A DNA stretch of 64,000 nucleotides. Source: Candidatus Eiseniibacteriota bacterium (GTDB lineage: Bacteria; Eisenbacteria; RBG-16-71-46). The stretch is taken from contig OY970178.1 in NCBI GenBank assembly GCA_963707915.1, forward strand, positions 2,592,001-2,656,000, written 5' to 3'. The notes beneath the pieces are model-generated. The model had not been told where the DNA came from. It did no database searches and saw only the letters and a program-made list of their open reading frames with translations. Below are positions 1 through 64,000 of this stretch, in pieces (the stretch's first letter is position 1; every line of letters begins with the position of its first letter). Made by a program: the position numbers and the translations under genes.

Positions 1-1177
1 CCACGAGGTCCATGTCGGGCCCGTAGGACGACCAGTAGGTGCGCTGGTCGAACCGGTCGGAGGCCCCCACCTGGATGCCCAGCCCGTCCGCGGCGTAGAT
101 GGCGGGGTACCTCGCGCCGGGGCCGGGGTAGCCGCTGTTGCCGGAGGCCACCACCACGACGCAGCCGCGGACGAGGGCCCAGTGCATGGCCAGGCGCTCG
201 AGCCGGCTGGGGCCGAGGCTGGCGTACGAGAGGTTCATGGCGCGCGCGCCCACCGCGGTGGCGTACAGCGCGGCGGCGGCGATGGCGTACGACGTCGTGT
301 TCCCGCTGTGGAAGGGCGAGATCTTGAGGGGCACGATGCGGCAGCCGAAGTTGCCCCGCCCGTCGCCGCCGCACACCCCTGCCACCCCGAGCGAGTCGAA
401 GTGCGGCCCGTCGTTGGTGCGCGCGGCCATCACGCCCGCGACCCCCGTGCCGTGGTAGTTCGAGTCGGCGACGGCGTCCGCGGGCTCCAGGCTTGTGAGG
501 TTCGCCGCGTGGACGATGCGCGGCGAGCCGTCCGGCATGGTGGCGGCGAGGTCGGGGTGCGCGGGGTCGATCCCGGTGTCGGCCACGGCGAGCAGGACGT
601 CGTTCGATCCGGAACCGAGCGCCCAGGCCGCGAGCGCCTGGATGTCGGCGCCGGCGACGCCGCCCCAGGGGGAGGCGGGCCCGAGGTTGCGCAGACCCCA
701 CTGGCGGCCGTCGCGCAGCAGGGGATCGTCCGGGACGGGCGGATCGAGGGGCAGTACGGCGAGCTCGCGCACGCGGTTGGGCTCGGCCCACTCCACCGCC
801 GGGTCGGCGAGCAGCGCGGCGAGCGCGGTGGCGGCGGTGGCCGAGTCGGGTGCTTCGAGCAACCAGACGCGCTCCGGGGCGAGCGCGAAGGGGCCGCTCT
901 CCGTGTCCGGTGCCCGGAGGCGGAGCGCGGCACCGCCGCCGCTCTCCGCGGGAATGGCGGGCGGGAGCCGGCTGGCGAGCGACTCGCGGAAGCGCAGGCC
1001 GAGGGCCTCGAGGCGCGCACTCAGCGCGGCCCGGGTCTCGCGGGCGGCGGTGCCGGTGCTTGGGGGCGCGAGCGCCACCACCAGCTCGCGCGCGGGGTCG
1101 GCCAGGGCGGCGGGCGCGACCACGGCCGGGAGGATCGAGAGGGCGGCCGCGAGCAGCGGGTTGCGGAGAAGGGACAT
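1..1177 (-). CDS. Secreted S8 (subtilisin-like) serine peptidase, partial (continues beyond left edge)
   Basis: Not in the ORF track because no stop falls in the window. Manual translation gives signal-like MSLLRNPLLAAALSILPAVVAPAALA, catalytic motifs VADTGID and HGTGVAGV, ASGN and SSYGPDMDLV. An alternative in-frame ATG lies at 1231. Confidence 0.85.
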   Translation of the reverse strand, partial: MSLLRNPLLAAALSILPAVVAPAALADPARELVVALAPPSTGTAARETRAALSARLEALGLRFRESLASRLPPAIPAESGGGAALRLRAPDTESGPFALAPERVWLLEAPDSATAATALAALLADPAVEWAEPNRVRELAVLPLDPPVPDDPLLRDGRQWGLRNLGPASPWGGVAGADIQALAAWALGSGSNDVLLAVADTGIDPAHPDLAATMPDGSPRIVHAANLTSLEPADAVADSNYHGTGVAGVMAARTNDGPHFDSLGVAGVCGGDGRGNFGCRIVPLKISPFHSGNTTSYAIAAAALYATAVGARAMNLSYASLGPSRLERLAMHWALVRGCVVVVASGNSGYPGPGARYPAIYAADGLGIQVGASDRFDQRTYWSSYGPDMDLV

Positions 1178-1274
1178 GGGATCCAGCGCGGGAGGCGGGT
1201 CGGAGGGGGCGCGGTGGACGGCGGGACTCATGGCAAGCGGCGTGCCCGGTGCGGACGGGTGGCGTCGCCCGTTC

Positions 1275-2180
1275 CTATCGCCCTCCATGCAACGGGAACT
1301 CCGTGCGTGCGGCGCGCGAGATGCGCAGCTCGTCGATGCCCCCGTCGAACGCGTACCAGGGCGCCTCGTCGGCCGTCGGGCCCTGGCGCAGGTCGCCGCC
1401 GAAATCGGTGAGGAAGCGGGTGTCGAAGAAGTTGCCCACCAACAGCGGGGCCTGGCTTGCGCGGATGCGTCCCAGGGTCGCGAAGGTGCCGTCGGGCTGG
1501 CCGTTCACGTAGAAGCTCACGACCTGGCCGTCGAACGTGACGGCGACATGGGTCCAGCGCTGCAACTCGATCGCGCTCTGCGAGATGAACGCGCGGGGCG
1601 CGCCCGCGTCCTCGGGCTGGAAGACGAACAGGAGCCGGCCGGCCGGAGCCCCCTGGACGAAGTCCCGATGCCACCCGGGGCCGGGGCCGGCACCGAGCTC
1701 GTTGGGCAGCAGGCGGTCGGGCAGGTCGTTGCCGACGATGGAGAACAGCCAACTGTGCTCGGCGGTGCTCGGCGACCAGCGGGCGGCGATGGGGGAATCC
1801 TCGTACGGCGAGTAGCTGTTCGGGGCGACCCACGCCTCGACGCTGAGCGCCGGATCCGCGTCGAGCGCCGGGCTGTACGGTACGAAGAGGAACGAATTGG
1901 CCGAGCGGGTGAAGAGCCGCGCGCCCCGGAAGCGGCCGAAGATGGTACGCGTGTCCGGGCCGGCGACGGCGTCGAGCCGCGACCTGCCGGCATCGGCCGC
2001 GTGGGTGCCGCCGGTCTCGTCCATGCGCCACAGCGCCACGGTGACCGAGTCCGCGGGGGTGCCGGCCGTGTCGGCGGTGACGTCGGACCGCTTCACGTTC
2101 TTGGCGCACGCGGCGAGCGCGAGCAGCGCGACGGCGGCCGCGAGCACCCGAGCCGCGCGACGGCGCCGGGCCGGGCTCAC
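1275..2180 (-). CDS. Lipoprotein with LamG/concanavalin A-like domain
   Basis: Lipobox ALAAC; LamG-type motifs ALWRMDE, LSVEAWV, WTHVAVTFDG, FYVNG, FDGGIDELRIS. Confidence 0.8.
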   Translation of the reverse strand: MSPARRRRAARVLAAAVALLALAACAKNVKRSDVTADTAGTPADSVTVALWRMDETGGTHAADAGRSRLDAVAGPDTRTIFGRFRGARLFTRSANSFLFVPYSPALDADPALSVEAWVAPNSYSPYEDSPIAARWSPSTAEHSWLFSIVGNDLPDRLLPNELGAGPGPGWHRDFVQGAPAGRLLFVFQPEDAGAPRAFISQSAIELQRWTHVAVTFDGQVVSFYVNGQPDGTFATLGRIRASQAPLLVGNFFDTRFLTDFGGDLRQGPTADEAPWYAFDGGIDELRISRAARTEFPLHGGR

Positions 2181-4312
2181 CTTCCGCTCCCGGCCTGCGC
2201 CAGGACCGCGCGCGCCCGGGCCTCGGTCTCGCGGTCGCCGAGCGCCTGGAACAACTGGATCATGGCGCGCAGCGTATCAGAGTCGCGCGTCATCGCCACC
2301 ACCGGTCGCCACGCGGCTGCGGCCTCCTGCGGCCGTCGCGCGAACAGCAGCGCCCAGCCGTGCCCGATCCGGGCGTCCACGTTCGAGGGCTCGAGCGCCT
2401 CGGCCCGCTCGAAGGCCGCCGCGCCCGCCGCGAAGTCGCCGAGCCGCACGCAGACCTTGCCGATCGCGAGCTGCAGCGACGCGTCCCGGGGCCGGCGCGA
2501 TGCCGCACGCTGGTAGGCGTCGCGGGCCTCGTCCAGCCGGCCGCGCGCCAGCTCGACGCTCCCCAGCGAGCGCAGGGCCATCGGTTCCGAGGGGTCCACC
2601 GCGAGCTGCCCGCGCGCCGAGTGCAGGGCCGACAGCGTGTCGTTCGCGGCCCACGCCGGCGCCTGGCCGAAGGCCGGGCCGATCTCGTAGAGCACGGCCG
2701 GGTGCGGGGCGGTGACGCGGCGCGGCGTGAGGCCCGGGACCACCGCGGTGGTGTCGAGCAGGAACCAGAACTCCGGGCGGGTCTGCCCCTCGGGCCACGA
2801 GAAGTAGAGCCAGCGCGCGCCCCGGGCGCGGGCGTAGGCCGCCAACTCGGGCAGGGTGCCGACGAACGGGAAGGGCACGGGCTCGACCCCGGCGTGGAAG
2901 GCGACGTGGGCCTTGCGCGCGATGACCCGGTCGCCCGGCCGCGCGAGCGAGCGCAGCGTGCGCGCGGCGTCCAGCGCCTCCACGGGCAGCTGGTCGAGCA
3001 CCCGCGCCTGCGACCGGACCGTGGCGACGAGGGCGAAGGCCAGCGGCAGCAGGGCGAGCGCGGGCTTGAGCCAGGGGCGGGGCCCGCGCCGGAGGACCAG
3101 CGCGAAGCGCGGCGAGGCGAAGAACAGGGCGGCGGCGGCGGCGTAGTACGGCAGCAGGGCGAGCGAGTAGCGCTCGGAGTAGAAGGCCGGCACGAGCGCG
3201 AGGAAGAGCAGGGCCCAGGCCGGCGCGAGCGGCCAGAGGCGCCGCAGCGCCCCGTCCGCCAGGCCCAGCCCGAGGCCGAGCACGGCGCAGAGCGCGAGCG
3301 GCCAGCCCAGCAGGCGCACCGCGTCCTGGCGCAGGTGGTCGTGGACGTTGAAGAACATCCGGCCCGCGACCGCGGCGGGGTCCCGCGCGATCACGTCGGC
3401 CAGGCCGTGGAACTGCGGCTGCAGCGTGCGCTGGTAGGTGTCCCAGGGGATGCCCTTCGCGCGCGCGAAGACCTCGTAGGCGATGTTGTGGTGGAGCTGG
3501 AACGACACGCCCGTGCCCCGGGCGAACGAGTAGATCACCCAGGGGAGGACCGGCAGCAGGAAGCCCGCGGCGAACAGCAACGCCGCGGGCCCGGGCCTGC
3601 GCTGCAGCGTGCCTCCCGCCGCGATGGCGACCAGCCCGGCCGGCAGGAGCACGCCGGCGTTGTAGCGCGTCAGGAAGGCGAGCGCGGCCAGCGCGCCGGC
3701 CCCGGCGGCGGCGCGAAGCCCGGGGCGGGCGAGCAGCAGGTAGAGCGTGCCGGCCTGCAGGGCCAGGGCGAGCGCGTCGGTCGTGACGGAGTAGCCGTAG
3801 CGGAAGAACGTGGCGTTGGTGGCCATGAAGAGCGCCGCGCCCAGGGCGACGCGCGCGTCGGCGCGCCGGCGCAACAACGCCGACCACAGGAGCAGGGCGA
3901 GGCAGCCCGAGGCCAGCGAGAGCAGGCCCGCCGCGAGGAAGAGGTCCCGCACGACGAGCCCGGCCAGCGCGAGCGCGACCTCGTAGCCCGGGCCCACCAC
4001 GCCGTAGCGAGCGGGGTCGAGGTGGCCGCCCAGCACCCGGCGCGCGCCCTCGGCGTACTGACCGTAGAAGTCGGTCTCGGTCATGTAGTCGCCGACCCGG
4101 TGTGGACCCAGCACCATGGCGAGGAGCGCCGCCCCGAGCAGCGTGACGACGAGCAGCGTCAGGCGCCACAGCAGGCGCTCCGTCCCGGGCGCGAGACCCG
4201 GTTCCGCGTGGAGCGCGACCGGTCCCCGACGCGCCGGCGCCCCCCGCGTGGCGCTCCCCGGGGTACGGGTGGGATGGGACCGGGACGGTCGGCTCGGGGG
4301 CGGGGCGGGCAT
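2177..4312 (-). CDS. GT-C fold (family 39/ArnT/PMT-like) membrane glycosyltransferase with C-terminal TPR repeats
   Basis: Many TM helices, ETDFY acidic loop after the first TM, GPGY, TTD and FLTRYN motifs; C-terminal TPR-like helices (LGSVELARGRLDEARDAYQRA). Confidence 0.7.
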   Translation of the reverse strand: MPAPPPSRPSRSHPTRTPGSATRGAPARRGPVALHAEPGLAPGTERLLWRLTLLVVTLLGAALLAMVLGPHRVGDYMTETDFYGQYAEGARRVLGGHLDPARYGVVGPGYEVALALAGLVVRDLFLAAGLLSLASGCLALLLWSALLRRRADARVALGAALFMATNATFFRYGYSVTTDALALALQAGTLYLLLARPGLRAAAGAGALAALAFLTRYNAGVLLPAGLVAIAAGGTLQRRPGPAALLFAAGFLLPVLPWVIYSFARGTGVSFQLHHNIAYEVFARAKGIPWDTYQRTLQPQFHGLADVIARDPAAVAGRMFFNVHDHLRQDAVRLLGWPLALCAVLGLGLGLADGALRRLWPLAPAWALLFLALVPAFYSERYSLALLPYYAAAAALFFASPRFALVLRRGPRPWLKPALALLPLAFALVATVRSQARVLDQLPVEALDAARTLRSLARPGDRVIARKAHVAFHAGVEPVPFPFVGTLPELAAYARARGARWLYFSWPEGQTRPEFWFLLDTTAVVPGLTPRRVTAPHPAVLYEIGPAFGQAPAWAANDTLSALHSARGQLAVDPSEPMALRSLGSVELARGRLDEARDAYQRAASRRPRDASLQLAIGKVCVRLGDFAAGAAAFERAEALEPSNVDARIGHGWALLFARRPQEAAAAWRPVVAMTRDSDTLRAMIQLFQALGDRETEARARAVLAQAGSGR

Positions 4313-4447
4313 GGACGGGGAGTCTAGCCCGGAGGATTCACGAACCGCCAGCCGGCGACAGTGATGAAGGCGGCAGCTTGTGGCTGCCGCCTTCTGCCCA
4401 GGCGCTGGGATCCGCGCGTCCGGGGCGGGGGGGAACCCTACTTCGTC

Positions 4448-4777
4448 CTAGTGGCGCCGGCGACGCACGGCCGCGCCCAGCGCGAGCAACCCCATCGAAG
4501 CCAGCATCATGGTCCCGGGCTCGGGCACCGGGTTCGTCGCGCCACCCGGCGGCCGGGTCGAGGGAGGACGATGACCCGGGCGCGGGCAGTTGACGCCGCT
4601 GGTCGGCCCGAAGTCCGAGGACTCGGAGATGGAGTTGTTCAGGTCGTTGACATTCGGCGCCAGACTCGGAGTGGCGGACTGGGGCTGGGTCGACGGCAGA
4701 CGACTCGGCTGCACGTAGGCCGACGCGGCGCTCGCGATCAGCATCAGCGCTGCAAGTGCCAGAACGATACGCTTCAT
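4448..4777 (-). CDS. Small PEP-CTERM sorting-domain protein
   Basis: Signal peptide, Ser/Thr/Pro-rich body, C-terminal VPEPGT + TM helix + RRRRH. Confidence 0.92.
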   Translation of the reverse strand: MKRIVLALAALMLIASAASAYVQPSRLPSTQPQSATPSLAPNVNDLNNSISESSDFGPTSGVNCPRPGHRPPSTRPPGGATNPVPEPGTMMLASMGLLALGAAVRRRRH

Positions 4778-4832
4778 ATAGGGGCCTCCTAGGGCTTGGG
4801 AGTCTGAATCAGCCTCTCGTCAGCCAAGGAGT

Positions 4833-4848
4833 GGCAAGGTCCGTACCG
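4833..4848 (-). promoter_or_regulatory. Putative sigma54 -24/-12 promoter of the PEP-CTERM gene
   Basis: Minus strand reads CGGTACGGACCTTGCC (GG-N10-GC with TTGC), about 55 nt upstream of the ATG. Confidence 0.65.
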
Positions 4849-4933
4849 CGCCACGAGTCAGCCATCAAACCGTTGCCGGGTATCCGATTGCCACGGTTGG
4901 GCCTTCTCGCCCTCGGGCCCGGCCTGGGGGAAT

Positions 4934-4950
4934 TGTCGCAATATCCGACA
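4934..4950. promoter_or_regulatory. Putative enhancer-binding protein site (TGTCG-N7-CGACA)
   Basis: Inverted repeat TGTCGCAATATCCGACA with AT-rich core, about 90 bp upstream of the sigma54 motif. Confidence 0.55.
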
Positions 4951-4988
4951 CCCGGGGGTGGCCTGTGGCCCAGGGGCCCCCCGGCGGG

Positions 4989-5267
4989 TCAGGCCTGCGG
5001 GACTTCCCGCACCAGCTCCCGCGCGGCCTCCTTGCTCATGGAGCCCCGGGGCAACTCGAGGATCTCGAACGTGCGGGAGCGAGACGGGCCCTCCGCCGCG
5101 TCGCGCGCGCCGCCGCGCGTCAGGGTCAGGCGGTCGCCCGGGTGCGCTTCGCGGCTCGGCTTGGCCGGCGAGCCGTTGAGCAGCGCGTGGCCGTGCTGGA
5201 TGGCCGCGCTGGCCTGGGAGCGGCTCTTGAAGAGCCGCAATTCGAAGAGCAGCACGTCCAGTCGCAT
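4989..5267 (-). CDS. S4-domain RNA-binding protein (Hsp15/YabO-like)
   Basis: MRLDVLL...LFKSRSQA...G...LNG...KPS...PGD S4 signature, 92 aa. Confidence 0.85.
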   Translation of the reverse strand: MRLDVLLFELRLFKSRSQASAAIQHGHALLNGSPAKPSREAHPGDRLTLTRGGARDAAEGPSRSRTFEILELPRGSMSKEAARELVREVPQA

Positions 5268-5325
5268 GTTCAGCCCTCCCGCCGGCCGCGGGGCCCGGTC
5301 CGGCGCCGGTGGCCGCGCCCGGGCC

Positions 5326-6033
5326 TCACGCCGCGCCGCCGAGCCACTTCGCCAGCGCGAAGGCCGCGGCCGCGGCGAGCCCGCCGACCAGCAGGGTCTG
5401 CAGCCCGCTCTGCCAGGGCCGCGCCCCGGTGAAGCGCCCCTTCACGTAGCCGAAGACGAGCAGCGCCGCGAGCGTCACCGCGGCGGAGAGGCCCAGCGCC
5501 CGGCCGACGTCGTGGGTGACGAGCATGTAGGGCAGGAGCGGGATGAGTCCGCCCGCGATGTAGGAGCCGGCGATGGTGAGGGCGCTGCGGAGCGCGCGCC
5601 CGGGTTGCGGAGTCTCGAGCCCCAGCTCGAAGCGCATCATGAAGTCCACCCACGCCCTGGGCCGCGCCTCGAAGGCGCGCAACACCGGGGCGATCTCCTC
5701 TTCGCCCAGCCCGTACTCGCGGAACACGTCCGCCACCTCCTCGCGCTCGGTCTCCGCCAGCTCGACGATCTCCCGCTCCTCGCGCCGGCGCTCGCTCGCG
5801 TAGTGGTCCGCGTCGCTGCGCGCCGCCAGGTACCCTCCCAGGCCCATGGCGATGGATCCCGCCGCGATCTCGGCCAGGCCGGCGGTGACGATGATGCGGG
5901 TCGCGGAGATGGCGCCGGTGAGCCCCGCCGCCAGGGCGAAGGGGACCGTGAGGCCGTCGGACATTCCGATCACGATGTCGCGCACGCTCTCGCCGGCGGT
6001 GAAATGCTGCTCGATGTGCGGGGTCTGGGGCAC
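5326..6033 (-). CDS. VIT1/CCC1 family iron/manganese transporter
   Basis: RDIVIGMSDGL, AGSIAMGLGGYLA, Glu-rich cytosolic loop, MMRFELGL. Confidence 0.92.
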   Translation of the reverse strand: MPQTPHIEQHFTAGESVRDIVIGMSDGLTVPFALAAGLTGAISATRIIVTAGLAEIAAGSIAMGLGGYLAARSDADHYASERRREEREIVELAETEREEVADVFREYGLGEEEIAPVLRAFEARPRAWVDFMMRFELGLETPQPGRALRSALTIAGSYIAGGLIPLLPYMLVTHDVGRALGLSAAVTLAALLVFGYVKGRFTGARPWQSGLQTLLVGGLAAAAAFALAKWLGGAA

Positions 6034-6097
6034 GGGGACTCCTCTCGAAGGCGGTGCGCCGGGAGCGGCGTGCCGGGCCCGGGCGCGCCCGCCCGGG

Positions 6098-7240
6098 TCA
6101 GGGCAGGAAGTAGAAAGCCATCCCGAGGATGACGTAGACGGCGACGAGCAGCGCGCCCTCGAGCCAGTTGGACTCGCCGTCCTGCGCCACCAGGCCGACC
6201 GCCGCCACGGCGACGGCGACCGAGACCACCTCGAAGGGCGTGAAACGCAGGTCCATCGGCGCCCGCCCGAGGAAGTACGACACGAAGACCAGCAGCGGCG
6301 CGACGAAGAGCGCGATCTGGATGCTCGAGCCGATGGCGATGTGGAGGGCGAGGTCCATCTGGTTGCGCACCGCCATCATCACCGCGGTCGAGTGCTCGGC
6401 GGCATTGCCGATGGTGGCGACCACGACGACGCCCACGAACACCGGCGTCAGCCCCAGCGTGTGCGAGGCCTCCTCCACCGCGCCGACGAGCAACTCGCTC
6501 ATCCAGGCCACCAGCAGCGTGGCGGCGAGCAGCAGCAGCGCCGGTCGCCACGCCGACTCGCCGGCCCGGGCGGCGTCGACGCCGCGCCCGCCGGCGACCG
6601 GCTCGCCGGCGTAGAGGTGGCGGTGCGTGCCGAGGCTGAAGACGAGGCTCAGCAGGTAGGCGGCGAACAGGACCACGGCGATCTCCAGCGAGAGGTCGCG
6701 CTCGCTCAGTGCCTCCTGCGTGGCGGTGAGCGCCGAACGCGCGACCGCGCCCGAGGCCACGACGTTGAAGAGCGCCGGCACGAGCAGGCCGATCGCCGCG
6801 AGGGCCAGCAGGGTCGAGCCCATCGAGGCGGCCGCGCGGTCGAAGGTCTGCCGTCGCCGCCGCAGGCCGCCGGCGAACAGGGCGACCCCCAGCACGAGCA
6901 GGCTGTTGCCGAGGATCGAGCCGGTGAGGCTCGCCTTCACGACGTCGTCGAGCCCGCGCCGCAGCGCGGCCAGCGCGATGACCAGCTCGGCCGCGTTGCC
7001 GAAGGTGGCGTTCAGCAGTCCGCCCACGCCGGCGCCGAAGCGGCGCGCGAGCGCCTCGGTGGCCTCGCCCATCGCGCCGGCCAGCGGCACGATGGCGACG
7101 GCGGCGCAGGCGAAGACGGCGACGCCGCCCCAGTGGAGCTGGTGCGCGACCGCCGCGAGCGGCACGAAGAACAGCAGCCCGCGGAGCAGGGCACCGGGTG
7201 CGGCGGAGCGGCGGTCGAGGGTGGTGCGCGGTCCGGTCAT
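6098..7240 (-). CDS. cax: Calcium/proton exchanger (CaCA, CAX/ChaA family)
   Basis: Alpha repeats [13 protein letters not shown] and [22 protein letters not shown]. Confidence 0.92.
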
Positions 7241-7402
7241 GTGCCGGGACTCTGCCCGAGCGCGCCCCGTCGCTCAAGTGCGAGGGGCGTCCCGGCCACC
7301 GGGCGTCGGCGCGGGCTTGGTGCGCGGACGTCTCCGCGGGTAGTGTCGGCCCGCGCGCCCGGCGGGGCCGAATGGCGGTCGGGCGCGCGGCGGGGAGGGT
7401 CC

Positions 7403-8662
7403 GTGGACGAGCAACCGGCGCCGCGAACGGCGGGTTCCGAGGTGGTGGGCGTGGTGGGGGCGGTCCTGCTCCTGGCCGCGCTGCTCTCGATCGAGATCGC
7501 CGCGCCCTGGGTCTACATCCACGACGACAACGGCGCCTGGACCCAGACGGTCGCGACCGCCCACCTGCGGGCGGGTCTCCAGCGCACCCGTGGCCAGGAC
7601 TTCTTCATGCGACGCGCGGACGGCAGCCTCGAGCCCTACCTGCACCATCCGCCGCTCTACCCGTTGCTGGAGGCGGCCACCTACCGCGTCACCGGGTCTT
7701 CCACGCCCCTGACCACGCGGGCGGTGCCCGCGCTGTTCCACCTGCTGGGCCTCGTCGGCGTCTTCGCCCTCGCGCGGCGGGTCTTCCCGGCCCGGCCCGG
7801 CGTGCGGCTGCTGGCGCTCTACCTCTACGCGGTCGTGCCGATGAGCGCGTTCTTCGGCAAGCTCGCCTTCAACGAGCCGGTCGGCCTCGCCCTGGCGGTG
7901 TGGGCGCTGGTGGTCACGCTGCGCTTCCGCGCGACCGGCGGCGCCGGGGCGCTGCTCGCAGCCGTCGGCCTGTGGCTGCTCGCGCTGGCCGCGAGCTGGA
8001 CATGCGCGGCGCTGCTCTTCGCCTTCTGGCTGCTGCAGGTCCGGGACTGGCGGTGCGGCGGGCGCGGGGCCGGCCTGGCGACGGTGGCGCTCGGCGCGAC
8101 CGGGCTCGTGGGGGTCGGCCTGCTGCTCGGGCAGCTCGCGTGGGCGGGGGGCGGCGGCCTGGACGGGCTCCTCCGGGCGGGCGGCGCCTGGGGGATCTCG
8201 GGTCGCAACGCACCCGGCTGGCTGGGCTCGCTGGGGGTCGCGTTCGACTTCCACCGCCTCTACTTCGCCAACCTGCCGTTCCTCCTCTACCTGGGCTGGC
8301 TGGCGGCCCGCGCGCGCGCGCTGGGGCGCGGGCGGCCGCTCGGCGACGCGGACCGCGTGCTGCTGGCCGGCTCGGCCGGCGCCGCGCTCTGGGCGGTGGC
8401 GTTCGTGCACCAGGTCGCGATGCACGGCTACGGGCAGTTCTGGTTCCTGCCCTTCGAGACGCTCGCGGCGGCCGACGCCGCGGCCGCGGGCTGGCGGGGC
8501 CTGGCCGCCCGCCCGCGCCTGCGCATGGCGCTGGCCGTGCTGGCCGTGGCGGGGACCGTCACTTCGAGCGCGGTGACCCTCCACTACCGCTACACGCACC
8601 GGGGCGCCTACGCGATGCAGACCGCCCGCGAATACGAGGCGCGCTACTTCACGCATCCCTGA
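7403..8662 (+). CDS. Polytopic membrane protein, GT-C (family 39-like) glycosyltransferase
   Basis: 3' part of ORF 5846..8662; GTG start after GGGAGG; HDDNGA, YLHHPPLYP and FNEP motifs, multiple TM helices. Confidence 0.65.
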   Translation: MDEQPAPRTAGSEVVGVVGAVLLLAALLSIEIAAPWVYIHDDNGAWTQTVATAHLRAGLQRTRGQDFFMRRADGSLEPYLHHPPLYPLLEAATYRVTGSSTPLTTRAVPALFHLLGLVGVFALARRVFPARPGVRLLALYLYAVVPMSAFFGKLAFNEPVGLALAVWALVVTLRFRATGGAGALLAAVGLWLLALAASWTCAALLFAFWLLQVRDWRCGGRGAGLATVALGATGLVGVGLLLGQLAWAGGGGLDGLLRAGGAWGISGRNAPGWLGSLGVAFDFHRLYFANLPFLLYLGWLAARARALGRGRPLGDADRVLLAGSAGAALWAVAFVHQVAMHGYGQFWFLPFETLAAADAAAAGWRGLAARPRLRMALAVLAVAGTVTSSAVTLHYRYTHRGAYAMQTAREYEARYFTHP

Positions 8663-8752
8663 GTCCGTGGCCCGGGTCCGGACCGGACGCACGACGGGCG
8701 GGGTCTCGCGACCCCGCCCGTGTGCTCGATCCCTGCTATCGCGAGCGAAGGA

Positions 8753-11700
8753 TCAGGAACAGCCCAGGGACGTCCCGCAATTGAGGCACTTGTAGCAGGT
8801 GCCGTTGCGGATGGTGATGTGACCGCAGTTGTCGCAGAGCGGCGCGTCGCCGGCGAACTTGCCGAGCTGGGCATCGGGCCCGCCCTCGCCGGCGTAGGGT
8901 TCCGCGCGCAGCCGGGTCGCGGGCGGCGCCGCGGCGCGCCCCTCGCCGCCGTCGCCGGCCATGCGATGTTCGCGCCCCACCGGGTGGCCGGTGGCGTGGT
9001 TCTTGGGCTGGCCCACCAGGCTCTCGTCCACGATGTGGGCGAGGTCGGTGCGCCCCAGGTACTCGATGCCGAGCACGCGGAACACGTAGTCCACGACGCT
9101 GGTGCAGGCGCGCAGGTTGTCGTGGCCGTCCACGCGGCCGTGCGGCTCGAAGCGCGTGAAGCAGAACTGGTCCACCAGGTCGTCGAGCGGCACGCCGTAC
9201 TGCAGGCCCATCGAGACCGAGATGGCGAAGCAGTTCATCATGCTGCGGAAGGCGGCGCCCTCCTTGTGCATGTCGATGAAGATCTCGCCGATCGTGCCGT
9301 CCTCGTACTCTCCGGTGCGCAGGAACACCTTGTGCCCGCCGATGCGCGCCTCCTGCGTGAACCCGTGGCGCCGCTTCGGCAGCCGCCGCCGCCGCAGCCT
9401 GGGCGGCGAGTCCTTCTCGGGTTCCTCGGTCTTGCGGCTCGTCGCCAGCGGCTGGCTCAGCTTGGAGCCGTCGCGGTAGAGCGCGACCGCCTTGAGGCCC
9501 GACTTCCAGGACTCGAAGTAGATCTTCTCGACGTCCTCGACGGTGGCCTCCGGGGGCAGGTTCACGGTCTTGCTGATGGCGCCGGAGATGAACGGCTGCA
9601 CCGCCGCCATCATGCGGACGTGCCCCATGGGCTCGATGAACCGCGTCCCGCGCGGGCCGCAGCGGTTGGCGCAATCGAAGACCGCCAGGTGCTCGGGGCG
9701 GAGGCCCGGCGCGCCCTCGACGGTGAGGTTGCCGCACACCACGGCGTTGGCCTCCTCGATCTGCGCGTCGGTGAAGCCGAGGTAGGGCAGCAGGCAGAAG
9801 CCCGGCTTCTCGCGCTCGGCCACGCTGACCCCGAGCCGGGTGAGCGCGGCGTCGCCGATCATGCTGCGCGAGAAGGCGAAGCGCAGGTGGAGCATCCCCG
9901 GCAGGGCCTCGTCGATGCGGCGGGTCTCCGCCTCGCGCAGGCCCTTGTGCATCAGCGCGTCGGGGTGGACGTGCGGGGCGCCCTCGAGCGTGTGGGTGCC
10001 GGTCGCCCAGCGCCCGATGCGCTCGATCTCGGCCGGCCCGTACCCCAGGCGGTGCAGTGCCTCGGGTACGGACTGGTTCACGATCTTGAAGTAGCCGCCG
10101 CCCGCCAGCTTCTTGAACTTGACCATCGCGAAATCGGGTTCGATGCCGGTCGTGTCGCAGTCCATCAGCAGCCCGATGGTGCCGGTGGGCGCGAGCACCG
10201 TGGCCTGCGCGTTGCGGAAGCCGTGGATGGTGCCGAGCGCGATGGCGCGGTTCCAGCACTCGATCGCGGCCTGGCGCAGGTCGCGCGCCGCGCGTCGCGG
10301 GTCGATGGATTGCGCGGCGTCGCGGTGCAGGCGCATGACCTCGAGCATGCCGTCGCGGTTCTCGTCGTAGCGGAGGAACGGCCCCCGGCTGGCCGCGATC
10401 TCGGCCGAGAGCGCGTAGGCCTCGCCGGTCATGGCCGCCGTGATGCAGGCCGCGTAGGCGCGGGCGTCGTCGCTGTCGTAGGGCAGCCCCTGGACCATGA
10501 GCAGCGTGCCGAGGTTGGCGTAGCCCAGCCCCAGCGGCCGGAACTCGTGCGAGCGGCGGGTGATCCGCTCGGTCGGATACGACGCGAGGTCCACCGCGAT
10601 CTCCTGCGCCAGGAAGAACAGGCGGCAGGCGTGCCGGTAGCCCTCCGTGTCGAAGGCGCCGTCCGGCCGCGCGAACTTCACCAGGTTCACCGACGCCAGG
10701 TTGCAGGAGGTGTCGTCCAGGAACATGTACTCGCTGCACGGGTTCGAAGCGTGGATCTTCTCGGTCGCCTTGCAGGTGTGCCACTTCTGGATGGTGTCGT
10801 CGAACTGCACGCCGGGGTCGGCGCACTGCCAGGCGGCGCCGGCGACCTCGCGCCACAGGTCGCGCGCGCGCATCGTCTCGTGCACCTCGCCGGTGGTGCG
10901 GAACGTGGTCTGCCAGGGCAGGTCGTCCACCACCGCCTGCATCAAGCGGTCGGGCAGACGCACCGAGTTGTTGGAGTTCTGTCCCGATACCGTGCCGTAG
11001 GCCTCGGCGTTGAAGTCGGACGAGTAGCCCGCGGCGACCAGCGCGGCGACCTTCTTCTCCTCGCGCATCTTCCACCGGACGAAGTCGAGGATCTCGGGGT
11101 GGTCGGCGTCGAGCACGACCATCTTGGCCGCGCGGCGGGTGGTGCCGCCCGACTTGGTCGCGCCCGCGCCCTTGTCGAGCACCTCGAGGAAGGACATCAG
11201 GCCCGACGAGGTGCCGCCGCCGGAGAGTCGCTCCATGCGGCCGCGCAGCCGGGAGAAGTTCGTTCCGGTGCCGGAGCCGTACTTGAAGACGCGCGCCTCG
11301 TTGCGGGCGAGCTCGAAGATGCTCATCAGGTCGTCGTCCACCGACTGGATGAAGCAGGCGGACACCTGCGGGTGCGAGTAGGAGTCGGTGGTGGTCAGGA
11401 TCGAATCGGTCTCGGCGTCCCAGTGGTGGCTGCCGCCCGAGCCGCGGATCCCGTATTCGTGCCACAGGCCGCAGTTGAACCACACCGGCGAGTTGAAGGC
11501 GCCGACCTGGTGCACCAGCATCCAGGCCAGCTCGGCCTCGAAGGCGTCGGCGTCGTCCGGGCCGGCGAAGTAACCGCCCTGCTGCTCGCCGCTGGTGCGC
11601 AGGGTGTGGGCGATGCGGTGCACGACCTGCCGCACGCTGGTCTCGTGCCCGGGCTTGCCGGGGAGCCCCGCCTTGCGGAAGTACTTGCTCACCACGATGT

Positions 11701-11932
11701 CGGTGGCCAGTTGCGACCACTCGGCCGGCACCTCGACGTCCTCCATCTGGAAGACGATCGAGCCGTCGGGGTTCGCGATGACGGTGCGCCGCTTCTCCCA
11801 CGCGATCTCGTCGAGCGGGTTCACGCCCGGACGGGTGAAACGCCGCGGCACGCGGAGGCCGGCATGGGTGGGTGGGGCGAGTGCGGCGGCAGAGGGCGCG
11901 GGGCGCGCGTCGCCGGTGAGCGACTGGATCAT
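8753..11932 (-). CDS. nrdJ: Class II (adenosylcobalamin-dependent) ribonucleotide reductase
   Basis: [52 protein letters not shown]-terminal TSCPD-like domain and Cys4 ribbon (CDNC...CLNC). Confidence 0.95.
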
Positions 11933-12496
11933 GGGACCTCCCTGGTCCTCCTCGCGCGAGGAACCCTTCCCGATGATCGGACCGTGGTGGCGCGGCGTCC
12001 GGATTGCGCGCGCCAGCGTGGCTCGACCCGCAGCGACTCCTGCTTCCCGTCCGCCCGAATCGGCGGCGGCGACCCGTCTCTTGCGTGGTTGGAAGGTTGC
12101 TCTCCGTTCGTCCGCGAGGAGTTCATCATGGCGAACGGTGGGATGGTTTATACCACCGCGTCACTCACCTCGCGCAAGGGCCAAGTTCGCCGCGGAGGAT
12201 GCGGGTGCGATGCGGGTGTCCCGATTCCGCGCAGGAACGACGGGCTCGCCGCGCGGTGCCGACGCGGCGGGCCTCGCGGCTCATCGCGGTCGCCCTGCGG
12301 CCCCGGAGGGAGCCTGCGCCCGCCGCGCGCACCCGGCGGCGGTCTCGGACGGCGGCGGTCGTCCGGGCGGGGCCGTGCGGACGCGGTGCCCCGGGTCACG
12401 GTTTCTCTTGCAGCGGTCTCGGCACGGTGGGATGTTCCCGGTGGCCCCGGCGGGCTTGCATGTCGGTTCCGGTCGTTCTTCAGAGAGCGGGACGCC

Positions 12497-12859
12497 ATGT
12501 CACGAGTCATGCTGTTCCACTGCCAGGCGGCGGAGGAGCGCGCGCTCCTCGGCGATGACCTGAATTTCGTGTGCTGCGACGACTGCGAGGAGCTCCTCTC
12601 CGAGGTCGTGCGGCACCCGCCCGACGTCGTGGTCTACGAGGTCAGGCCCCGGAGCATGTCGGACCTCGCCGTGCTGCGGCTGCTGCGGCGCGTGGCGCCG
12701 CGCTTGCCATTGGTCCTGGTCGGGGAGGGCACGGCGCCGGCCTGGGACGCCCCCGCGGAGCTGGCGCCCCTCTATCGCTCCCCGTTGCCGGTGGAGCGCC
12801 GCGGCCTGCGCAGGGTCGTCCGCCGCGCGCTCGCGACGCGCCCCGTCATCGCGGGCTGA
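12497..12859 (+). CDS. Stand-alone atypical receiver-like (CheY-fold) protein
   Basis: 3' end of ORF 8720..12859; PPDVVVYE...LRLLRRVAPRLPLVLV resembles the receiver beta3-beta4 region; ATG at 12497. Confidence 0.55.
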   Translation: MSRVMLFHCQAAEERALLGDDLNFVCCDDCEELLSEVVRHPPDVVVYEVRPRSMSDLAVLRLLRRVAPRLPLVLVGEGTAPAWDAPAELAPLYRSPLPVERRGLRRVVRRALATRPVIAG

Positions 12860-12928
12860 CCGGGCCGGGGCGGCCGGGCCGGGCGGCCGGGACGCGCGGG
12901 GTGGTACCGCGGGCCCGGCCGGGGCTGC

Positions 12929-15016
12929 CTACTTCTCCCTGGGCTTCTTCTCCGCGGCGGCGGCCTTCGCCGCCTCGTCGGCCTCGATCCGTGCCCATTC
13001 GGAGCCGTGCTCGTGCCGCAGTTGCTCCTCGCTGATGAGCCCCGTCACCCAGGACCAGTTCATCGGGTAGACGTCGGGGTTCAGGATGTTCTGGTAGAGG
13101 TGCCAGATCAGGATGGCGAGGAACGCCAGCCAGGCCTCGTAGTAGTGCACCAGCGTGGAGAGATCGAGGACCCACTTGGGCATCCACTGCAGCGAATGGT
13201 TCGCGAACCACAGCAGGAGGCCCGTGACCGTCATCACGATCGTGCCCCAGACCAGGGCCCAGTACTCCGCCTTCTCGATGTAGTTGAAGCGGTCGAAGGC
13301 GGGCGGCTCGTGCCGCAACCCCACCAGGTACAGGACGTTGCCCCAGGCCTCGCGCACGTCGCGGAGCGACGGCAGCAGCGCCAGGATCAACCCGCTGCCC
13401 CGCCGGGTGAACAGGTAGACGACGTGGCCGAGGGAGGTCACGATCATGACGACCGCGGCGATCCGGTGGATGACGCTGCGCCAGGCGAACCCCGCCTCCA
13501 GGTGCGCCAGCCACGCGAACAGCCAGGACTCGGGGAACTTCAGGGCGAAACCGGTCCAGACCAGGGTGAAGAAGCTGACCATCAGCAGGACGTGCTGCAG
13601 CCGCTCGATCGGGACGCTGCGGACGTACCAGCGGCCGTGGGAGCGCTCGGGGGCCGGCTCGCCCCGGTAGACCCGGTAGTGGCGGCGACTCTTGCGGATG
13701 AAGTCGAGCGCCTGGTGCACGAACATGCCACCGCACACCCCGAAGATGAGCCACAGGTAGATCAGCCGGGTGTAGTAGAGGATCGGGCTCGAATGCGTGG
13801 CGAGCTGGACGTGCACCTTCCCGAGCGTGGCCCACTTGTCCGCCCCGGCGTGGCACTTTCCGCAGGTCTTTCCCAGCTGCGCCGGGCTCACCGCCGAGCG
13901 CGGGTCGCTCGACGGCAGGATTTCGTGGAAACCGTGACAGGAAGCGCAGTTAGCCACCGCCTTCGATCCGCCGCGAGACGCCAGGCCGTGGAAGGAATCA
14001 CGATATGTCGTGAGTCTTCCGGCCGGAAGACCGTACGTCTCGCGGATGCCCTGGGCCTCGTGGCAGCGCGAGCAGGTGCTGTTCACCTGGGAGGCCATGA
14101 CCGGCGAGGAGGCGTCGCCGGGGCCGCGAATGACGTGCTCGCCGTGGCAGTCGGTGCAGTTGGGCGCCTTGGTGACGCCGCGGCGCAAGGCCTGTCCGTG
14201 GATGCCGGTCTCGAAGGCGGCGAATTCCTTGGTATGGCAGCGGCCGCAGGTGTGCGGGACGTTGGTGCGGTAGATGGACGACGTGGGGTCGTTGGCCCGT
14301 CTCAGGTCGTGGCTTTCGTGGCAGTCGCTGCAGGTCGCCGCCCGTGGGTCCTTCGACTTCCCGTGCACGCTCTGGGTGTAGAGCGCGTAGGCCTCGGGGA
14401 TGGTGATCCGGCGCCGGGTCATGAGTGCGCGGTTGGCGTGGCAGCGGGCGCAGGTGTGCGGCAGGTTGGCCCGGTAGACCGGCGAGGCCGGGTCGGTGTG
14501 CGGGCGGATCGAGTGGAATGGCCCGTGGCAGTCCTGGCAGGTGGAGGCCTCGGGGTCGCCGCGCGCCGGCGCGGTGCCGTGGACGCTGGTGCGGTACTGC
14601 TCGGTCACGCGCAGGTGGCAGCCGGCGCAGTCGTCGGTTCCCCGCCGCGTGGGCCGGCGTACCTGGTGGCCCTTGCCGTGGCAGCCCAGGCAGCCCGCCT
14701 CGCGCGGGCCGGCGGCCTGCCGGTGGGCGCTGCCCGCGATCGCGGCGGCGGCGTCCTGGTGGCACGCGCCGCAGCGGACCTGCGGCAGCGTGGGGGCGTG
14801 GGGCAGCTCCGTCATGCCCCTGTGGCAGGCCACGCACGCCAGCCGTCCATGCGGGGAGATCTTGAGCCGTGCGAGATCCACGTACGCCGTGCCGCCGCTG
14901 CTGCGTTCGAGCGATGGTTCGGAGTGGCAGTTCATGCACAGGTCGTTGCTCAGGGGCTCCGCCAGCGTCGGCAGGGCGGCGAGGACGGCCAGCAGCGCGG
15001 CCGCCAGCAAGCTCAT
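12929..15016 (-). CDS. Multiheme cytochrome c (13 CxxCH) fused to a C-terminal cytochrome b membrane domain (CbcL-like)
   Basis: Signal peptide MSLLAAALLAVLAALPTLA; 13 CxxCH; TM domain with QH, IHR, RFNYIEKAEYWALVWG, VHYYEA, WH. Confidence 0.85.
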   Translation of the reverse strand: MSLLAAALLAVLAALPTLAEPLSNDLCMNCHSEPSLERSSGGTAYVDLARLKISPHGRLACVACHRGMTELPHAPTLPQVRCGACHQDAAAAIAGSAHRQAAGPREAGCLGCHGKGHQVRRPTRRGTDDCAGCHLRVTEQYRTSVHGTAPARGDPEASTCQDCHGPFHSIRPHTDPASPVYRANLPHTCARCHANRALMTRRRITIPEAYALYTQSVHGKSKDPRAATCSDCHESHDLRRANDPTSSIYRTNVPHTCGRCHTKEFAAFETGIHGQALRRGVTKAPNCTDCHGEHVIRGPGDASSPVMASQVNSTCSRCHEAQGIRETYGLPAGRLTTYRDSFHGLASRGGSKAVANCASCHGFHEILPSSDPRSAVSPAQLGKTCGKCHAGADKWATLGKVHVQLATHSSPILYYTRLIYLWLIFGVCGGMFVHQALDFIRKSRRHYRVYRGEPAPERSHGRWYVRSVPIERLQHVLLMVSFFTLVWTGFALKFPESWLFAWLAHLEAGFAWRSVIHRIAAVVMIVTSLGHVVYLFTRRGSGLILALLPSLRDVREAWGNVLYLVGLRHEPPAFDRFNYIEKAEYWALVWGTIVMTVTGLLLWFANHSLQWMPKWVLDLSTLVHYYEAWLAFLAILIWHLYQNILNPDVYPMNWSWVTGLISEEQLRHEHGSEWARIEADEAAKAAAAEKKPREK

Positions 15017-15249
15017 CCAGGCCCGGGGCAGTCGCGCGCGCTCCGGGACTCCTCCAAGCGGGGCCGAAAACCGGGAATGGACTCGAGTCACGCCGGTATA
15101 TCTCCGGGAAGGGGACGGCCGGACCTCGCTGCCCCGGAGCCGGAGACCGCGGAAGAGGTCCGCGGGCAAGGCGTTCGAGCGACGAAGCCGTAGGTTGGCA
15201 ACAGACGGGGGCATGGTACCACGGGAGGCCTTGCTATCGGGACGACAAT

Positions 15250-15265
15250 TCAGTAAAACTACTGA
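15250..15265. promoter_or_regulatory. AT-rich palindrome TCAGTA-N4-TACTGA between divergent cytochrome genes
   Basis: Perfect 6-bp inverted repeat near the centre of the 470-bp divergent intergenic region. Confidence 0.45.
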
Positions 15266-15486
15266 CGTCTGTGGCCGGTCGGGCAAGGCAGGGTATCGCC
15301 CCCGGATCGGCCAGCGCAAGGAATCGAGCGAAGCTGCGGCGCCCGGAGGTTCCCGGGTCCCGCGGACGCGACCTCGGTCCTCCATGCGGAAGTCGGTTAC
15401 TCTGCGAGACGAGTCTCGTGGATCGCACACGACGCCTCGGCCTCGCGTTCCCAGGCAGGCCGTCACCTTCAATACCGGAGGGACAG

Positions 15487-16029
15487 ATGATCAAGAGGAT
15501 CCTCGCGTTGGTCGTGATGGGGGTGCTGGCGGCGAGCGTCGCGGCGCAGGCCGCGGACGCGCCGAAGAACGATTACGTCGGCGCGAGCCCGAAGGCATGC
15601 ATGTGCCACTTCAAGGAGTTCAAGGCGTGGTCGACGACCCCGCACGCGCACGCCCTCGAGGGCCTGAAGGCCACCACTCCCGAGCAGCTGAAGAAGATGA
15701 ACGAGATCCTCAAGTCCGCGGTCAAGGACCATCCCGAGACCGACGCGGCGTGCGTGGGCTGCCACGTGACCGGCTACAAGCAGGGCGGCTACCCGGCGGC
15801 CGATTCGATCAAGACCGCAGCGCTGGCGCACGTGGGCTGCGAGGTCTGCCACGGCCCCGCCAAGAACCACCTCGCGGTGCCGGCCAGCGACAAGGCGGGC
15901 CGGAAGGCCTCCATGCTGATCCCGACCGCCGAGACCTGCAAGAAGTGCCACACGGCGGAGATCTCGCCCAAGTTCGATTTCGCCGTGATGAGCAAGAAGG
16001 TGCATCCCATCGCCGCAGCGGCGAAGTAA
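15487..16029 (+). CDS. Periplasmic c554-like tetraheme cytochrome (3 CxxCH + 1 CxCH)
   Basis: RBS GGAGGG; signal peptide; YVG...CMCH...W...HAHA, CVGCHVTG, VGCEVCHGPA..H, CKKCH. Confidence 0.85.
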   Translation: MIKRILALVVMGVLAASVAAQAADAPKNDYVGASPKACMCHFKEFKAWSTTPHAHALEGLKATTPEQLKKMNEILKSAVKDHPETDAACVGCHVTGYKQGGYPAADSIKTAALAHVGCEVCHGPAKNHLAVPASDKAGRKASMLIPTAETCKKCHTAEISPKFDFAVMSKKVHPIAAAAK

Positions 16030-16050
16030 GCGATCCGAAGCCCAGCGACG

Positions 16051-18891
16051 ATGAAGGACAGCGCGGGTCGGCCGGCGGTTCGCAGGCCGGCCCGCGTTTC
16101 GCATGCCGGGCTCGTGGCGCTGGCGGCGGCGTTGTTCGCCGGCGCGCTGCTCCACGCGGCCTCGTGGGCGGCGCCCGAGGCGCCCAGGCCGCTCCCCGGC
16201 GCCGACGCTTGCGAGGGTTGCCACGAGGCCGGTCCGCCGCTCGCGAAGCGTGACGCGGATACGCCGCCACGCTTCGACGCCGCGGGGCTGCGCGCCTCGC
16301 CGCACGCGGCGCTGACCTGCACCGCCTGCCACGCGGACCTCGAGGGCAAGGACTTCCCGCACGAGGCGAAGCCGGCGCCGGTGCGCTGCGGCGGCTGCCA
16401 CGCGGCCGAGCAGCGCCAGTACGGCGAGAGCCTGCACGGCCAGGCCGCCTCGCGCGGGGAGAAGCTCGCGCCCTCGTGCAAGGAGTGCCACGGACGGCAC
16501 GCCGTCCTGCCGCGCAGCGACCCGCGCTCGCCCACCAACACGGTCAACGTCCCGGCGCTGTGCGGACGCTGCCACCACGAAGGCTCGCCGGTCCAGCTCA
16601 CCTACCACATCCCGCAGGACTCGATCCTCGCCAACTACTCCGAGTCCATGCACGGCGAGGGGCTGTTCAAGAAGGGGCTCCTGACGACGGCGGTGTGCAC
16701 CTCGTGCCACACCGCGCACCACGTCCTGCCGCACACCGACCCGCGCTCGAGCATCGCCCGGCGCAACGTGGTCGCCACCTGCACGCAGTGCCACGTGCGC
16801 ATCGAGCAGGTGCACCGCAAGATCATCAACGGCGTGCTGTGGGAGAACCGCCCCAACGACATCCCCGCCTGCGTGGACTGCCACCAGCCGCACAAGGCAC
16901 GCCGGGTCTTCTACACGCAGGGCATGGCCGACGCCGATTGCCAGTCGTGCCACGGCCGGCGCGCGCTCAAGGCGCAGGACGGCCGCTCGATGTTCGTGGA
17001 CCCGGCCGAGCTGCAGGGCTCCCGCCACGCCCGGATCGCCTGCGCGCAGTGCCACAGCGAGGCGCAGCCCTCGCACGCCCGGCCCTGCTCGACGATCACG
17101 CGCCGGGTGGACTGCTCGGTCTGCCACGCCGAGGTGGTGGACACCTACCGGAAGAGCACCCACGGGCAGCTGGCCGCCAAGGGCAGCCCCGACGCCCCGG
17201 GATGCCGCGACTGCCACGGCACGCACGGCATCCAGGGGCACCTGCAGTCGGACGCGCCGACCTACGCGCGCAACGTCCCGGCGCTGTGCGGGCGCTGCCA
17301 CCTGAGCGGCAAGAAGGCGCAAGTGCGCTATCGCGGGCCGGAGCGCCGGGTGGTGGAGTCCTACGTCGAGAGCATCCACGGCAAGGGGCTGCTCGAGAGC
17401 GGTCTCACCGTGACCGCGACCTGCGTGGACTGCCATACCACCCACGGCGAGCTGCCGCACACCGACCCGGCGTCCAGCGTCAACCCGGCGAACGTGGCGA
17501 AGACCTGCGCGAACTGCCACCGGGGGATCTACGAGCTCTACACGGCCAGCGTGCACTCGCCCTCGGTGACGAAGTCCAAGCGGCCGCTGCCCACCTGCTC
17601 GGACTGCCACTCGGCCCACACCATCAACCGCACCGACCGGCAGGACTTCAAGTTCGCGATCATGAGCCAGTGCGGCAAGTGCCACCGGGAGCTGGCGGAG
17701 ACCTACTTCGAGACCTACCACGGCAAGGTGTCGCGGCTCGGCTACCTCAAGACCGCGAAGTGCTACGACTGCCACGGCGCCCACGACATCCAGCCCAACT
17801 GGGATCCACGCTCGCACCTGTCACGGCAGAACATCGTGAAGACCTGCGCCGGGTGCCACCCCGGCTCGAACCGGCGCTTCGCCGGCTACCTGACCCACGC
17901 CACCCACCACGAGCCGCACAAGTACCCGGCGCTGTTCTTCGCCTTCTGGGGCATGACCGGGCTGCTGGTGGGCACCTTCGGCTTCTTCGGCCTCCACACC
18001 CTCGCCTGGCTGCCGCGCTCGCTCGCGTACCGGCGCGAGCTCGCGAAGACGCACGCCGGGGAGAGCGGGCTCCACGTGCGGCGCTTCCCGCCGCTCTACC
18101 GCAACCTGCACCTGATGGTGATCGTCTCCTTCCTCGGTCTGGCGCTCACCGGCATGACGCTCAAGTTCTCCTACTCGACCTGGGCCTACGTGCTGGCGCG
18201 CGCGCTCGGCGGCTTCGAGGCGGCGGGCTTCATCCACCGGGTCTGCGCGGGGATCACCTTCGCCTACTTCCTGCTGCACGTGCGCGACATGGTCCGGCGC
18301 AAGACGAAGTCCGGCGCGTCCTGGCGGACGTTCGTCGCCGGCGCGAGCGGCATGCTGCCCGGCCCCCGGGACCTCCAGGAATTCTGGCAGTCGATGAAGT
18401 GGTTCGCGGGCCGCGGCCCGCGGCCGCAGTACGGGCGCTGGACCTACTGGGAGAAGTTCGACTACTTCGCGGTGTTCTGGGGCGTGGCCATGATCGGCTC
18501 GACCGGTCTGGTGCTGTGGTTCCCGACCTTCTTCACCCGCTTCCTGCCCGGCATCTTCATCAACCTGGCGACCATCATCCACAGCGACGAGGCGCTGCTC
18601 GCGGTGGGCTTCATCTTCACCGTGCACTTCTTCAACACGCACTTCCGGCCCGAGAAGTTCCCCATGGACACGGTGATTTTCACCGGCACGGTGCCGCTGG
18701 AGGAGTTCAAGGCGGACCGGCCGCGCGAGTACGAGGAACTGCAGGCGAGCGGCGAGCTGGAGTCCCGCATCGAGCCCGCGCCCGCGCCGCGCACGGTGCG
18801 CGCCTGGCGCATCTTCGGCTTCATCGCGCTGTCGGTCGGGATCCTGATGGTGCTGCTCATCCTCTACGCCGCGATCTTCGGCTACCGCTAG
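16051..18891 (+). CDS. Multiheme cytochrome c (19 CxxCH) fused to a C-terminal cytochrome b membrane domain (CbcL-like)
   Basis: 19 CxxCH; TM domain with LHLMVIVSF, IHR, GRWTYWEKFDYFAVFWG, IHSDEALLA, VHFFNTHFRPEKFPMD. Confidence 0.9.
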   Translation: MKDSAGRPAVRRPARVSHAGLVALAAALFAGALLHAASWAAPEAPRPLPGADACEGCHEAGPPLAKRDADTPPRFDAAGLRASPHAALTCTACHADLEGKDFPHEAKPAPVRCGGCHAAEQRQYGESLHGQAASRGEKLAPSCKECHGRHAVLPRSDPRSPTNTVNVPALCGRCHHEGSPVQLTYHIPQDSILANYSESMHGEGLFKKGLLTTAVCTSCHTAHHVLPHTDPRSSIARRNVVATCTQCHVRIEQVHRKIINGVLWENRPNDIPACVDCHQPHKARRVFYTQGMADADCQSCHGRRALKAQDGRSMFVDPAELQGSRHARIACAQCHSEAQPSHARPCSTITRRVDCSVCHAEVVDTYRKSTHGQLAAKGSPDAPGCRDCHGTHGIQGHLQSDAPTYARNVPALCGRCHLSGKKAQVRYRGPERRVVESYVESIHGKGLLESGLTVTATCVDCHTTHGELPHTDPASSVNPANVAKTCANCHRGIYELYTASVHSPSVTKSKRPLPTCSDCHSAHTINRTDRQDFKFAIMSQCGKCHRELAETYFETYHGKVSRLGYLKTAKCYDCHGAHDIQPNWDPRSHLSRQNIVKTCAGCHPGSNRRFAGYLTHATHHEPHKYPALFFAFWGMTGLLVGTFGFFGLHTLAWLPRSLAYRRELAKTHAGESGLHVRRFPPLYRNLHLMVIVSFLGLALTGMTLKFSYSTWAYVLARALGGFEAAGFIHRVCAGITFAYFLLHVRDMVRRKTKSGASWRTFVAGASGMLPGPRDLQEFWQSMKWFAGRGPRPQYGRWTYWEKFDYFAVFWGVAMIGSTGLVLWFPTFFTRFLPGIFINLATIIHSDEALLAVGFIFTVHFFNTHFRPEKFPMDTVIFTGTVPLEEFKADRPREYEELQASGELESRIEPAPAPRTVRAWRIFGFIALSVGILMVLLILYAAIFGYR

Positions 18892-18960
18892 GCGGTCCGG
18901 CCCGGGCTCCCCGCCGCGCGGCCGACCGGATCGCTCGCGCGCGGGGAACCGCCCGAAGGT

Positions 18961-19308
18961 CTACGCCACCGCCCGTCCCGCGTGGAGGTGCGCCAGCGCC
19001 TCGGTCACGCTGGTGAAGAGCGGCAGCGCGCCGGAGAGGTGGGTGACGCCGAGCAGCCAGCGCTGGGGGCGGTCGGCACCGCACAGCGCGACGCCCCCGC
19101 CGTTCGCCGAGGCGAGCTTCTGTGCCCGGGCGAGCAGGCCCAGGCAGTGCGCGGTCAGCACGCGCGCGTGGCTGAGGTCCACCACCACGCGGCGGCCCTG
19201 GCCGGCCAGCGCGATGAGCTCGCGTTCCAGTTCGTCGCAGGCGGCCCCTTCGAGGAAGTTCCCGCTCGGTTGGAGCACCACCAGCTCGTCAAACGCGTGT
19301 GAAGTCAT
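18961..19308 (-). CDS. STAS-domain (anti-anti-sigma-like) protein
   Basis: 115 aa; VVVDLS...LGLL...GGVALCG...LLGVT..LPLF..EAL pattern. Confidence 0.75.
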   Translation of the reverse strand: MTSHAFDELVVLQPSGNFLEGAACDELERELIALAGQGRRVVVDLSHARVLTAHCLGLLARAQKLASANGGGVALCGADRPQRWLLGVTHLSGALPLFTSVTEALAHLHAGRAVA

Positions 19309-19539
19309 GTCCGGCGTCCTTTCTCGGACCGGCTGGTCGCTCCGGCCTCATCTCCTCTGACGGCGGGCCGGTCCGGAAGGTTGCACCCGGGCGACCAGCG
19401 CGCCCGGGACCGGGGGCGAACGCGGCGCCGTTTTCGCTGGACGCGGGCACTCCCGCCGCGTAGCCTGCGGTCTGCCGTGTCCGCACGCTCGGGGAGGCCG
19501 GCCCCCGAGGCTGGGCAGCACCCTGCGAGGGCACCCCTC

Positions 19540-19971
19540 ATGAAACGCCGCACCTTCCTCGACGCGGTCATCGCCGCGGCCGGAGCCGCCCTGGGGGCCT
19601 TCGTGCTCTACCCGGTCGCGCGCTACCTCGTACCCCCGAAGGCCCCCGAGGACACCACGCGCCGGGTCGTCGCCGCCAAGCAGGACGAAGTGGCCCCGGG
19701 TGGCTTCAAGATCTTCCCCTTCGGCGGCGAGCCCGGCATCCTGATCCGCGGCAAGGACGGCGGTTACCGCGCCCTCTCCGCGGTCTGCACGCACCTGGGG
19801 TGCACCGTCCAGCTCCGCCCCGACGGCCAGTCCATCTGGTGCGCCTGCCACAACGGCCTCTACGACCTCGAGGGACGCAACATCTCCGGGCCGCCGCCGC
19901 GGCCGCTCGAGTCCTACGTCGTGCACGTCGTCGGCGGGGACGTCGTGGTCGAGAAGGCGAAGGGCGCATGA
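19540..19971 (+). CDS. Rieske [2Fe-2S] subunit of Rieske/cytochrome b complex 1
   Basis: Tat-like MKRRTFL + TM; CTHLGC and CACHNGLY boxes; GPPPRPL. Confidence 0.93.
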
Positions 19972-21041
19972 GCCTGAACGACTGGCTGCGGGAACGGCTC
20001 GGCCTGGAGGCGCTCGATCACGTGATCGAGCAGAAGCGCGTGCCCGTCCACCGTCATTCGTTCTGGTACTACTGGGGCGGGATGACGCTGTTCCTCTTCG
20101 GGGTCCAGGTGGTGACCGGCATCCTGCTGGTCCTCTACTACCGGGCGAGCGCCGACGAGGCCTACGAGAGCGTCCGCTTCCTGATGACGCAGGTGTCGTT
20201 CGGCTGGCTCATCCGCTCGATCCACTCCTGGTCCGCGAACCTGATGGTGGGCGCGGCCATGATCCACATGTTCAGCGCCTTCATGCTCAAGGCCTACCGC
20301 CGGCCGCGCGAGGCGACCTGGCTCACCGGCATGGCGCTCTTCGTGCTGTGCCTGGCCTTCGGCTTCAGCGGCTACCTGCTGCCGTGGAACCAGCTGGCGT
20401 TCTTCGCCACCAAGGTGGGCACGGACATCATGGGGAGCGTGCCGCTGGTCGGCCCCTTCCTCGCGCGACTGCTGCGCGGCGGCGACCAGATCACCGGCGG
20501 AACGCTCACGCGGTTCTTCGGCTTCCACGTGGCCATCCTGCCGCTGTGCATGACGGCGCTGCTGGGCGTCCACCTGTTCCTGGTGCAGTGGCACGGCATG
20601 AGCGTGCCGCCCGGCCTCGAGCCGCCCGCGGCCGCGCCGAAGAAGGAGATGAAGTTCGTCCCCGACTTCCTGCTGCGTGACCTGGTGGGCTGGCTCGCGG
20701 CACTGGGCGCGCTCGCCCTGCTGGCGGCGCTGTTCCCCTGGGAGCTGGGGCTCAAGGCCGACCCGTACGCGTTCGCGCCCGCCGGCATCAAGCCCGAGTG
20801 GTACTTCGGCTACATGTTCCAGACCCTGCGCATGATCCCTTCGAAGGTGCTCGGGGTCGAGGGCGAGCTGCTGGGCATCGTGGGCTTCGGGCTGGGCGCC
20901 CTGGTCTGGGCGCTGGTCCCGTTCCTCGACTCGCCCGACGGCCGCGGCCCGCGGGCGCGCGCCTGGCGGGTGATCGGCGTGCTGGCGATGCTCTACGTGG
21001 TCGTGTTCACCTTGCTGGTCTACCGCGGAGGCCCGTCTTGA
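19968..21041 (+). CDS. Cytochrome b subunit of Rieske/cytochrome b complex 1 (canonical)
   Basis: All four heme His present (IHSW-...-IH; FHV-...-VH), GYLLPW, PEWY motif; ATGA overlap with the Rieske gene. Confidence 0.93.
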
Positions 21042-22273
21042 GATCCCTGCGCCGCTGCCTGGTCCTGGCGGGCGCGCTGCTGCTGGCGGCGGCGCCCGTG
21101 CGCGCCGCGGTGGACAGCTGCGTCGAGTGCCACCGCGGGCTCGACGACCCGCGCCTGAAGGCCCCGGTGGCGGGCTTCCTGCGCGACATCCACGCCGAGC
21201 GCGGCCTCACCTGTGCCGCCTGCCACGGCGGCGATCCCGCGGACCCCGACCCTTCGGCGATGGACCCCGACAAGGGGTTCAAGGGCGTCCCCGCCCGGGC
21301 GCAGGTCGCGGCGATGTGTGCCTCGTGCCACGCCGACGCGGCCCTGATGAAGCGCTACAACCCGCGGCCCTACGTGTTCTCGATGGCCGAGTGGCAGACC
21401 AGCGTGCACGCGAAGCTCGCGGCGCGGGGTGACACCAAGGTCGCCACCTGCACGAGCTGCCACGGCGTGCACGGCATCCGCCCGCCGAAGGACCCCGCCT
21501 CGCCGGTCTTCAAGACCAACGTCCCGCGGACCTGCGCGAAGTGCCACAACCCCGGGTACATGAAGGGCCACGCCATCCCCACCAACCAGTTCGCGCTCTA
21601 CTCGAAGAGCGTGCACGGCGTGGCGCTGCTCGAGAAGGGCGACGTCTCCGCGCCGGCCTGCAACGATTGCCACGGCAACCACGGCGCGGCCCCGCCGGGC
21701 CTGAAGGACGTGGCGATGGTGTGCGGCACCTGCCACGGCCGCGAGGCCGAGCTGTTCGAAGGCAGCCGGATGAAGGCGGGCCTCGACGCGATGGGCAAGC
21801 CCGGTTGCGTGACCTGCCACGGCAACCACGGGGTGCAGCACCCGACCGACGCGATGCTCTCCGCGGCGCCGGGCGGCAAGTGCGCGGGCTGCCACCAGCC
21901 CGGCTCGGTCTGCGAGCAGGGCACGGACGCGATCGTGACCAGCTTCCGCGGCCTGCGCGGCGCGGTCGCTTCCGCCGACAGCCTGCTCAAGGTGGCCGAG
22001 GTGCGCGGCATGGAGACCGGCCCGGGCCGCGAGAACCTGAAGGCGGCCCAGGACGCGCTGGTCGGCGTGCGCGCCGGGCTGCACAGCTTCGACCCGAAGC
22101 AGATCGGGGCCGTCCTCGCCGAAGGGGCGGCGCTCAGCCGCAAGGCGGCGGACTACGGGCGCGCGGCGCTGCGCGACTGGCACAACCGCCGTCTCGGCAT
22201 GGTGCTCTCGCTGGTCGTCATCCTGGTGCTGATCGGGCTGCTGGTCGCGAGGATCCGCCGGATGGAGTCGTAG
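21038..22273 (+). CDS. Nonaheme cytochrome c with C-terminal membrane anchor (complex 1)
   Basis: TTGA overlap with cytochrome b; signal peptide; 9 CxxCH; helical stalk and C-terminal TM. Confidence 0.88.
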
Positions 22274-22296
22274 GAGCGGAACGCGGGCAAAGCCGA

Positions 22297-22330
22297 CGGG
22301 CCCGGAGGCGCTGGATCGCCTCCGGGCCCG
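22297..22330. terminator. Hairpin between convergent operons (possible bidirectional terminator)
   Basis: CGGGCCCGGAGGCG-ctggat-CGCCTCCGGGCCCG perfect 14-bp stem; no strong U-tract. Confidence 0.55.
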
Positions 22331-22351
22331 GTGCGTTTCCGCGTGGCGCCG

Positions 22352-23560
22352 CTACGCCGGCAGGACCGGCGTCTCCTCGGCCCGCTTCGCCGGCAGCAGC
22401 CGGACCAGCACGAACAGGATGAGGAAGGGCGCGATCAGCAGCCCGAGCGCGGTGACCAGCCCCTCCAGCCCGGTCATCTCCATCTTGTAGGCCATCAGCC
22501 CGCGGAAGCTCTTGGAGAAGAGCTGCCCGCCGATGACCACGTTCCAGCGCGTGCTGAAGATGCCGAGCTGGATCAGGATCGCCGAGGCGAAGTAGAGGAG
22601 CTTCCTCAGGTCCGGGTTCACCCGCCGGGCGCGCGTCGCCACCATCAACGCCAAGGGAACGAGCATGCCGAGCAGGACCTGGAGGATGACCAGGTTCATG
22701 AAGAGCTTCACCGAGATGAGCTGGGCGAGGATCTTCACCGATTCCTCGCTCTGGTAGAGGCGATGGATGAAGTCGAGCGCCTCGAGCGAGAAGTCCACGA
22801 CCACCGCGTAGAAGAGGTACGACGCCACCTTGTCCAGGCACTTCATGTCCAGGACCTGGTTCCGCAGGGAGGTGATCACCATGTAGAGGAGCAGCACCAG
22901 CGCGATGCCGGAGACGATGGCCGACATGAGGAAGACGATGGGCATGAGCACGCTGCTCCACCACGGATTGGCCTTGATCGAGCCGAAGATGAAACCCACG
23001 TAGCCGTGGAGCAGGAAGGCCGACGGGATGCCGACGATGGTGATCGTGCGGACCGCCCGGCGGTCGAAGGCGACCGCGCGCTCGCTGATGTCGGTCGAGA
23101 ACAGCGACAGCGCCCGGTAGACCCAGCGGAGCAGGCCGGTGTGCTCGCGGCCCCACACCACCAGGTCGCGCCGGTACTCGAACCAGATCTCCAGCAGCAG
23201 GATGCCCATCAGGTACCAGGCGTAGACGAACCCGAACATGGCCATCGCCGAGGACAGGTGCGGCGCGAGGAAGATCTCGAAGGAGCGCTCCATGTGCCCG
23301 AGGTGCAGGAGCAGCGGGAAGGGCGCCACCAGCAGGAAGGACAGCGCGGTCAGGAGGGCGAGCCGGTAGGTGGGCTGGACCTCCTTCACGTTGAAGACCT
23401 TGACCAGCGAGGCCAGGATGAACGCGCCGGCCACGAGCCCGGTGAGGTACGGGTAGACCACGATCAGGATCGACCAGTGGATCTCGATCTCGTTCGGGTA
23501 GATGTACCCGATGACCTGCTGCAGCAGCTCCGCCAGGTTGGGCGGCACCTGGGCGATCAT
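22352..23560 (-). CDS. NrfD/PsrC family quinone-interacting membrane subunit
   Basis: WSILIVVYPYLTGLVAG, LLHLGH..R, SSAM, LHGYVGFIFG...PWW, RWNVVIGGQ. Confidence 0.9.
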   Translation of the reverse strand: MIAQVPPNLAELLQQVIGYIYPNEIEIHWSILIVVYPYLTGLVAGAFILASLVKVFNVKEVQPTYRLALLTALSFLLVAPFPLLLHLGHMERSFEIFLAPHLSSAMAMFGFVYAWYLMGILLLEIWFEYRRDLVVWGREHTGLLRWVYRALSLFSTDISERAVAFDRRAVRTITIVGIPSAFLLHGYVGFIFGSIKANPWWSSVLMPIVFLMSAIVSGIALVLLLYMVITSLRNQVLDMKCLDKVASYLFYAVVVDFSLEALDFIHRLYQSEESVKILAQLISVKLFMNLVILQVLLGMLVPLALMVATRARRVNPDLRKLLYFASAILIQLGIFSTRWNVVIGGQLFSKSFRGLMAYKMEMTGLEGLVTALGLLIAPFLILFVLVRLLPAKRAEETPVLPA

Positions 23561-24324
23561 CGCACCTCTCCGTCGAGCTGGGCGTAGAAGACCTTGGGCT
23601 CGGTGTTGAGCGCGGGCTTCAGCACGTTGATCTTGTTCATGCGCTGGAAGCGCACCAGGCGGCTCGCCTTGCTCCGGAGGTCACCGAAGACCCGCGCCTG
23701 GGTCGGGCAGACCTCGACGCAGGCCGGCAGCAGCCCCTTGACCACGCGGTGGTAGCAGAAGGTGCACTTGTCCGCGGTGTTCGTGCGGTGGTTGAAGAAG
23801 CGCGCCCCGTAGGGACAGGCCTGGATGCAGTAGCGGCAGCCGATGCAGCGCGTGCTGTCCACCAGCACCACGCCGTCCGCGGTCGTGAAGGTGGCGCCGA
23901 CCGGGCACACCTGCACGCAGGGCGCATGCGCGCAGTGGTTGCAGAGCTTCGGCACGAAGAAGGAGCGCAGCACCTCGCGCTCGTCCTGCGGCTTCCGTTC
24001 CCCGCGCGGGTCCACGCTGATGCACTGGACCTCGGTCTCGCCGTTCGACTTCACCGTGTAGCGTTCGACCCAGGTGCGGAAGAAGAACGGCTCCGGCGGC
24101 ACGTCGTTCTCGACCTTGCACGCCTCGGCGCAGCGGTTGCAGCCGATGCACTTCTCGACCTCGATCCCCATGCCGTACCAGTGATCCTTCGGCTCGTAGC
24201 CGGGGGTCGGCGACCCGGCGGCGGCGGTCCCGGCGGCGGCCGCGGCCGAGTGCGCCAGGGCCTGCAGCACGGCGGCGGCCGGGATGAAGGCGATGGCCCC
24301 CTTGAGGAACTCGCGCTTGTTCAT
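23557..24324 (-). CDS. NrfC/PsrB family 4x[4Fe-4S] protein
   Basis: Tat-like MNKREFLKG; CIGCNRCAEAC, CNHCAHAPCVQVCP, CIGCRYCIQACP, KCTFC...PACVEVCP. Confidence 0.92.
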   Translation of the reverse strand: MNKREFLKGAIAFIPAAAVLQALAHSAAAAAGTAAAGSPTPGYEPKDHWYGMGIEVEKCIGCNRCAEACKVENDVPPEPFFFRTWVERYTVKSNGETEVQCISVDPRGERKPQDEREVLRSFFVPKLCNHCAHAPCVQVCPVGATFTTADGVVLVDSTRCIGCRYCIQACPYGARFFNHRTNTADKCTFCYHRVVKGLLPACVEVCPTQARVFGDLRSKASRLVRFQRMNKINVLKPALNTEPKVFYAQLDGEVR

Positions 24325-25055
24325 GGCCGTCCTTCCGGCAGGTGGGGGTAGTGGCACTGCCAGCACAGGTAGCCGCCGCCGTGGGTGGCGAGCTCGACCT
24401 TGGGCGCGTCCGGGTTGGCCGTGCCGCTGGCGTGGCACTGCCCGCAGAACTCGCGGGTCTGGGGCTTGCTGGGCAGGGCGCTGCGCGGCGCCGTGCGGTG
24501 CTGCTCGCTCGCGGTGTGGCAGGTCACGCAGGGCAGCAGCGCGTGCGCCGAGAGGGCCACGGTCCGGGCGATCTGCGCGTGGCAGGCCGAGCACTCCCGC
24601 GGGGTCTGCGGCGGCACCGGGTCGTGCGGATTGTGGCAGGTGATGCAGGGCTTGAGGGGGTTGTGGGCCTCGGGGTTGATCTGCGGGAAGCCCGTGGGCC
24701 GCGCCGCGTCGTAGGCGTGGCAGACCGGGCAGAACTTGCGGTCGCGGGGCGCGAAGGGCTTGACCGACATCGGGTCCTCCGCGTGCTTCGCGGCGGGCCC
24801 GTGGCAGGTCTCGCAGGCGAGCCCCTTGTGGTAGCCCTGGGCCTTCTTCTCCCACTCCTCCGCGTGGCAGTCCTGGCACGCGGAGGCGCCGGCGAAGTTG
24901 ACCGGCCGGGCGACCTCGCGCCGCACGGTGGCGGACTGGTGGACCGCGGCGGAGAAGTAGTCGCGCGGGATCAGCACGAACCGCACGAGCAGCGCCAGCG
25001 CCACGATGAGCGCGAGCATCGCGGCGATGCGCGTGACCTGCTCGGGGACCTTCAA
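24321..25055 (-). CDS. Membrane-anchored octaheme cytochrome c
   Basis: TTG start after GGAGG; N-terminal TM; 8 CxxCH. Confidence 0.88.
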   Translation of the reverse strand: MKVPEQVTRIAAMLALIVALALLVRFVLIPRDYFSAAVHQSATVRREVARPVNFAGASACQDCHAEEWEKKAQGYHKGLACETCHGPAAKHAEDPMSVKPFAPRDRKFCPVCHAYDAARPTGFPQINPEAHNPLKPCITCHNPHDPVPPQTPRECSACHAQIARTVALSAHALLPCVTCHTASEQHRTAPRSALPSKPQTREFCGQCHASGTANPDAPKVELATHGGGYLCWQCHYPHLPEGRP

Positions 25056-25190
25056 GCGTCCTCCCGGTTCTGCGGTGCCGCGGCCACGGCCTGACTCGAG
25101 TGGGGCATCCTAGCAGGGAAGCGCCCGTCAGGGGAGCGCAAAACCCGCGATCCGGCTACTACCATCGGCTACCGGCTCCGGCGGCGGTAC

Positions 25191-27008
25191 CTACTCCTGA
25201 TGGCACTGCGCACAGACGGCCTTCGCGGGCCGCAGTTGCCCGGCGGCCGGGTCGTGGCAGGTCTTGCACTCGAGATCCATGCCGAGGTGGGCCTGGTGCG
25301 AGAACTCGCCGCGGAAGCTCTTCACGCTGTGCGTCTTCACGTCCGCATGGCACTGGAGGCACGAGCCGCCCGCGTCGGCGGTCTTGCGATGATGGCAGGG
25401 CACGCAGCCGGCCGGTCCGAAGCGCACGACCTCGCCGGCCGCGCGTTCCTCGTGCGTCCGGTGGCAGGCGTCGCACTCGAGCTTCGCCCGGAGCAGGTGC
25501 GGCCCGTGGTCGAAGGCCTTGCCCTGCCAGGCCCCGCGCTGCGCCTCGACGCCGGTGTGGCACAGCATGCAGCGTCCCGAGCTGGCGCCGGTGCGCCGCC
25601 AGGGCAGCTCGAGCGGGGCCAGCCCCTTCGCGCGGCGCGCCTGGTTCATCAGCTCGTGGGAGCGGTCGAGCAGGGCGTAGGCGTACGCCATGTTGTGCAC
25701 CGCCTTGCCCTGCGAGACCAGCAGGAAGTCGTGCCGCGCGTCCTGCCACGACGGCGGCGGCTGGAGGCCCATCGCGCCGTTGGTCGCCTCGAGCTGGCGC
25801 TGCAGCGCGGCGACCCGCGCGGCGGAGGCGCTCTGCCAGGACTTGAAGATCGCATCGTACCCCGGGCCGTGGCAGGCCATGCAGGAGACCCCGTCGGCGC
25901 GCTGGATGACCGGCTCGAGCGGGCCCTTCGCGGCCTGGGTCGCGACGGCCTCGCCGTTGTGGCAGCCCTGGCAGGTGACGCCCACCACGAACATCGGTCC
26001 CGGCTGGTCGGGCACGCCGCGCCCGCCGGTGCCGGCGTAGAGGCTCTGCTGCGCGTCGTGGCCCGCGCCGTGGCACGGCCCGCAACTGCCCGCGTCCACG
26101 GCGCCCGCGCCGTGCGCATCCGTGCGCACATCCCTCGGCGCGGTGCCGTGCGCGATCACCAGGTGACAGTTCGTGCAGTCCACCTTGTGCTTCGAGACGT
26201 GCCAGTCGTGCAGGTACTCGGTGTCGCGGTAGCGCGCGAGCCGCTCGGGCTGGTTGTGGCAGGTGAGGCAGCGGATCTGCGGCACGTCGCCGGTGCCGCG
26301 GATCACCCCCGCGTGGCAGGCGCTGCACGAGGTGCCCAGGCGCGCGACCTCGCCGTGGTCGAACGGCGTGCCGGCGGCGGTGGTGACCCGCCCCGGAACG
26401 GCGTGACAGAGCCGGCAGCGCGCGGTGCCCTGGTCGGGCGTCTGCCCCTTGAAGTGGCACAGCGCGCAGGTCGTCGGCGTGACGGCGATGTGCGAGCCGA
26501 CCATGACCTGCGAATGGCACGAGGTGCAGCGCAGCCGGAAGCCCTTGCGGCTCTCGGTGAGGTGCGGGGTGTGGTCGAAGATCACGCCCTGGAAGTCGAC
26601 CTTGCCCTCGAGCAGCCGGCGCTCGTGGCAGCGCAGGCAGTTGGCGTCGTCCACCTCGGCCCAGGGCTTGGTGCCGTAGGTGGCGGTGAAGTACTTCACC
26701 ACCATCGACAGCGCCTCGTACTTCTTGCGCAGCTCGGCGCCGATCCCCGGCGAGATGTGGCACTCGACGCAGGCGATGTGGCCGTGCTTCGACGCCTTCC
26801 ACGAGGCGTAGTAGGGCTTCATGATGTGGCAGGTGCCGCAGAACTGCGGCGTCGAGGTGCCGAGCATCGCGACCAGGGTGAGCACGACGAACAGGCCGAG
26901 GGCGAGCCCGGCGGTCAGCGTGATGCCGCGCAGGCTCCGCCAGCCTCCCTGGCCGCCGGGCCAGCGGCCGCGGGGCTGGCCGGGACCCGGCCCCGGGACG
27001 CCGGTCAT
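25191..27008 (-). CDS. NapC/NirT-like N-terminus extended to an 18-heme cytochrome c
   Basis: N-terminal TM, TSTPQFCGTCHIM (CxxCHxM), W..S.H..IACVECH, CLRCH; 18 CxxCH in total. Confidence 0.88.
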   Translation of the reverse strand: MTGVPGPGPGQPRGRWPGGQGGWRSLRGITLTAGLALGLFVVLTLVAMLGTSTPQFCGTCHIMKPYYASWKASKHGHIACVECHISPGIGAELRKKYEALSMVVKYFTATYGTKPWAEVDDANCLRCHERRLLEGKVDFQGVIFDHTPHLTESRKGFRLRCTSCHSQVMVGSHIAVTPTTCALCHFKGQTPDQGTARCRLCHAVPGRVTTAAGTPFDHGEVARLGTSCSACHAGVIRGTGDVPQIRCLTCHNQPERLARYRDTEYLHDWHVSKHKVDCTNCHLVIAHGTAPRDVRTDAHGAGAVDAGSCGPCHGAGHDAQQSLYAGTGGRGVPDQPGPMFVVGVTCQGCHNGEAVATQAAKGPLEPVIQRADGVSCMACHGPGYDAIFKSWQSASAARVAALQRQLEATNGAMGLQPPPSWQDARHDFLLVSQGKAVHNMAYAYALLDRSHELMNQARRAKGLAPLELPWRRTGASSGRCMLCHTGVEAQRGAWQGKAFDHGPHLLRAKLECDACHRTHEERAAGEVVRFGPAGCVPCHHRKTADAGGSCLQCHADVKTHSVKSFRGEFSHQAHLGMDLECKTCHDPAAGQLRPAKAVCAQCHQE

Positions 27009-28229
27009 CTAGCGGTTCCTCGCATCCTGGTCGCGGAAGCGCCTGAGCACGAACAGCGTCAGCAGCACGTAGAACCAGAACGCGATGAGCACGTAGCGGT
27101 GCTGGCCCAGGTTGGCGAGCTTGCCCTCGAGTTCCTTCTGCACCTCCTGGCCCACCGCGCGGGCGCGGGTGGTGAAACCGGCCACGACCTCGGGCCGCAC
27201 GGAGTGCGCGGCCGGCAGCGCCTCGCGCAGGTAGGTGCGGGCCTCCTCGATGCGAGCGTGGTAGTCCTCGGTCTGGAGGGGGATGGCGTCGGCTTTCGCC
27301 ACCAGCGCCGCGGCGCGGTCCACCTCGTCCGCCGCGGTGGTGTAGTCGGTCCAGACCCTGCGGCCCAGGTCGAGCCGGCGCGGGTCGCCGGCGTGGCACC
27401 CGACGCACGACGAGGCCAGCCGCTCGGGCCGCGCCGGCTGTACGCCGTGCGCCTCGTGGCAGGACGCGCACTCGGGACGCTTGCCGCCGCGTGCCACGGC
27501 GTGCCCGCCCGCGGTGTAGTAGCGCCGCTCGGCGGTGTGGCACTGTCCGCACACCTTGTCGATGTCGCCGATGTTGGGCGGGTTGGCGCCGTGCACGCCG
27601 TGGCAGGACACGCAACTCGGCGCGCGCAGGTTGCCCTGCTCCAGCAGGGCCTTCGCGTGGACGCTCGACAGGTACGGCTTCAGCACGTCCGGCCGCCCGG
27701 CCTTCCCCGGCGCGCCGCCGCCGTGACAGCGCCCGCAGGTCCGCGGGATGTTGAGCTGGTAGACGCTGCTCGCCGGGTCGCGGGGCGCGAGGATCTCGTG
27801 GGCGCCGTGGCAGTCCGAGCAGACCGCGACCTGGGCGTCGCCCCGGGCCAGCCGCTGGCCGTGGCCCGAGGTCTGGTAGAGCGCGTACTGGTCCACGGGC
27901 AGGTTGTAGGGGCGCATGCGCGACTCGTCGGAGTGGCAGGTGGCGCAGAGCGCCGGGATGTCCCGGCGCGCGGGGCGCCCCCGGAAGCCGGCACCGTGCG
28001 CGGCCCCGGCGACGAGGCTGCGGTCGTCGCCGCCGTGGCACGAGACGCAGCGCACGCCCTCCAGGGCGTGGCTGCTCCTCTCGAACTGGACGCGCTCGGC
28101 CGGATGGCAGACGCCGCAGCGGCCCGAAGCGGGGGCGACGGCCGCCGGCGCCGCCGGCGCCGGGACCGCCAGGGCGACGGCAGGCGGGGCCGCGGCCGCG
28201 AGGAGCAGGAACGCGAGCAGGGTCTTCAT
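27009..28229 (-). CDS. Nonaheme cytochrome c with C-terminal membrane anchor (complex 2)
   Basis: Signal peptide; 9 CxxCH; same layout as 21038..22273 (CHGGD, GF.G.P.R, PRTC..CH, AP.C..CHG.HGA.PP). Confidence 0.88.
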   Translation of the reverse strand: MKTLLAFLLLAAAAPPAVALAVPAPAAPAAVAPASGRCGVCHPAERVQFERSSHALEGVRCVSCHGGDDRSLVAGAAHGAGFRGRPARRDIPALCATCHSDESRMRPYNLPVDQYALYQTSGHGQRLARGDAQVAVCSDCHGAHEILAPRDPASSVYQLNIPRTCGRCHGGGAPGKAGRPDVLKPYLSSVHAKALLEQGNLRAPSCVSCHGVHGANPPNIGDIDKVCGQCHTAERRYYTAGGHAVARGGKRPECASCHEAHGVQPARPERLASSCVGCHAGDPRRLDLGRRVWTDYTTAADEVDRAAALVAKADAIPLQTEDYHARIEEARTYLREALPAAHSVRPEVVAGFTTRARAVGQEVQKELEGKLANLGQHRYVLIAFWFYVLLTLFVLRRFRDQDARNR

Positions 28230-28233
28230 CGCC

Positions 28234-29364
28234 CTACCTCCGCTCGAGCAGCGCGCCGAGCACGCTGAGGGCGAGCCACACGAGGAGCACGGCGCCGCCC
28301 GCCAGCCGGATGCGGCGCCGGCGGGTGGGGGTCTCGTCGCCCCGCAGCCACAGCGGCAGGAGCAGCACCGCGAAGGCCGCGGCCAGCAGCACGAACCCGC
28401 TCAGCCAGGGCAGGGGCAGGCGCTGGAGCAGGACGTAGGGCGCCAGCATGTACCACGGCGGGCGCACCCCGCCGGGCGTGACGTAGGGATCGGCCACCCC
28501 GTGGAAGCGCAACGGCAGCAGCGTGGCCAGCGTCACGAGGATCGCGAACAGCCCGACCGTGAGCATGGCCATCGAGTAGAAGTGCTCGCGATAGCGGATC
28601 GGCCGCTCGTCGCGCGCCGCCCCGGTCCGGCTCAGGCCGACGCGCCGGAGCGTGGCGAACGTGAGGTACAGGAAGGCGGCGTAGAACCCCGGCAGCACCA
28701 TGACGTGCAGCACGTAGAAGCGGATCAGCACGTCCTCGTTCACGGTCCGGCCGCCGAGCAGGAAGGCCAGCACCGGCCCGGCGAGGGGGATCGCCCAGAC
28801 CACCTCGAGCCCGCGCACCGTGCTCCAGAAGCTGTGCGCGTCCCAGGTGAGGAGGCGCCCGGTGAAGTCCGACTGGACGACCACCCAGGTCATGGCCACC
28901 GCGCACCACCACAGCACCTCGCGGGGCGCGCGGTACAGCCCTTCCCAGAACAGCCGCAGCAGGCGCAGGACGATGATCGCCACCAGCAGCCACGAGCCCC
29001 ACGCGTGCACCTGGTGGATGAACCAGCCGCCCGGCAGGTCGCGCACGATGGTGCGCGTGCTCTCGAAGGCGGCCTCGGGCGTGGGCCGGTAGTAGTAGGC
29101 GAGCAGCACGCCGGTCACGAGTTGCAGGCCGAACAGGATGGCGGCGAGCAACCCCAGCACGCGGGCGCCGTGCGCGTACCGGGGCAGCGGCTCCGCGGCC
29201 ACGTCGTGCAGCACCTCGCGCACCGGTTTCCGCGTGTCCATCGGCGTGTAGATCAGCCCGAAGTGGGTGACGAAGGAGAAGATCTCGCTCAGGTTCACGC
29301 GCTGCTCGAGCCAGTCGACCCAGCCGCCGCGCGCGGGCGGACCCTGCTTGCCGGGCCCGTTCAT
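28234..29364 (-). CDS. Divergent cytochrome b subunit of Rieske/cytochrome b complex 2 (only two heme His, PPWY)
   Basis: QLVTGVLLAYYYRP, VHAWG, YRAPRE, TGRLLTWD, RFYVLHV, RPPWY; ATG at 29364 overlaps the Rieske stop. Confidence 0.88.
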   Translation of the reverse strand: MNGPGKQGPPARGGWVDWLEQRVNLSEIFSFVTHFGLIYTPMDTRKPVREVLHDVAAEPLPRYAHGARVLGLLAAILFGLQLVTGVLLAYYYRPTPEAAFESTRTIVRDLPGGWFIHQVHAWGSWLLVAIIVLRLLRLFWEGLYRAPREVLWWCAVAMTWVVVQSDFTGRLLTWDAHSFWSTVRGLEVVWAIPLAGPVLAFLLGGRTVNEDVLIRFYVLHVMVLPGFYAAFLYLTFATLRRVGLSRTGAARDERPIRYREHFYSMAMLTVGLFAILVTLATLLPLRFHGVADPYVTPGGVRPPWYMLAPYVLLQRLPLPWLSGFVLLAAAFAVLLLPLWLRGDETPTRRRRIRLAGGAVLLVWLALSVLGALLERR

Positions 29365-29825
29365 ACCTGGACGAAGATCTCGCCGGCGCGGACCGACACC
29401 GGGTAGCTGGGGAGCGGCCGGGGCGGCGGGCCGGCGAGCACGTTGCCCGAGAGGTCGAAGCGCCCGTCGTGGCAGGGACAGACCAGCGTCCGGCGTGCCG
29501 GCTCGTAGCCCAGGATGCAGCGCACGTGGGTGCACACCGCCGAGATGGCGAGCACGCGCGTGGCGTCGAGACGGACCACGTAGAAGGGCATCACCCCGTG
29601 ACGCACGAGACGGCCTTCGCCCACGCGGTAGTCGGCCAGCAGCCCGGCGCTCACGGTGCGCTCGGCGTCGCGCTTCTCGGGGGCCTTGAGGTAGGCGCCC
29701 ACCACGGCGGCGGCGCCGAGCCCCCAGAGGGCGAGGAACGCCTGGGACAGCACGGTGAGGAACCGGCGCCGGTCCGCGGAGGCGGACGCCGGCAGGTGGA
29801 TCGGACGGTCTTCAGGGATCGGCAT
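29361..29825 (-). CDS. Rieske [2Fe-2S] subunit of complex 2
   Basis: Tat DRRRFL + TM; CTHVRC and CPCHDGRF; GPPPRPL. Confidence 0.92.
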   Translation of the reverse strand: MPIPEDRPIHLPASASADRRRFLTVLSQAFLALWGLGAAAVVGAYLKAPEKRDAERTVSAGLLADYRVGEGRLVRHGVMPFYVVRLDATRVLAISAVCTHVRCILGYEPARRTLVCPCHDGRFDLSGNVLAGPPPRPLPSYPVSVRAGEIFVQV

Positions 29826-30065
29826 GGGATCTCCGACGGGGTCGGGGACGCACGTCGCGCGGGCGGGCTGCCGCACCCACTGGCCCGCGGCCGGCCAGTG
29901 CCACGCGCGTGGCGACAAGTCCAGCCGGCATCATAGCCCGTGACTGCCGCCCGGCCAATGCGCCTCGAGTCCCATACGCGGTCCGCCCGGGGCCGCCGTC
30001 GCCGGCCCCACGCCCCGCGGGATTCGCTCGACCTGCCGTCGCATTTGCGTTATGAAGTCCCCATC

Positions 30066-31418
30066 ATGATGACGCCCAGGACCGGAGGGGTCGCACTGGC
30101 CGTGGTGCTCGGGGTCTTCCTGCTGCCGGGCCGCGCCCTTGCCGCGAGCGGCGGCCCCGACCTGGCACCGCTGTTGCTGGCCCTGGTGCTGGTGCTGCTC
30201 GGCGCCCGGCTGGGCGGCGCGCTGGCGGAGAAGCTCGGCCAGCCGCCCGTCCTGGGCGAGTTGCTCGCCGGGATCGTCATCGGCAACCTCGGCCTGCTCG
30301 GCTGGCACGGGGCCGACGGCCTGCCCGGGCTCCCCGGCCTCGAGTTACTGGCGCAGATCGGCGTGATCTTCCTGCTCTTCGAGGTGGGGCTCGCCTCGGA
30401 GGTCGGGCAGATGCTCGCGGTGGGCGGCTCGGCGCTGCTGGTGGCGACGCTGGGCGTGATCGCGCCGATCGGTCTCGGTTTCCTGGTCTCGCACGCGTTC
30501 TTCCCGGCGCACCACCCCCTGACCCACTGGTTCGTCGGCGCCACGCTGTGCGCCACCAGCGTGGGCATCACCGCGCGGGTGCTCGCCGACCTGGGGCGCA
30601 CCGGGAGCCGCGAGGGCCGCATCATCCTCGGGGCGGCGGTGATCGACGACGTGCAGGGGCTGCTGGTGCTCGCGGTGATCACGGGCATCATCGATTCGAT
30701 CGCCGGCGGGCGGCCCTTCGGCGCCGGCGCGGCGCTGCTCATCGTGGCGAAGGCGGTCGCGTTCCTGGTGGTCGCGGTCGTCCTCGGCCGCTCGGTCTCG
30801 AGCCGCGTCTTCCGTCTCGGCGCGCACCTGCGCGGGGAGGGCGTGCTGCTCTCCCTGGCGCTGGCCTTCTGCTTCTCCTCCGCGTGGCTCGCGGGGCTGC
30901 TGGGCCTGGCGCCCATCGTCGGCGCCTTCGCCGCCGGGCTCGTGCTGGACGAGGTCCACTACCGCGACCTGCGGGCGCGCGACCGGGCCCAGCGCGACGT
31001 GCAGACGCTGCTCAAGCCGATCTCCACGTTCCTGGTGCCGGTCTTCTTCGTCCTCATGGGGATGCGCGTGGACCTCTCGGTGTTCGGCCGGGCCGGCATC
31101 CTGGGCTTCACCGCCGCGCTCGTCGCGGTCGCGCTGGTGAGCAAGCAGGCCTGCTCCCTGGGCGTGCTGGACCGGGGGACCGACCGGCTGGCGGTGGGGC
31201 TGGGCATGATCCCGCGCGGCGAGGTCGGGCTCATCTTCGCGGGGATCGGGAGCGGGCTGATGATCGGCGCCGAGCGCGTCGTGGACCCGACGATATTCTC
31301 TGCCGTGGTCGCCATGGTCGCCGCGACCACGTTGCTCACACCACCGCTGCTGGCGTGGCGGTTGAGGCGGTTGCCACTCGAGCCCGGATCGACGCAGGGC
31401 GGTCCTTCCGGGGGTTGA
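30066..31418 (+). CDS. Cation:proton antiporter (CPA2, NapA/KefB-like)
   Basis: GQPPVLGELLAG, LLFEVGL, ATSVGITARVL, AAVIDD, GAFAAG, GMIPRGEV. Confidence 0.92.
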   Translation: MMTPRTGGVALAVVLGVFLLPGRALAASGGPDLAPLLLALVLVLLGARLGGALAEKLGQPPVLGELLAGIVIGNLGLLGWHGADGLPGLPGLELLAQIGVIFLLFEVGLASEVGQMLAVGGSALLVATLGVIAPIGLGFLVSHAFFPAHHPLTHWFVGATLCATSVGITARVLADLGRTGSREGRIILGAAVIDDVQGLLVLAVITGIIDSIAGGRPFGAGAALLIVAKAVAFLVVAVVLGRSVSSRVFRLGAHLRGEGVLLSLALAFCFSSAWLAGLLGLAPIVGAFAAGLVLDEVHYRDLRARDRAQRDVQTLLKPISTFLVPVFFVLMGMRVDLSVFGRAGILGFTAALVAVALVSKQACSLGVLDRGTDRLAVGLGMIPRGEVGLIFAGIGSGLMIGAERVVDPTIFSAVVAMVAATTLLTPPLLAWRLRRLPLEPGSTQGGPSGG

Positions 31419-31470
31419 AGACGCGCCGGACCGGGGGCCGCCGGGCTGCTGCCCGCGCGCTCGAGGGCCG

Positions 31471-32112
31471 GTGAGAAAGGCTGGGGTCGCGAAGATGACC
31501 AACCATGGCGGTCGATCGTTCCGGGGCATCATCTCGTTGCTGGAATGGATCCTGAAGAAGGTCGGGGGGCCCGACGGGTGGCGGCCGGCGGGTGCCATCC
31601 GCGCGCTTCCCCCCTCCGCGCTCGTCTACGACCTGCAGGACGGCCCGCGGGCGGAGGAGGTGTTCCGGATGCTCGCGGTCCTCGGCTTCGACCCCCGGCG
31701 CGTGCCGGTCGACGGCTCGGCGGGGGAGGTCCACGAGACCTGCCGGACGATCTCCCGCGGCACCGAGGACTGCTGGGCCACGTTCGTCCTCGAACCCCTG
31801 GACGAGGCCAACGCCCGGATCCTCGGCCCGGCCTTCCGGCAATTCGCCCACCTGCATCCCGACGTGGTGGCTGTCGTCGTCGGGCCGCTGCCCAGCCGCT
31901 CGGAGATCCTCGACCGCTACCGCCACGTGGTGACGGCGGACGACGGCAGCGTCTCGTCCGACGAGCTCGCCGCGGGCGTGGCTCACGCCAGCGCGGCGCG
32001 CGTCCTCCACAGCGCGCGGCTGGTGAACGCGGCGGTCATGTTCTTCGCGTTCGTGGCGGTGGTCTTCGGCGTCGCGCTGGCCTGGGTCGCGGGGCTCGTC
32101 ACGTCCCGGTGA
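31471..32112 (+). CDS. Hypothetical protein with C-terminal TM helix
   Basis: 213-aa ORF with plausible codon usage filling the gap between genes; start uncertain (31471 or 31495). Confidence 0.45.
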   Translation: MRKAGVAKMTNHGGRSFRGIISLLEWILKKVGGPDGWRPAGAIRALPPSALVYDLQDGPRAEEVFRMLAVLGFDPRRVPVDGSAGEVHETCRTISRGTEDCWATFVLEPLDEANARILGPAFRQFAHLHPDVVAVVVGPLPSRSEILDRYRHVVTADDGSVSSDELAAGVAHASAARVLHSARLVNAAVMFFAFVAVVFGVALAWVAGLVTSR

Positions 32113-32185
32113 GCCCTGCCGCCCGCCCGCGGGGGCGGGTGAAGTCCGCCCCGCCGGCCGGCGCACGGCCCGTCGTCACCGGCCG

Positions 32186-33364
32186 TCAGCGCGCCCGTGC
32201 CCCGGGCGGGCCCGGACCGGAGTCCCCCGCGCGCGCGGCCGCGCCGAAGCGCGCCACGACCCAGACCAGGAAGGTGTGGGCGAAGGCGAAGTAGGAGATG
32301 TCGAAGTCGTCCTGGACCAGGATGTAGTTCCAGCCCTGGAGCGCGACGGACCAGGCGAACAGCGCGGCGATCACGCCGAACAGGATCCACACGACCCCGA
32401 GCCATGCCTGCAGGGCCGAGCGCGCCAGCCCGCCCCACGCCAGCGCCGCGGCGAGGACCCCCGCCAGCAACGGCCGGGGGATGTACTGGAGCTGCATGGC
32501 GAAGGGCCCGAATTGCGCGAAGCGGCGCGCGTCCCAGAGCACGAACGGCGCCAGCGTCGCCAGGAAGGTGACCGCGCACCACGCCGCCGTGACGGCCCCG
32601 GCGCGCAGGTCGCCGCGGTAGCGCCACGGCAGGAAGACCGCGTAGGCCAGCCCGACGATCCCGCGGGTGGACAGCAGCAGCCCCGCGGCGATGCCCCGCC
32701 ACGCGGCGGCCGCGGGCCGCGCGTCCCGCTCGATCCAGGCGAGGAAGAGCAGCACGAGCGTCATGTTGCTGAACAACTCGCTGCGCGTGACGACCTCGTA
32801 GAGGAAGAGCGGCGCGGCGAGCAGCAGGCCGAGCGCGAACCACGCCGTCTCCGGGTGCGCGCGCGCGGCGCGGTGGCAGGCCCAGGCGAACGCCGCGAAG
32901 GCCGCCACCTGGAGGAGGCCGAGGTCGCCGAGCAGGTAGAAGGGCAGCGCGACCAGGAACAGCACGGGGAACGCGGACGGCAGCACGGCCGAGGCGTACG
33001 GGAAGCGGCCGTGGAGCAGGTGGCCGAGCCACTCGCGGATCGCGGGGTAGCGCGTCACCCGCAGGGACTCCGGGTCGAACCGCGTCATGAGCAGCGCCAG
33101 GGCGATCGCGGCGACGGTGGCGACGACGGCGAAGCCCCGGCCGCCGCGGTCGCGTCGCGCGCACGCCCGCGCGAGGCGCGGACCCGCCAGCCACAGCGTG
33201 GCCGCGAAGGCCACGTAGAGGGCGGCGGCCAGCAGGCCGTGCCCGCCGGCGCGCTGCGGGTACTTGTAGGCGAACGGGACGTTGGCGGCGACGTAGAGCC
33301 CGGCGAGCGCGAACCGCGCGCCGCGGCCGAGGCGTTCGGGCGTGGGGATGGTGGCGCTCCTCAT
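32186..33364 (-). CDS. Polytopic membrane protein, possible GT-C (GT87-like) glycosyltransferase
   Basis: About 10 TM helices; G.FPY, PSAFP, RSEL, LAPFVLWD motifs. Confidence 0.5.
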   Translation of the reverse strand: MRSATIPTPERLGRGARFALAGLYVAANVPFAYKYPQRAGGHGLLAAALYVAFAATLWLAGPRLARACARRDRGGRGFAVVATVAAIALALLMTRFDPESLRVTRYPAIREWLGHLLHGRFPYASAVLPSAFPVLFLVALPFYLLGDLGLLQVAAFAAFAWACHRAARAHPETAWFALGLLLAAPLFLYEVVTRSELFSNMTLVLLFLAWIERDARPAAAAWRGIAAGLLLSTRGIVGLAYAVFLPWRYRGDLRAGAVTAAWCAVTFLATLAPFVLWDARRFAQFGPFAMQLQYIPRPLLAGVLAAALAWGGLARSALQAWLGVVWILFGVIAALFAWSVALQGWNYILVQDDFDISYFAFAHTFLVWVVARFGAAARAGDSGPGPPGARAR

Positions 33365-33695
33365 CGGGTGCGGGCTCCGGAGACCGCCGCCGGCCGCGCC
33401 GTGCGGTCGTCGGCCTGCGCGTCGCGCGCCGACGCGTTCGGCGCGCGCCCGGCGGGAGACGGCGTCCGCGCTCGCGATCCGGGCGCAGGGCAGACTACGA
33501 CCCGTGCGCGGCCGGTGTCCATGCCGTGGGCGGAGGCGGTCGGGCGGCCGTCCTCCGCAGTACCGGGGGCGGTCGTCCGGTCTGCGCGGACCGGCGCGAC
33601 GGCGGCGGGCTGTGGACGGCGGTCGGGAACGAGGTTAGGTTCGCGGCCGCACGCATTGGAATCCCTTCCCATCCGTCCCACGCCGAGGTGAGCCC

Positions 33696-36421
33696 GTGCC
33701 ACGATTCCGACTCTCGCCCATGGTGGTGATCGCGGCCCTCGCGGCCGTCTTCTTCGCGTTCCCGGCCTTCACCGGCCTGCTCACCGACTGGTGGTGGTTC
33801 CGGGAGATCGGCTACCAGGTGGTCTTCACCCGGGAGATCCTCACGCGCTCCCTGATCTTCCTGGTCGTCGGGGCGGTCACCACCGTCACGCTCTACCTGA
33901 ACCTGTGGATCGCGCAGCGCCGTCGCGTGGTCCCCCCCGTGTTCATCGAGGTCGGGCCGGCGGCGCCGCAACTGGACCTGACGCGGGCGCTGCGCCGCCT
34001 GAGCCTGCCGGTCTCGCTGGTCCTGGGCCTGCTGGCCGGGCTCGGCGCGGCGCCGGCGTGGGAACTCGTGCTCGGGGCGGTCTACCGCACCCCGTTCGGG
34101 ACCACGGACCCGGTCTTCCTGCGCGACATCGGCTTCTACGTGTTCACGCTGCCCGCGCTCTCGGCCGCGCTGGGCTTCCTCTCCAGTCTCGCGATCGGCT
34201 GCCTGGTCCTGCTCCTGCCCGTCTACCTGCTGCGGGGCGACATCCACGCGAGCCCTCCGCTGTTCCGCATCGAGCGGCCGGCGGGGCTGCACCTCGCCGT
34301 CGTGCTCGCGGTGCAGTTCCTGCTCATGGCCGCGCGGTCGTGGATGGTGGACGTGCCCGGGCTGCTGTACTCGTCCACCGGGCCGCTGGTCGGGGCGAGC
34401 TACACCGACCTGATGGCGCGACTTCCGGCGCTGCGCGTCTCGGCGATCGCGGCGGTGGCCGCCGCCGCCCTGGTGGTGGTCGGCGGCCTGCGGGGACGGC
34501 TGCTGCGCAGCGCGCTGGTGGCGGTCGGCGGTTTCGCGATCGTGTCCATCCTCGGGGGCGTCGTCTTCCCGCAGGTGATGCAGAAGTTCGTGGTGGCGCC
34601 CACCGAACTGACCCGGGAGACGCCCTACCTGCGCTACCACATCGCCGCGACCCGGCTGGCGTGGGGGCTGGACAGTGTCGAGGTCCGCGAACTGGCCGCC
34701 GATTCCAACCTGTCGCTGGCCGACATCCGCGCCAATGCGCCGACCATCGAGAACGTCCGCCTGTGGGAGCGCGAGCCGCTGCTGCAGACCTTCGGGCAGC
34801 TCCAGGAGATGCGCACCTACTACGACTTCGTCTCGGTGGACGACGACCGGTACTGGATCGACGGGCGGTACCGGCAGGTGCTGCTCTCGCCGCGCGAGCT
34901 CAACGCCGCGTCGCTGCCGACGCGCACCTTCATCAACGAGCACCTGACGTTCACGCACGGGATGGGGCTCACCCTCAGCCCGGTCAACCAGGTGACCAGC
35001 GAGGGCCTGCCGGTCCTGTTCGTGAAGGACCTCCCGCCCAGCTCGAGCGTGTCGCTGAAGGTCACGCGGCCCCAGATCTACTACGGCGAGCTGACCGACT
35101 CGTACGTCTTCACCGGCACCCGGCAGCGCGAGTTCGACTCCCCCTCGGGCGAGGAGAACGTCTACGCCGCTTACCGGGGCACCGGGGGCGTGCGCGTCGG
35201 CGGCGCGTGGCGCCGCCTGCTGCTCGCCGCGCGGTTCGGCTCCTCGAACATCCTGTTCTCGCAGGACATCGTCGGCGACAGCCGGGTGCTCTACCACCGC
35301 AACATCAAGGTGCGCGCGGCGAAGGCGCTCCCGTTCCTCCGCTTCGATCGCGATCCCTATATCGTGATCGCGTCCGACGGCACGCTCCAGTGGATCCTCG
35401 ACGCCTACACCCGCTCGAGCCGCTATCCCTACGCGCAGCGACTCGACGACGGCACGAACTACATGCGCAACAGCGTGAAGGTCGTCATCGACGCGTACGA
35501 CGGCTCGCTGAAGGCCTACGTCAGCTGCGCCGGGTGACCCGCTGATCCGCACCTGGGCCCGCATCTTCCCGGGGATCTTCGCGCCGCTGGACAGCATGCC
35601 GGCCGACCTGCGCGCGCACCTCCGCTACCCGGACGACCTCTTCCGCACGCAGACCGCCCTCTACACGACGTACCACATGCAGGCGCCGGAGGACTTCTAC
35701 CACCGCGAGGACCAGTGGCAGATCCCCACCGGCGACCCGGCGACCGGGGCGGTGCCGTTCATGCGCCACATCATCATGCGGCTGCCGGCAGGAATCGGCC
35801 GCCGAGTTCGTGTACATGGTGCCGTTCACTCCGCGGGGCAAGGACAACCTGGCGGCGTGGATGGTGGCGCGGAACGACGGCGCCGAGTACGGGAAGCTGC
35901 GGGTGTACCGGCTGTCACGGCAGAGCCTGGTGTTCGGCCCGACGCAGATCAAGAACCGGATCAACCAGAACACGGACATCTCGCGCCAGGTCTCGCTGTG
36001 GGACCAGCGCGGCTCCCAGGTCATCCGCGGGGACTTGCTGGTGATCCCGATCGAGGCCTCGCTGCTCTACGTGCAGCCGCTCTACCTGCGTGCGGAAGGC
36101 GGGCGCATCCCCGAGCTCAAGCGCGTGGTGGTCGCCTACCAGAACCAGGTGGTGATGTCCGAGACCCTCGACGGCGCGCTGACCGAGTTGTTCGGCGGCT
36201 CCGCCGGGACGCCCGCCCGGGCGGGCGCGGCGGTCGCGGCCCCGGCGGGCGCGGCGCCGGGGGGCGACGCGTCGTTCCAGGCGGCGGTGGTGGAGGCGCG
36301 GCGGCGCTACCAGAGCGCGCTGCAGGCGCAGCGCGAGGGCGACTGGGCCCGCTACGGGGAGGAGATCAGGCGGCTGGGCGAGCTGCTCGAGCGGCTCGGG
36401 GCCGGGGGCCCGCGGCGGTAG
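33696..36421 (+). pseudogene. UPF0182 family membrane protein interrupted by two +1 frameshifts (pseudogene or sequence error)
   Basis: TDWWWF, DPVF..DIGFYVF.LP, NVRLW, DDDRY, YYGE, NYMRNSVKVVIDAYDG; continues in a second frame ([19 protein letters not shown]) and a third ([32 protein letters not shown]). Confidence 0.85.
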
Positions 36422-36470
36422 CGGACGGGCGGCCCGGCGCCGGCGAGGCCGTGCGCCGGGCCCGTCCCGG

Positions 36471-38162
36471 TCAGAAGTCCTCGAAGCCGTCCGCGTCGCC
36501 GTCCGTCCCGGTGGCCGCGAGCCGCACCGGCGCGGACCTCGGCAGGGGAACCACGCGGGCGGCGGTCGCCGGCGCGGACGTCGCCGCCTCCGCCAACGCC
36601 CGATCGGCCAGCGTGAAGCGACCGACCTGGCGGCGCAGCTCGTCGGCCTGCCCGGCCAGCGTGTGGGCGGTGCTGTCGAGCTCCTCGGTCTGACCGGCGG
36701 ACTGCTGGGTGACGCGGTCCATCTGCTCCACCGCGCGGCTCACCTGTCCGATGCCGTGCGCCTGCTCGGCGGACGCCGCGGCGATGCCCGCCACCAGGTC
36801 CGCGACCTGCTTCACCTCGCCGACGATCGTGGTCAGCGTCTCGCCCGAACGGTCGACCAGGACGCTGCCCCGTTCGACCTGCGACACCGCGTCGGCGATG
36901 ACGCTCTTGATCTCCTTCGAGGCGGTCTTGGAGCGCTGCGCCAGCGCGCGCACCTCGCTGGCGACCACCGCGAAGCTGCGCCCCTGCTCGCCCGCCCGCG
37001 CCGCCTCCACCGCGGCGTTGAGCGCCAGCAGGTTGATCTGGAAGGCGATCTCGTCGATGGTCCCGCTGATGTCGCCGATGCGGTGCGACGCGGTGGTGAT
37101 CCCCGACATCGCTTCGACCGCGGCGCGCACGACCTGCCCGCCCGCCTCCGCCCGGTCGCGCGTGTGGGCGGCGAGCTGCTTGGCCTGCTGCGCGTGCTCG
37201 GAGTTGGCGCGCACCGTTTCGGTCATGGCCTGGAGCGAAGCCGTGGTCTGTTCGAGCGCGGCCGCCTGCTCCTGGCTGCCCGAGGCGAGCGTGGCCGCGC
37301 GCCGGGCCACGCCGTTCGACGCCACCTGCACCGCCCCGATCGTTCCGGCCAGCTCGCCCAGCACCGATGCGACCTGCACGCGCGTGTCCTCGATGGCCGC
37401 GGCGATGCGCCCGATCTCGGCCACCGCCCGCACCTTCAACGGCCGCGAGAAGTCGCCGCGGGCGAGCGGCTCGACCGCGGGCAGGAGCGCCGCCACCGGA
37501 CGCTTCACCGTGCCGGCGATCACCCAGAGCAGGCCGAGGATGGCGCACGTCATGATGAGCGCGAGCAGGCCGACCGCCTTGAAGGCGTCGGCGCGCGCGG
37601 TCGCCATGGCGCTGCCGAGCGGGACCTCGACCACCAGGGCCCCCATCGGGCGGCCCAGGGCGAGGCGGTGCTGGACCTGGCCCAGTTGCGAGGCATGGCA
37701 GTCCACGCACATCTGGACCACGGCGTTCTCCGCGCGGACGTACGACAGCGTGGGCTCGCCCTTCACGACGTGGACGCGGGAAGGCTCGCTCCGGGGATCG
37801 GCGAGCAGCCGCTCCAGGGCCCGGGTCTCGAACTCGTCCCGGGGCTTGTGCTCGGGATTGAGCGGCCACAGGCCCAGGGCGCTGACGCCGTAGAGGCCCT
37901 GGCCGTTCACGCTCATGCCGATCTCGTGGATGAACATCGGGTCGAGCCCGGCCGACTCCATCTGGCGGCTGTACTGCTCGCGGTCCTGCGCGATCTGGTA
38001 GGCGATCGACCGGGCCGACTGCCGCGCCTGGCTCTCGATGGTGCGGCGGGACTCGATCATGAGGTAGGCGGCGCCGAGCAGCGTGATGAGCGCCCCGCCG
38101 ATGACCACGGGCACCATCAGTCGGGTCGAGATCGAGTCCCGGAGAACGTCCAGCCTGATCAT
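36471..38162 (-). CDS. Methyl-accepting chemotaxis protein with a periplasmic heme c (DUF3365/Tll0287-like) sensor
   Basis: TM-sensor(PLNPEHKP.DEFE; CVDCH)-TM-HAMP-MCP (IAFQINLLALNAAVEAARAGEQGRSFAVVASEVR); C-terminal GFEDF. Confidence 0.92.
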   Translation of the reverse strand: MIRLDVLRDSISTRLMVPVVIGGALITLLGAAYLMIESRRTIESQARQSARSIAYQIAQDREQYSRQMESAGLDPMFIHEIGMSVNGQGLYGVSALGLWPLNPEHKPRDEFETRALERLLADPRSEPSRVHVVKGEPTLSYVRAENAVVQMCVDCHASQLGQVQHRLALGRPMGALVVEVPLGSAMATARADAFKAVGLLALIMTCAILGLLWVIAGTVKRPVAALLPAVEPLARGDFSRPLKVRAVAEIGRIAAAIEDTRVQVASVLGELAGTIGAVQVASNGVARRAATLASGSQEQAAALEQTTASLQAMTETVRANSEHAQQAKQLAAHTRDRAEAGGQVVRAAVEAMSGITTASHRIGDISGTIDEIAFQINLLALNAAVEAARAGEQGRSFAVVASEVRALAQRSKTASKEIKSVIADAVSQVERGSVLVDRSGETLTTIVGEVKQVADLVAGIAAASAEQAHGIGQVSRAVEQMDRVTQQSAGQTEELDSTAHTLAGQADELRRQVGRFTLADRALAEAATSAPATAARVVPLPRSAPVRLAATGTDGDADGFEDF

Positions 38163-38454
38163 GTGGGGGCCCTCTGCGTGTCGCATGCCACGGCGCGCCG
38201 CGCCCAATGCGCGGCCCAGCCGGGCTCCGTCCCTCCAAGTCTCGGTCGGTCCGGCCGGAACCTGAAGAGCCCGCCTGCCGCCCCGGGGGAGGAGGGCTTC
38301 CCCGGCGGCCGGGCCGCCGGCGGTTCACCTCCCCGCGCCCCCTGTGCGAGAATGGCGCCTCGTCGGGCCGCAGCCCGGGAGCGCCGGCGCGCGGTTGCCC
38401 CACGGGGCGCGGGGGCCGCCGGCTCCCGCACCGATGCCCATCCAGGAGGTGGCG

Positions 38455-38895
38455 ATGAGCCGAGTCGCGGACGTGCTTTCGCACAAGGGTCGTGAGGTCC
38501 ACACCGTCGGGCGCGAGACCACCACCTTCGAGGCGCTCGAGAAGATGGTCCGGCACAACGTCGGCGCCCTGGTGGTCACCGAGGGGGACGCCACGGTCGG
38601 GATCTTCACCGAGCGCGACTTCCTGAGGCGCGTCGTGCTCCAGGGGCGTGACCCGAAGGTCACGCGGGTGCGCGAGGTCATGACCGAGCGCCTGGTCTGC
38701 ACCGACCCCGACCGGCCGGTGGAGGAATGCATGGCCGTGATGACCCAGGAGCGCATCCGCCACCTGCCCGTGGTCGTCGCCGGGAAACTGGCGGGGATCG
38801 TCTCCATCGGGGACGTGGTCCGGCACCTCTCGGCCGAGCGCCACGTCGAGATCCGCTACCTCACGGACTACATCACCGGCAAGTACCCCGGCTGA
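38455..38895 (+). CDS. CBS-domain pair protein
   Basis: RBS AGGAGG; VGALVV, GIFTERD, V.EVMT, IRHLPVV, GIVSIGDVV. Confidence 0.92.
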   Translation: MSRVADVLSHKGREVHTVGRETTTFEALEKMVRHNVGALVVTEGDATVGIFTERDFLRRVVLQGRDPKVTRVREVMTERLVCTDPDRPVEECMAVMTQERIRHLPVVVAGKLAGIVSIGDVVRHLSAERHVEIRYLTDYITGKYPG

Positions 38896-38997
38896 GCCGC
38901 GCACGATGACGCTCACCGCGGGCGGTGCGGGCTTCGCGGCACGCGCCGCGGCGGGGCGCGCGTCCGCCGCAAGGCCCGCCGCAGCGGACGACGCGGC

Positions 38998-40065
38998 GTG
39001 AGCGGCCGGCGCGCCCCGCTCGGCAAGATCGCGCCCGGGCAGTTCGAGCGCGTCATCGCTCCGCGCCTGGGGGCGGCGCGTGCCGAGGTGCTGGTGGGGC
39101 CGCGCGCGGGGCAGGACTCCGCCATCGTGAGGCTCGGCGGCGGGCGCGTGCTCGCCGTCACCACCGACCCGCTCTCGGTCGTGCCCGCGCTCGGCTTCGA
39201 GGCCTCGGCGCGGCTCTCCTGCCACCTGATCGCCTCGGACCTGTGGACCACCGGCATCGCGCCCGCCTGGGCCTCGGTCACCTTCAACCTGCCGCCGCAG
39301 ATGGGCGACGCCGAGTTCGCGACCTACTGGCGCGCGATGAGCGACGAGTGGGCGCGGCTGGGCGTGGCGGTCGTGACCGGGCACACCGGGCGCTACGAGG
39401 GCTGCGACTACTCGATCATCGGCGCGGGCACGCTGATGGGCGCGGGCGACGAATCCGGCTACCTCACGCCGGCGATGGCCCGGCCCGGCGATCGCGTGAT
39501 CGTGACCAAGGGCTGCGCCATCGAGGCCACGGCGATCGCGGCGTGGCTGTTCCCGCTGCGGCTGGGCGACCGGCTGGGCGCCGAGGGCGTCGAGCGCGCC
39601 CGGACGCTGCTCGCCCAGGTCAGCGTCGTGGCCGACTGCCGGGCGGCGCTGCGCGTCGGCGTGCGCGAGCACGGCGTGACGGCGCTGCACGACGCCACCG
39701 AGGGCGGCGTGCTCGGCGGCCTGCTCGAGCTGGCGCTGGCCTGCGGGCACGACCTCGCGGTCGAGCGGGGGAGGATCCCGCTGGTGCCCGAGGCGCGGGC
39801 GGCCTGCGAGGTGTTCGGCACCGATCCGTACTGGACGCTCTCGGAAGGCACGCTGATCGCGACGGCGCGGCCGGCGCATTCGGCGGCCGTGCTCGAGGCG
39901 CTCGCCGGGGCGGGGATCGCGGCGGCCGACGTGGGCGAGGTCGTGCCCGGCAGCGGGAGATTGAGGCTCGCGGAGCCGGATGGCGGCACCAGCGTGTTCG
40001 ACGAGCCCCGGGCCGACCCGTACTGGCCGGCCTACCAGCGGGCGGTCGACGAGGGCTGGCGCTAG
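38998..40065 (+). CDS. AIR synthase-related (PurM/HypE-like) protein
   Basis: GP..GQDSA, TTDP, VTGHT, PGD.VIVTK, HDATEGG, DPY..LSEGTL. Confidence 0.85.
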   Translation: MSGRRAPLGKIAPGQFERVIAPRLGAARAEVLVGPRAGQDSAIVRLGGGRVLAVTTDPLSVVPALGFEASARLSCHLIASDLWTTGIAPAWASVTFNLPPQMGDAEFATYWRAMSDEWARLGVAVVTGHTGRYEGCDYSIIGAGTLMGAGDESGYLTPAMARPGDRVIVTKGCAIEATAIAAWLFPLRLGDRLGAEGVERARTLLAQVSVVADCRAALRVGVREHGVTALHDATEGGVLGGLLELALACGHDLAVERGRIPLVPEARAACEVFGTDPYWTLSEGTLIATARPAHSAAVLEALAGAGIAAADVGEVVPGSGRLRLAEPDGGTSVFDEPRADPYWPAYQRAVDEGWR

Positions 40066-40183
40066 GCCCGCCGGACCGTCCCGCAGCGCGGAGCGCAGGG
40101 GGCCCCGGGGTGTCCCACCCCGGAGCCTCGTCTGCGCAGGCGGCGCCCGGGGCGAAGGACCCGGGCGCGCCGTGTCCCCGCCG

Positions 40184-40975
40184 CTATTCCGCCGTCAGCT
40201 GGATCTCTCCCACCGGCGTGACCTGCTGCGCAACGACGGCGACTCCGGCGAGCGACGTGTCGCGGTAGCCCGCCTCGGGATGGATGGCGAGCGTATAGGT
40301 GCCGGCCTTCAGCAGCGTCAGCACGAAGTGCCCGTCGAGGTTCGGCATCCCGGCCGCGAGGGTGTCGGCGCCGGAGATGGCATAGACCGATGCCGCCGTG
40401 CTGTCCGGCACCAGCGTGCCGGCGATGCCGCCCACGTCGGTCATCGGCAACACGCGGCAGGTGGGAGCGAGCATGTACCTGCCGTTGCCGGTCCGGTGGA
40501 TGGAGCGCGCGGCATCGAAGTCGAGGGCCAGCTCCAGCAGGCCGCTGGCGGGCACGTCGAACTCGCCCACCAGCTTGTAGCCGCTCTGCAGGCCGCTCGG
40601 CACCGTCAGCGGGTAGGTGACGCCGCCCACGACGACGTTCGAGCCCGGGCCGAGCTTGAGCCGGACCTGCGTGTAGTGGCCGGCAGGCGCGAGGCCTTCG
40701 GCGAGCGTGGTGAACAGGCCGTTGCGCAGCTTCATCAGGTCGTAGGTCGCGGCGCGATCGCTCAGGATCTCCCAGCCGCTGAGCGAGTCGGCCGACTCGC
40801 GGTGGATGGCGACCTGGTTGACCACCAGGTTCACGGCGTCGTAGGGACCGGGGGCATCGGTCATCCGGATGCGGACCGTGCCGGTGGTGGCGGTGGTCGT
40901 CGAGGTCGGCCTGGCCGAGCAGCCGACCAGCGCCAGCAGCGCGACGGCGGCGACAAGCGCAAGGAGCGGACGCAT
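40184..40975 (-). CDS. DUF4382-like lipoprotein with carboxypeptidase-regulatory-like C-terminal domain
   Basis: Lipobox LVGC; IRMTDAP, DLMKLRNG, G.YTQVRL, L.VPSG.QSG.K, LDFDAARSI. Confidence 0.8.
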   Translation of the reverse strand: MRPLLALVAAVALLALVGCSARPTSTTTATTGTVRIRMTDAPGPYDAVNLVVNQVAIHRESADSLSGWEILSDRAATYDLMKLRNGLFTTLAEGLAPAGHYTQVRLKLGPGSNVVVGGVTYPLTVPSGLQSGYKLVGEFDVPASGLLELALDFDAARSIHRTGNGRYMLAPTCRVLPMTDVGGIAGTLVPDSTAASVYAISGADTLAAGMPNLDGHFVLTLLKAGTYTLAIHPEAGYRDTSLAGVAVVAQQVTPVGEIQLTAE

Positions 40976-41225
40976 GCGGGTCACCTCGTGGGGGAAGGGA
41001 CAGGATCCGGGCCGGGCGCGTGGGGAGTCCGCGCCGACCCGTCGGCGGATGATACCCATCCTGGCCCGGTTGGATGCGCAGTTCCTGCGAAAAGTGCCGC
41101 GTCGCGCAGGGCCATTTCCCGCAGCCGCGTGCGGGCCGCCATCGGATCCCGGTATCCCTTGCGCCCCATGCAAGTCCACCGCCCGGACCGGCGCGGACGA
41201 GCCCGCTGTCCCGCGCGGTGACGCG

Positions 41226-43082
41226 CTACTTCTCCAGCACGTCCTCGGGCGGGATGCGCAGTGCCCGGGCGACCGGGACCAGGTCCTGCTCGGGGTCGGC
41301 CCACGGCGAGCGGCGGTAGAAGAACTCCAGCCGCTCGTGCGGGTCGCGGGCGAAGGCCGAGTCGCCGGCCACCCGCGCGCGGAACTCGCGGGCCAGCGCC
41401 GGGTCGTCCTGCATCATCCGGCGCGCCAGCGGCTCGACCACGTAGGCCTCGGCGTACTCCTTCTTCTCGAGCACGGTGTCGAAGAAGTTCCAGCGCGCGA
41501 GCGCGTCGGGCGCCTGCGCCTCGAGCAGGTGCACGGCCACCAGGGCCGAGCGCTGGTCGAGCGGCACCCAGGCGTCGCCGGGCCGGAACGTCCGCGGGCG
41601 CCGCACCGGCTCGACCCGCGCGATCTTGAGCGGGAAGTGCCCCTCGCTCGGCTCACCCTGCGCCCGCCATTCCACGATGCGCGCCTGCTCCACCGAGTCG
41701 CTCCAGGCCCGCGCGAAGCGGCGGTAGCGCACGCCGTGCACGTCGAGCCGGTCCAGCACCGATCGCCACTCCTGCGGGACGAGGTAGCCGACGGGCTGGG
41801 TCACGGTGATCGCCGGCACGACCTGCCCGAAGCTCGGCAGGAGCGTGTCCCACGGCGCGCTGCCGTAGCGGATGACCGGTGCGCCCGCGATGTCGCTCAT
41901 CTCGATGACCGGGCGCAGGCCCTTGAACTCGACCATCACGCTCTCCGGCGCGGTGGTCGTGGAGAGCACGACGCGGCGCCTGGCCGGGTCCGGCTCCCGC
42001 CCGCGCGCGACGATCCCGGCCTCGGCCGCTGCCACGGCGTCCGCGAGCTCCTGCGGGCGCGTGCTCACCTCGGCGAGCAGGGCCGAGACCAGGTCGTAGG
42101 TGGCCCGCACGCGCACCTCGTAGGGCTTGAGCATGTGGGTCTCGACCAGGATCGCGGGGCGGCCCTGGAGCGGCGGGTAGCCGGTCGAGAAACGCGGCGG
42201 CGCGTCGCCACCCCGCAGACCGCTCCGCAGGTCCGACCAGTCGCGGAACGAGATGTAGGGCGCCGCGAGGTGCCCCATCCGCTCGAGGGCGGGGACCACG
42301 CGGCCCGCGAAGGCCGTCTCCAGCCAGCCGGTCACGCTCGCGGGATCCTCGGGTCCGGAGTTGTAGCCCCAGGTCACGTCGTAGCGGTAGTCGGCACCGT
42401 CGGTGGTGTGGGTGTCCACCAGCAGGTCCGGCCACCAGCGCGTGAAGACGCGCGAGAGGAAGGCGCGCATCTCGGGCGCCTCGGCCTTCATGTAGTCGCG
42501 GTTCAGGTTCAGCCCGATCGGCGTGGTGCGCCAGCCCATCTCCTCGGGACCGTTCTGGTTGATGCGGTTGAAGCGACTGCGGCGCTCGTGGGCGTCCGGC
42601 GAGAACATCGGCACGACCAGCAGGATGCAGTGGTCGAGCAGGTCCTGCTGGCGGCCCGTGACGGCGATGTCCCGCAGCAGCGCCAGCATGGCGTCCTTGC
42701 CCTCGATCTCGCCGGAGTGCACGCCGCACTGGACCAGCACCACGGGCCGGCCGGTGAGGCGCGCGGCCTCGGGCGTGAACGCGCGGCCCTTCGCGGCGAC
42801 GACGAGCAGGAGCTCGCGTCCCTGTCCGCTCGTGCCGAATGACTCGACGTGGATCAGGGGCGAGGCGGCCTGCAGCCGGCGCACGTACTCGGCGGTCTCG
42901 TCGTACGTCGAAGTCAGGCGGTAGCCCGAGCGCTCGGCGCGCGTGGTCCAGTAGGTGGAGAGCTCCGCCACCGGCGCCATGGGCCGCGGCGCCAGCGTGT
43001 CGGCGCGGACCTGGGCGGCGGCCGTCCCGGGGACCGGCAGGGCGGCGAGGACCAGCGCGAGCGCGGCGACGAGCGGGAACAT
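41226..43082 (-). CDS. Secreted M14 family zinc carboxypeptidase
   Basis: Signal peptide; G.S.QGR, HSGE, NLNRD, DTH, ETH. Confidence 0.88.
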   Translation of the reverse strand: MFPLVAALALVLAALPVPGTAAAQVRADTLAPRPMAPVAELSTYWTTRAERSGYRLTSTYDETAEYVRRLQAASPLIHVESFGTSGQGRELLLVVAAKGRAFTPEAARLTGRPVVLVQCGVHSGEIEGKDAMLALLRDIAVTGRQQDLLDHCILLVVPMFSPDAHERRSRFNRINQNGPEEMGWRTTPIGLNLNRDYMKAEAPEMRAFLSRVFTRWWPDLLVDTHTTDGADYRYDVTWGYNSGPEDPASVTGWLETAFAGRVVPALERMGHLAAPYISFRDWSDLRSGLRGGDAPPRFSTGYPPLQGRPAILVETHMLKPYEVRVRATYDLVSALLAEVSTRPQELADAVAAAEAGIVARGREPDPARRRVVLSTTTAPESVMVEFKGLRPVIEMSDIAGAPVIRYGSAPWDTLLPSFGQVVPAITVTQPVGYLVPQEWRSVLDRLDVHGVRYRRFARAWSDSVEQARIVEWRAQGEPSEGHFPLKIARVEPVRRPRTFRPGDAWVPLDQRSALVAVHLLEAQAPDALARWNFFDTVLEKKEYAEAYVVEPLARRMMQDDPALAREFRARVAGDSAFARDPHERLEFFYRRSPWADPEQDLVPVARALRIPPEDVLEK

Positions 43083-43131
43083 GCGCGCAGGATAGCACAC
43101 GGGTACGCGCGGATCGCGCCGGCGGGCCAGG

Positions 43132-43893
43132 CTAGAGCAACTCCTTCAGCCGCGCGTGGCCCGAGCGGCTCACGGGGATCTGGCGGCCGTCCTTGAGCAC
43201 GGCGACGTGGCTGTCCTTGGCGTACAACTCGAGCCGCGCGAGCCGCTCGACGTTGAGCACGTAGGAGCGGTGGACGCGCACGAAGCGCGCGGGGTCGAGC
43301 CCGGCCGCCGTCTCGGCCAGGCCCTGCGGCTTGAGGTGGGTCCGGCCCTCGGCGTGGATGCCGACGTAGTCGTCCTGGGCCTCGATCCAGTCCACGCGGT
43401 CCACCGGGATGACGTGCACGTTCGGGCCGTCCTTGACCAGCAGGCGTTCGACGAACGTGCCGGGAGGGCGCGCGGCCGCCGCGAGCGTGGCGGCCGGCGG
43501 GATCGAGGGCGGCGCCTCGGTGCCGAGGTGCGTGCGGGCGTGGGCGAGCGCCTCGCCGAGGCGCTCGCGGGTGACGGGCTTGAGCACGTAGTCCACCGCG
43601 TGCACCTCGAAGGCGCGCAGGGCGTACTCGTCGTAGGCGGTCACGAACACCACCGCAGGCGGCCGCTCCAGCAGCTCCAGCACCTCGAAGCCGTCGAGCT
43701 TGGGCATCTGGATGTCGAGGAACACCACGTCGGGCGCGGTCTCGCCGATGGTCTTGACCGCCTCGAAGCCGTTGGCGCACTCGCCCACGATCTCGACGTC
43801 GCCGGAGCGGGCGAGGTACTCGCGCAGCAGGGCGCGCGCGGGCGCCTCGTCGTCCACGACGACGACGCGCAGGGGACGGGACTCAGCCAGCAT
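43132..43893 (-). CDS. LytTR family response regulator
   Basis: VVDDE, FLDIQMP, FVTAYDEYA, DYVLKP; LytTR FVRVHRSYVLN, PVSR. Confidence 0.95.
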   Translation of the reverse strand: MLAESRPLRVVVVDDEAPARALLREYLARSGDVEIVGECANGFEAVKTIGETAPDVVFLDIQMPKLDGFEVLELLERPPAVVFVTAYDEYALRAFEVHAVDYVLKPVTRERLGEALAHARTHLGTEAPPSIPPAATLAAAARPPGTFVERLLVKDGPNVHVIPVDRVDWIEAQDDYVGIHAEGRTHLKPQGLAETAAGLDPARFVRVHRSYVLNVERLARLELYAKDSHVAVLKDGRQIPVSRSGHARLKELL

Positions 43894-45004
43894 GCGTTCC
43901 TCCGGGGGTGGGGGCCGGCCGCGCGGCGGGCTGGGCGTGGACGCCCGCCACGAGCGCGGGCAGGGTGAGCGCGACGCGGAAGCTCTCGGGCCGCTCGAGC
44001 ACGTCGACGTGCGCGTGGCGCGGGTCGAGGGCGTTCAGGCGCCGGCGCACGTTCTCGAGCCCCAGTCCGCTGCCGCGACGCGCGGGAGCCTCGGGGTCGC
44101 GCGGGTTCTCGACCGCGATCTCGAGCGCGTCGCCGCGCCGGCGCGCCTCGATGCGCACCGTGCCGCCCTCGATGCGGTCGGCCACGCCGTGCTTCACCGC
44201 GTTCTCGACCAGCGGCTGGATGAGCAGCGGCGGCACCAGGCAGGCCAGCGCGGCGGGCTCGACCGCGCGCTCGACCACCAGGCGGCCGCCGAAGCGCACC
44301 TGCTCGACCGCGAGGTAGCGGCCCGCGAGCGCCAACTCCTCCTCGAAGGTGACGCGCTCGCGTCCGCCGAGCGACAGGCTGGTGCGCAGGAAGTCGCCGA
44401 GCAGGCCGCACATGGTGCGCGCGGCCTCGGCGTCCGCGCCGGCCAGCGCGCTGATGGAGTTGAGGCTGTTGAACAGGAAGTGCGGGTTGAGCTGGGCGCG
44501 CAGCGCGCGCAACTCGGCCTCGCGCGCGGTGACCTGGGTCTGCAGCAGGCGGCGCTCGGCCTCGCGGGCGTTCTCGAACGCCAGCACGAAGTAGTGGCCG
44601 ACCAGCGACTGCAGGTAGAGCACCACGCCGGCGACCCAGACCAGCACGAGGTCGGCGGCCAGTCCCTCGGTCCCCGGGCCCAGTCCGAAGCGCCGCCGCA
44701 GGAATACGTCCCAGGCCGCGGCGATGACCACCCACGCCAGGCTGGCCTGGATCGCCGCGCCGCCGCCGGCGCCGAGCAGGCGCAGCGCGGAGGTGCGCTC
44801 GATCGGGTGGGCGCGGCACACCCACCAGGCCGACAGGCAGATGAAGGCGTAGACCAGCGTGAGCGGCGCGGCGAAAGCCAGCGCGGCCCCGGCGCTCTCC
44901 CGCGCGCCCAGCCCGCCGAGCAGGGCGGTCAGCAGCGCGCAGATGCCGGCCCAGCCGAGCAGGTAGAGCGCGAGGCGCAGGCGGGTGCGGAACAGCGGGT
45001 GCAT
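43883..45004 (-). CDS. LytS/YehU-type sensor histidine kinase
   Basis: N-terminal TMs; LRAQLNPHFLFNSLN, QPLVENAVKHG, GSGLGLENV. Confidence 0.93.
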   Translation of the reverse strand: MHPLFRTRLRLALYLLGWAGICALLTALLGGLGARESAGAALAFAAPLTLVYAFICLSAWWVCRAHPIERTSALRLLGAGGGAAIQASLAWVVIAAAWDVFLRRRFGLGPGTEGLAADLVLVWVAGVVLYLQSLVGHYFVLAFENAREAERRLLQTQVTAREAELRALRAQLNPHFLFNSLNSISALAGADAEAARTMCGLLGDFLRTSLSLGGRERVTFEEELALAGRYLAVEQVRFGGRLVVERAVEPAALACLVPPLLIQPLVENAVKHGVADRIEGGTVRIEARRRGDALEIAVENPRDPEAPARRGSGLGLENVRRRLNALDPRHAHVDVLERPESFRVALTLPALVAGVHAQPAARPAPTPGGTHAG

Positions 45005-45783
45005 CAGTTCTTCACCTCGACGCCGCCCATCATGACGAGGCCCTTGACGACCAGGTGCCCACGGGCGTCCCCCGCCACGAGCCGCGTCGAGTCCTCGATG
45101 CCGCCCATGAAGGGCATGGCCTCGACGGTCACCCGCCAGTCGGCCGGCACGAACAGGTCCACGCCGCCCCACAGCACCAGCACCTCGATGACCGCCTCGC
45201 CGCCCGCCAGCCGCGCCTGGCGCAGGTCGATCTCGGCGCCGCCCATGACGGCGGTCACGTCGCCCCCGCGGAACTCCTGGCTCGCGACCTTGCGCTCGAG
45301 GCCGGACCACATCACGAAGGTGTTGAGCGTGGCGTCGGCCGCGCCGGTGCCGCTGCTCGCGGGCCCGAGCCCCATGGCGCTCGCGAACGCGCCGCCCGGT
45401 CCGCCGGCGGGTCCCGTGCCCCGGCTCGCGCCCGGCTCGTGCAGCCGCTGGCGCCGCATCGAGCCGCGCACCATCGAGAAGCCGATGCCGAGCAGCACGA
45501 ACGGCCAGAACAGGCTCCAGGGGTCGAACGAGACGACGTCGAAGTCGTGCAGCAGGAACAGCGCGCCCGCGACCGTGAAGATGGCGCCGGCGAGGGTGTT
45601 CTGCCGGCAGTTGAAGCCGGTCAGGCGCGCGACGCCGTAGAGGATCGGCACCAGCGGCCACCAGCGCAGGAACCTCCCGGCGTCGAGCAGGCCCACGCTG
45701 TCCAGCGTGAACAGCACGCCGAGCACGATGACGACCACGCCGAAGACCAGGCGGCCGTTCACCGGCATGCGGCTCTCAGGCAT
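45004..45783 (-). CDS. LiaF-like cell-envelope stress membrane protein (DUF5668 + DUF2154-like)
   Basis: Four short TMs with WWP/FWP; C-terminal GG.VTAVMGG.EIDLRQA, WGGVDL.VP.DW.V, MGGVEVKN. Confidence 0.8.
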   Translation of the reverse strand: MPESRMPVNGRLVFGVVVIVLGVLFTLDSVGLLDAGRFLRWWPLVPILYGVARLTGFNCRQNTLAGAIFTVAGALFLLHDFDVVSFDPWSLFWPFVLLGIGFSMVRGSMRRQRLHEPGASRGTGPAGGPGGAFASAMGLGPASSGTGAADATLNTFVMWSGLERKVASQEFRGGDVTAVMGGAEIDLRQARLAGGEAVIEVLVLWGGVDLFVPADWRVTVEAMPFMGGIEDSTRLVAGDARGHLVVKGLVMMGGVEVKN

Positions 45784-46048
45784 GACCCGTCCTCCTCTCC
45801 GCGTGCGCCCCCGTGCGCCACAGCAGTGCCAGCAGCAACGCCGCGCCCAGCGGGGCGGCCAGCAGCGCCGGCCAGCCGGCCTGGCCCACGGCCAGCGCCG
45901 CGCGCCCGGCGGCGCGCAGCACGGCGGCCAGCCCGGGGCAGTGCACCGCGCAGGCCCGCGCCGCGAGCACGGCGACCAGGGTGGACAGCCACGCCAGCGA
46001 CGTGGCGAGCACCGCGGTCACGGCGATCCACGCGTGACGTTCCCTCAT
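45776..46048 (-). CDS. Small hypothetical membrane protein
   Basis: ATG at 46048, two hydrophobic segments, overlaps the next gene start. Confidence 0.5.
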   Translation of the reverse strand: MRERHAWIAVTAVLATSLAWLSTLVAVLAARACAVHCPGLAAVLRAAGRAALAVGQAGWPALLAAPLGAALLLALLWRTGAHAERRTGHA

Positions 46049-46062
46049 CCGGCGCGCCCGAG

Positions 46063-46443
46063 TCAAAGCCCGCCTCCCACGCGGCGGCCGCACTCGCGCG
46101 ACTCGCCGGTCAGGGCGCGGACCACGATGCCGGCGCCGACCGCCACCAGCACGAGCCCCCACGAGTTGTCGTAGCGGAGGCCCCACCAGCCGGACTCGCA
46201 GGCCATGAACCAGCCCCCGAGCAGGAACAGGGTCAGGGCGGACCCGTGGCGCCGCTCGAAGACTCGCACGACCCCGATCGCGACGAGGATGAGCGGCCAC
46301 CACGCGGCCAGCCCGGCCCAACCGAAGATGCCGAGGTGCCCCACCAGGAACAGCGTACCCAGCGCGATCAGGAACACGCCCCAGACGATGCGCTTGGTCT
46401 CGCGGACCCCGTCTTGCTGCGCCATCTGCTCCATCTGCTCCAT
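46063..46443 (-). CDS. Small LiaF/LiaI-like (DUF5668) membrane protein
   Basis: RBS AGGAGG; WGVFLIALG.LFL, WWPLILVAIG, W.LVLVAVG; paralogous to the N-terminus of 45004..45783. Confidence 0.7.
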   Translation of the reverse strand: MEQMEQMAQQDGVRETKRIVWGVFLIALGTLFLVGHLGIFGWAGLAAWWPLILVAIGVVRVFERRHGSALTLFLLGGWFMACESGWWGLRYDNSWGLVLVAVGAGIVVRALTGESRECGRRVGGGL

Positions 46444-46607
46444 CGCCTTCCTCCTTGGGCCGCGGTTGCGGCCTCCACGAGGAATCTACGGTCGGAACCC
46501 CCCGCGGTCGCGGTCGATTCGGCGGTTGGAGGCGGGGAACCGGCGAACGGCGGCAGGGGGGCGCGGGCGCGGGGGCGCCGGCGGAGCGCGGGCCCCGGGC
46601 GTGCGGC

Positions 46608-47831
46608 CTAGGTGGTGTAGTGGGCGTTGATGGCGACGTACTCGGCGCTCAGGTCGCACGTCCACACCGTGTCGTGCGCGTCGCCCAGCCCGAGGTCGAG
46701 CGTGACCTGCACCGGGTCCATCCGCAGCAGCGCCGCCGCGTCCCGCTCCTCGTGGGGCGCGCGCCGTCCTTCGGAGACGACCCGCAACCCGCGGTCCGAC
46801 GGCCCGAAGGAGAGCGCGAGCCGCCCGGGATCGAGCGCGACGCCGCTGGCGCCCGCGGCGGCCAGGATGCGGCCCCAGTTCGGATCGCCGCCGTGGATCG
46901 CGGCCCGGACCAGGCTCGAACGCGCGATGGCGTCCGCGACGGCGTGGGCCTGCGCCGCGTCCGGCGCGCCGGTCACGGCGATCTCGACCAGGCGCGTGGC
47001 GCCCTCGCCGTCGCGCGCGATCTGCCGGGCCAGCGAGACGCACGCCGCGGCGAGCGCCGCGGTGAACGCGGGCAGCCCGCCGTCGTCCACCTCGAGCCCC
47101 GAGGCGCCCGAGGCGAGCGCCAGCACCGTGTCGTTGGTGCTCATGTCGCCGTCCACGCTGATGCGGTTGAAGCTCGCATCGGCGGCCGCGCGCAGCGCCC
47201 GGTCGAGCCGGGCGGGCGACACGGCGGCGTCGGTCGTGAGCACCGCGAGCATGGTCGCCATGTTCGGATGGATCATGCCGGAGCCCTTCGCGAAGCCGCG
47301 GATCGCGACGCGCCCGCCGCCGAGCGCGGCCTCGCTCGCGGCGACCTTGGGCCGGGTGTCGGTGGTCATGACGGCCCGTGCCGCCGCCTCCGCGTCGGCT
47401 CCGAGCCGCGCCGCGGCGGCGCGCACGCCGGTCCCGAGGCGGCCCATGTCCAGCCGCGCGCCGATGACGCCGGTCGAGAGCACCAGCATCTCCTCCGGCG
47501 CGCACCCCAGCGCGTCCGCGGCCAGGGCGGCCATCGTGCGCGCGTCGGCGAGGCCCTCGGCCCCGGTGCAGGCGTTGGCGCACCCCGCGTTCGCCACCAC
47601 GCCGCGGAGCCCGGTGCCGCCGCGCGCGAGGACGGTGCGGTCGTGCAGGACGGGCGCGGCCGGCACCCGGCTGGTCGTGAACACGCCGGCGGCGGTGGCC
47701 GGCCGGTCGGCGGCGACGAGGGCCACGTCGAGCGCCCCGCTCGCCTTGAGCCCGCAGGCGGCCGCGCCCGCGCGGAAGCCCGGAGCGAGCCGGAAGCCCC
47801 TGGCGTCGTCGGTGCCGCGTGCGTCGTCCAT
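46608..47831 (-). CDS. argJ: Ornithine acetyltransferase ArgJ
   Basis: GF.A...G.K, NAGCANACTG, STGVIG, MTTDT, KGSGMIHPNMATML, DGDMSTNDT, DGEGAT, DPNWGRI, YV.INA.YTT. Confidence 0.96.
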   Translation of the reverse strand: MDDARGTDDARGFRLAPGFRAGAAACGLKASGALDVALVAADRPATAAGVFTTSRVPAAPVLHDRTVLARGGTGLRGVVANAGCANACTGAEGLADARTMAALAADALGCAPEEMLVLSTGVIGARLDMGRLGTGVRAAAARLGADAEAAARAVMTTDTRPKVAASEAALGGGRVAIRGFAKGSGMIHPNMATMLAVLTTDAAVSPARLDRALRAAADASFNRISVDGDMSTNDTVLALASGASGLEVDDGGLPAFTAALAAACVSLARQIARDGEGATRLVEIAVTGAPDAAQAHAVADAIARSSLVRAAIHGGDPNWGRILAAAGASGVALDPGRLALSFGPSDRGLRVVSEGRRAPHEERDAAALLRMDPVQVTLDLGLGDAHDTVWTCDLSAEYVAINAHYTT

Positions 47832-47881
47832 GCCCTTCCCTCCCGTCCCGGCCGCCGGGCGCCCGCCCGGCGCGTGCCGGC

Positions 47882-49835
<1,954 letters not shown>

Positions 49836-49846
<11 letters not shown>

Positions 49847-51161
49847 GATCCACCTCGGAGGGTGCGCGGTGGGGCGCCGCCGGACGGGCGGGCCCGCCGG
49901 CGGGGGCCGGCACCAGCGCGGCGGCCGGGTCGCCGGCCCACGCGGCCTTCCGCACCTCCGCGTCGCGCCGTGCGGCGGTCGCGAGCGGCAGGCCGAAGAG
50001 CCGGATGAAGCCCCCGGCGTGCGTGGCGTCGTAGCCGGTCATGTCGAACGAGGCGAGCGCCGGCCGGTAGAGCGACCAGGGGCTGGTGCGGGCGACGGCG
50101 CGGGCCTGGCCGTGCCCGATCTCGACCGTGACCTCGCCGGTGGCGGGCTCGAGCGCGCGGTCGGTGAACGACTGCAGTGCCTCGCGCAGCGGCGAGAACC
50201 ACTGCCCGTTGTAGACCAGGTCCGCGTAGCGCGGCGCCAGCTCGGCGCGCGTCCTCAGCAGGTCGTGCGGCAGCACCAGCGCGCACAGGTCCTCGAGCGC
50301 CTCGCGCAGCACGGTGCCGGCGGGGGTCTCGTAGACGCCGCGCGACTTCATGCCGACCAGCCGGCTCTCGACGATGTCCACGCGGCCGACGCCGTGCCGC
50401 CCGGCCCGCGCGTTCAACTCCTCGACCAGCGCCACGGGGCCGAAACGCGTGCCGTCGAGGCTCACCGGCACGCCGGACTCGAAACCGACGACGACCTGCT
50501 CCGCCTGTGCGGGGCGCAGGCCGGGCCCGTTCGTCAGGCGATGCATGCTCTCGGGCGCGACCGTCCCCGGGTCCTCCAGCGGGCCGCCCTCGTGCGAGAG
50601 GTGCCAGAGGTTGCCGTCGCGCGAGAACAGGTCGCGCGAGGTCTGCGCGACCGGGATGCCGTGCCGCGCGGCGTAGGCCAGCGCGTCCTCGCGCGAGACG
50701 ATGTCCCACTCGCGCCACGGCGCGAGCACGGTGAGCTGGGGGGCGAGCGACTGGTAGGCCAGCTCGAAGCGGACCTGGTCGTTGCCCTTGCCGGTGCAGC
50801 CGTGCGCGACGGCATCGGCGCCCAGCTCCAGCGCCCAGTGCACCTGGCGCGCGGCGATGAGCGGGCGGGCGAGCGAGGTGCCGAGCAGGTAGCGGCCCTC
50901 GTAGATCGCGCCGGCGCGCAGCGCCGGGAAGGCGAAGTCGCTCACGAAGGGCTGGCGCAGGTCCTCGATCACGACCTGGCTCGCCCCGCTCGCGTGCGCC
51001 TTGGCCTCGAGTCCCTCGAGTTCGGCACCCTGTCCGACGTCGGAGCAGTAGCACATCACCTCGCAGCCGTGGCGCTCGCGGAGCCAGGGCACGATGATGC
51101 TGGTGTCGAGCCCGCCGGAGTAGGCGAGCATCACCTTCTCGATCTTCCGTCCGTTCTTCAC
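49836..51161 (-). CDS. argG: Argininosuccinate synthase
   Basis: LAYSGGLDTS, YLLGTSLARP, HGCTGKGNDQVRFE, GMKSRGVYETP; GTG start overlapping the argD stop. Confidence 0.97.
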
Positions 51162-52408
51162 GATGCTCCGCCTTTCGTCTCGAGTCGGGTCACTGCGGCC
51201 TCGAAGCGCTCCACGGCGAGCGCGATCTGTCCGGTGGTCACGTTGAGGGGGGGCAGGAAGCGCACGGCGTGCTCGCCGCCGCGCACCAGCAGCAGCCCGT
51301 GCTCGCGCGCGGCCCGCACCAGCTCGGGCGGCGCGAAGGGCGCCCCGGGAACGATCTCGACGGCGCGCAGCAGGCCGAGCCCGCGCGTCTCCGCGAGCGC
51401 GCCGTGACGCGCCACGACCGCCGCGAGCGCGGCGTCCAGCTCGCGTCCGCGCCGCCGCACGCGCGCGAGGAATCCGGGCCGGCGCACCCGCGCGAGCACC
51501 CAGCTGCCGGCCGCGGCGACCGCCGGGCCGCCGCCGAAGGTGCAGCCGTGCATGCCGGGCGCGAGCGCCTGCGCGACCTCGTCCGTCATGAGCACCGCCC
51601 CGAGCGGCAGGCCGCCGCCGAGCGCCTTGCTGAGCACGACCAGGTCGGCGCGCACGCCGAAGTGCTCCGCGGCGAGCAGCCGCCCGCAGCGGCCCATGCC
51701 GCACTGCACCTCGTCGAAGACCAGGGCGGCGCCGGACGCGGTGCAGCGCGCGCGCAGCGCCTCGAGGAACCCGCGCGTCGCGGGCACGGCGCCGCCTTCA
51801 CCCTGCACCGGCTCGACGATGACCGCGCAGACGTCCGTGCCGAGCGCCTGGTCCAGCCCGTCGATGCGGTTGAAGTCGGCGAAGCGCACGCCGGGCACCA
51901 GCGGCTCGAAGGGCTCGCGATAGGCGGGGGTCCAGGTCGCCGAGAGCGCGAATCCGGTGCGGCCGTGGAACCCGCCGCGGAAGGCGAGGATCGCGCGCCC
52001 CGGGCGCCCCGCGTGCCGGGCCCGCGCGCGGGCGAACTTGAGCGCCGCCTCGACGCCCTCGGTGCCGCTGTTGCAGAAGAACGCCCGCGGGTACCCGGTG
52101 GCGGCGGTGAGCTCCTCGGCCAGCGCGGCGCCGGGCGGGCTGGCGAACAGGTTCGAGCAGTGCGCCAGCGTGCGCAGTTGCCGTGCCACGGCGCGCGCCA
52201 GCCCGGGCGGGGCATGACCGAACGCGTTGACGGCGATGCCGCTCACGAAGTCGAGATACTCGCGGCCGTCGGGCCCGGTGGCCCAGGCCCCGCGGCCCGA
52301 GACCAGCGCGGGACGCGGCAGAGGGTAGACGGGCGCGAGCACGCCGACCTCGGCTTCGGCCAGGGCGGATGGCGCGGCCGCGACCGCGTCGTGCGGGAGG
52401 AGCGTCAT
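51158..52408 (-). CDS. argD: Acetylornithine aminotransferase
   Basis: YLDFVSGIAVN.FGH, NSGTE, FHGRT, EPVQGEGG, DEVQCG.GR.G, SKALGGG, HG.TFGG. Confidence 0.95.
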   Translation of the reverse strand: MTLLPHDAVAAAPSALAEAEVGVLAPVYPLPRPALVSGRGAWATGPDGREYLDFVSGIAVNAFGHAPPGLARAVARQLRTLAHCSNLFASPPGAALAEELTAATGYPRAFFCNSGTEGVEAALKFARARARHAGRPGRAILAFRGGFHGRTGFALSATWTPAYREPFEPLVPGVRFADFNRIDGLDQALGTDVCAVIVEPVQGEGGAVPATRGFLEALRARCTASGAALVFDEVQCGMGRCGRLLAAEHFGVRADLVVLSKALGGGLPLGAVLMTDEVAQALAPGMHGCTFGGGPAVAAAGSWVLARVRRPGFLARVRRRGRELDAALAAVVARHGALAETRGLGLLRAVEIVPGAPFAPPELVRAAREHGLLLVRGGEHAVRFLPPLNVTTGQIALAVERFEAAVTRLETKGGAS

Positions 52409-53253
52409 GGGCGCGGCCCGCCGTGTCCGGGACGGCCGGGGCCGCTCCAAGGGGGGCCTCCGATCGTCGTGCACCGCGCCGAGCCTGCGAGGATGGAAGC
52501 CAGCGCGCCGGGGCCGCTCCACGCGGCGATGTGGACCCGGCCCACGCCTGCGGCCAGCGCGGCCTGCGCGGCGCGCAGCTTGGGTCGCATGCCGCCGGTG
52601 ACCTGGGGGTTCGCGAGCGCCGCGTCGAGGGCGTCGCCGTCGAGGTCCGCCTGGAGGGTCTCGTCGAGGACGAGGCCCGGCGTGTCGCTCAGGAGCACCA
52701 GGGAGTCGGCGCCGAGCGCGCCCGCGAGCGCGGCGGCGAGGTCGTCGGCGTTGAGATTCATCAGCGCGCCGTCGCAGGCGCCGATGCTCGCGAGCACCGG
52801 CGTGCGGCCCTGGGCGAGCAGGCTCTCGAGCAGCGCCGGACGCACGTCGCGCACGCTGCCCACCGCGCCCAGCCGCGCGGCGTCCGGGTGCGGCCCGACC
52901 TCGGCGATCCCGCCGTCGAGCGCGGAGAGGCCCACCGCGTCCACGCCGCGGGAGCGCAGGCGCGCGACCAGGCGCCGGTTGGCCAGCCCCGCGAGGACGG
53001 CGGTCGCGACCTCGATGGTCGGGGCGTCGGTGACCCGCAGGCCGTCCACGAAGCGGGGCTCGAGGCCCAGCCGGCGGCACCAGGCGCTCAATTCGCCGCC
53101 GCCGCCGTGCACCAGCACCGCCCGGCCCGCGAGCCCGGCGAGCTCGTCCGCCAGCTCGTCGGCCGCGCCGGGCGATTCGAGCGCGCGGCCGCCGAGCTTG
53201 ACGACCGTGGGCCGCGCGGTCGCGGCGGCGACGTGGGCCGGCGCCGCGCTCAC
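52405..53253 (-). CDS. argB: Acetylglutamate kinase
   Basis: VVKLGG, VHGGG, GLRVTD, NLNAD, VTGGMRPK. Confidence 0.95.
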   Translation of the reverse strand: MSAAPAHVAAATARPTVVKLGGRALESPGAADELADELAGLAGRAVLVHGGGGELSAWCRRLGLEPRFVDGLRVTDAPTIEVATAVLAGLANRRLVARLRSRGVDAVGLSALDGGIAEVGPHPDAARLGAVGSVRDVRPALLESLLAQGRTPVLASIGACDGALMNLNADDLAAALAGALGADSLVLLSDTPGLVLDETLQADLDGDALDAALANPQVTGGMRPKLRAAQAALAAGVGRVHIAAWSGPGALASILAGSARCTTIGGPPWSGPGRPGHGGPRP

Positions 53254-54386
53254 CAGGGGCACCCGTGGACGGGCAGGCCGGTGGCCTCGGGCCAGCCCAG
53301 CACGAGGTTCAGGTTCTGGATCGCCTGGCCCGCCGCGCCCTTCACCAGGTTGTCGATCGCCGCCGCGGCCAGCAGCGTGGTCCCGCCGTGCAGCGTCGTG
53401 ACCGCGAGGTCGCAGCGGTTCGAGCCGCGCACGTGGCGCGTCTCGGGCCACTCGCCCGCGTCGAGCAGGCGCACGAAGCGCTCGCCGTCGTAGCGCTCGA
53501 GGTACGCCGCGCGCGCCTCCGCGGGGCTCACCGGGCGCGCGAGCGTCGCGCTGGCGGTCAGGAGGATGCCGCGCGCCATCGGGACGAGCTGCGGCGCGAA
53601 GGTCACCGGGTGCGCGGCCCCGGCGAGCCGGGCGAGGTTGCGCTCCATCTCGGGCACGTGGGGGTGTCCGGCGCCGGCGCGATAGAGCGCCGCGCCGCCG
53701 TCGAGTTCCACGAACGAGGTGCGCAGCGCGGACGCGCGCCCGGCGCCGCTGGCGCCCGAGACCGCGCTCACCATCACGGGCCCGGCGAGCCAGCGGGCGG
53801 CGGGCAGCAGGGCCAGCGTGGCGGCGGTCGGGTAGCAGCCCGGGTTCGCGATGCGGGAAGCCGGCGCGATCTCGTCGCGGAAGGCCTCGGGCAGGCCGTA
53901 GACGTAGGCCGGGCCCGGCGCGTGCGCCGCGTGGGCGCCGCCGTCGCGGAAGTCGGACGAGAGGTCCACGATGCGCGCCGGGCCCCGCGCCAGGGCCGGC
54001 CGTGCGGCGGCGAGCGCCGCCCACGCGCCGTGCGGCAGGCAGCAGACCAGCGTGTCGAAGGCGCCCGCGGCGAGCAGGGCCTCGAGGGCGGATGGATCCA
54101 CGACGGCGGGCAGGGCCGCCGCGCGCGGATCGAGGCCCGGGAGGAGGTCCGCCGCCGGCCGGCCGGCGTGCTCCCGCGAGACCAGCACGGTCACCTCGAG
54201 GCCGGGGTGCCCGAGCGCGAGGCGCGTCAGCTCCTGGCCGGAGTAGCCGCTGGCCCCGAGCAGCGCGAGGCGCGCCGTGCGGGGCGAAGCGTCCGCGGGC
54301 GCGACGCTGCCCGCCGGCGCGGAGGCGATGCTCCCGCCCCCGGCCGGACCCGAGCTCCCGGCCGTTCCCGGAACGGGGCAGCTCAC
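53250..54386 (-). CDS. argC: N-acetyl-gamma-glutamyl-phosphate reductase
   Basis: GASGYSG.EL, LPHG, DLSSDFR, YGLPE, IANPGCYPT, SGASGAG, IDNLVKGAAGQA.QN.N. Confidence 0.96.
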   Translation of the reverse strand: MSCPVPGTAGSSGPAGGGSIASAPAGSVAPADASPRTARLALLGASGYSGQELTRLALGHPGLEVTVLVSREHAGRPAADLLPGLDPRAAALPAVVDPSALEALLAAGAFDTLVCCLPHGAWAALAAARPALARGPARIVDLSSDFRDGGAHAAHAPGPAYVYGLPEAFRDEIAPASRIANPGCYPTAATLALLPAARWLAGPVMVSAVSGASGAGRASALRTSFVELDGGAALYRAGAGHPHVPEMERNLARLAGAAHPVTFAPQLVPMARGILLTASATLARPVSPAEARAAYLERYDGERFVRLLDAGEWPETRHVRGSNRCDLAVTTLHGGTTLLAAAAIDNLVKGAAGQAIQNLNLVLGWPEATGLPVHGCPW

Positions 54387-54859
54387 TTCCCGGTACCGGC
54401 CGGCTGGCCCTGGAGCGATTCGAGGCGGCGCTTGAAGCGCCGGGCCGCGGTCGTGTCCGCGGTCACCACGAGGATGGTGTCGTCGCCGGCCACCGAGCCG
54501 ACGATGCCGTCGAAGCCCGCGAGGTCGATGGCCCGCGCCACGGCGTTGGCGTGGCCCGGGGGGGTGCGCACGACCACGAGGTTCTGCGCCAGCCGGACGT
54601 CGTTGACGAAGGCCTTGAGGTCGAGGGACTGGCGCTCGCGGTCGAGGGCCTCGGTGGCGGGGCCCTGGAGCTCGTAGACCATGCGGCCGGAGGCGCCCGG
54701 CCGCTTGAGCACCCCGAGGCTGCGCAGGTCGCGCGACAGGGTGGCCTGGGTGACCTGGACCCCGGCGCGGGCGAGCGCCTTCACCAGCTCCTCCTGGCTC
54801 GAGAAGCGGTGCCCGGCGACGAGTTCGGCGAGCAACGTGAGGCGGCGCGGGCGCGGCAT
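54383..54859 (-). CDS. argR: Arginine repressor
   Basis: SQEEL, VTQATLSRDL, VVVRT.PG.A, GSVAGDDT. Confidence 0.96.
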   Translation of the reverse strand: MPRPRRLTLLAELVAGHRFSSQEELVKALARAGVQVTQATLSRDLRSLGVLKRPGASGRMVYELQGPATEALDRERQSLDLKAFVNDVRLAQNLVVVRTPPGHANAVARAIDLAGFDGIVGSVAGDDTILVVTADTTAARRFKRRLESLQGQPAGTGK

Positions 54860-54874
54860 CGAGACCTCCGGGAG

Positions 54875-54912
54875 TTTGAATAGATATGCAACACTATGAA
54901 TAAGAACACATG
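54875..54912. promoter_or_regulatory. Tandem ARG boxes (ArgR operator) overlapping the arg operon promoter
   Basis: TTTGAATAGATATGCAAC and TATGAATAAGAACACATG, 2 bp apart, AT-rich, just upstream of argR; similar to the TGAAT-N4-ATTCA consensus. Confidence 0.8.
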
Positions 54913-55001
54913 AGCCCGGGAGCCGTCAAGGGGCGGGGCGGACGACCGGCGGCCCCGCTCCCCCGCGGCCGCGCCGCCGCGTGGCGGGCAGGGCCGCGCG
55001 A

Positions 55002-55021
55002 CTGTCGCGCGTTCGCGACAG
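55002..55021. promoter_or_regulatory. Putative enhancer-binding protein site (CTGTCGCG-N4-CGCGACAG)
   Basis: Perfect 8-bp inverted repeat about 270 bp upstream of the sigma54 motif at 55290. Confidence 0.45.
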
Positions 55022-55289
55022 CCGGGCCGCCGGGGAGCGCGTTGCGACGCGCTCCCCGGTCACCGCGGCGCACGCGCGAACGGCGCCGCCGCCGCGGTCC
55101 GGCGTGATGCGCGGGTCGAAGCAGAGCCCGCTTGGAGAGCGGTCCGGGACCGCCGGATCGCGGCTTGGATCGCGGGCCCGGCGCCCCGGCCTGGTCCAAG
55201 CGGATAGGCGCTGTTCGGGGGCCGCCGGGCATCGAAGGGTCGAACCCGCGAGCGGCCGGCGGGTAGTAGATGACGGCGGGATCGTCCCG

Positions 55290-55305
55290 TGGCACTCCTC
55301 TTGCG
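55290..55305 (+). promoter_or_regulatory. Sigma54 -24/-12 promoter of the flavoprotein/multiheme/porin operon
   Basis: TGGCACTCCTCTTGCG matches TGGCAC-N5-TTGC, about 100 nt before the first gene. Confidence 0.8.
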
Positions 55306-55402
55306 GGCACGGAGCGATCCTCACGAAACGACGACAACGCGCAGTCCGCGGAACACGACCCCCCGCATTTCGGCCGCGAGGAGTCGCAACTTGCAATCCG
55401 CC

Positions 55403-56308
55403 GTGCTGGTCCACACCTCCAAGAGTGGCAGGACCCTCGCGATCCCCGCGGACCGCGCGGCGCTGGTGTGCCTGCTCGCGATCCCCCTCGGGGTCACCCT
55501 GCGATACCTGCCCTACTACGTGTCGGGCGTATCCAGCCGGGCGCGTGACCCGCTGCACCCCCTGCTGGGCCCGTCCGGGCCGGTCGGGATCTCGTTCGGG
55601 CTCGTGGGCGCAGCGCTCTTCCTGTTCATGTGGCTCTACCCGCTGCGCAAGCACCTGCCGGCGCTGCGCCGTGCGGGGAACCTGCGCACCTGGCTCCAGG
55701 TCCACATCCTGGCGGGTCTCGCGCTGCCGTTCGTGGTGGCCGTGCACGCGGGCTGGCGCTTCACCGGGCTCATCGGCCTGGGCTACGCCGCCATGGTGCT
55801 CGTGATCCTGAGCGGCGTCGTGGGGCGCTACCTGTACGGCCACATCCCCCGCCGGCAGGACGGGCTCGAGCTCTCGCTCGAAGCGGTGGCGAACGAACGC
55901 CGCGCCCTGCTCACCCGCATCGCCGCCGCCACCGGGCTCCATCCTGCCGAGGTGGATCACGCGCTCCACCCGGGCGCCGCGCCGGGCGCAGGCCGCGGCA
56001 TCGCGGGCACGCTCGCGCGCCTGGTCGCCGGCGACCTCGCGCGGCGGCGCGCGGTGCGCGAACTGGCGCGTCTCCGGGCGCAGCCACGGCCGGGCCTGCC
56101 ACCGCCGGACCCCCACGCGCTGGCCGAGGCCGTGAAGCTCGCCCGCCGGGAGGTGGCCCTGGAGCAGCAGGTCCGGATGCTGGGGGCCACGCAGCGCGTC
56201 TTCACCTGGTGGCACGTGGCTCACCTGCCGGTGGCGATCACGTCGTTCCTGGCCATCCTCGTCCACGTCGGCGTCGCCGTGCTCATCGGCGGCGTGATGC
56301 TGCGCTGA
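55403..56308 (+). CDS. Inner-membrane protein with two His-x13-His pairs (ferric-reductase-like putative di-heme b)
   Basis: YPLRK, WLQVHILAGLALPFVVAVHAG, SGVVGRYLY..IP, WWHVAHLPVAITSFLAILVHV; start uncertain (GTG 55403 chosen). Confidence 0.7.
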   Translation: MLVHTSKSGRTLAIPADRAALVCLLAIPLGVTLRYLPYYVSGVSSRARDPLHPLLGPSGPVGISFGLVGAALFLFMWLYPLRKHLPALRRAGNLRTWLQVHILAGLALPFVVAVHAGWRFTGLIGLGYAAMVLVILSGVVGRYLYGHIPRRQDGLELSLEAVANERRALLTRIAAATGLHPAEVDHALHPGAAPGAGRGIAGTLARLVAGDLARRRAVRELARLRAQPRPGLPPPDPHALAEAVKLARREVALEQQVRMLGATQRVFTWWHVAHLPVAITSFLAILVHVGVAVLIGGVMLR

Positions 56309-56312
56309 CGCC

Positions 56313-57800
56313 ATGAGCATGGCCCTCACCGTGCTCGGCTTCGCCGCGCTGACGGCGCTCTTCGCCTGGTGGCACGTGCGCGGCTCGGGCGCCGGCGTCA
56401 CGGCGTCCGACCTGCGGACCTGCCCGCGCTGCCGGGCCCGCTTCGCGGCCGGGGCCGTGTTCTGTCCGGGGTGCCGCGTGCCGGTGCAGGTCTACGAGCT
56501 GGTGAGCGCTCCGATCGCGGACGTCGCGGAGCCGCTCGACCTGGACGTGAAGCCGCACCCCATCGTGCGCACCGACCTGTGCGTGGGTTGCGGCACCTGC
56601 GTGGCGGCCTGCCCGGAGCCCGGGGCGATCCAGCTGGTGGACCACCACTCGTTCGTGGATCTCGACCGCTGCAAACGGCACGGGACCTGCGCGGCAGCCT
56701 GCCCGATGGGCGCCATCGTGATGGCGACGGGCGCGGCGGTGCAGCGCGTCGAAGTGCCGGACGTCGACGGCCACTTTCAGACCAACGTGCCCGGGCTCTA
56801 CGTGGTGGGAGAGCTGGGCGGGCGGGGGCTGATCAAGAACGCGATCAACGAGGGCCGCATCGCCATCGAGCACGTCGCGCGGGTGCTGGCGGCAGGCCGT
56901 CCGTGGCGGCCGGGCGAAGCCGGGCCGGCCGCTGCCGGATCGGACACGCCGGGCCCCTACGACGTGCTCGTGGTCGGCTCGGGCCCCGCGGGGCTCTCGG
57001 CCGCGCTCGAGGCGCAGCGCCTGGGCCTGCGTGCCGTCGTGCTCGAGCAGGGCTCGATCTCGGACACGATCCGCAAGTACCCCCGGCGCAAGCTCCTGCT
57101 CGCCGAACCCTCGCGCGTCCAGCTCTACGGCGGGCTGTGGGTGTCCGACGCCACGAAGGAGGAACTGCTGACGGTGTGGGAGACGATCATCGCGCGCGCC
57201 GGCCTGCGCGTGCGCACCGGCGAGCGGGTGGAGTCGCTGGACCACGACGGCGTGCTGTTCCGCGTGCGCACCCCGGGGACCGAGTACCAGGCCCGCAAGG
57301 TCGTGCTGGCGATGGGGCGGCGCGGCACGCCGCGGCGGCTGGGCGTGCCGGGCGAGGAGCTGGAGAAGACGCTCTACGACGTCGTCGAGATGGAGTCGTT
57401 CGCGGGCTGCCGCATGCTGGTGGTCGGGGGCGGCGACAGCGCGATCGAATCGGCGATCGGTCTCGCCGCCCAGCCGGACACCACGGTCACGCTCTCGTAC
57501 CGCGGGCAGGAGTTCCCGCGCGTGAAGGAGCGCAACCGCGAGAAGCTCGAGGCCGCGGTCCGGGCGTCCGGCAAGGACGGGGCGGGCCGCCTGGAGGTGC
57601 TGCTCGGCAGCCGCGCGGTCGAGATCCGCCCCGGGGTCGTGGCGCTCGACTGCGGGGGCATGGCCCGCCTGCTCCCCAACGACTACGTGATCGTCCGCAT
57701 CGGCGGCGAGCCGCCCTACCCGTTCCTCGAGCGCTGCGGCGTGCGTATCGTGACCAAGGAGATCGCGATCGAGACCGGCGCGGAAAGGCGGGCCGGGTGA
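56313..57800 (+). CDS. Membrane-anchored 2x[4Fe-4S] ferredoxin / FAD-NAD(P)H oxidoreductase (TrxB/YpdA-like fold)
   Basis: N-terminal TM, CPRC..CPGC ribbon, CVGCGTCVAACP, CKRHGTCAAACP, TNVPGLYVVGE, VVGSGPAG, LAMG, VVGGGDSA, SYR. Confidence 0.88.
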   Translation: MSMALTVLGFAALTALFAWWHVRGSGAGVTASDLRTCPRCRARFAAGAVFCPGCRVPVQVYELVSAPIADVAEPLDLDVKPHPIVRTDLCVGCGTCVAACPEPGAIQLVDHHSFVDLDRCKRHGTCAAACPMGAIVMATGAAVQRVEVPDVDGHFQTNVPGLYVVGELGGRGLIKNAINEGRIAIEHVARVLAAGRPWRPGEAGPAAAGSDTPGPYDVLVVGSGPAGLSAALEAQRLGLRAVVLEQGSISDTIRKYPRRKLLLAEPSRVQLYGGLWVSDATKEELLTVWETIIARAGLRVRTGERVESLDHDGVLFRVRTPGTEYQARKVVLAMGRRGTPRRLGVPGEELEKTLYDVVEMESFAGCRMLVVGGGDSAIESAIGLAAQPDTTVTLSYRGQEFPRVKERNREKLEAAVRASGKDGAGRLEVLLGSRAVEIRPGVVALDCGGMARLLPNDYVIVRIGGEPPYPFLERCGVRIVTKEIAIETGAERRAG

Positions 57801-59575
57801 GGGCCGCGCTCCCCGCCACCCTGGTCATGCTCTCGCTTGCCGTCGCCCTTCCCGCCCGCGCGCAGCTCTCGCCCGGGCCGCTCAGCGAGGCCCACCACGC
57901 GCTCGAGGGCGTCACGCAGTGTCTCCAGTGCCACGAGCGCGGCGCCGGCGTGGCGGACGCGAAGTGCCTCGCGTGCCACACCGAGATCGGCTGGATGCTC
58001 GGCCGCGACCGCGGGCTCCATCCCCGCGTGCGATCCACGCCCTGCGCGAAGTGCCATCCCGACCACGCCGGTCGCGACTTCCGGTTGGTGCGCTGGGACG
58101 AGGGCGCCCCCGGGCGCTTCGACCACCGGCGCGCGGGGTTCGCGCTCGAGGGCCGTCACGGGAGCCTCCAGTGCGCCGAGTGCCACCAGCCGCGCTTCCA
58201 GGGGTCGGGCGCCGCCGCGCTCATCCGCAAGCGGGACCGCGCGGGGAGCTGGCTGGGGCTCGATCGCGCCTGCGCCTCGTGCCACCACGATCCCCATCGG
58301 GGCCAGCTGGGTGCCACCTGCACGGCCTGCCACGGGCAGGTGGCCTGGAAACCGGCCGCGGGCTTCGACCACGCGAAGTCCGCCTACCCGCTCACCGACC
58401 GGCACGCCAGGGTCGAGTGCGCGAAGTGCCACCTCTCCCCGCGGCTCCCGCTCACCGCCGATGCGCAGGGGAAGCCCGTGCCGCTCTGGAAGCCGCTGCC
58501 GCACGCCGATTGCGCGTCCTGCCACCGGGACCCGCACTCCGGCCGGTTCCCGGGCGCCTGCGCGAAGTGCCACACGACGCGGGGCTTCCAGGTCTTCGAC
58601 GCGAGCGTGTTCGACCACGACCGGACGCGCTACCCGTTGCGCGGCCGGCACGCCTCCGTCGCCTGCGCGAAGTGCCACGATCCGAAGAAGCCGGGGGTGT
58701 GGAAGCCCCCCTATGACCGCTGTGACCGCTGTCACCGCGACGCCCACGCCGGTCAGGCCACGCTGGCGGGCCGCCCCGCCGACTGCGCCGCCTGCCACGC
58801 CGTCCAGGGCTGGAAGCCCTCGACCTACACGGTGGCCGCGCACCAGGCCTCGACCTATCCGCTCGAAGGACGTCACGCCGCGACCGATTGCGCGAAGTGC
58901 CACACGTCGGAACCGGACTCCCTCGCCGCCCGCCCGGCCGGCACGCGGGTGCGATTGCGGCCCGCCCACGCGCGCTGCCTCGACTGCCACGCCGACCCGC
59001 ACCGCGGGCGCTTCGAGCCGGGCGGCGCCCGCGCCAAGCGGTCGAGTTGCCGCACCTGCCACACCATGGACGGCTACAGGCCCACCCTGGTGGACGCCGC
59101 CGCGCACGCGCGCCTGGGCTACCCGCTCGAGGGGGCGCACCGCGCCGTGCCCTGCCAGGGCTGCCACGCCGAGCTGAAGCCCGCGCCGTCCGCGGCCGAT
59201 CCGGCGGTCCGGGGGGCCGTGGCAGGGCGCGATTCGCTGCGCGCGCTGCTCTTCGCCGACGCGGTCTCCGGCTGCGCGGGTTGTCACCCGTCCCCGCACG
59301 GCGAGCAGTTCAAGGGCCGCGGCCCGCGGGTGAAGGGCGGGCTGGCGGGCGACGCCTGCGACGCCTGCCACGGGCTCGAGGCCTTCAAGCCGGCGGAACG
59401 CTTCCGCCACGACCGGGACTCCGCGTTCCGGCTCACCGGGGCGCACGAGAAGGTCGGGTGCGGAGGCTGCCACAAGTCCTCGCGGGACGCGCAGGGGCGG
59501 ACCTTCGTGGTCTACAGGCCCACGCCCGCCCGCTGCGAGGAGTGTCATGTCCATCGACAGCAGGGGGCGTCATGA
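57797..59575 (+). CDS. Periplasmic 20-heme cytochrome c
   Basis: GTGA overlap; signal peptide ending ARA-QLSPGPLS..H; 20 CxxCH with recurring FDH...(F/Y)PL.G.H units. Confidence 0.92.
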   Translation: MRAALPATLVMLSLAVALPARAQLSPGPLSEAHHALEGVTQCLQCHERGAGVADAKCLACHTEIGWMLGRDRGLHPRVRSTPCAKCHPDHAGRDFRLVRWDEGAPGRFDHRRAGFALEGRHGSLQCAECHQPRFQGSGAAALIRKRDRAGSWLGLDRACASCHHDPHRGQLGATCTACHGQVAWKPAAGFDHAKSAYPLTDRHARVECAKCHLSPRLPLTADAQGKPVPLWKPLPHADCASCHRDPHSGRFPGACAKCHTTRGFQVFDASVFDHDRTRYPLRGRHASVACAKCHDPKKPGVWKPPYDRCDRCHRDAHAGQATLAGRPADCAACHAVQGWKPSTYTVAAHQASTYPLEGRHAATDCAKCHTSEPDSLAARPAGTRVRLRPAHARCLDCHADPHRGRFEPGGARAKRSSCRTCHTMDGYRPTLVDAAAHARLGYPLEGAHRAVPCQGCHAELKPAPSAADPAVRGAVAGRDSLRALLFADAVSGCAGCHPSPHGEQFKGRGPRVKGGLAGDACDACHGLEAFKPAERFRHDRDSAFRLTGAHEKVGCGGCHKSSRDAQGRTFVVYRPTPARCEECHVHRQQGAS

Positions 59576-59615
59576 GGAAGGCAGGCGTCATCTCCGGGCA
59601 CGCGGAAGGTCGGCC

Positions 59616-61508
59616 GTGAGGCGCCCCGGCCGGCCGGCACGGATCGGCGGCGTGCGGCTCGCGGCGCTGCTCCTGGCGGCATTGCCGCTCGTCCCGCTCG
59701 GGCTCGCCGCCGTCGCGGCCGACCGGCCCGCCGCGCAGCCGGCGGGAGAGCCCGATTACCCGCACGGGGCCTTCCAGGGCGACTGCTCGGAGTGCCACGG
59801 GGACGAGGGCTGGAAGCCGGCGCGCATCAGCCGGAACTTCGACCACGCGCGGCGCTCGGGGTTCGCCCTGGCCGGGGCGCATGCCGCGCTCCGGTGTGCC
59901 GCCTGTCACGGCACGCTCGACTTCTCCCAGCAGCGCAAGCTCTGCGCCTCGTGCCACCAGGATCCGCACCTCGGGGAGCTCGGGCCCGAGTGCGGCCGCT
60001 GCCACACCTCGCGCAGCTTCCTCGACCGCGCGGGCATGGTCCGCATGCACCAGTGGACGCGCTTCCCGCTGGCGGGCACGCACGCGGGGCTCGACTGCGA
60101 GGACTGCCACCCCCTGACGTCGCAGGGGCACCTGCGCTTCGCCGCGACCCGTGCGGACTGCTACTCGTGCCACCGTGCCGAGTTCGAGGGGGCGACCCGC
60201 CCCGCGCACGTCGCGGGCGGCTTCGCGACCGAGTGCTCGGCGTGTCACACGCCGCTGGCCTGGCGCCCCGCTCGCTTCGACCACTCGGGAGCCACCGACT
60301 GCGTCTCGTGCCACCGGGCCGACTACGACCGCACGACGGGTCCCGCGCACGCTGCCGCGGGCTTCCCGACCGCCTGCGCGACCTGCCACACGACCCGCGG
60401 GTGGCAGCCCTCGACGTTCGACCACGCCGCCACGGTGTTCGCGCTCACCGGCGCGCACCGGCAGACGCTCTGCGCGAGCTGCCACGGGAGTCCCTGGCAG
60501 AACGCGCTGGCCACCGACTGCTACTCGTGCCACAGGCCGGCCTACGACGCGACGATCGCGCCCGCGCACGCCGCGGGCGGGATCCCCACGACCTGCACCA
60601 GCTGCCACAACACGGTGGCCTGGCAGCCGGCGACGTTCGACCACGCGGCCACGCCGTTCCCGCTCACCGGGGCGCACGTCCAGGCGCCGTGCGCGAGCTG
60701 CCACGGGAGTCCCTGGCAGAACGCGCTGGCCACCGACTGCTACTCGTGCCACAAGCCGGCCTACGACGCGACGGCCGCGCCCGCGCACGCCGCGGGCGGG
60801 ATCCCCACGACCTGCGCGAGCTGCCACAACACGGTGGCCTGGCAGCCGGCGACGTTCAACCACGCGGCCACGCCGTTCCCGCTCACCGGGGCGCACGTGC
60901 AGGCGCCGTGCGCGAGCTGCCACGGGAGTCCCTGGCAGAACACGCTGGCCACCGACTGCTACTCGTGCCACAAGCCGGCCTACGATGCGACGGCGGCGCC
61001 CGCGCACGCCGCGGGCGGGATCCCCACGACCTGCGCGAGCTGCCACAACACGGCGGCCTGGCAGCCGGCGACGTTCAACCACGCGGCCACGCCGTTCCCG
61101 CTCACCGGGGCGCACGTGCAGGCGCCGTGCGCGAGCTGCCACGGCAGTCCCTGGCAGAACACGCTGGCCACCGACTGCTACTCGTGTCACAAGCCGGCCT
61201 ACGATGCCACCACCGACCCCGCCCACGCGGCGGCGGGGTTCCCGGTCACCTGCGCCACCTGCCACACGACGACCACCTGGCTCGGGGCGACGTTCGACCA
61301 CACCTGGTTCCCGATCAGCTCGGGCCGGCACTCGGGGAACTCGTGCGCGAGCTGCCACAACGCCCCGGCCAACTACGCCTCGTTCACCTGCCTCACCGCG
61401 GGGTGCCATTCGCAGAGCAGCACCGACGGCCACCACGACAGCGTCTCGGGGTACCGGTACGACAGCGCTGCCTGCTACTCGTGCCACCCGCGCGGGGCGG
61501 CCGGTTGA
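59616..61508 (+). CDS. Exported repeat-built multiheme cytochrome c (23 CxxCH + 1 CX4CH)
   Basis: Hydrophobic signal segment; 23 CxxCH plus CLTAGCH; start ambiguous (ATG 59547 or GTG 59616). Confidence 0.9.
   Translation: MRRPGRPARIGGVRLAALLLAALPLVPLGLAAVAADRPAAQPAGEPDYPHGAFQGDCSECHGDEGWKPARISRNFDHARRSGFALAGAHAALRCAACHGTLDFSQQRKLCASCHQDPHLGELGPECGRCHTSRSFLDRAGMVRMHQWTRFPLAGTHAGLDCEDCHPLTSQGHLRFAATRADCYSCHRAEFEGATRPAHVAGGFATECSACHTPLAWRPARFDHSGATDCVSCHRADYDRTTGPAHAAAGFPTACATCHTTRGWQPSTFDHAATVFALTGAHRQTLCASCHGSPWQNALATDCYSCHRPAYDATIAPAHAAGGIPTTCTSCHNTVAWQPATFDHAATPFPLTGAHVQAPCASCHGSPWQNALATDCYSCHKPAYDATAAPAHAAGGIPTTCASCHNTVAWQPATFNHAATPFPLTGAHVQAPCASCHGSPWQNTLATDCYSCHKPAYDATAAPAHAAGGIPTTCASCHNTAAWQPATFNHAATPFPLTGAHVQAPCASCHGSPWQNTLATDCYSCHKPAYDATTDPAHAAAGFPVTCATCHTTTTWLGATFDHTWFPISSGRHSGNSCASCHNAPANYASFTCLTAGCHSQSSTDGHHDSVSGYRYDSAACYSCHPRGAAG
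60291..61302 (+). repeat. Intragenic tandem repeat, 219-bp (73-aa, three-heme) unit, about 4.6 copies
   Basis: GCCACCGACTGC recurs at 60291, 60510, 60729, 60948 and 61167; the central copies are nearly identical in DNA. Confidence 0.95.
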
Positions 61509-63217
61509 GCGCGCCCCGCGTCCCGCGTCCGTCATGGCCGTGCCGGGGCCGCCGGGCCTGGCGCGCGCTGGCGTCATGCGCGGCGCTCGTCGCGCTGTCC
61601 CTGGCCGGTGGGCCAGTGGCGCAGGCGGCGGGGCGGGAGGCCCGCGTCAGCTACCTCGCCGGCGCATCGGTCTACGTGGACGCCGGCCGGGCGGAGGGCC
61701 TGCGGGAGGGCGACTCGCTGACGGTGGTGCGTGGGGGGAAGCCCATCGCCTGGCTGCGGGCCTCGTTCCTTTCCTCGCATCGCGCCTCCTGCGACACGCT
61801 GGGCACGCTCGCGCCCGTCCAGGTGGGCGACGTGGCGCGCTTCGTCCCCAGCCTCCCCGGTCTCGTCGATGCCGGGCGCGACTCCAACGCCGTGGCGCCC
61901 GGCGCGGCCCGGGCGATCGCCACGCCGCCTGCGGGTCCGCCCGTTCCCGGCCCGGCCCCGGGCGTTCCGCCGGGGATCGCCGCGTCCGTGGCCCCCGCGC
62001 CGCGCGTCGCGCGCGGCGGCGGACCGCTGCGCGGACGGCTCGGGGCGCGTTTCCTGACCGTGCAGAGCGACGGCGGCAACCGCCTCACCCAGCCGGCGTT
62101 CGACCTGCGGCTCGACGGTGTGAGCCTGGGCGGGGCGCCGGTCGACCTGGCGGTGGACTTCCGGGGCCGCCGCGTCACGCAGAGCGGTCCGGGGCGGACC
62201 CCGTCGAACCGGGACCGCGGCCTGTTCTACAGCCTCGCGCTCGCGACCCACGACGCGGGCGGACACTACCGGCTCACGGTCGGCCGGCAGCTCTCGCCGG
62301 CGCTCGCGCCCGTGAACCTGTTCGACGGCGCGCTGGTCGAGCGCCGCGGCGCGCGCTGGAACGCGGGGCTCTTCAGCGGCACGCAACCCGAGCCCCTCCG
62401 GCTTGGTCTGTCCGGGGCGATCGTCCAGGGGGGCGGCTACGTCGAGTGGCACCAGCCGCCGGGTGCGGCGCGGCGCTGGACCGTGAGCAGCGGTGCCATC
62501 AGTTCGTACGACCACGGCAACACCAACCGCGACTTCGGCTTCCTGCAGGGCTATTACCTGGACCGCGCGGTGAGCGCGACGCTCTCGCAGGAGGTCGACG
62601 TGAACCGCGGCTGGAAGCGCGAACGGGGCCAGCCCTCGCTCCAGGCGACGGGCACGTTCCTCACGACCAACGTGCGGGTCGGCTCCGCGCTCTCGTTGCG
62701 CGCCGGGTTCGACACCCGGCGGAACGTCTGGCTCTACCGGGACCGGACCACGCCCGAGAACCTGTTCGACGACCGCTACCGGCAGGGTGGCTGGGGTGGT
62801 GCGATGCTCGACGTCGCGCATCACTTCCGGCTCACGGGGGACGCGCGCACCAGCTCGATCGCGGGGGCCCGGCGCCAGGACGGCTGGACCGGCGGGCTCG
62901 AGGGCTACCGTTTCACCCCGCTCAACCTGGCGCTGCGCGCGCGCTACAGCCGGTTCACCGGCGGCGGCCAGGAGAACTCGCTGGCTTCGTTCGGGGCCGG
63001 TCTCGATCCGCTGGGCCGGGTGCACCTCGAGATGACCGGGGGGCAGCGCACCACGCGGGACGCGCTGGCCGGGGCCGGGGAGCGCTCGCAGTGGCTCGGC
63101 GCCGATCTCGATGTGATGCTGCCGGGTCGCGCCTACGCGAATGCCTCGTTCGAGAACGACACGGGTGGACTCGGCGCGTCGCGCCAGGCGTACTTCGGGC
63201 TGAGCTGGAGATTCTGA
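61505..63217 (+). CDS. Outer-membrane beta-barrel protein (putative porin of a porin-cytochrome conduit)
   Basis: TTGA overlap with the cytochrome stop; signal peptide; small N-terminal domain, Pro-rich linker, alternating amphipathic strands, C-terminal YFGLSWRF. Confidence 0.8.
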   Translation: MSAPRVPRPSWPCRGRRAWRALASCAALVALSLAGGPVAQAAGREARVSYLAGASVYVDAGRAEGLREGDSLTVVRGGKPIAWLRASFLSSHRASCDTLGTLAPVQVGDVARFVPSLPGLVDAGRDSNAVAPGAARAIATPPAGPPVPGPAPGVPPGIAASVAPAPRVARGGGPLRGRLGARFLTVQSDGGNRLTQPAFDLRLDGVSLGGAPVDLAVDFRGRRVTQSGPGRTPSNRDRGLFYSLALATHDAGGHYRLTVGRQLSPALAPVNLFDGALVERRGARWNAGLFSGTQPEPLRLGLSGAIVQGGGYVEWHQPPGAARRWTVSSGAISSYDHGNTNRDFGFLQGYYLDRAVSATLSQEVDVNRGWKRERGQPSLQATGTFLTTNVRVGSALSLRAGFDTRRNVWLYRDRTTPENLFDDRYRQGGWGGAMLDVAHHFRLTGDARTSSIAGARRQDGWTGGLEGYRFTPLNLALRARYSRFTGGGQENSLASFGAGLDPLGRVHLEMTGGQRTTRDALAGAGERSQWLGADLDVMLPGRAYANASFENDTGGLGASRQAYFGLSWRF

Positions 63218-63218
63218 G

Positions 63219-63248
63219 CCGGGGGGGCGCGCGTTCGCGCCCCCCCGG
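63219..63248. terminator. GC hairpin between convergent genes
   Basis: CCGGGGGGGCGCG-cgtt-CGCGCCCCCCCGG 13-bp stem filling the intergenic gap. Confidence 0.6.
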
Positions 63249-63249
63249 G

Positions 63250-64000
63250 TCATCGACCGACGACGGTCACGCGGGACGTGAGATGCCGGTCTCCCCGGGT
63301 CAGGCGGATGATGTAGACGCCCGGCTCCAGGGTCAGGCCCTCGGAGAGATCCACCACCTGGGGTCCGGCGACCGCCACCGTGCGCTCGCACACCCGGCGA
63401 CCGGCCACGTCGAGCAACTCCAGCCGGCCGGGCGCGGCGTCGGGCAGCGAGAGCGAGACGAAGACGCCGTGCGAGGCGGGGTTGGGCCGGGCCCCATCGA
63501 GGGCGAAGGCGAAGGCCGGCCCCGGCGGCACGACCGGCTCCGCGGGCACGTCCACCCAGACCTCGCCGCTCGCCTGCGGGCCGCTCCCGTCGATCCACGT
63601 GAGCCGGTAGGCGTAACGGCCGAGGGCGGTCACCGTGGTGTCCACGAAGACCAGCTGCCCGGAGCCGTCGGCCGCGCCCTCGCCGATGGCGGCGAAGCTG
63701 GTCGTCGGCTCGCGGCGCTCGATCGTCGCCACCAGGCTGCCCAGCGCGCTGGCGTACCAGGTCAGCGTCACGCGGTGGGGCGTGGCGGTGACGCCCGCGA
63801 GGCTGACCACGGCCATCGTGGTCAGCATCGGCACGGTCGCGGCGTAGATGTCGGGGTCGCCGTTGCGTCCGTCGCTCCAGGCCGCGTACAGGTTCGTGTC
63901 GTTCGCGAACAGGGACTGGTAGTCCCCCTGGTTGGGCGTGATGTTGCTGCCGACGTTGGTCCAGTTCGTCTGCACCGAGCTCAGGCTGCCGACCGAGGTC
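63250..64000 (-). CDS. C-terminal part of a secreted protein with a T9SS-A/FlgD-like C-terminal domain (partial, starts beyond right edge)
   Basis: Frame is open to the window end; GDY...AWSDGRNGDPDIY; FALDGARPNP...LELLDVAGRRV...PGVYIIRL...RVTVV. Confidence 0.8.
   Translation of the reverse strand, partial: TSVGSLSSVQTNWTNVGSNITPNQGDYQSLFANDTNLYAAWSDGRNGDPDIYAATVPMLTTMAVVSLAGVTATPHRVTLTWYASALGSLVATIERREPTTSFAAIGEGAADGSGQLVFVDTTVTALGRYAYRLTWIDGSGPQASGEVWVDVPAEPVVPPGPAFAFALDGARPNPASHGVFVSLSLPDAAPGRLELLDVAGRRVCERTVAVAGPQVVDLSEGLTLEPGVYIIRLTRGDRHLTSRVTVVGR

Follow-up and report, generated by a model that had tools for sequence, protein, structure and literature searches.

The Q cycle is the defining feature of Rieske/cytochrome b complexes; without heme bH and the inner quinone (Qi) site there is no transmembrane path and hence no Q cycle. 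Departures from the full set of heme ligands are described for engineered and for natural proteins. In the largest motif survey, the four heme histidines counted as invariable and sequences without them were discarded (PMC4122944). The closest functional model for the protein described here is a pair of laboratory mutants, the QiKO b6f complex (petB H202Q, without hemes bh and ci; PMC3112540) and bc1 H212N, which carry bL only, have no Qi site, keep a wild-type quinol-oxidizing (Qo) site and reach about 5% turnover. The b6f complex without bh and ci supports growth at about 5% of wild-type turnover, and its reduced bL is reoxidized by the Qo semiquinone in a ping-pong manner (PMC3112540).

Scattered natural cases of histidine loss are also in print. 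Cyanobacterial subfamily K (PMC5600118) shows a conserved loss of the second helix B histidine, which is replaced by Gln, Glu, Asn or Asp; its members are short and split, have lost the bn glycine and mostly have no subunit IV or operon of their own. Loss of one or both bH ligands is reported for a Pyrobaculum cytochrome b (PMC4122944) and for Planctopirus ADG66274.1 (PMC5600118 Fig. S1), which has the pattern H-Q-H-Q and keeps PEWY; both belong to clades other than the one described below. The Pyrobaculum protein and the Fig. S1 singletons are single rows with no Arg pattern and no multiheme operon described. The bc1 complex of Acidithiobacillus ferrooxidans, of a proteobacterial clade, carries PPWY in place of PEWY alongside all four histidines (PMC4122944; PMC5600118 Fig. 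S1). A different solution is found in the NapC/NirT/NrfH proteins and in Geobacter ImcH, which oxidize menaquinol electroneutrally on the outer side into multiheme cytochromes, the role proposed below for the variant, but do so with a c heme at the quinone site and with neither Rieske cluster nor cytochrome b.

The window analyzed here is a 64,000-nucleotide stretch of contig OY970178.1 of a Candidatus Eiseniibacteriota bacterium. It contains the following cytochrome genes (window coordinates, strand):

12929-15199, minus: multiheme c/cytochrome b561 fusion, 13 hemes
16051-18891, plus: multiheme c/cytochrome b561 fusion, 19 hemes
19543..22273, plus: canonical module of Rieske protein, four-His PEWY cytochrome b (19968..21041) and 9-heme cytochrome c
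22352..25055, minus: 8-heme cytochrome c, 4Fe-4S protein and NrfD-family membrane protein
25191..27008, minus: 18-heme cytochrome c with NrfH/NapC-like N-terminal head (CxxCHxM, conserved Lys)
27009..28229, minus: 9-heme cytochrome c with signal peptide and C-terminal membrane anchor
28234..29364, minus: variant cytochrome b, 376 aa, of the fused b6 plus subunit IV type, seven membrane helices
29361..29825, minus: partner Rieske protein with twin-arginine signal and boxes CTHVRC and CPCHDGRF, its stop overlapping the cytochrome b start

Together these form a 17-kb island (12929-29825) with at least five quinone-interacting modules and about 79 c-heme motifs, the modules being the two putatively CbcL-like c/b561 fusions, the canonical and variant Rieske/cytochrome b pairs, the NrfD module and the NrfH-headed 18-heme protein. 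A small c554-like cytochrome is also encoded within 12929..18891. The canonical and variant operons are separate and convergent.

The variant has the fold, the bL site and the Rieske-cytochrome b-cytochrome c gene order of canonical bc1/b6f complexes, including the module at 19543-22273, as well as the b6-type 15-residue spacing of the helix D histidine positions. It differs from them in lacking bH ligands, the Qi acid and CxGG and in having a rebuilt Qo site, and it adds an N-terminal insertion and the 18-heme, NrfH-headed subunit. Unlike QiKO and H212N it is natural and under selection, with changes in both Qo site and Rieske protein. It also falls outside subfamily K, being a fused protein of 376 aa with Arg at the lost position and with Gly71 kept in 71/74 relatives, and it shares PPWY with the Acidithiobacillus complex but not the four histidines. 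The residues on which these comparisons rest are as follows (all on the minus strand):

29230..29298: conserved, family-specific N-terminal insertion (about residues 23-45), predicted cytoplasmic-side helix
29005..29007: His120, helix B bL ligand, kept
28963..28965: Arg134 (CGC) at the helix B bH ligand position, family-defining
28900..28902: Ala155 at the bH-pocket glycine (mitochondrial Gly116)
28855..28857: Arg170 for the Qo tyrosine (mitochondrial Tyr131)
28813..28815: Arg184 for mitochondrial Val145, cd1 helix of the Qo site
28705..28707: His220, helix D bL ligand, kept
28660..28662: Thr235 (ACG) at the helix D bH ligand position, a later, subclade-specific loss
28450..28461: PPWY Qo motif, residues 302-305

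The reading frame (29364..28234, minus strand) yields an uninterrupted translation of 376 aa that exceeds the cut-offs of both PF00033 and PF00032 in a profile search, as expected of the cytochrome b/b6 protein family, and is 31% identical to the canonical paralog. The AlphaFold model (mean pLDDT 86) has seven membrane helices and an intact cytochrome b fold, and was matched by Foldseek to bc1 cytochrome b chains at a TM of about 0.7; the N-terminal insertion is modeled at a pLDDT of about 60-70. The register against the solved cytochrome b6 (2zt9) is gap-free, residues 120, 134, 220 and 235 corresponding to H86, H100, H187 and H202. H202 of b6 is the bh ligand knocked out in the engineered b6f complex (PMC3112540).

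Homologs were gathered by a full HMMER scan and a genome scan that returned 47 loci, all 47 from metagenome assemblies. An alignment of 208 rows contained 125 four-His sequences and 74 with the helix B Arg, the latter constituting the family and including two identical pairs and two frameshifted fragments. A further set comprised the best 120 of 362 homologs, which are 63-92% identical to the variant. The bis-His bL site with its two glycines is present (H120, H220, G85 and G169): His120 is found in 74/74 and His220 in 73/74 family rows, both in 120/120 of the best 120 of 362 homologs, and the bL glycines are kept in 74/74 family rows. At the bH site stand Arg134, Thr235 and Ala155 instead. 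Among the best 120 of 362 homologs, Arg134 is present in 120/120, position 235 is Thr in 118 and Ser in 2, and Ala155 occurs in 117. Position 155 is Gly in 125/125 four-His rows, compared to Ala in 45 and Gly in 24 of the 74 family rows.

A first-pass annotation, made from the letters of the window, had proposed exactly these replacements of the second histidines of helices B and D, with the first histidine of each helix retained, and the alignments with the paralog and 2zt9 agree with it residue for residue (codons 28963-28965 and 28660-28662). Its reading that WLTG has become WWCA (at Ala155) and PEWY has become PPWY is likewise borne out against the paralog. No replacement ligand was evident: among the inner-side His, Met, Lys and Cys columns the sole family-specific candidate was His261, which was rejected because it also occurs in 38/125 four-His rows, and His34 was set aside as restricted to a subclade. 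Judging from sequence, the copy in the window very probably binds no bH and does not run a Q cycle on its own, as the first-pass annotation had suggested, and both conservation and the lack of a replacement ligand back that suggestion.

Both quinone sites depart from the canonical arrangement. On the inner side, the acid of the K-D/E motif, whose position corresponds by alignment to Asp228, is present in 0/74 family rows versus 102/125 four-His rows, and the CxGG associated with heme ci is replaced by RVLGL. On the outer side, where positions were assigned by alignment with mouse cytochrome b, Arg184 is found in 74/74 family versus 1/125 four-His rows. Tyr at the Tyr131 position occurs in 0/74 versus 101/125. 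Pro303 stands for Glu271, with Pro in 67/74 and an acid in 0/74 family rows, versus an acid in 103/125 four-His rows; in the best 120 of 362 homologs this position is Pro in 119 and Ala in 1. His117 replaces Arg80, ahead of the first ligand, in 64/74 family rows. The family still conserves P, W and Y in the Qo motif, and likewise the cd1 helix. The quinol-oxidizing site is rebuilt across the family. Mutants of Tyr131 are strongly impaired and those of Glu271 modestly so (PMC7908018). The loss of the PEWY glutamate is a weak sign by itself, given that the four-His Acidithiobacillus complex also carries PPWY and Glu mutants are modest; the invariant Arg184 and the lost Tyr131, which the first-pass annotation missed, are the stronger signs.

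The family is found in records titled Candidatus Eisenbacteria (the closest, 54-75%), Acidobacteriota (Blastocatellia, Thermoanaerobaculia and Polarisedimenticolia), Latescibacterota and Fischerbacteria, as well as in one Gemmatimonas and four 'Clostridia' records. Its pattern is H-R-H-x, where x is His in 37, Thr in 29, Asn in 3, Ser in 2 and another residue in 3 of the 74 rows. A tree was built with the diagnostic columns removed, the helix B Arg among them, 10 family rows omitted (identical, near-identical, frameshifted or containing X) and 20 of the 125 four-His rows kept as outgroup. The remaining 64 family rows and one further sequence, P0137, formed one clade with support of 100/99 versus the canonical paralogs; the branch had support of 92/95 without the long row P0254. 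The 26 H-R-H-T rows were monophyletic (100/100), and the tree demands at least 3 changes at position 235. By this topology the helix B His to Arg change is ancestral, the helix D histidine was lost later and at least three times, and only the subclade of the window copy lacks both bH histidines. That the helix D histidine became dispensable after the helix B loss is as expected if the heme had already gone. The first-pass annotation's view that exactly the bH pair was lost thus applies to this copy but not to the family, in which 37/74 rows keep the helix D His.

One counter-example is P0137, which has four histidines together with the family's Arg184 and N-terminal features and is nested inside the clade, P0254 being sister to it; P0137 may represent a reversion or a retained ancestral state. 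Among 150 representatives, one or both bH ligands were also missing from unrelated sequences (HFHL twice, HFHR, HIHF and HYHH; P0145, P0148, P0248, P0263 and P0224), and P0145 also carries PPWY, His117 and Arg170. The Fig. S1 text of PMC5600118 contained no row with Arg at the helix 2 position, and excerpts of PMC5317091 and PMC4683180 contained nothing on ligand loss. No description of an H-R-H-x family was found in the open literature searched. The H-R-H-x family is real, conserved and apparently undescribed.

Sequence error and decay were ruled out by the substitutions shared among homologs and by dN/dS. Substitutions common to hundreds of independent sequences are not errors, despite frameshifted genes elsewhere in the genome. 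For the closest pair, dN/dS was 0.19 for the variant versus 0.15 for the canonical paralog, and 12 other close variant pairs gave 0.05-0.38; with these NG86 ratios and a GC3 near 0.98, dS is underestimated, and the values of 0.29-0.61 for distant pairs are upper bounds. Conservation, purifying selection and the intact predicted fold all favor specialization over decay, as had been proposed from the sequence. A recent duplication of the neighboring canonical gene was excluded by the 31% identity and the separate clades. No sequencing run matched half or more of the query words, and the four runs aligned with the window all gave contigs of relatives. A contig about 90% alike from an RNA library, a type of library that can include DNA, spans 28240-29575. 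The frameshifted genes include the sole heme-copper oxidase subunit I match (G000 C1:1399300-1400573), which lies in five pieces in alternating frames that fit an assembly error or a pseudogene. The UPF0182 gene at 33696-36421 of the window is split into two frames near 35537, a further sign of assembly frameshifts.

The genes for Rieske protein, cytochrome b and the 9-heme and 18-heme cytochromes, in that order, directly adjoin or overlap. This four-gene order was present in 43/47 loci, the other 4 of which stop at a contig edge, and in 19/20 loci of a second, partly overlapping set, in which one locus was cut. The adjacent Rieske protein is predicted to be Tat-exported and has Cys2His2 ligands; all four cluster ligands are present in 66/68 rows, and the tip Gly after the first His box is replaced by Arg, His or Lys in 67/68, counts that include duplicate rows. 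The potential-raising Tyr is Phe in 66/68 variant rows versus Tyr in 16/17 canonical partners, and the potential-raising Ser is absent from both. The variant Rieske sequence suggests a lower potential. A low potential is not assured, since an anammox Rieske protein with Phe at the Tyr position, which keeps the Ser, has a potential of +335 mV (PMC12954380). In three genomes of one genus the second cluster His, which is the quinol-bonding His, is replaced by Asp (box II CPCD):

L042:12459-13157
L046:7299-7811
L106:7852-8550

These Rieske proteins are possibly Asp-ligated or cluster-free. All three loci belong to lone carriers, with the variant as the only cytochrome b match, and all four of their operon genes are under selection (operon dN/dS of 0.09-0.11 for L042/L106). 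Of all the findings, this combination argues most strongly, for this lineage at least, against a functional Qo site. The operon also encodes a membrane-anchored c-type acceptor, the 9-heme cytochrome, which is 35% identical to its counterpart in the canonical module. The 18-heme cytochrome has no counterpart there. Its head aligns with NrfH (2j7a) and carries CxxCHxM and invariant Lys95/Lys96 in 33/33 sequences; the position of NrfH Asp89 is not acidic, and the protein scores over the cut-off of PF03264 and below that of TIGR03153.

Within the phylum, 62 of 201 genomes were found to carry the variant (at least 40% identity). Orthologs of the canonical paralog, at an identity of 50% or more, were present in 40/62 carriers versus 18/139 non-carriers, in genomes that are related to one another, and the canonical module lay alongside the variant in 14/47 loci, on one strand and in a row in L070-L074 and L087. 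The variant was the sole PF00033 match in 17/61 other carriers, which are draft genomes, and in 10/37 of the carriers that are at least 90% complete. In a genome of the same genus, G120, the locus (L033) lies inside a 2.1-Mb contig without a canonical module. The variant does not need the canonical paralog. The suggestion that it could not run a Q cycle alone stands, but the paralog is not an obligatory partner. Multiheme c/b561 fusions occur in about 34/47 loci, and the 13-heme fusion was not found in 4/5 lone-carrier genomes tested, including those of L042, L046 and L106.

A DmsE/MtrA-type decaheme over the cut-off was present in 33/62 carriers versus 30/139 other genomes, which as kin are not independent. 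An MtrA-like gene was found in 9/27 loci with 7 kb of upstream sequence, and in L056, L061, L066 and L068 a decaheme and a porin-like gene lie directly upstream of the variant operon. All 4/4 decahemes tested pass TIGR03508; six porin candidates fall below the TIGR03509 cut-off, scoring 211-216 in 3, 119 in 1 and nothing in 2. In the source genome, 18 ORFs together hold 216 CxxCH motifs, and a menaquinone pathway gene is present; its decaheme scores below the cut-off, and no MtrB match was found in it. A heme-copper oxidase was not found in G120 (93% complete). A link to oxygen respiration was dropped because PF00115 occurs in 174/201 genomes and is uninformative.

The reading we favor, with a probability of roughly one half, is that the variant is the core of a non-electrogenic menaquinol:multiheme-cytochrome oxidoreductase that operates without a Q cycle and probably serves extracellular electron transfer. 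A stand-alone four-subunit complex of Rieske protein, bL-only cytochrome b, 9-heme c and 18-heme c would exchange electrons between menaquinone and periplasmic multiheme cytochromes, with flow possible in either direction. Menaquinol would still bind the rebuilt outer site and pass one electron to the Rieske cluster while the other is parked on bL, from where it could return via the semiquinone or via the bL-bL bridge to the twin site. Both electrons would end on c hemes and the two quinol protons would be released outside, with no charge crossing the membrane. With Arg184 in place and Tyr131 and Glu271 gone, the normally suppressed short circuit may become the main path, e.g. through a stabilized semiquinone. 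Dropping the transmembrane step would suit acceptors or donors near the menaquinone potential, e.g. the hemes of a porin-cytochrome conduit. That potential is -74 mV, from which a rough sum gives an acceptor above about +75 to +125 mV as the need of a Q cycle; multiheme conduits often lie below this threshold, which gives grounds for abandoning the cycle. For ImcH, activity spans -350 to -150 mV (bioRxiv 10.1101/2023.05.03.539133). By analogy, the family may be the natural counterpart of the engineered bH-knockout complexes, with the Qo site retuned for efficiency.

Several observations count against this reading. As sequence evidence, the Qo changes are as compatible with a dead site as with a retuned one, Arg184 in the pocket wall could block quinone, and the 18-heme subunit has an NrfH-like head of its own, so the operon need not use the Qo site; the engineered precedent is slow, P0137 nests in the family, and the source genome has no MtrB match and a decaheme below the cut-off. 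A doubtful though serious alternative is that the Qo site is dead too, with cytochrome b and Rieske protein serving as membrane scaffold and bL/2Fe-2S relay, and quinone chemistry left to the 18-heme NrfH-like head or the neighboring c/b561 fusions. It would accommodate the invariant Arg184, the absence of Tyr131 and Glu271, the His for Arg80, the bulky Rieske tip and the Rieske His to Asp change under continued selection, along with the CxxCHxM and paired Lys conserved in the 18-heme head and the frequency of the fusions. It sits poorly with the conserved P, W and Y and cd1 helix, and a pure scaffold is not obviously expected to keep bL and the Rieske cluster; nor does either substitute enzyme fit everywhere, as the Asp89 position of the 18-heme protein is not acidic and the 13-heme fusion was missing from most of the lone-carrier genomes tested.

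A heterodimer with the canonical cytochrome b, sharing the bL-bL bridge so that the partner's bH and Qi site complete a Q cycle, would explain the co-occurrence of the two orthologs, their modules lying together or in one row, and the homologous 9-heme c subunits, but the co-occurrence may mean no more than that both sit in a common cytochrome island, the tree does not place the two proteins as sisters, and their operons in the window are separate and convergent. In its obligate form it is disfavored by the lone carriers, G120 with its 2.1-Mb contig among them, and we regard it as improbable overall. There is a slight chance of bifurcation on the outer side, with one electron going from the Rieske cluster to the 9-heme c and the low-potential one from bL to the 18-heme c; the complex would then supply a low-potential periplasmic reductant for extracellular acceptors and not a proton gradient. 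The 18-heme subunit belongs to the variant operon alone and is adjacent in every case, its first hemes would by NrfH homology lie at the membrane surface, and the bL site is fully kept. The residues linked to bifurcation, Tyr131 and Glu271, are the very ones lost, however, bL lies deep in the dimer interface of known complexes, and a Rieske box that looks lower in potential leaves less driving force. It is very improbable that a second heme is held by unusual ligands, or that the gene is relaxed remnant DNA. On the bH side Gly71 (71/74), Arg137 (74/74) and Arg240 (73/74) are kept, half of the family retains the helix D His, and bc1 His-to-Lys mutants retain heme (PMC4807273); the window copy nevertheless lacks both histidines and carries Ala155, the sole inner-side candidate, His261, is shared with four-His rows, and strong selection speaks against a remnant.

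A multi-phylum clade that has dropped bH under selection shows that this enzyme can take on another role without the step that defines it, and points to an unrecognized inner-membrane hub for extracellular electron transfer. The family offers a natural test of how the short circuit from bL to the Qo semiquinone and back is gated, and of whether Arg for Val145, together with the missing Tyr131 and Glu271, turns bifurcation off. Where soil and sediment genomes carry a 'complex III' annotation, they may be assigned a proton translocation that is not performed.

Other features were observed around the variant operons. Two adjacent ORFs at 56309-61508 of the window have 20 and 23 CxxCH motifs and match Pfam c7/c3-type families only. 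A 42-heme cytochrome with paired CxxCH repeats is encoded at L110:11659-15147 (G000 C1:3109658-3113146), near genes for 6-, 10-, 9- and 6-heme proteins, and 42-heme proteins flank the variant operon in L062, L064, L067 and L108. A chemoreceptor with a Tll0287-like domain and one CxxCH (window 36471-38207), possibly a heme-based redox sensor, lies 7 kb from the cytochrome island. A Na+/H+ exchanger gene (window 29940-31418) is divergent from the variant operon and adjoins it also in L033, L054, L100 and L103.

Follow-up and report, generated by a model that had tools for sequence, protein, structure and literature searches.

A PCC3-type porin-cytochrome operon with a conserved flavoprotein gene in Eisenbacteria, and a candidate path from NAD(P)H to the cell surface

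Genes and promoter of the locus

We analyzed a 64,000-nucleotide stretch of a Candidatus Eiseniibacteriota genome (hereafter, "the window"), in which five + strand genes, identified by third-position GC content in each reading frame, lie tightly packed between positions 55391 and 63217, with neighboring genes either 4 nt apart or overlapping. The features of this operon, counted from the first letter of the window, are:

55290..55304, + strand: predicted sigma-54-type -24/-12 element TGGCAC-N5-TTGC, exact consensus
55391..56308, + strand: g1, five-helix inner-membrane protein of 305 aa, putative di-heme b, PCC3-type "conserved inner membrane protein"
56313..57800, + strand: g2, membrane-anchored zinc-ribbon + 2x[4Fe-4S] ferredoxin + FAD/NAD(P)H flavoprotein, 495 aa
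57797..59575 (alternative ATG 57827), + strand: g3, exported 20-heme cytochrome c, 582 aa
59547..61508 (alternative starts 59616 and 59652), + strand: g4, exported 24-heme cytochrome c, from its heme motifs
60291..61301, + strand: tandem repeat within g4, unit 219 nt (73 aa), 4.6 copies
61505..63217 (alternative start 61481), + strand: g5, outer-membrane 22-strand beta-barrel with an N-terminal periplasmic beta domain, from a structural model

The operon is a variant of PCC3, a predicted porin-cytochrome cluster (He et al. 2017, PMC5566968; PMC9900912; 10.1101/2025.02.27.639646). The initial annotation had not recognized the gene set as a characterized system; it matches the cluster as He et al. 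describe it, both in its four-part gene content and in the motifs of the inner-membrane protein (IMP).

The same annotation had placed five packed, co-oriented genes behind a consensus sigma-54 promoter, and the third-position GC profile and the exact motif match agree with this. The element is intergenic, with the g1 start 87 nt downstream, and is one of two exact TGGCAC-N5-TTGC matches in the whole window. A GG-N10-GC element agreeing with the consensus at 9 or more of 11 positions was found in the 300 nt preceding g1 in 33 of 77 related loci, versus 13 of 385 control windows. The genome encodes rpoN and 17 strong sigma-54 activator genes, the latter all outside the window, and a search of 54800-55500 for a sigma-70-like site found none. 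With such an element upstream and rpoN in the genome, a sigma-54 promoter is predicted, and the operon would be expressed under sigma-54 control.

The protein encoded by g1 carries the two H-x13-H pairs originally noted, H105-x13-H119 on helix 3 and H278-x13-H292 on helix 5, each within a W-x3-H-x13-H motif. All four histidines are invariant across 72 diverse relatives (24-77% identity), as are W101, G142, G145 and W274. He et al. 2017 define the PCC3 IMP by a length of ~300 aa, five helices, an SGxxG motif in helix 4 and a W-x3-H-x13-H motif in each of helices 3 and 5; in g1 we find 305 aa, five helices, S141-G142..G145, W101/H105/H119 and W274/H278/H292, and these signature residues are invariant or nearly so across the 72 sequences. 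An AF2 model (pLDDT 89.6, pTM 0.81) has helices at residues 17-38, 64-86, 98-119, 126-150 and 271-299. Lys and Arg number 24 in the proposed cytoplasmic segments versus 4 in the periplasmic ones, a positive-inside count that fits a predicted cytoplasmic position for the long g1 loop and for the body of g2.

The g1 family has 2355 cluster representatives at E <= 0.001. The window's g1 has no Pfam match at E <= 0.01 and no NCBIfam match, and at E <= 1 Pfam gives nothing but a chance-level IclR helix-turn-helix row (E 0.34). Weak matches to three heme-b membrane families, none of them for g1 itself, appear among the 72 relatives: DUF4405 (PF14358) in 44 (best 5.7e-6), Ferric_reduct (PF01794) in 33 (best E 1.5e-4) and Ni_hydr_CYTB (PF01292) in 24 (best 1.1e-4). 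Membership of g1 in the Ferric_reduct/NOX family (PF01794) was rejected, there being no match at either threshold. A Foldseek search with the g1 model returned nothing at E <= 0.001. Fold matches between helical bundles are informative only from Z ~13, and every g1 match is lower: the best include the di-heme four-helix bundles CybB (5oc0; Z 9.7, rmsd 3.4, 134 aligned), FdnI (1kqg_C; Z 8.5) and HyaC (Z 7.7), alongside STEAP4 (Z 8.3, rmsd 5.6, 151 aligned), STEAP1 (Z 8.1) and NOX5 (Z 8.0, rmsd 6.3, 145 aligned).

In g2, an N-terminal hydrophobic helix is followed by a CxxC...CxxC ribbon, Fer4_10 (residues 83-131, E 2.4e-9) and Pyr_redox_3 (residues 219-479, E 1.1e-38), with a further match to Pyr_redox_2, an architecture that upholds the proposed membrane-anchored ferredoxin-FAD/NAD(P)H oxidoreductase. 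Across 42 homologues, C90, C93, C96 and C100, C120, H123, C126 and C130, both dinucleotide motifs and R397 are invariant; H123 replaces the second Cys of one of the predicted iron-sulfur clusters. Among solved structures, YpdA/Bdr (7a76, 6.4e-31) and TrxR-type ferredoxin-NADP reductases come closest, and the flavoprotein fold is, judged from sequence, thioredoxin-reductase-like without the redox CxxC. Three specific assignments were rejected: YpdA bacillithiol disulfide reductase (TIGR04018, 151.7 bits versus a cut-off of 339.9), thioredoxin reductase (no CxxC in residues 216-495; TIGR01292, 70.4 bits versus 343) and NOX-type (FNR-like) dehydrogenase, no NOX-type domain being listed among matches that comprise Pyr_redox_3/Pyr_redox_2, YpdA and TrxR-type proteins. 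YpdA, the nearest flavoprotein family by sequence, has to our knowledge neither a ferredoxin domain nor a membrane anchor. The earlier description of a "NOX-like" module is best read as an analogy rather than as membership, given that g1 lacks a Pfam match and that the fold of g2 is TrxR-like and not that of the NOX dehydrogenase domain.

Both cytochrome genes contain the heme numbers first proposed for the two exported proteins. In g3, 20 CxxCH motifs in 582 aa amount to one heme per 29 aa; the protein is 10.5% Arg, its N-terminus resembles a signal peptide, and it matches Cytochrome_C7 (Pfam, 8.5e-25) and, weakly, HmcA (22.7 bits versus a cut-off of 400). It is probably a periplasmic wire. 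In g4, 23 CxxCH and one CxxxxCH give 26 aa per heme in a protein rich in Ala (18.8%) and Thr (9.9%), which matches Mtrc-MtrF_II-IV_dom (Pfam, 5.5e-13, 49.2 bits versus a cut-off of 30) and is probably the extracellular cytochrome. Its repeat (Tandem Repeats Finder, 89% matches, score 1449) has three heme motifs per unit, counted by eye on the translation. The copy number of g4 differs among relatives. Membership in MtrCAB, which calls for a decaheme periplasmic cytochrome of the MtrA/DmsE type and an MtrB-type barrel, was rejected: TIGR03508 reaches 37 bits versus a cut-off of 192.2, and with g4 only, and g5 matches no named family.

Whether the last gene encodes a beta-barrel ending in WRF had been set in advance as a check, and the AF2 model and Foldseek matches both answer in its favor. 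The C-terminus of g5 is WRF, and the model (pLDDT 78.9 on average, with most blocks of the barrel close to or over 90) begins with a signal helix and a small beta domain, followed after a disordered linker by a 22-strand barrel (residues 175-570). Foldseek gave 323 PDB matches at E <= 0.001, outer-membrane barrels throughout among the matches listed, the best being the PapC usher pore (7.5e-11). Searches of Pfam and NCBIfam gave g5 no sequence match to any named family; homologues of 570 aa span its full length.

Conserved linkage of the five genes

Across related genomes, g2 is the neighbor of g1 at 77 of 80 loci: in 59 it lies downstream in the same orientation, in 15 upstream and divergently oriented, and in 3 upstream in the same orientation. 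The adjacency also holds in 7 of 8 distant loci of the phylum (29-35% identity) and, in metagenomes, in all 49 loci of a 32-39% identity subfamily that have room after the IMP gene, where g2 follows that gene. It is kept through at least four gene orders. In two further genomes g1 and g2 lie ~10 kb apart on one contig, and one locus (L073) has g1 but lacks g2 in the 9 kb upstream and the 3.8 kb downstream of it. The phyletic pattern across 201 genomes of the phylum shows both genes in 71, g1 only in 3, g2-like only in 3 and neither in 124; the matches in the three g2-like-only genomes lack the ferredoxin part.

Co-occurrence of the flavoprotein and membrane protein with the cytochromes and barrel in other genomes had likewise been set beforehand as a check, and where at least 9 kb of room is available, g2, g3, a separate g4 and g5 are all present in 46 of 49 loci. 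The linkage of all five genes is conserved, and, as the loci share descent, the counts overstate the number of independent observations.

Candidate electron paths

We regard it as an even call that the operon encodes a PCC3-type conduit spanning the whole envelope, with its own cytoplasmic entry module and with electrons moving outward from NAD(P)H. In such a conduit, g2 would be held at the inner face of the inner membrane by its one helix, transfer hydride from NAD(P)H to FAD, and deliver single electrons via its two iron-sulfur clusters to a putative cytoplasm-side b heme of g1 (H105/H278) and thence to a periplasm-side heme (H119/H292). From g1 the electrons would enter g3 (20 hemes, periplasm) and reach the cell surface through g4 (24 hemes) and the barrel g5, so that the overall path would be NAD(P)H to FAD to FeS to two b hemes to 44 c hemes to barrel. 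Outward flow would let the cell discharge reducing equivalents to Fe(III), Mn(IV), humic acceptors or others of that kind. By our own energetic reasoning, outward is the most likely direction, because outgoing electrons move with the membrane potential, whereas inward flow opposes both the potential and the redox gradient; by the same reasoning, outward flow from NAD(P)H dissipates the potential, and thus no energy would be conserved at that step. That g2 is almost always encoded beside g1 suggests an electron route that does not start from quinones. Standing against this outward reading, the host genome also encodes complex I and a heme-copper oxidase.

A conduit linked to quinones, in which g1 would be a quinol oxidase or quinone reductase and g2 its accessory NAD(P)H dehydrogenase, either keeping the hemes poised or reducing a quinone that binds on or close to g1, with no bypass of the quinone pool, appears to us possible but doubtful. 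The best fold matches of g1, CybB, FdnI and HyaC (all below Z ~13), are cytochromes b, and all three are quinone-reactive. He et al. 2017 (PMC5566968) proposed that the PCC3 IMP holds two b hemes and exchanges electrons with quinones, a published hypothesis that stands against a bypass, and a quinone site in g1 is compatible with the data. MsrQ, a related kind of protein, is described as carrying bound ubiquinone, and according to Zhong & Shi 2018 every known inner-membrane entry to extracellular electron transfer (EET) is a quinol oxidase or a quinone reductase. However, a general pool fed by complex I would need no dedicated flavoprotein, yet g2 stays by g1 as gene order changes and shares its phyletic pattern, and it appears to have a membrane-tethered FeS relay of its own.

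Electrons might instead run inward, from extracellular Fe(II), minerals, cathodes or partner cells through g5, g4 and g3 to g1 and g2, reducing NAD(P)+ directly and supplying reducing power without reverse electron transport; the reversibility of TrxR-type ferredoxin-NADP reductases counts in favor of such uptake. PCC3 was discovered in Fe(II)-oxidizing bacteria, where electron flow is thought to be inward (He et al. 2017), and in Sideroxydans CL21 the inner-membrane component of one PCC3 copy is described as rising during iron oxidation (10.1101/2025.02.27.639646). Such flow would nevertheless be uphill twice by our reasoning, as the potentials of Fe(II) couples far exceed that of NAD(P)+ and the electrons would move against the membrane potential; moreover, gene calls and profile searches of the operon genes found no ion-coupling component, and the literature describes Eisenbacteria as peptide-degrading heterotrophs. 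We judge an inward route to NAD(P)+ unlikely on energetic grounds, and give uptake little weight as an account of the operon.

There is also only a slim chance that an NAD(P)H-fed conduit performs a non-respiratory service, keeping periplasmic or surface hemes reduced and detoxifying extracellular oxidants or metals or mobilizing iron, by analogy with NADH to MsrQ to MsrP repair and eukaryotic ferric reductases: MsrQ, a membrane heme protein that works for a periplasmic enzyme and receives its electrons from a cytosolic NADH oxidoreductase, offers a precedent, the predicted sigma-54 control suggests conditional expression, and by our reasoning such flow conserves no energy, but making 44 c hemes plus a barrel in the outer membrane is costly for a protective role, and gene calls and profile searches found no periplasmic enzyme gene in the operon.

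Extending the outward, NAD(P)H-fed reading beyond this genome, we suggest, tentatively and with more doubt than belief, that PCC3-type conduits in soil and sediment phyla (Eisenbacteria, Gemmatimonadota, Acidobacteriota and others) may be quinone-independent two-membrane machines that oxidize cytoplasmic NAD(P)H, with the membrane potential helping electrons out. If this is true, their hosts would reach acceptors of a potential too low for quinol-fed pathways, and the machines would constitute a fourth kind of inner-membrane EET entry, beside CymA, CbcL and ImcH.

Comparison with known systems

Like PCC3, the operon combines two multiheme cytochromes of very large size with a barrel in the outer membrane and a protein in the inner one. 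The periplasmic-type cytochrome of PCC3 has a published median of 21 hemes (20 in g3), and the other is rich in repeats and in Ala, Thr and Ser, as g4 is repeat-bearing and rich in Ala and Thr; the many hemes, the 29 and 26 aa per heme and the 73-aa repeat agree with this pattern, the cellular locations being predictions. The two differ in gene order, the IMP gene being first here, and in hosts, the published ones being Proteobacteria whereas ours are Eisenbacteria, Gemmatimonadota and Acidobacteriota; the likeness is one of motifs and gene content. They also differ in that PCC3 is described as a four-gene cluster tied to the quinone pool, while a fifth conserved gene, g2, lies beside the IMP gene here. 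Neither the main text nor the supplements of He et al. 2017 contain the terms FAD, ferredoxin or flavoprotein, and the available portions of the PCC3 papers (PMC5566968, PMC9900912, 10.1101/2025.02.27.639646) make no mention of a g2-type flavoprotein. Relative to published PCC3, this flavoprotein is a new part. PCC4 subgroup II (He et al. 2017) has an IMP with the same motif pattern and an adjoining Fe-S protein gene (pfam13247), but its description there includes no flavoprotein, and its three cytochromes are all periplasmic, with none outside the cell; He et al. report no significant sequence homology between the PCC3 and PCC4 inner-membrane proteins.

MtrCAB of Shewanella and the Pcc system OmbB-OmaB-OmcB of Geobacter likewise combine a barrel with periplasmic and extracellular multiheme cytochromes, and g4 exceeds the cut-off of the MtrC/MtrF domain II/IV family. 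Hemes per protein are far more numerous in our operon, and the inner-membrane partner of Mtr and Pcc is a multiheme c-type quinol oxidase (CymA, CbcL, ImcH) rather than a putative heme-b protein with a flavoprotein. Di-heme succinate:quinone reductases and the Hmc/Tmc transmembrane complexes of sulfate reducers work much as proposed for g2 and g1: a flavo- or FeS-protein on the cytoplasmic side docks onto a membrane cytochrome b, through which electrons cross the membrane, and in Hmc the chain is linked to a periplasmic 16-heme cytochrome; all of these differ from the operon in having other subunits and cofactors and no outer-membrane part.

With NOX, ferric reductases, STEAP and MsrQ, g1 shares His pairs spaced 13 apart on helices 3 and 5, which in those proteins carry hemes across the membrane and in g1 may do so. 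In NOX and MsrQ, electrons come from a cytoplasmic nicotinamide-dependent flavoprotein, as we propose for g2, and for MsrQ the cytosolic NADH oxidoreductase is described as a separate protein feeding the membrane heme protein. Unlike members of the NOX superfamily, g1 has 5 helices rather than 6 and no Ferric_reduct match of its own, and g2 is a TrxR-fold flavoprotein with two predicted FeS clusters rather than an FNR-type NOX dehydrogenase domain. The acceptors of NOX, ferric reductases and MsrQ are O2, an Fe(III) chelate and MsrP, whereas the acceptor proposed here is a multiheme cytochrome.

Architecture and genomic setting

Five plus-strand genes lie at 55391..63217, as judged from third-position GC by frame across the window, where a G+C content of ~75% makes open frames by themselves uninformative. 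They encode, in order, a five-helix inner-membrane protein (g1) of the type called IMP in the predicted porin-cytochrome cluster PCC3, a ferredoxin-FAD/NAD(P)H flavoprotein (g2), a putatively periplasmic 20-heme cytochrome (g3), a putatively extracellular 24-heme cytochrome (g4) and an outer-membrane barrel (g5), and they are spaced by 4-nt gaps or overlaps. Third-position GC, Pfam, heme counts and structure models confirm every element observed in the initial annotation, namely the five-gene content, the motifs and the promoter. The source genome, which the names of its relatives assign to Candidatus Eisenbacteria, is assembled as a single 3.62-Mb contig, and the operon is framed by the following features. 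A listing of sequencing runs showed no RNA run containing the sequence, and two DNA runs with small shares.

Features around g1-g5 (coordinates, strand, description)
47882-54859, minus: arginine operon argR-argC-argB-argD-argG-argH/GNAT, divergent, left boundary of g1-g5; argH is fused to an acetyltransferase
54383-54859, minus: argR, divergent from g1
55290-55304, plus: TGGCAC-N5-TTGC, an exact sigma-54-type element inside the 530-nt intergenic region 5' of g1
63250-64000, minus: gene past g5, convergent, right boundary, extending beyond the window end

No sigma-70-like site was found in the intergenic region 5' of g1. Of 77 related loci, 33 have a GG-N10-GC element with 9 or more of the 11 consensus positions no further than 300 nt upstream of g1; the control, 385 random 300-nt windows taken from the same loci, gave 13. 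The source genome encodes rpoN, and all 17 of its strong sigma-54 activator genes lie outside the window.

Three further observations concern the flanks. Two neighbouring inverted repeats at 54992-55059, 230-300 nt upstream of the sigma-54 element, have 18-nt arms at 83% complementarity and, at 55030-55059, perfect 13-nt arms; they could be activator binding sites, yet GC-rich palindromes are common here. A short AT-rich island just upstream of argR (54877-54915) holds two TGAATA-containing stretches, which we take to resemble ArgR operator boxes. The convergent gene at 63250-64000 (minus strand) has a weak, sub-threshold match to a type IX secretion C-terminal sorting domain (E 8.1e-4).

Linkage of the inner-membrane protein and the flavoprotein

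Among 41 relatives, g1 is present in 17. Sixteen loci from g1-bearing relatives comprise eight with all five genes in the same order and one that lacks a separate g4, the rest being cut by contig ends. In a one-genome-per-species collection, 369 stretches carry a g1 relative, of which we analysed the best 80; g2 adjoins g1 in 77 of these 80 loci, which, like the other loci counted here, are kin, so that the counts are not independent events. Among the best 80, g2 lies directly downstream in 59, upstream and divergent in 15, and upstream on the same strand in 3. One of the 80 has only a partial g2-like piece, located elsewhere; locus L106 has just 551 nt available upstream of g1, and at locus L073 g2 was not found despite 9 kb upstream of g1. 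Where at least 9 kb of room was available (49 loci from the best 80 of 369), g2, g3, a separate g4 and g5 all accompany g1 in 46, and the gene set described in the initial annotation thereby holds together in the neighbourhood comparison it had proposed.

The association extends to more distant families with other gene orders. Eight g1 loci in the phylum are at 29-35% identity. Six of them carry g2 immediately upstream in the orientation of g1, a seventh carries it upstream but divergent, and the eighth, which is very distant, has no g2. A soil-metagenome subfamily at 32-39% identity to g1 (200 relatives, 80 kept) is arranged as cytochrome, cytochrome, barrel, IMP, g2; here g2 follows the IMP at every one of the 49 loci in which 1.5 kb or more extends past the IMP gene, and 23 of the 27 loci with 7 kb or more of upstream sequence have g4-like and g5-like genes.

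Presence and absence match as well. Across 201 phylum genomes, g1 occurs in 74 and g2 (E <= 1e-50) in 74: both are found in 71, g1 only in 3, a g2-like gene only in 3, and neither in 124. The three g1-only cases are two contig-edge fragments and one very distant homologue, and in the three g2-like-only genomes the match starts after residue 115, with no ferredoxin part. The two genes sit ~10 kb apart on one contig in two phylum genomes, and in genome G040 g2 is on a different contig. Adjacency maintained through at least four rearrangements, together with this matching presence and absence, is strong comparative evidence that g1 and g2 work together. A predicted complex of the two (800 residues together) scored 0.32, 0.30 and 0.28 against a mark of 0.32, in a run without control pairs.

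Two readings were set aside. The first, that distant variants lack g2 (loci L023 and L024), was dropped, as the contigs of these loci stop just upstream of g1 and longer similar loci carry an upstream g2. The second took the proteins P0153 and P0132 for g1-g2 fusions; it was rejected because their low-complexity joint resembles a translation in the wrong frame. Both proteins are probably artefacts of frameshifts or gene calling in contigs of high GC, and thus document the adjacency of g1 and g2 only.

Predicted properties of the five products

The g1 protein (305 aa) has no match in Pfam or NCBIfam. Its family numbers 2355 cluster representatives at E <= 0.001; named relatives, including ten distant ones, are all "hypothetical", and the nearest clusters in a protein atlas are unnamed and come from Gemmatimonadota, Acidobacteriota and Myxococcota. 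Eight positions are invariant in an alignment of 72 g1 relatives (24-77% identity): W101, H105, H119, G142, G145, W274, H278 and H292. Confidence in the AF2 model is high (pLDDT 89.6, pTM 0.81), with no Foldseek match to the PDB at E <= 0.001, and the 72-relative profile searched against PDB sequences returned a best E of 1, coiled-coil noise only. The best rows of an exhaustive structural alignment include di-heme four-helix proteins, namely a designed two-heme protein (Z 9.8), CybB (9.7), FdnI (8.5), STEAP4 (8.3), NOX5 (8.0) and HyaC (7.7), all of these values being below the level at which helical bundles become informative; unrelated bundles (designed proteins, ABC-transporter domains) share the best rows. 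Scanned one by one, the 72 relatives gave weak single-sequence matches to DUF4405 (44), Ferric_reduct (33) and Ni_hydr_CYTB (24), and the window's own g1 matched none of the three. We read g1 as a putative, divergent di-heme cytochrome b. The "NOX-like" label of the initial annotation is apt as a functional comparison with NOX and ferric reductases and not as one of family, the window's g1 having no Ferric_reduct match. Of the lysines and arginines, 24 fall in the N-terminus, the loop between helices 2 and 3 and the 120-residue one between helices 4 and 5, and 4 fall elsewhere, a distribution that fits an N-in, C-out topology; given that orientation, H105 and H278 would lie near the cytoplasm and H119 and H292 near the periplasm.

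The g2 protein (495 aa) begins with a hydrophobic helix followed by basic residues; behind these come a ribbon with four cysteines, a ferredoxin domain for two clusters and a Pyr_redox_3 flavoprotein domain. The nearest solved structures are YpdA/Bdr and thioredoxin-reductase-type ferredoxin-NADP reductases; against the YpdA and TrxR models g2 stays under the cut-off, and it lacks a redox CxxC. Among 42 homologues, sampled from loci with g2 downstream and from loci with g2 upstream, there is no variation in the first cluster motif (CxxCxxCxxxCP), in either dinucleotide-binding motif or in the Arg that follows the second beta strand in the NAD(P)H domain. The second motif, CxxHxxCxxxCP (residues 120-130, window 56673-56705), in which His replaces the second Cys, is invariant as well and suggests a His-ligated [4Fe-4S] or [3Fe-4S] cluster. 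Hydrogenases use surface-exposed His-ligated clusters as exit points, which for g2 is a lead only. The hydrophobic helix and basic residues are present in all g2 forms and the zinc ribbon only in the downstream type; the reading that the upstream type has no membrane anchor was accordingly dropped, since its hydrophobic N-terminal helix is present and the ribbon alone is missing. We infer that g2 is an NAD(P)H:FeS module tethered to the membrane on the cytoplasmic side, which may prefer NADPH.

Some phylum genomes, with or without the conduit, also encode a second, paralogous flavoprotein (~42% identity to g2 residues 140-480) that has no ferredoxin part and lies inside long open frames (genome:contig G145:C168, G013:C90, G027:C140, G167:C15, G187:C549, G026:C115).

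Of the two cytochromes, g3 has 20 CxxCH motifs, is Arg-rich and spends 29 aa per heme; g4 has 23 CxxCH and one CxxxxCH, is Ala/Thr-rich with 26 aa per heme, contains a 73-aa repeat in 4.6 copies and scores above the cut-off of the MtrC/MtrF domain II/IV family. Relatives carry 0 to 3 separate g4-like genes, from none at locus L016 to three consecutive ones between g3 and g5 at locus L013 (G025:C26), and of the system's components the putatively extracellular cytochrome is the one that varies. In its model, g5 starts with a signal helix, followed by a small beta domain and, after a disordered linker, a 22-strand barrel that by Foldseek resembles outer-membrane barrels, in agreement with the earlier assignment of the last gene. 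The stored gene call for g5 (P0271, 533 aa) begins at 61616 and leaves out the signal peptide; 570-aa homologues back a start at 61505 or 61481.

Proposed electron path and relation to known conduits

The anatomy of the five products fits a chain from NAD(P)H to the barrel. Electrons would pass from NAD(P)H to FAD and the two FeS clusters of g2, then to the inner and outer b hemes of g1, and from the outer heme to the 20 c hemes of g3 and the 24 of g4 with the barrel g5. The initial annotation had proposed such a conduit, bypassing the quinone pool, and its interpretation is partly supported. Alternatively, g1 may carry a quinone site: the heme protein MsrQ, to which a cytosolic NADH oxidoreductase supplies electrons, is reported to carry a bound ubiquinone.

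On our own reasoning we favour outward flow, because the membrane potential assists an electron on its way out of the cytoplasm, and transfer to Fe(III), Mn(IV) or humic acceptors is downhill in redox terms. Inward flow, in which electrons from Fe(II) would reduce NAD(P)+, is disfavoured, being uphill on the redox scale, opposed to the membrane potential and served by no encoded coupling subunit. Outward flow would conserve no energy at the NAD(P)H-to-conduit step, and the source genome encodes complex I as well as a heme-copper oxidase. We therefore regard the conduit as most likely an additional outlet under regulation. The match to heme-copper oxidase subunit I in the source genome (G000:C1:1399300-1400573) falls in five pieces with differing open-frame lengths, which could reflect assembly frameshifts or a broken gene.

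Present models of extracellular electron transfer begin at the quinone pool, and Zhong & Shi 2018 list three inner-membrane component families, all quinol oxidases or quinone reductases. An NAD(P)H-flavoprotein/di-heme-b entry, if real, would alter the calculated energetics and reachable acceptor potentials, give the PCC3 IMP a concrete, assayable partner, and point to minerals as a sink for the reducing equivalents of soil phyla that are abundant but for the most part uncultured.

The initial annotation did not recognise the system as a characterised one, and in this the cluster type and the flavoprotein have to be separated. He et al. 2017 (PMC5566968) describe two cluster types, PCC3 and PCC4, from Proteobacteria that include iron oxidisers. 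Their PCC3 IMP (~300 aa and five helices, with SGxxG in helix 4 and a W-x3-H-x13-H motif in each of helices 3 and 5), a signature that g1 matches exactly, is proposed there to hold two b hemes and exchange with the quinone pool. The same text describes a periplasmic cytochrome (median 21 hemes) and an extracellular, repeat-rich one, with which g3 and g4 agree in heme number, composition and repeats. As for the flavoprotein, the words FAD, ferredoxin and flavoprotein are absent from the main text of He et al., and oxidoreductase, FAD, ferredoxin, 4Fe-4S and pyridine nucleotide from its supplementary files; among the titles and abstracts listed by full-text searches of the library covered, none gave the IMP a flavoprotein partner. 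In PCC4 subgroup II an Fe-S protein gene adjoins the IMP. The cluster type is thus already in print as a prediction, and the system here is a variant of PCC3: the PCC3 texts (He et al., PMC5566968; a Gallionellaceae survey, PMC9900912; a preprint on Sideroxydans CL21, 10.1101/2025.02.27.639646) give four genes and call their function untested, whereas here a fifth gene, the flavoprotein g2, stands beside the IMP.
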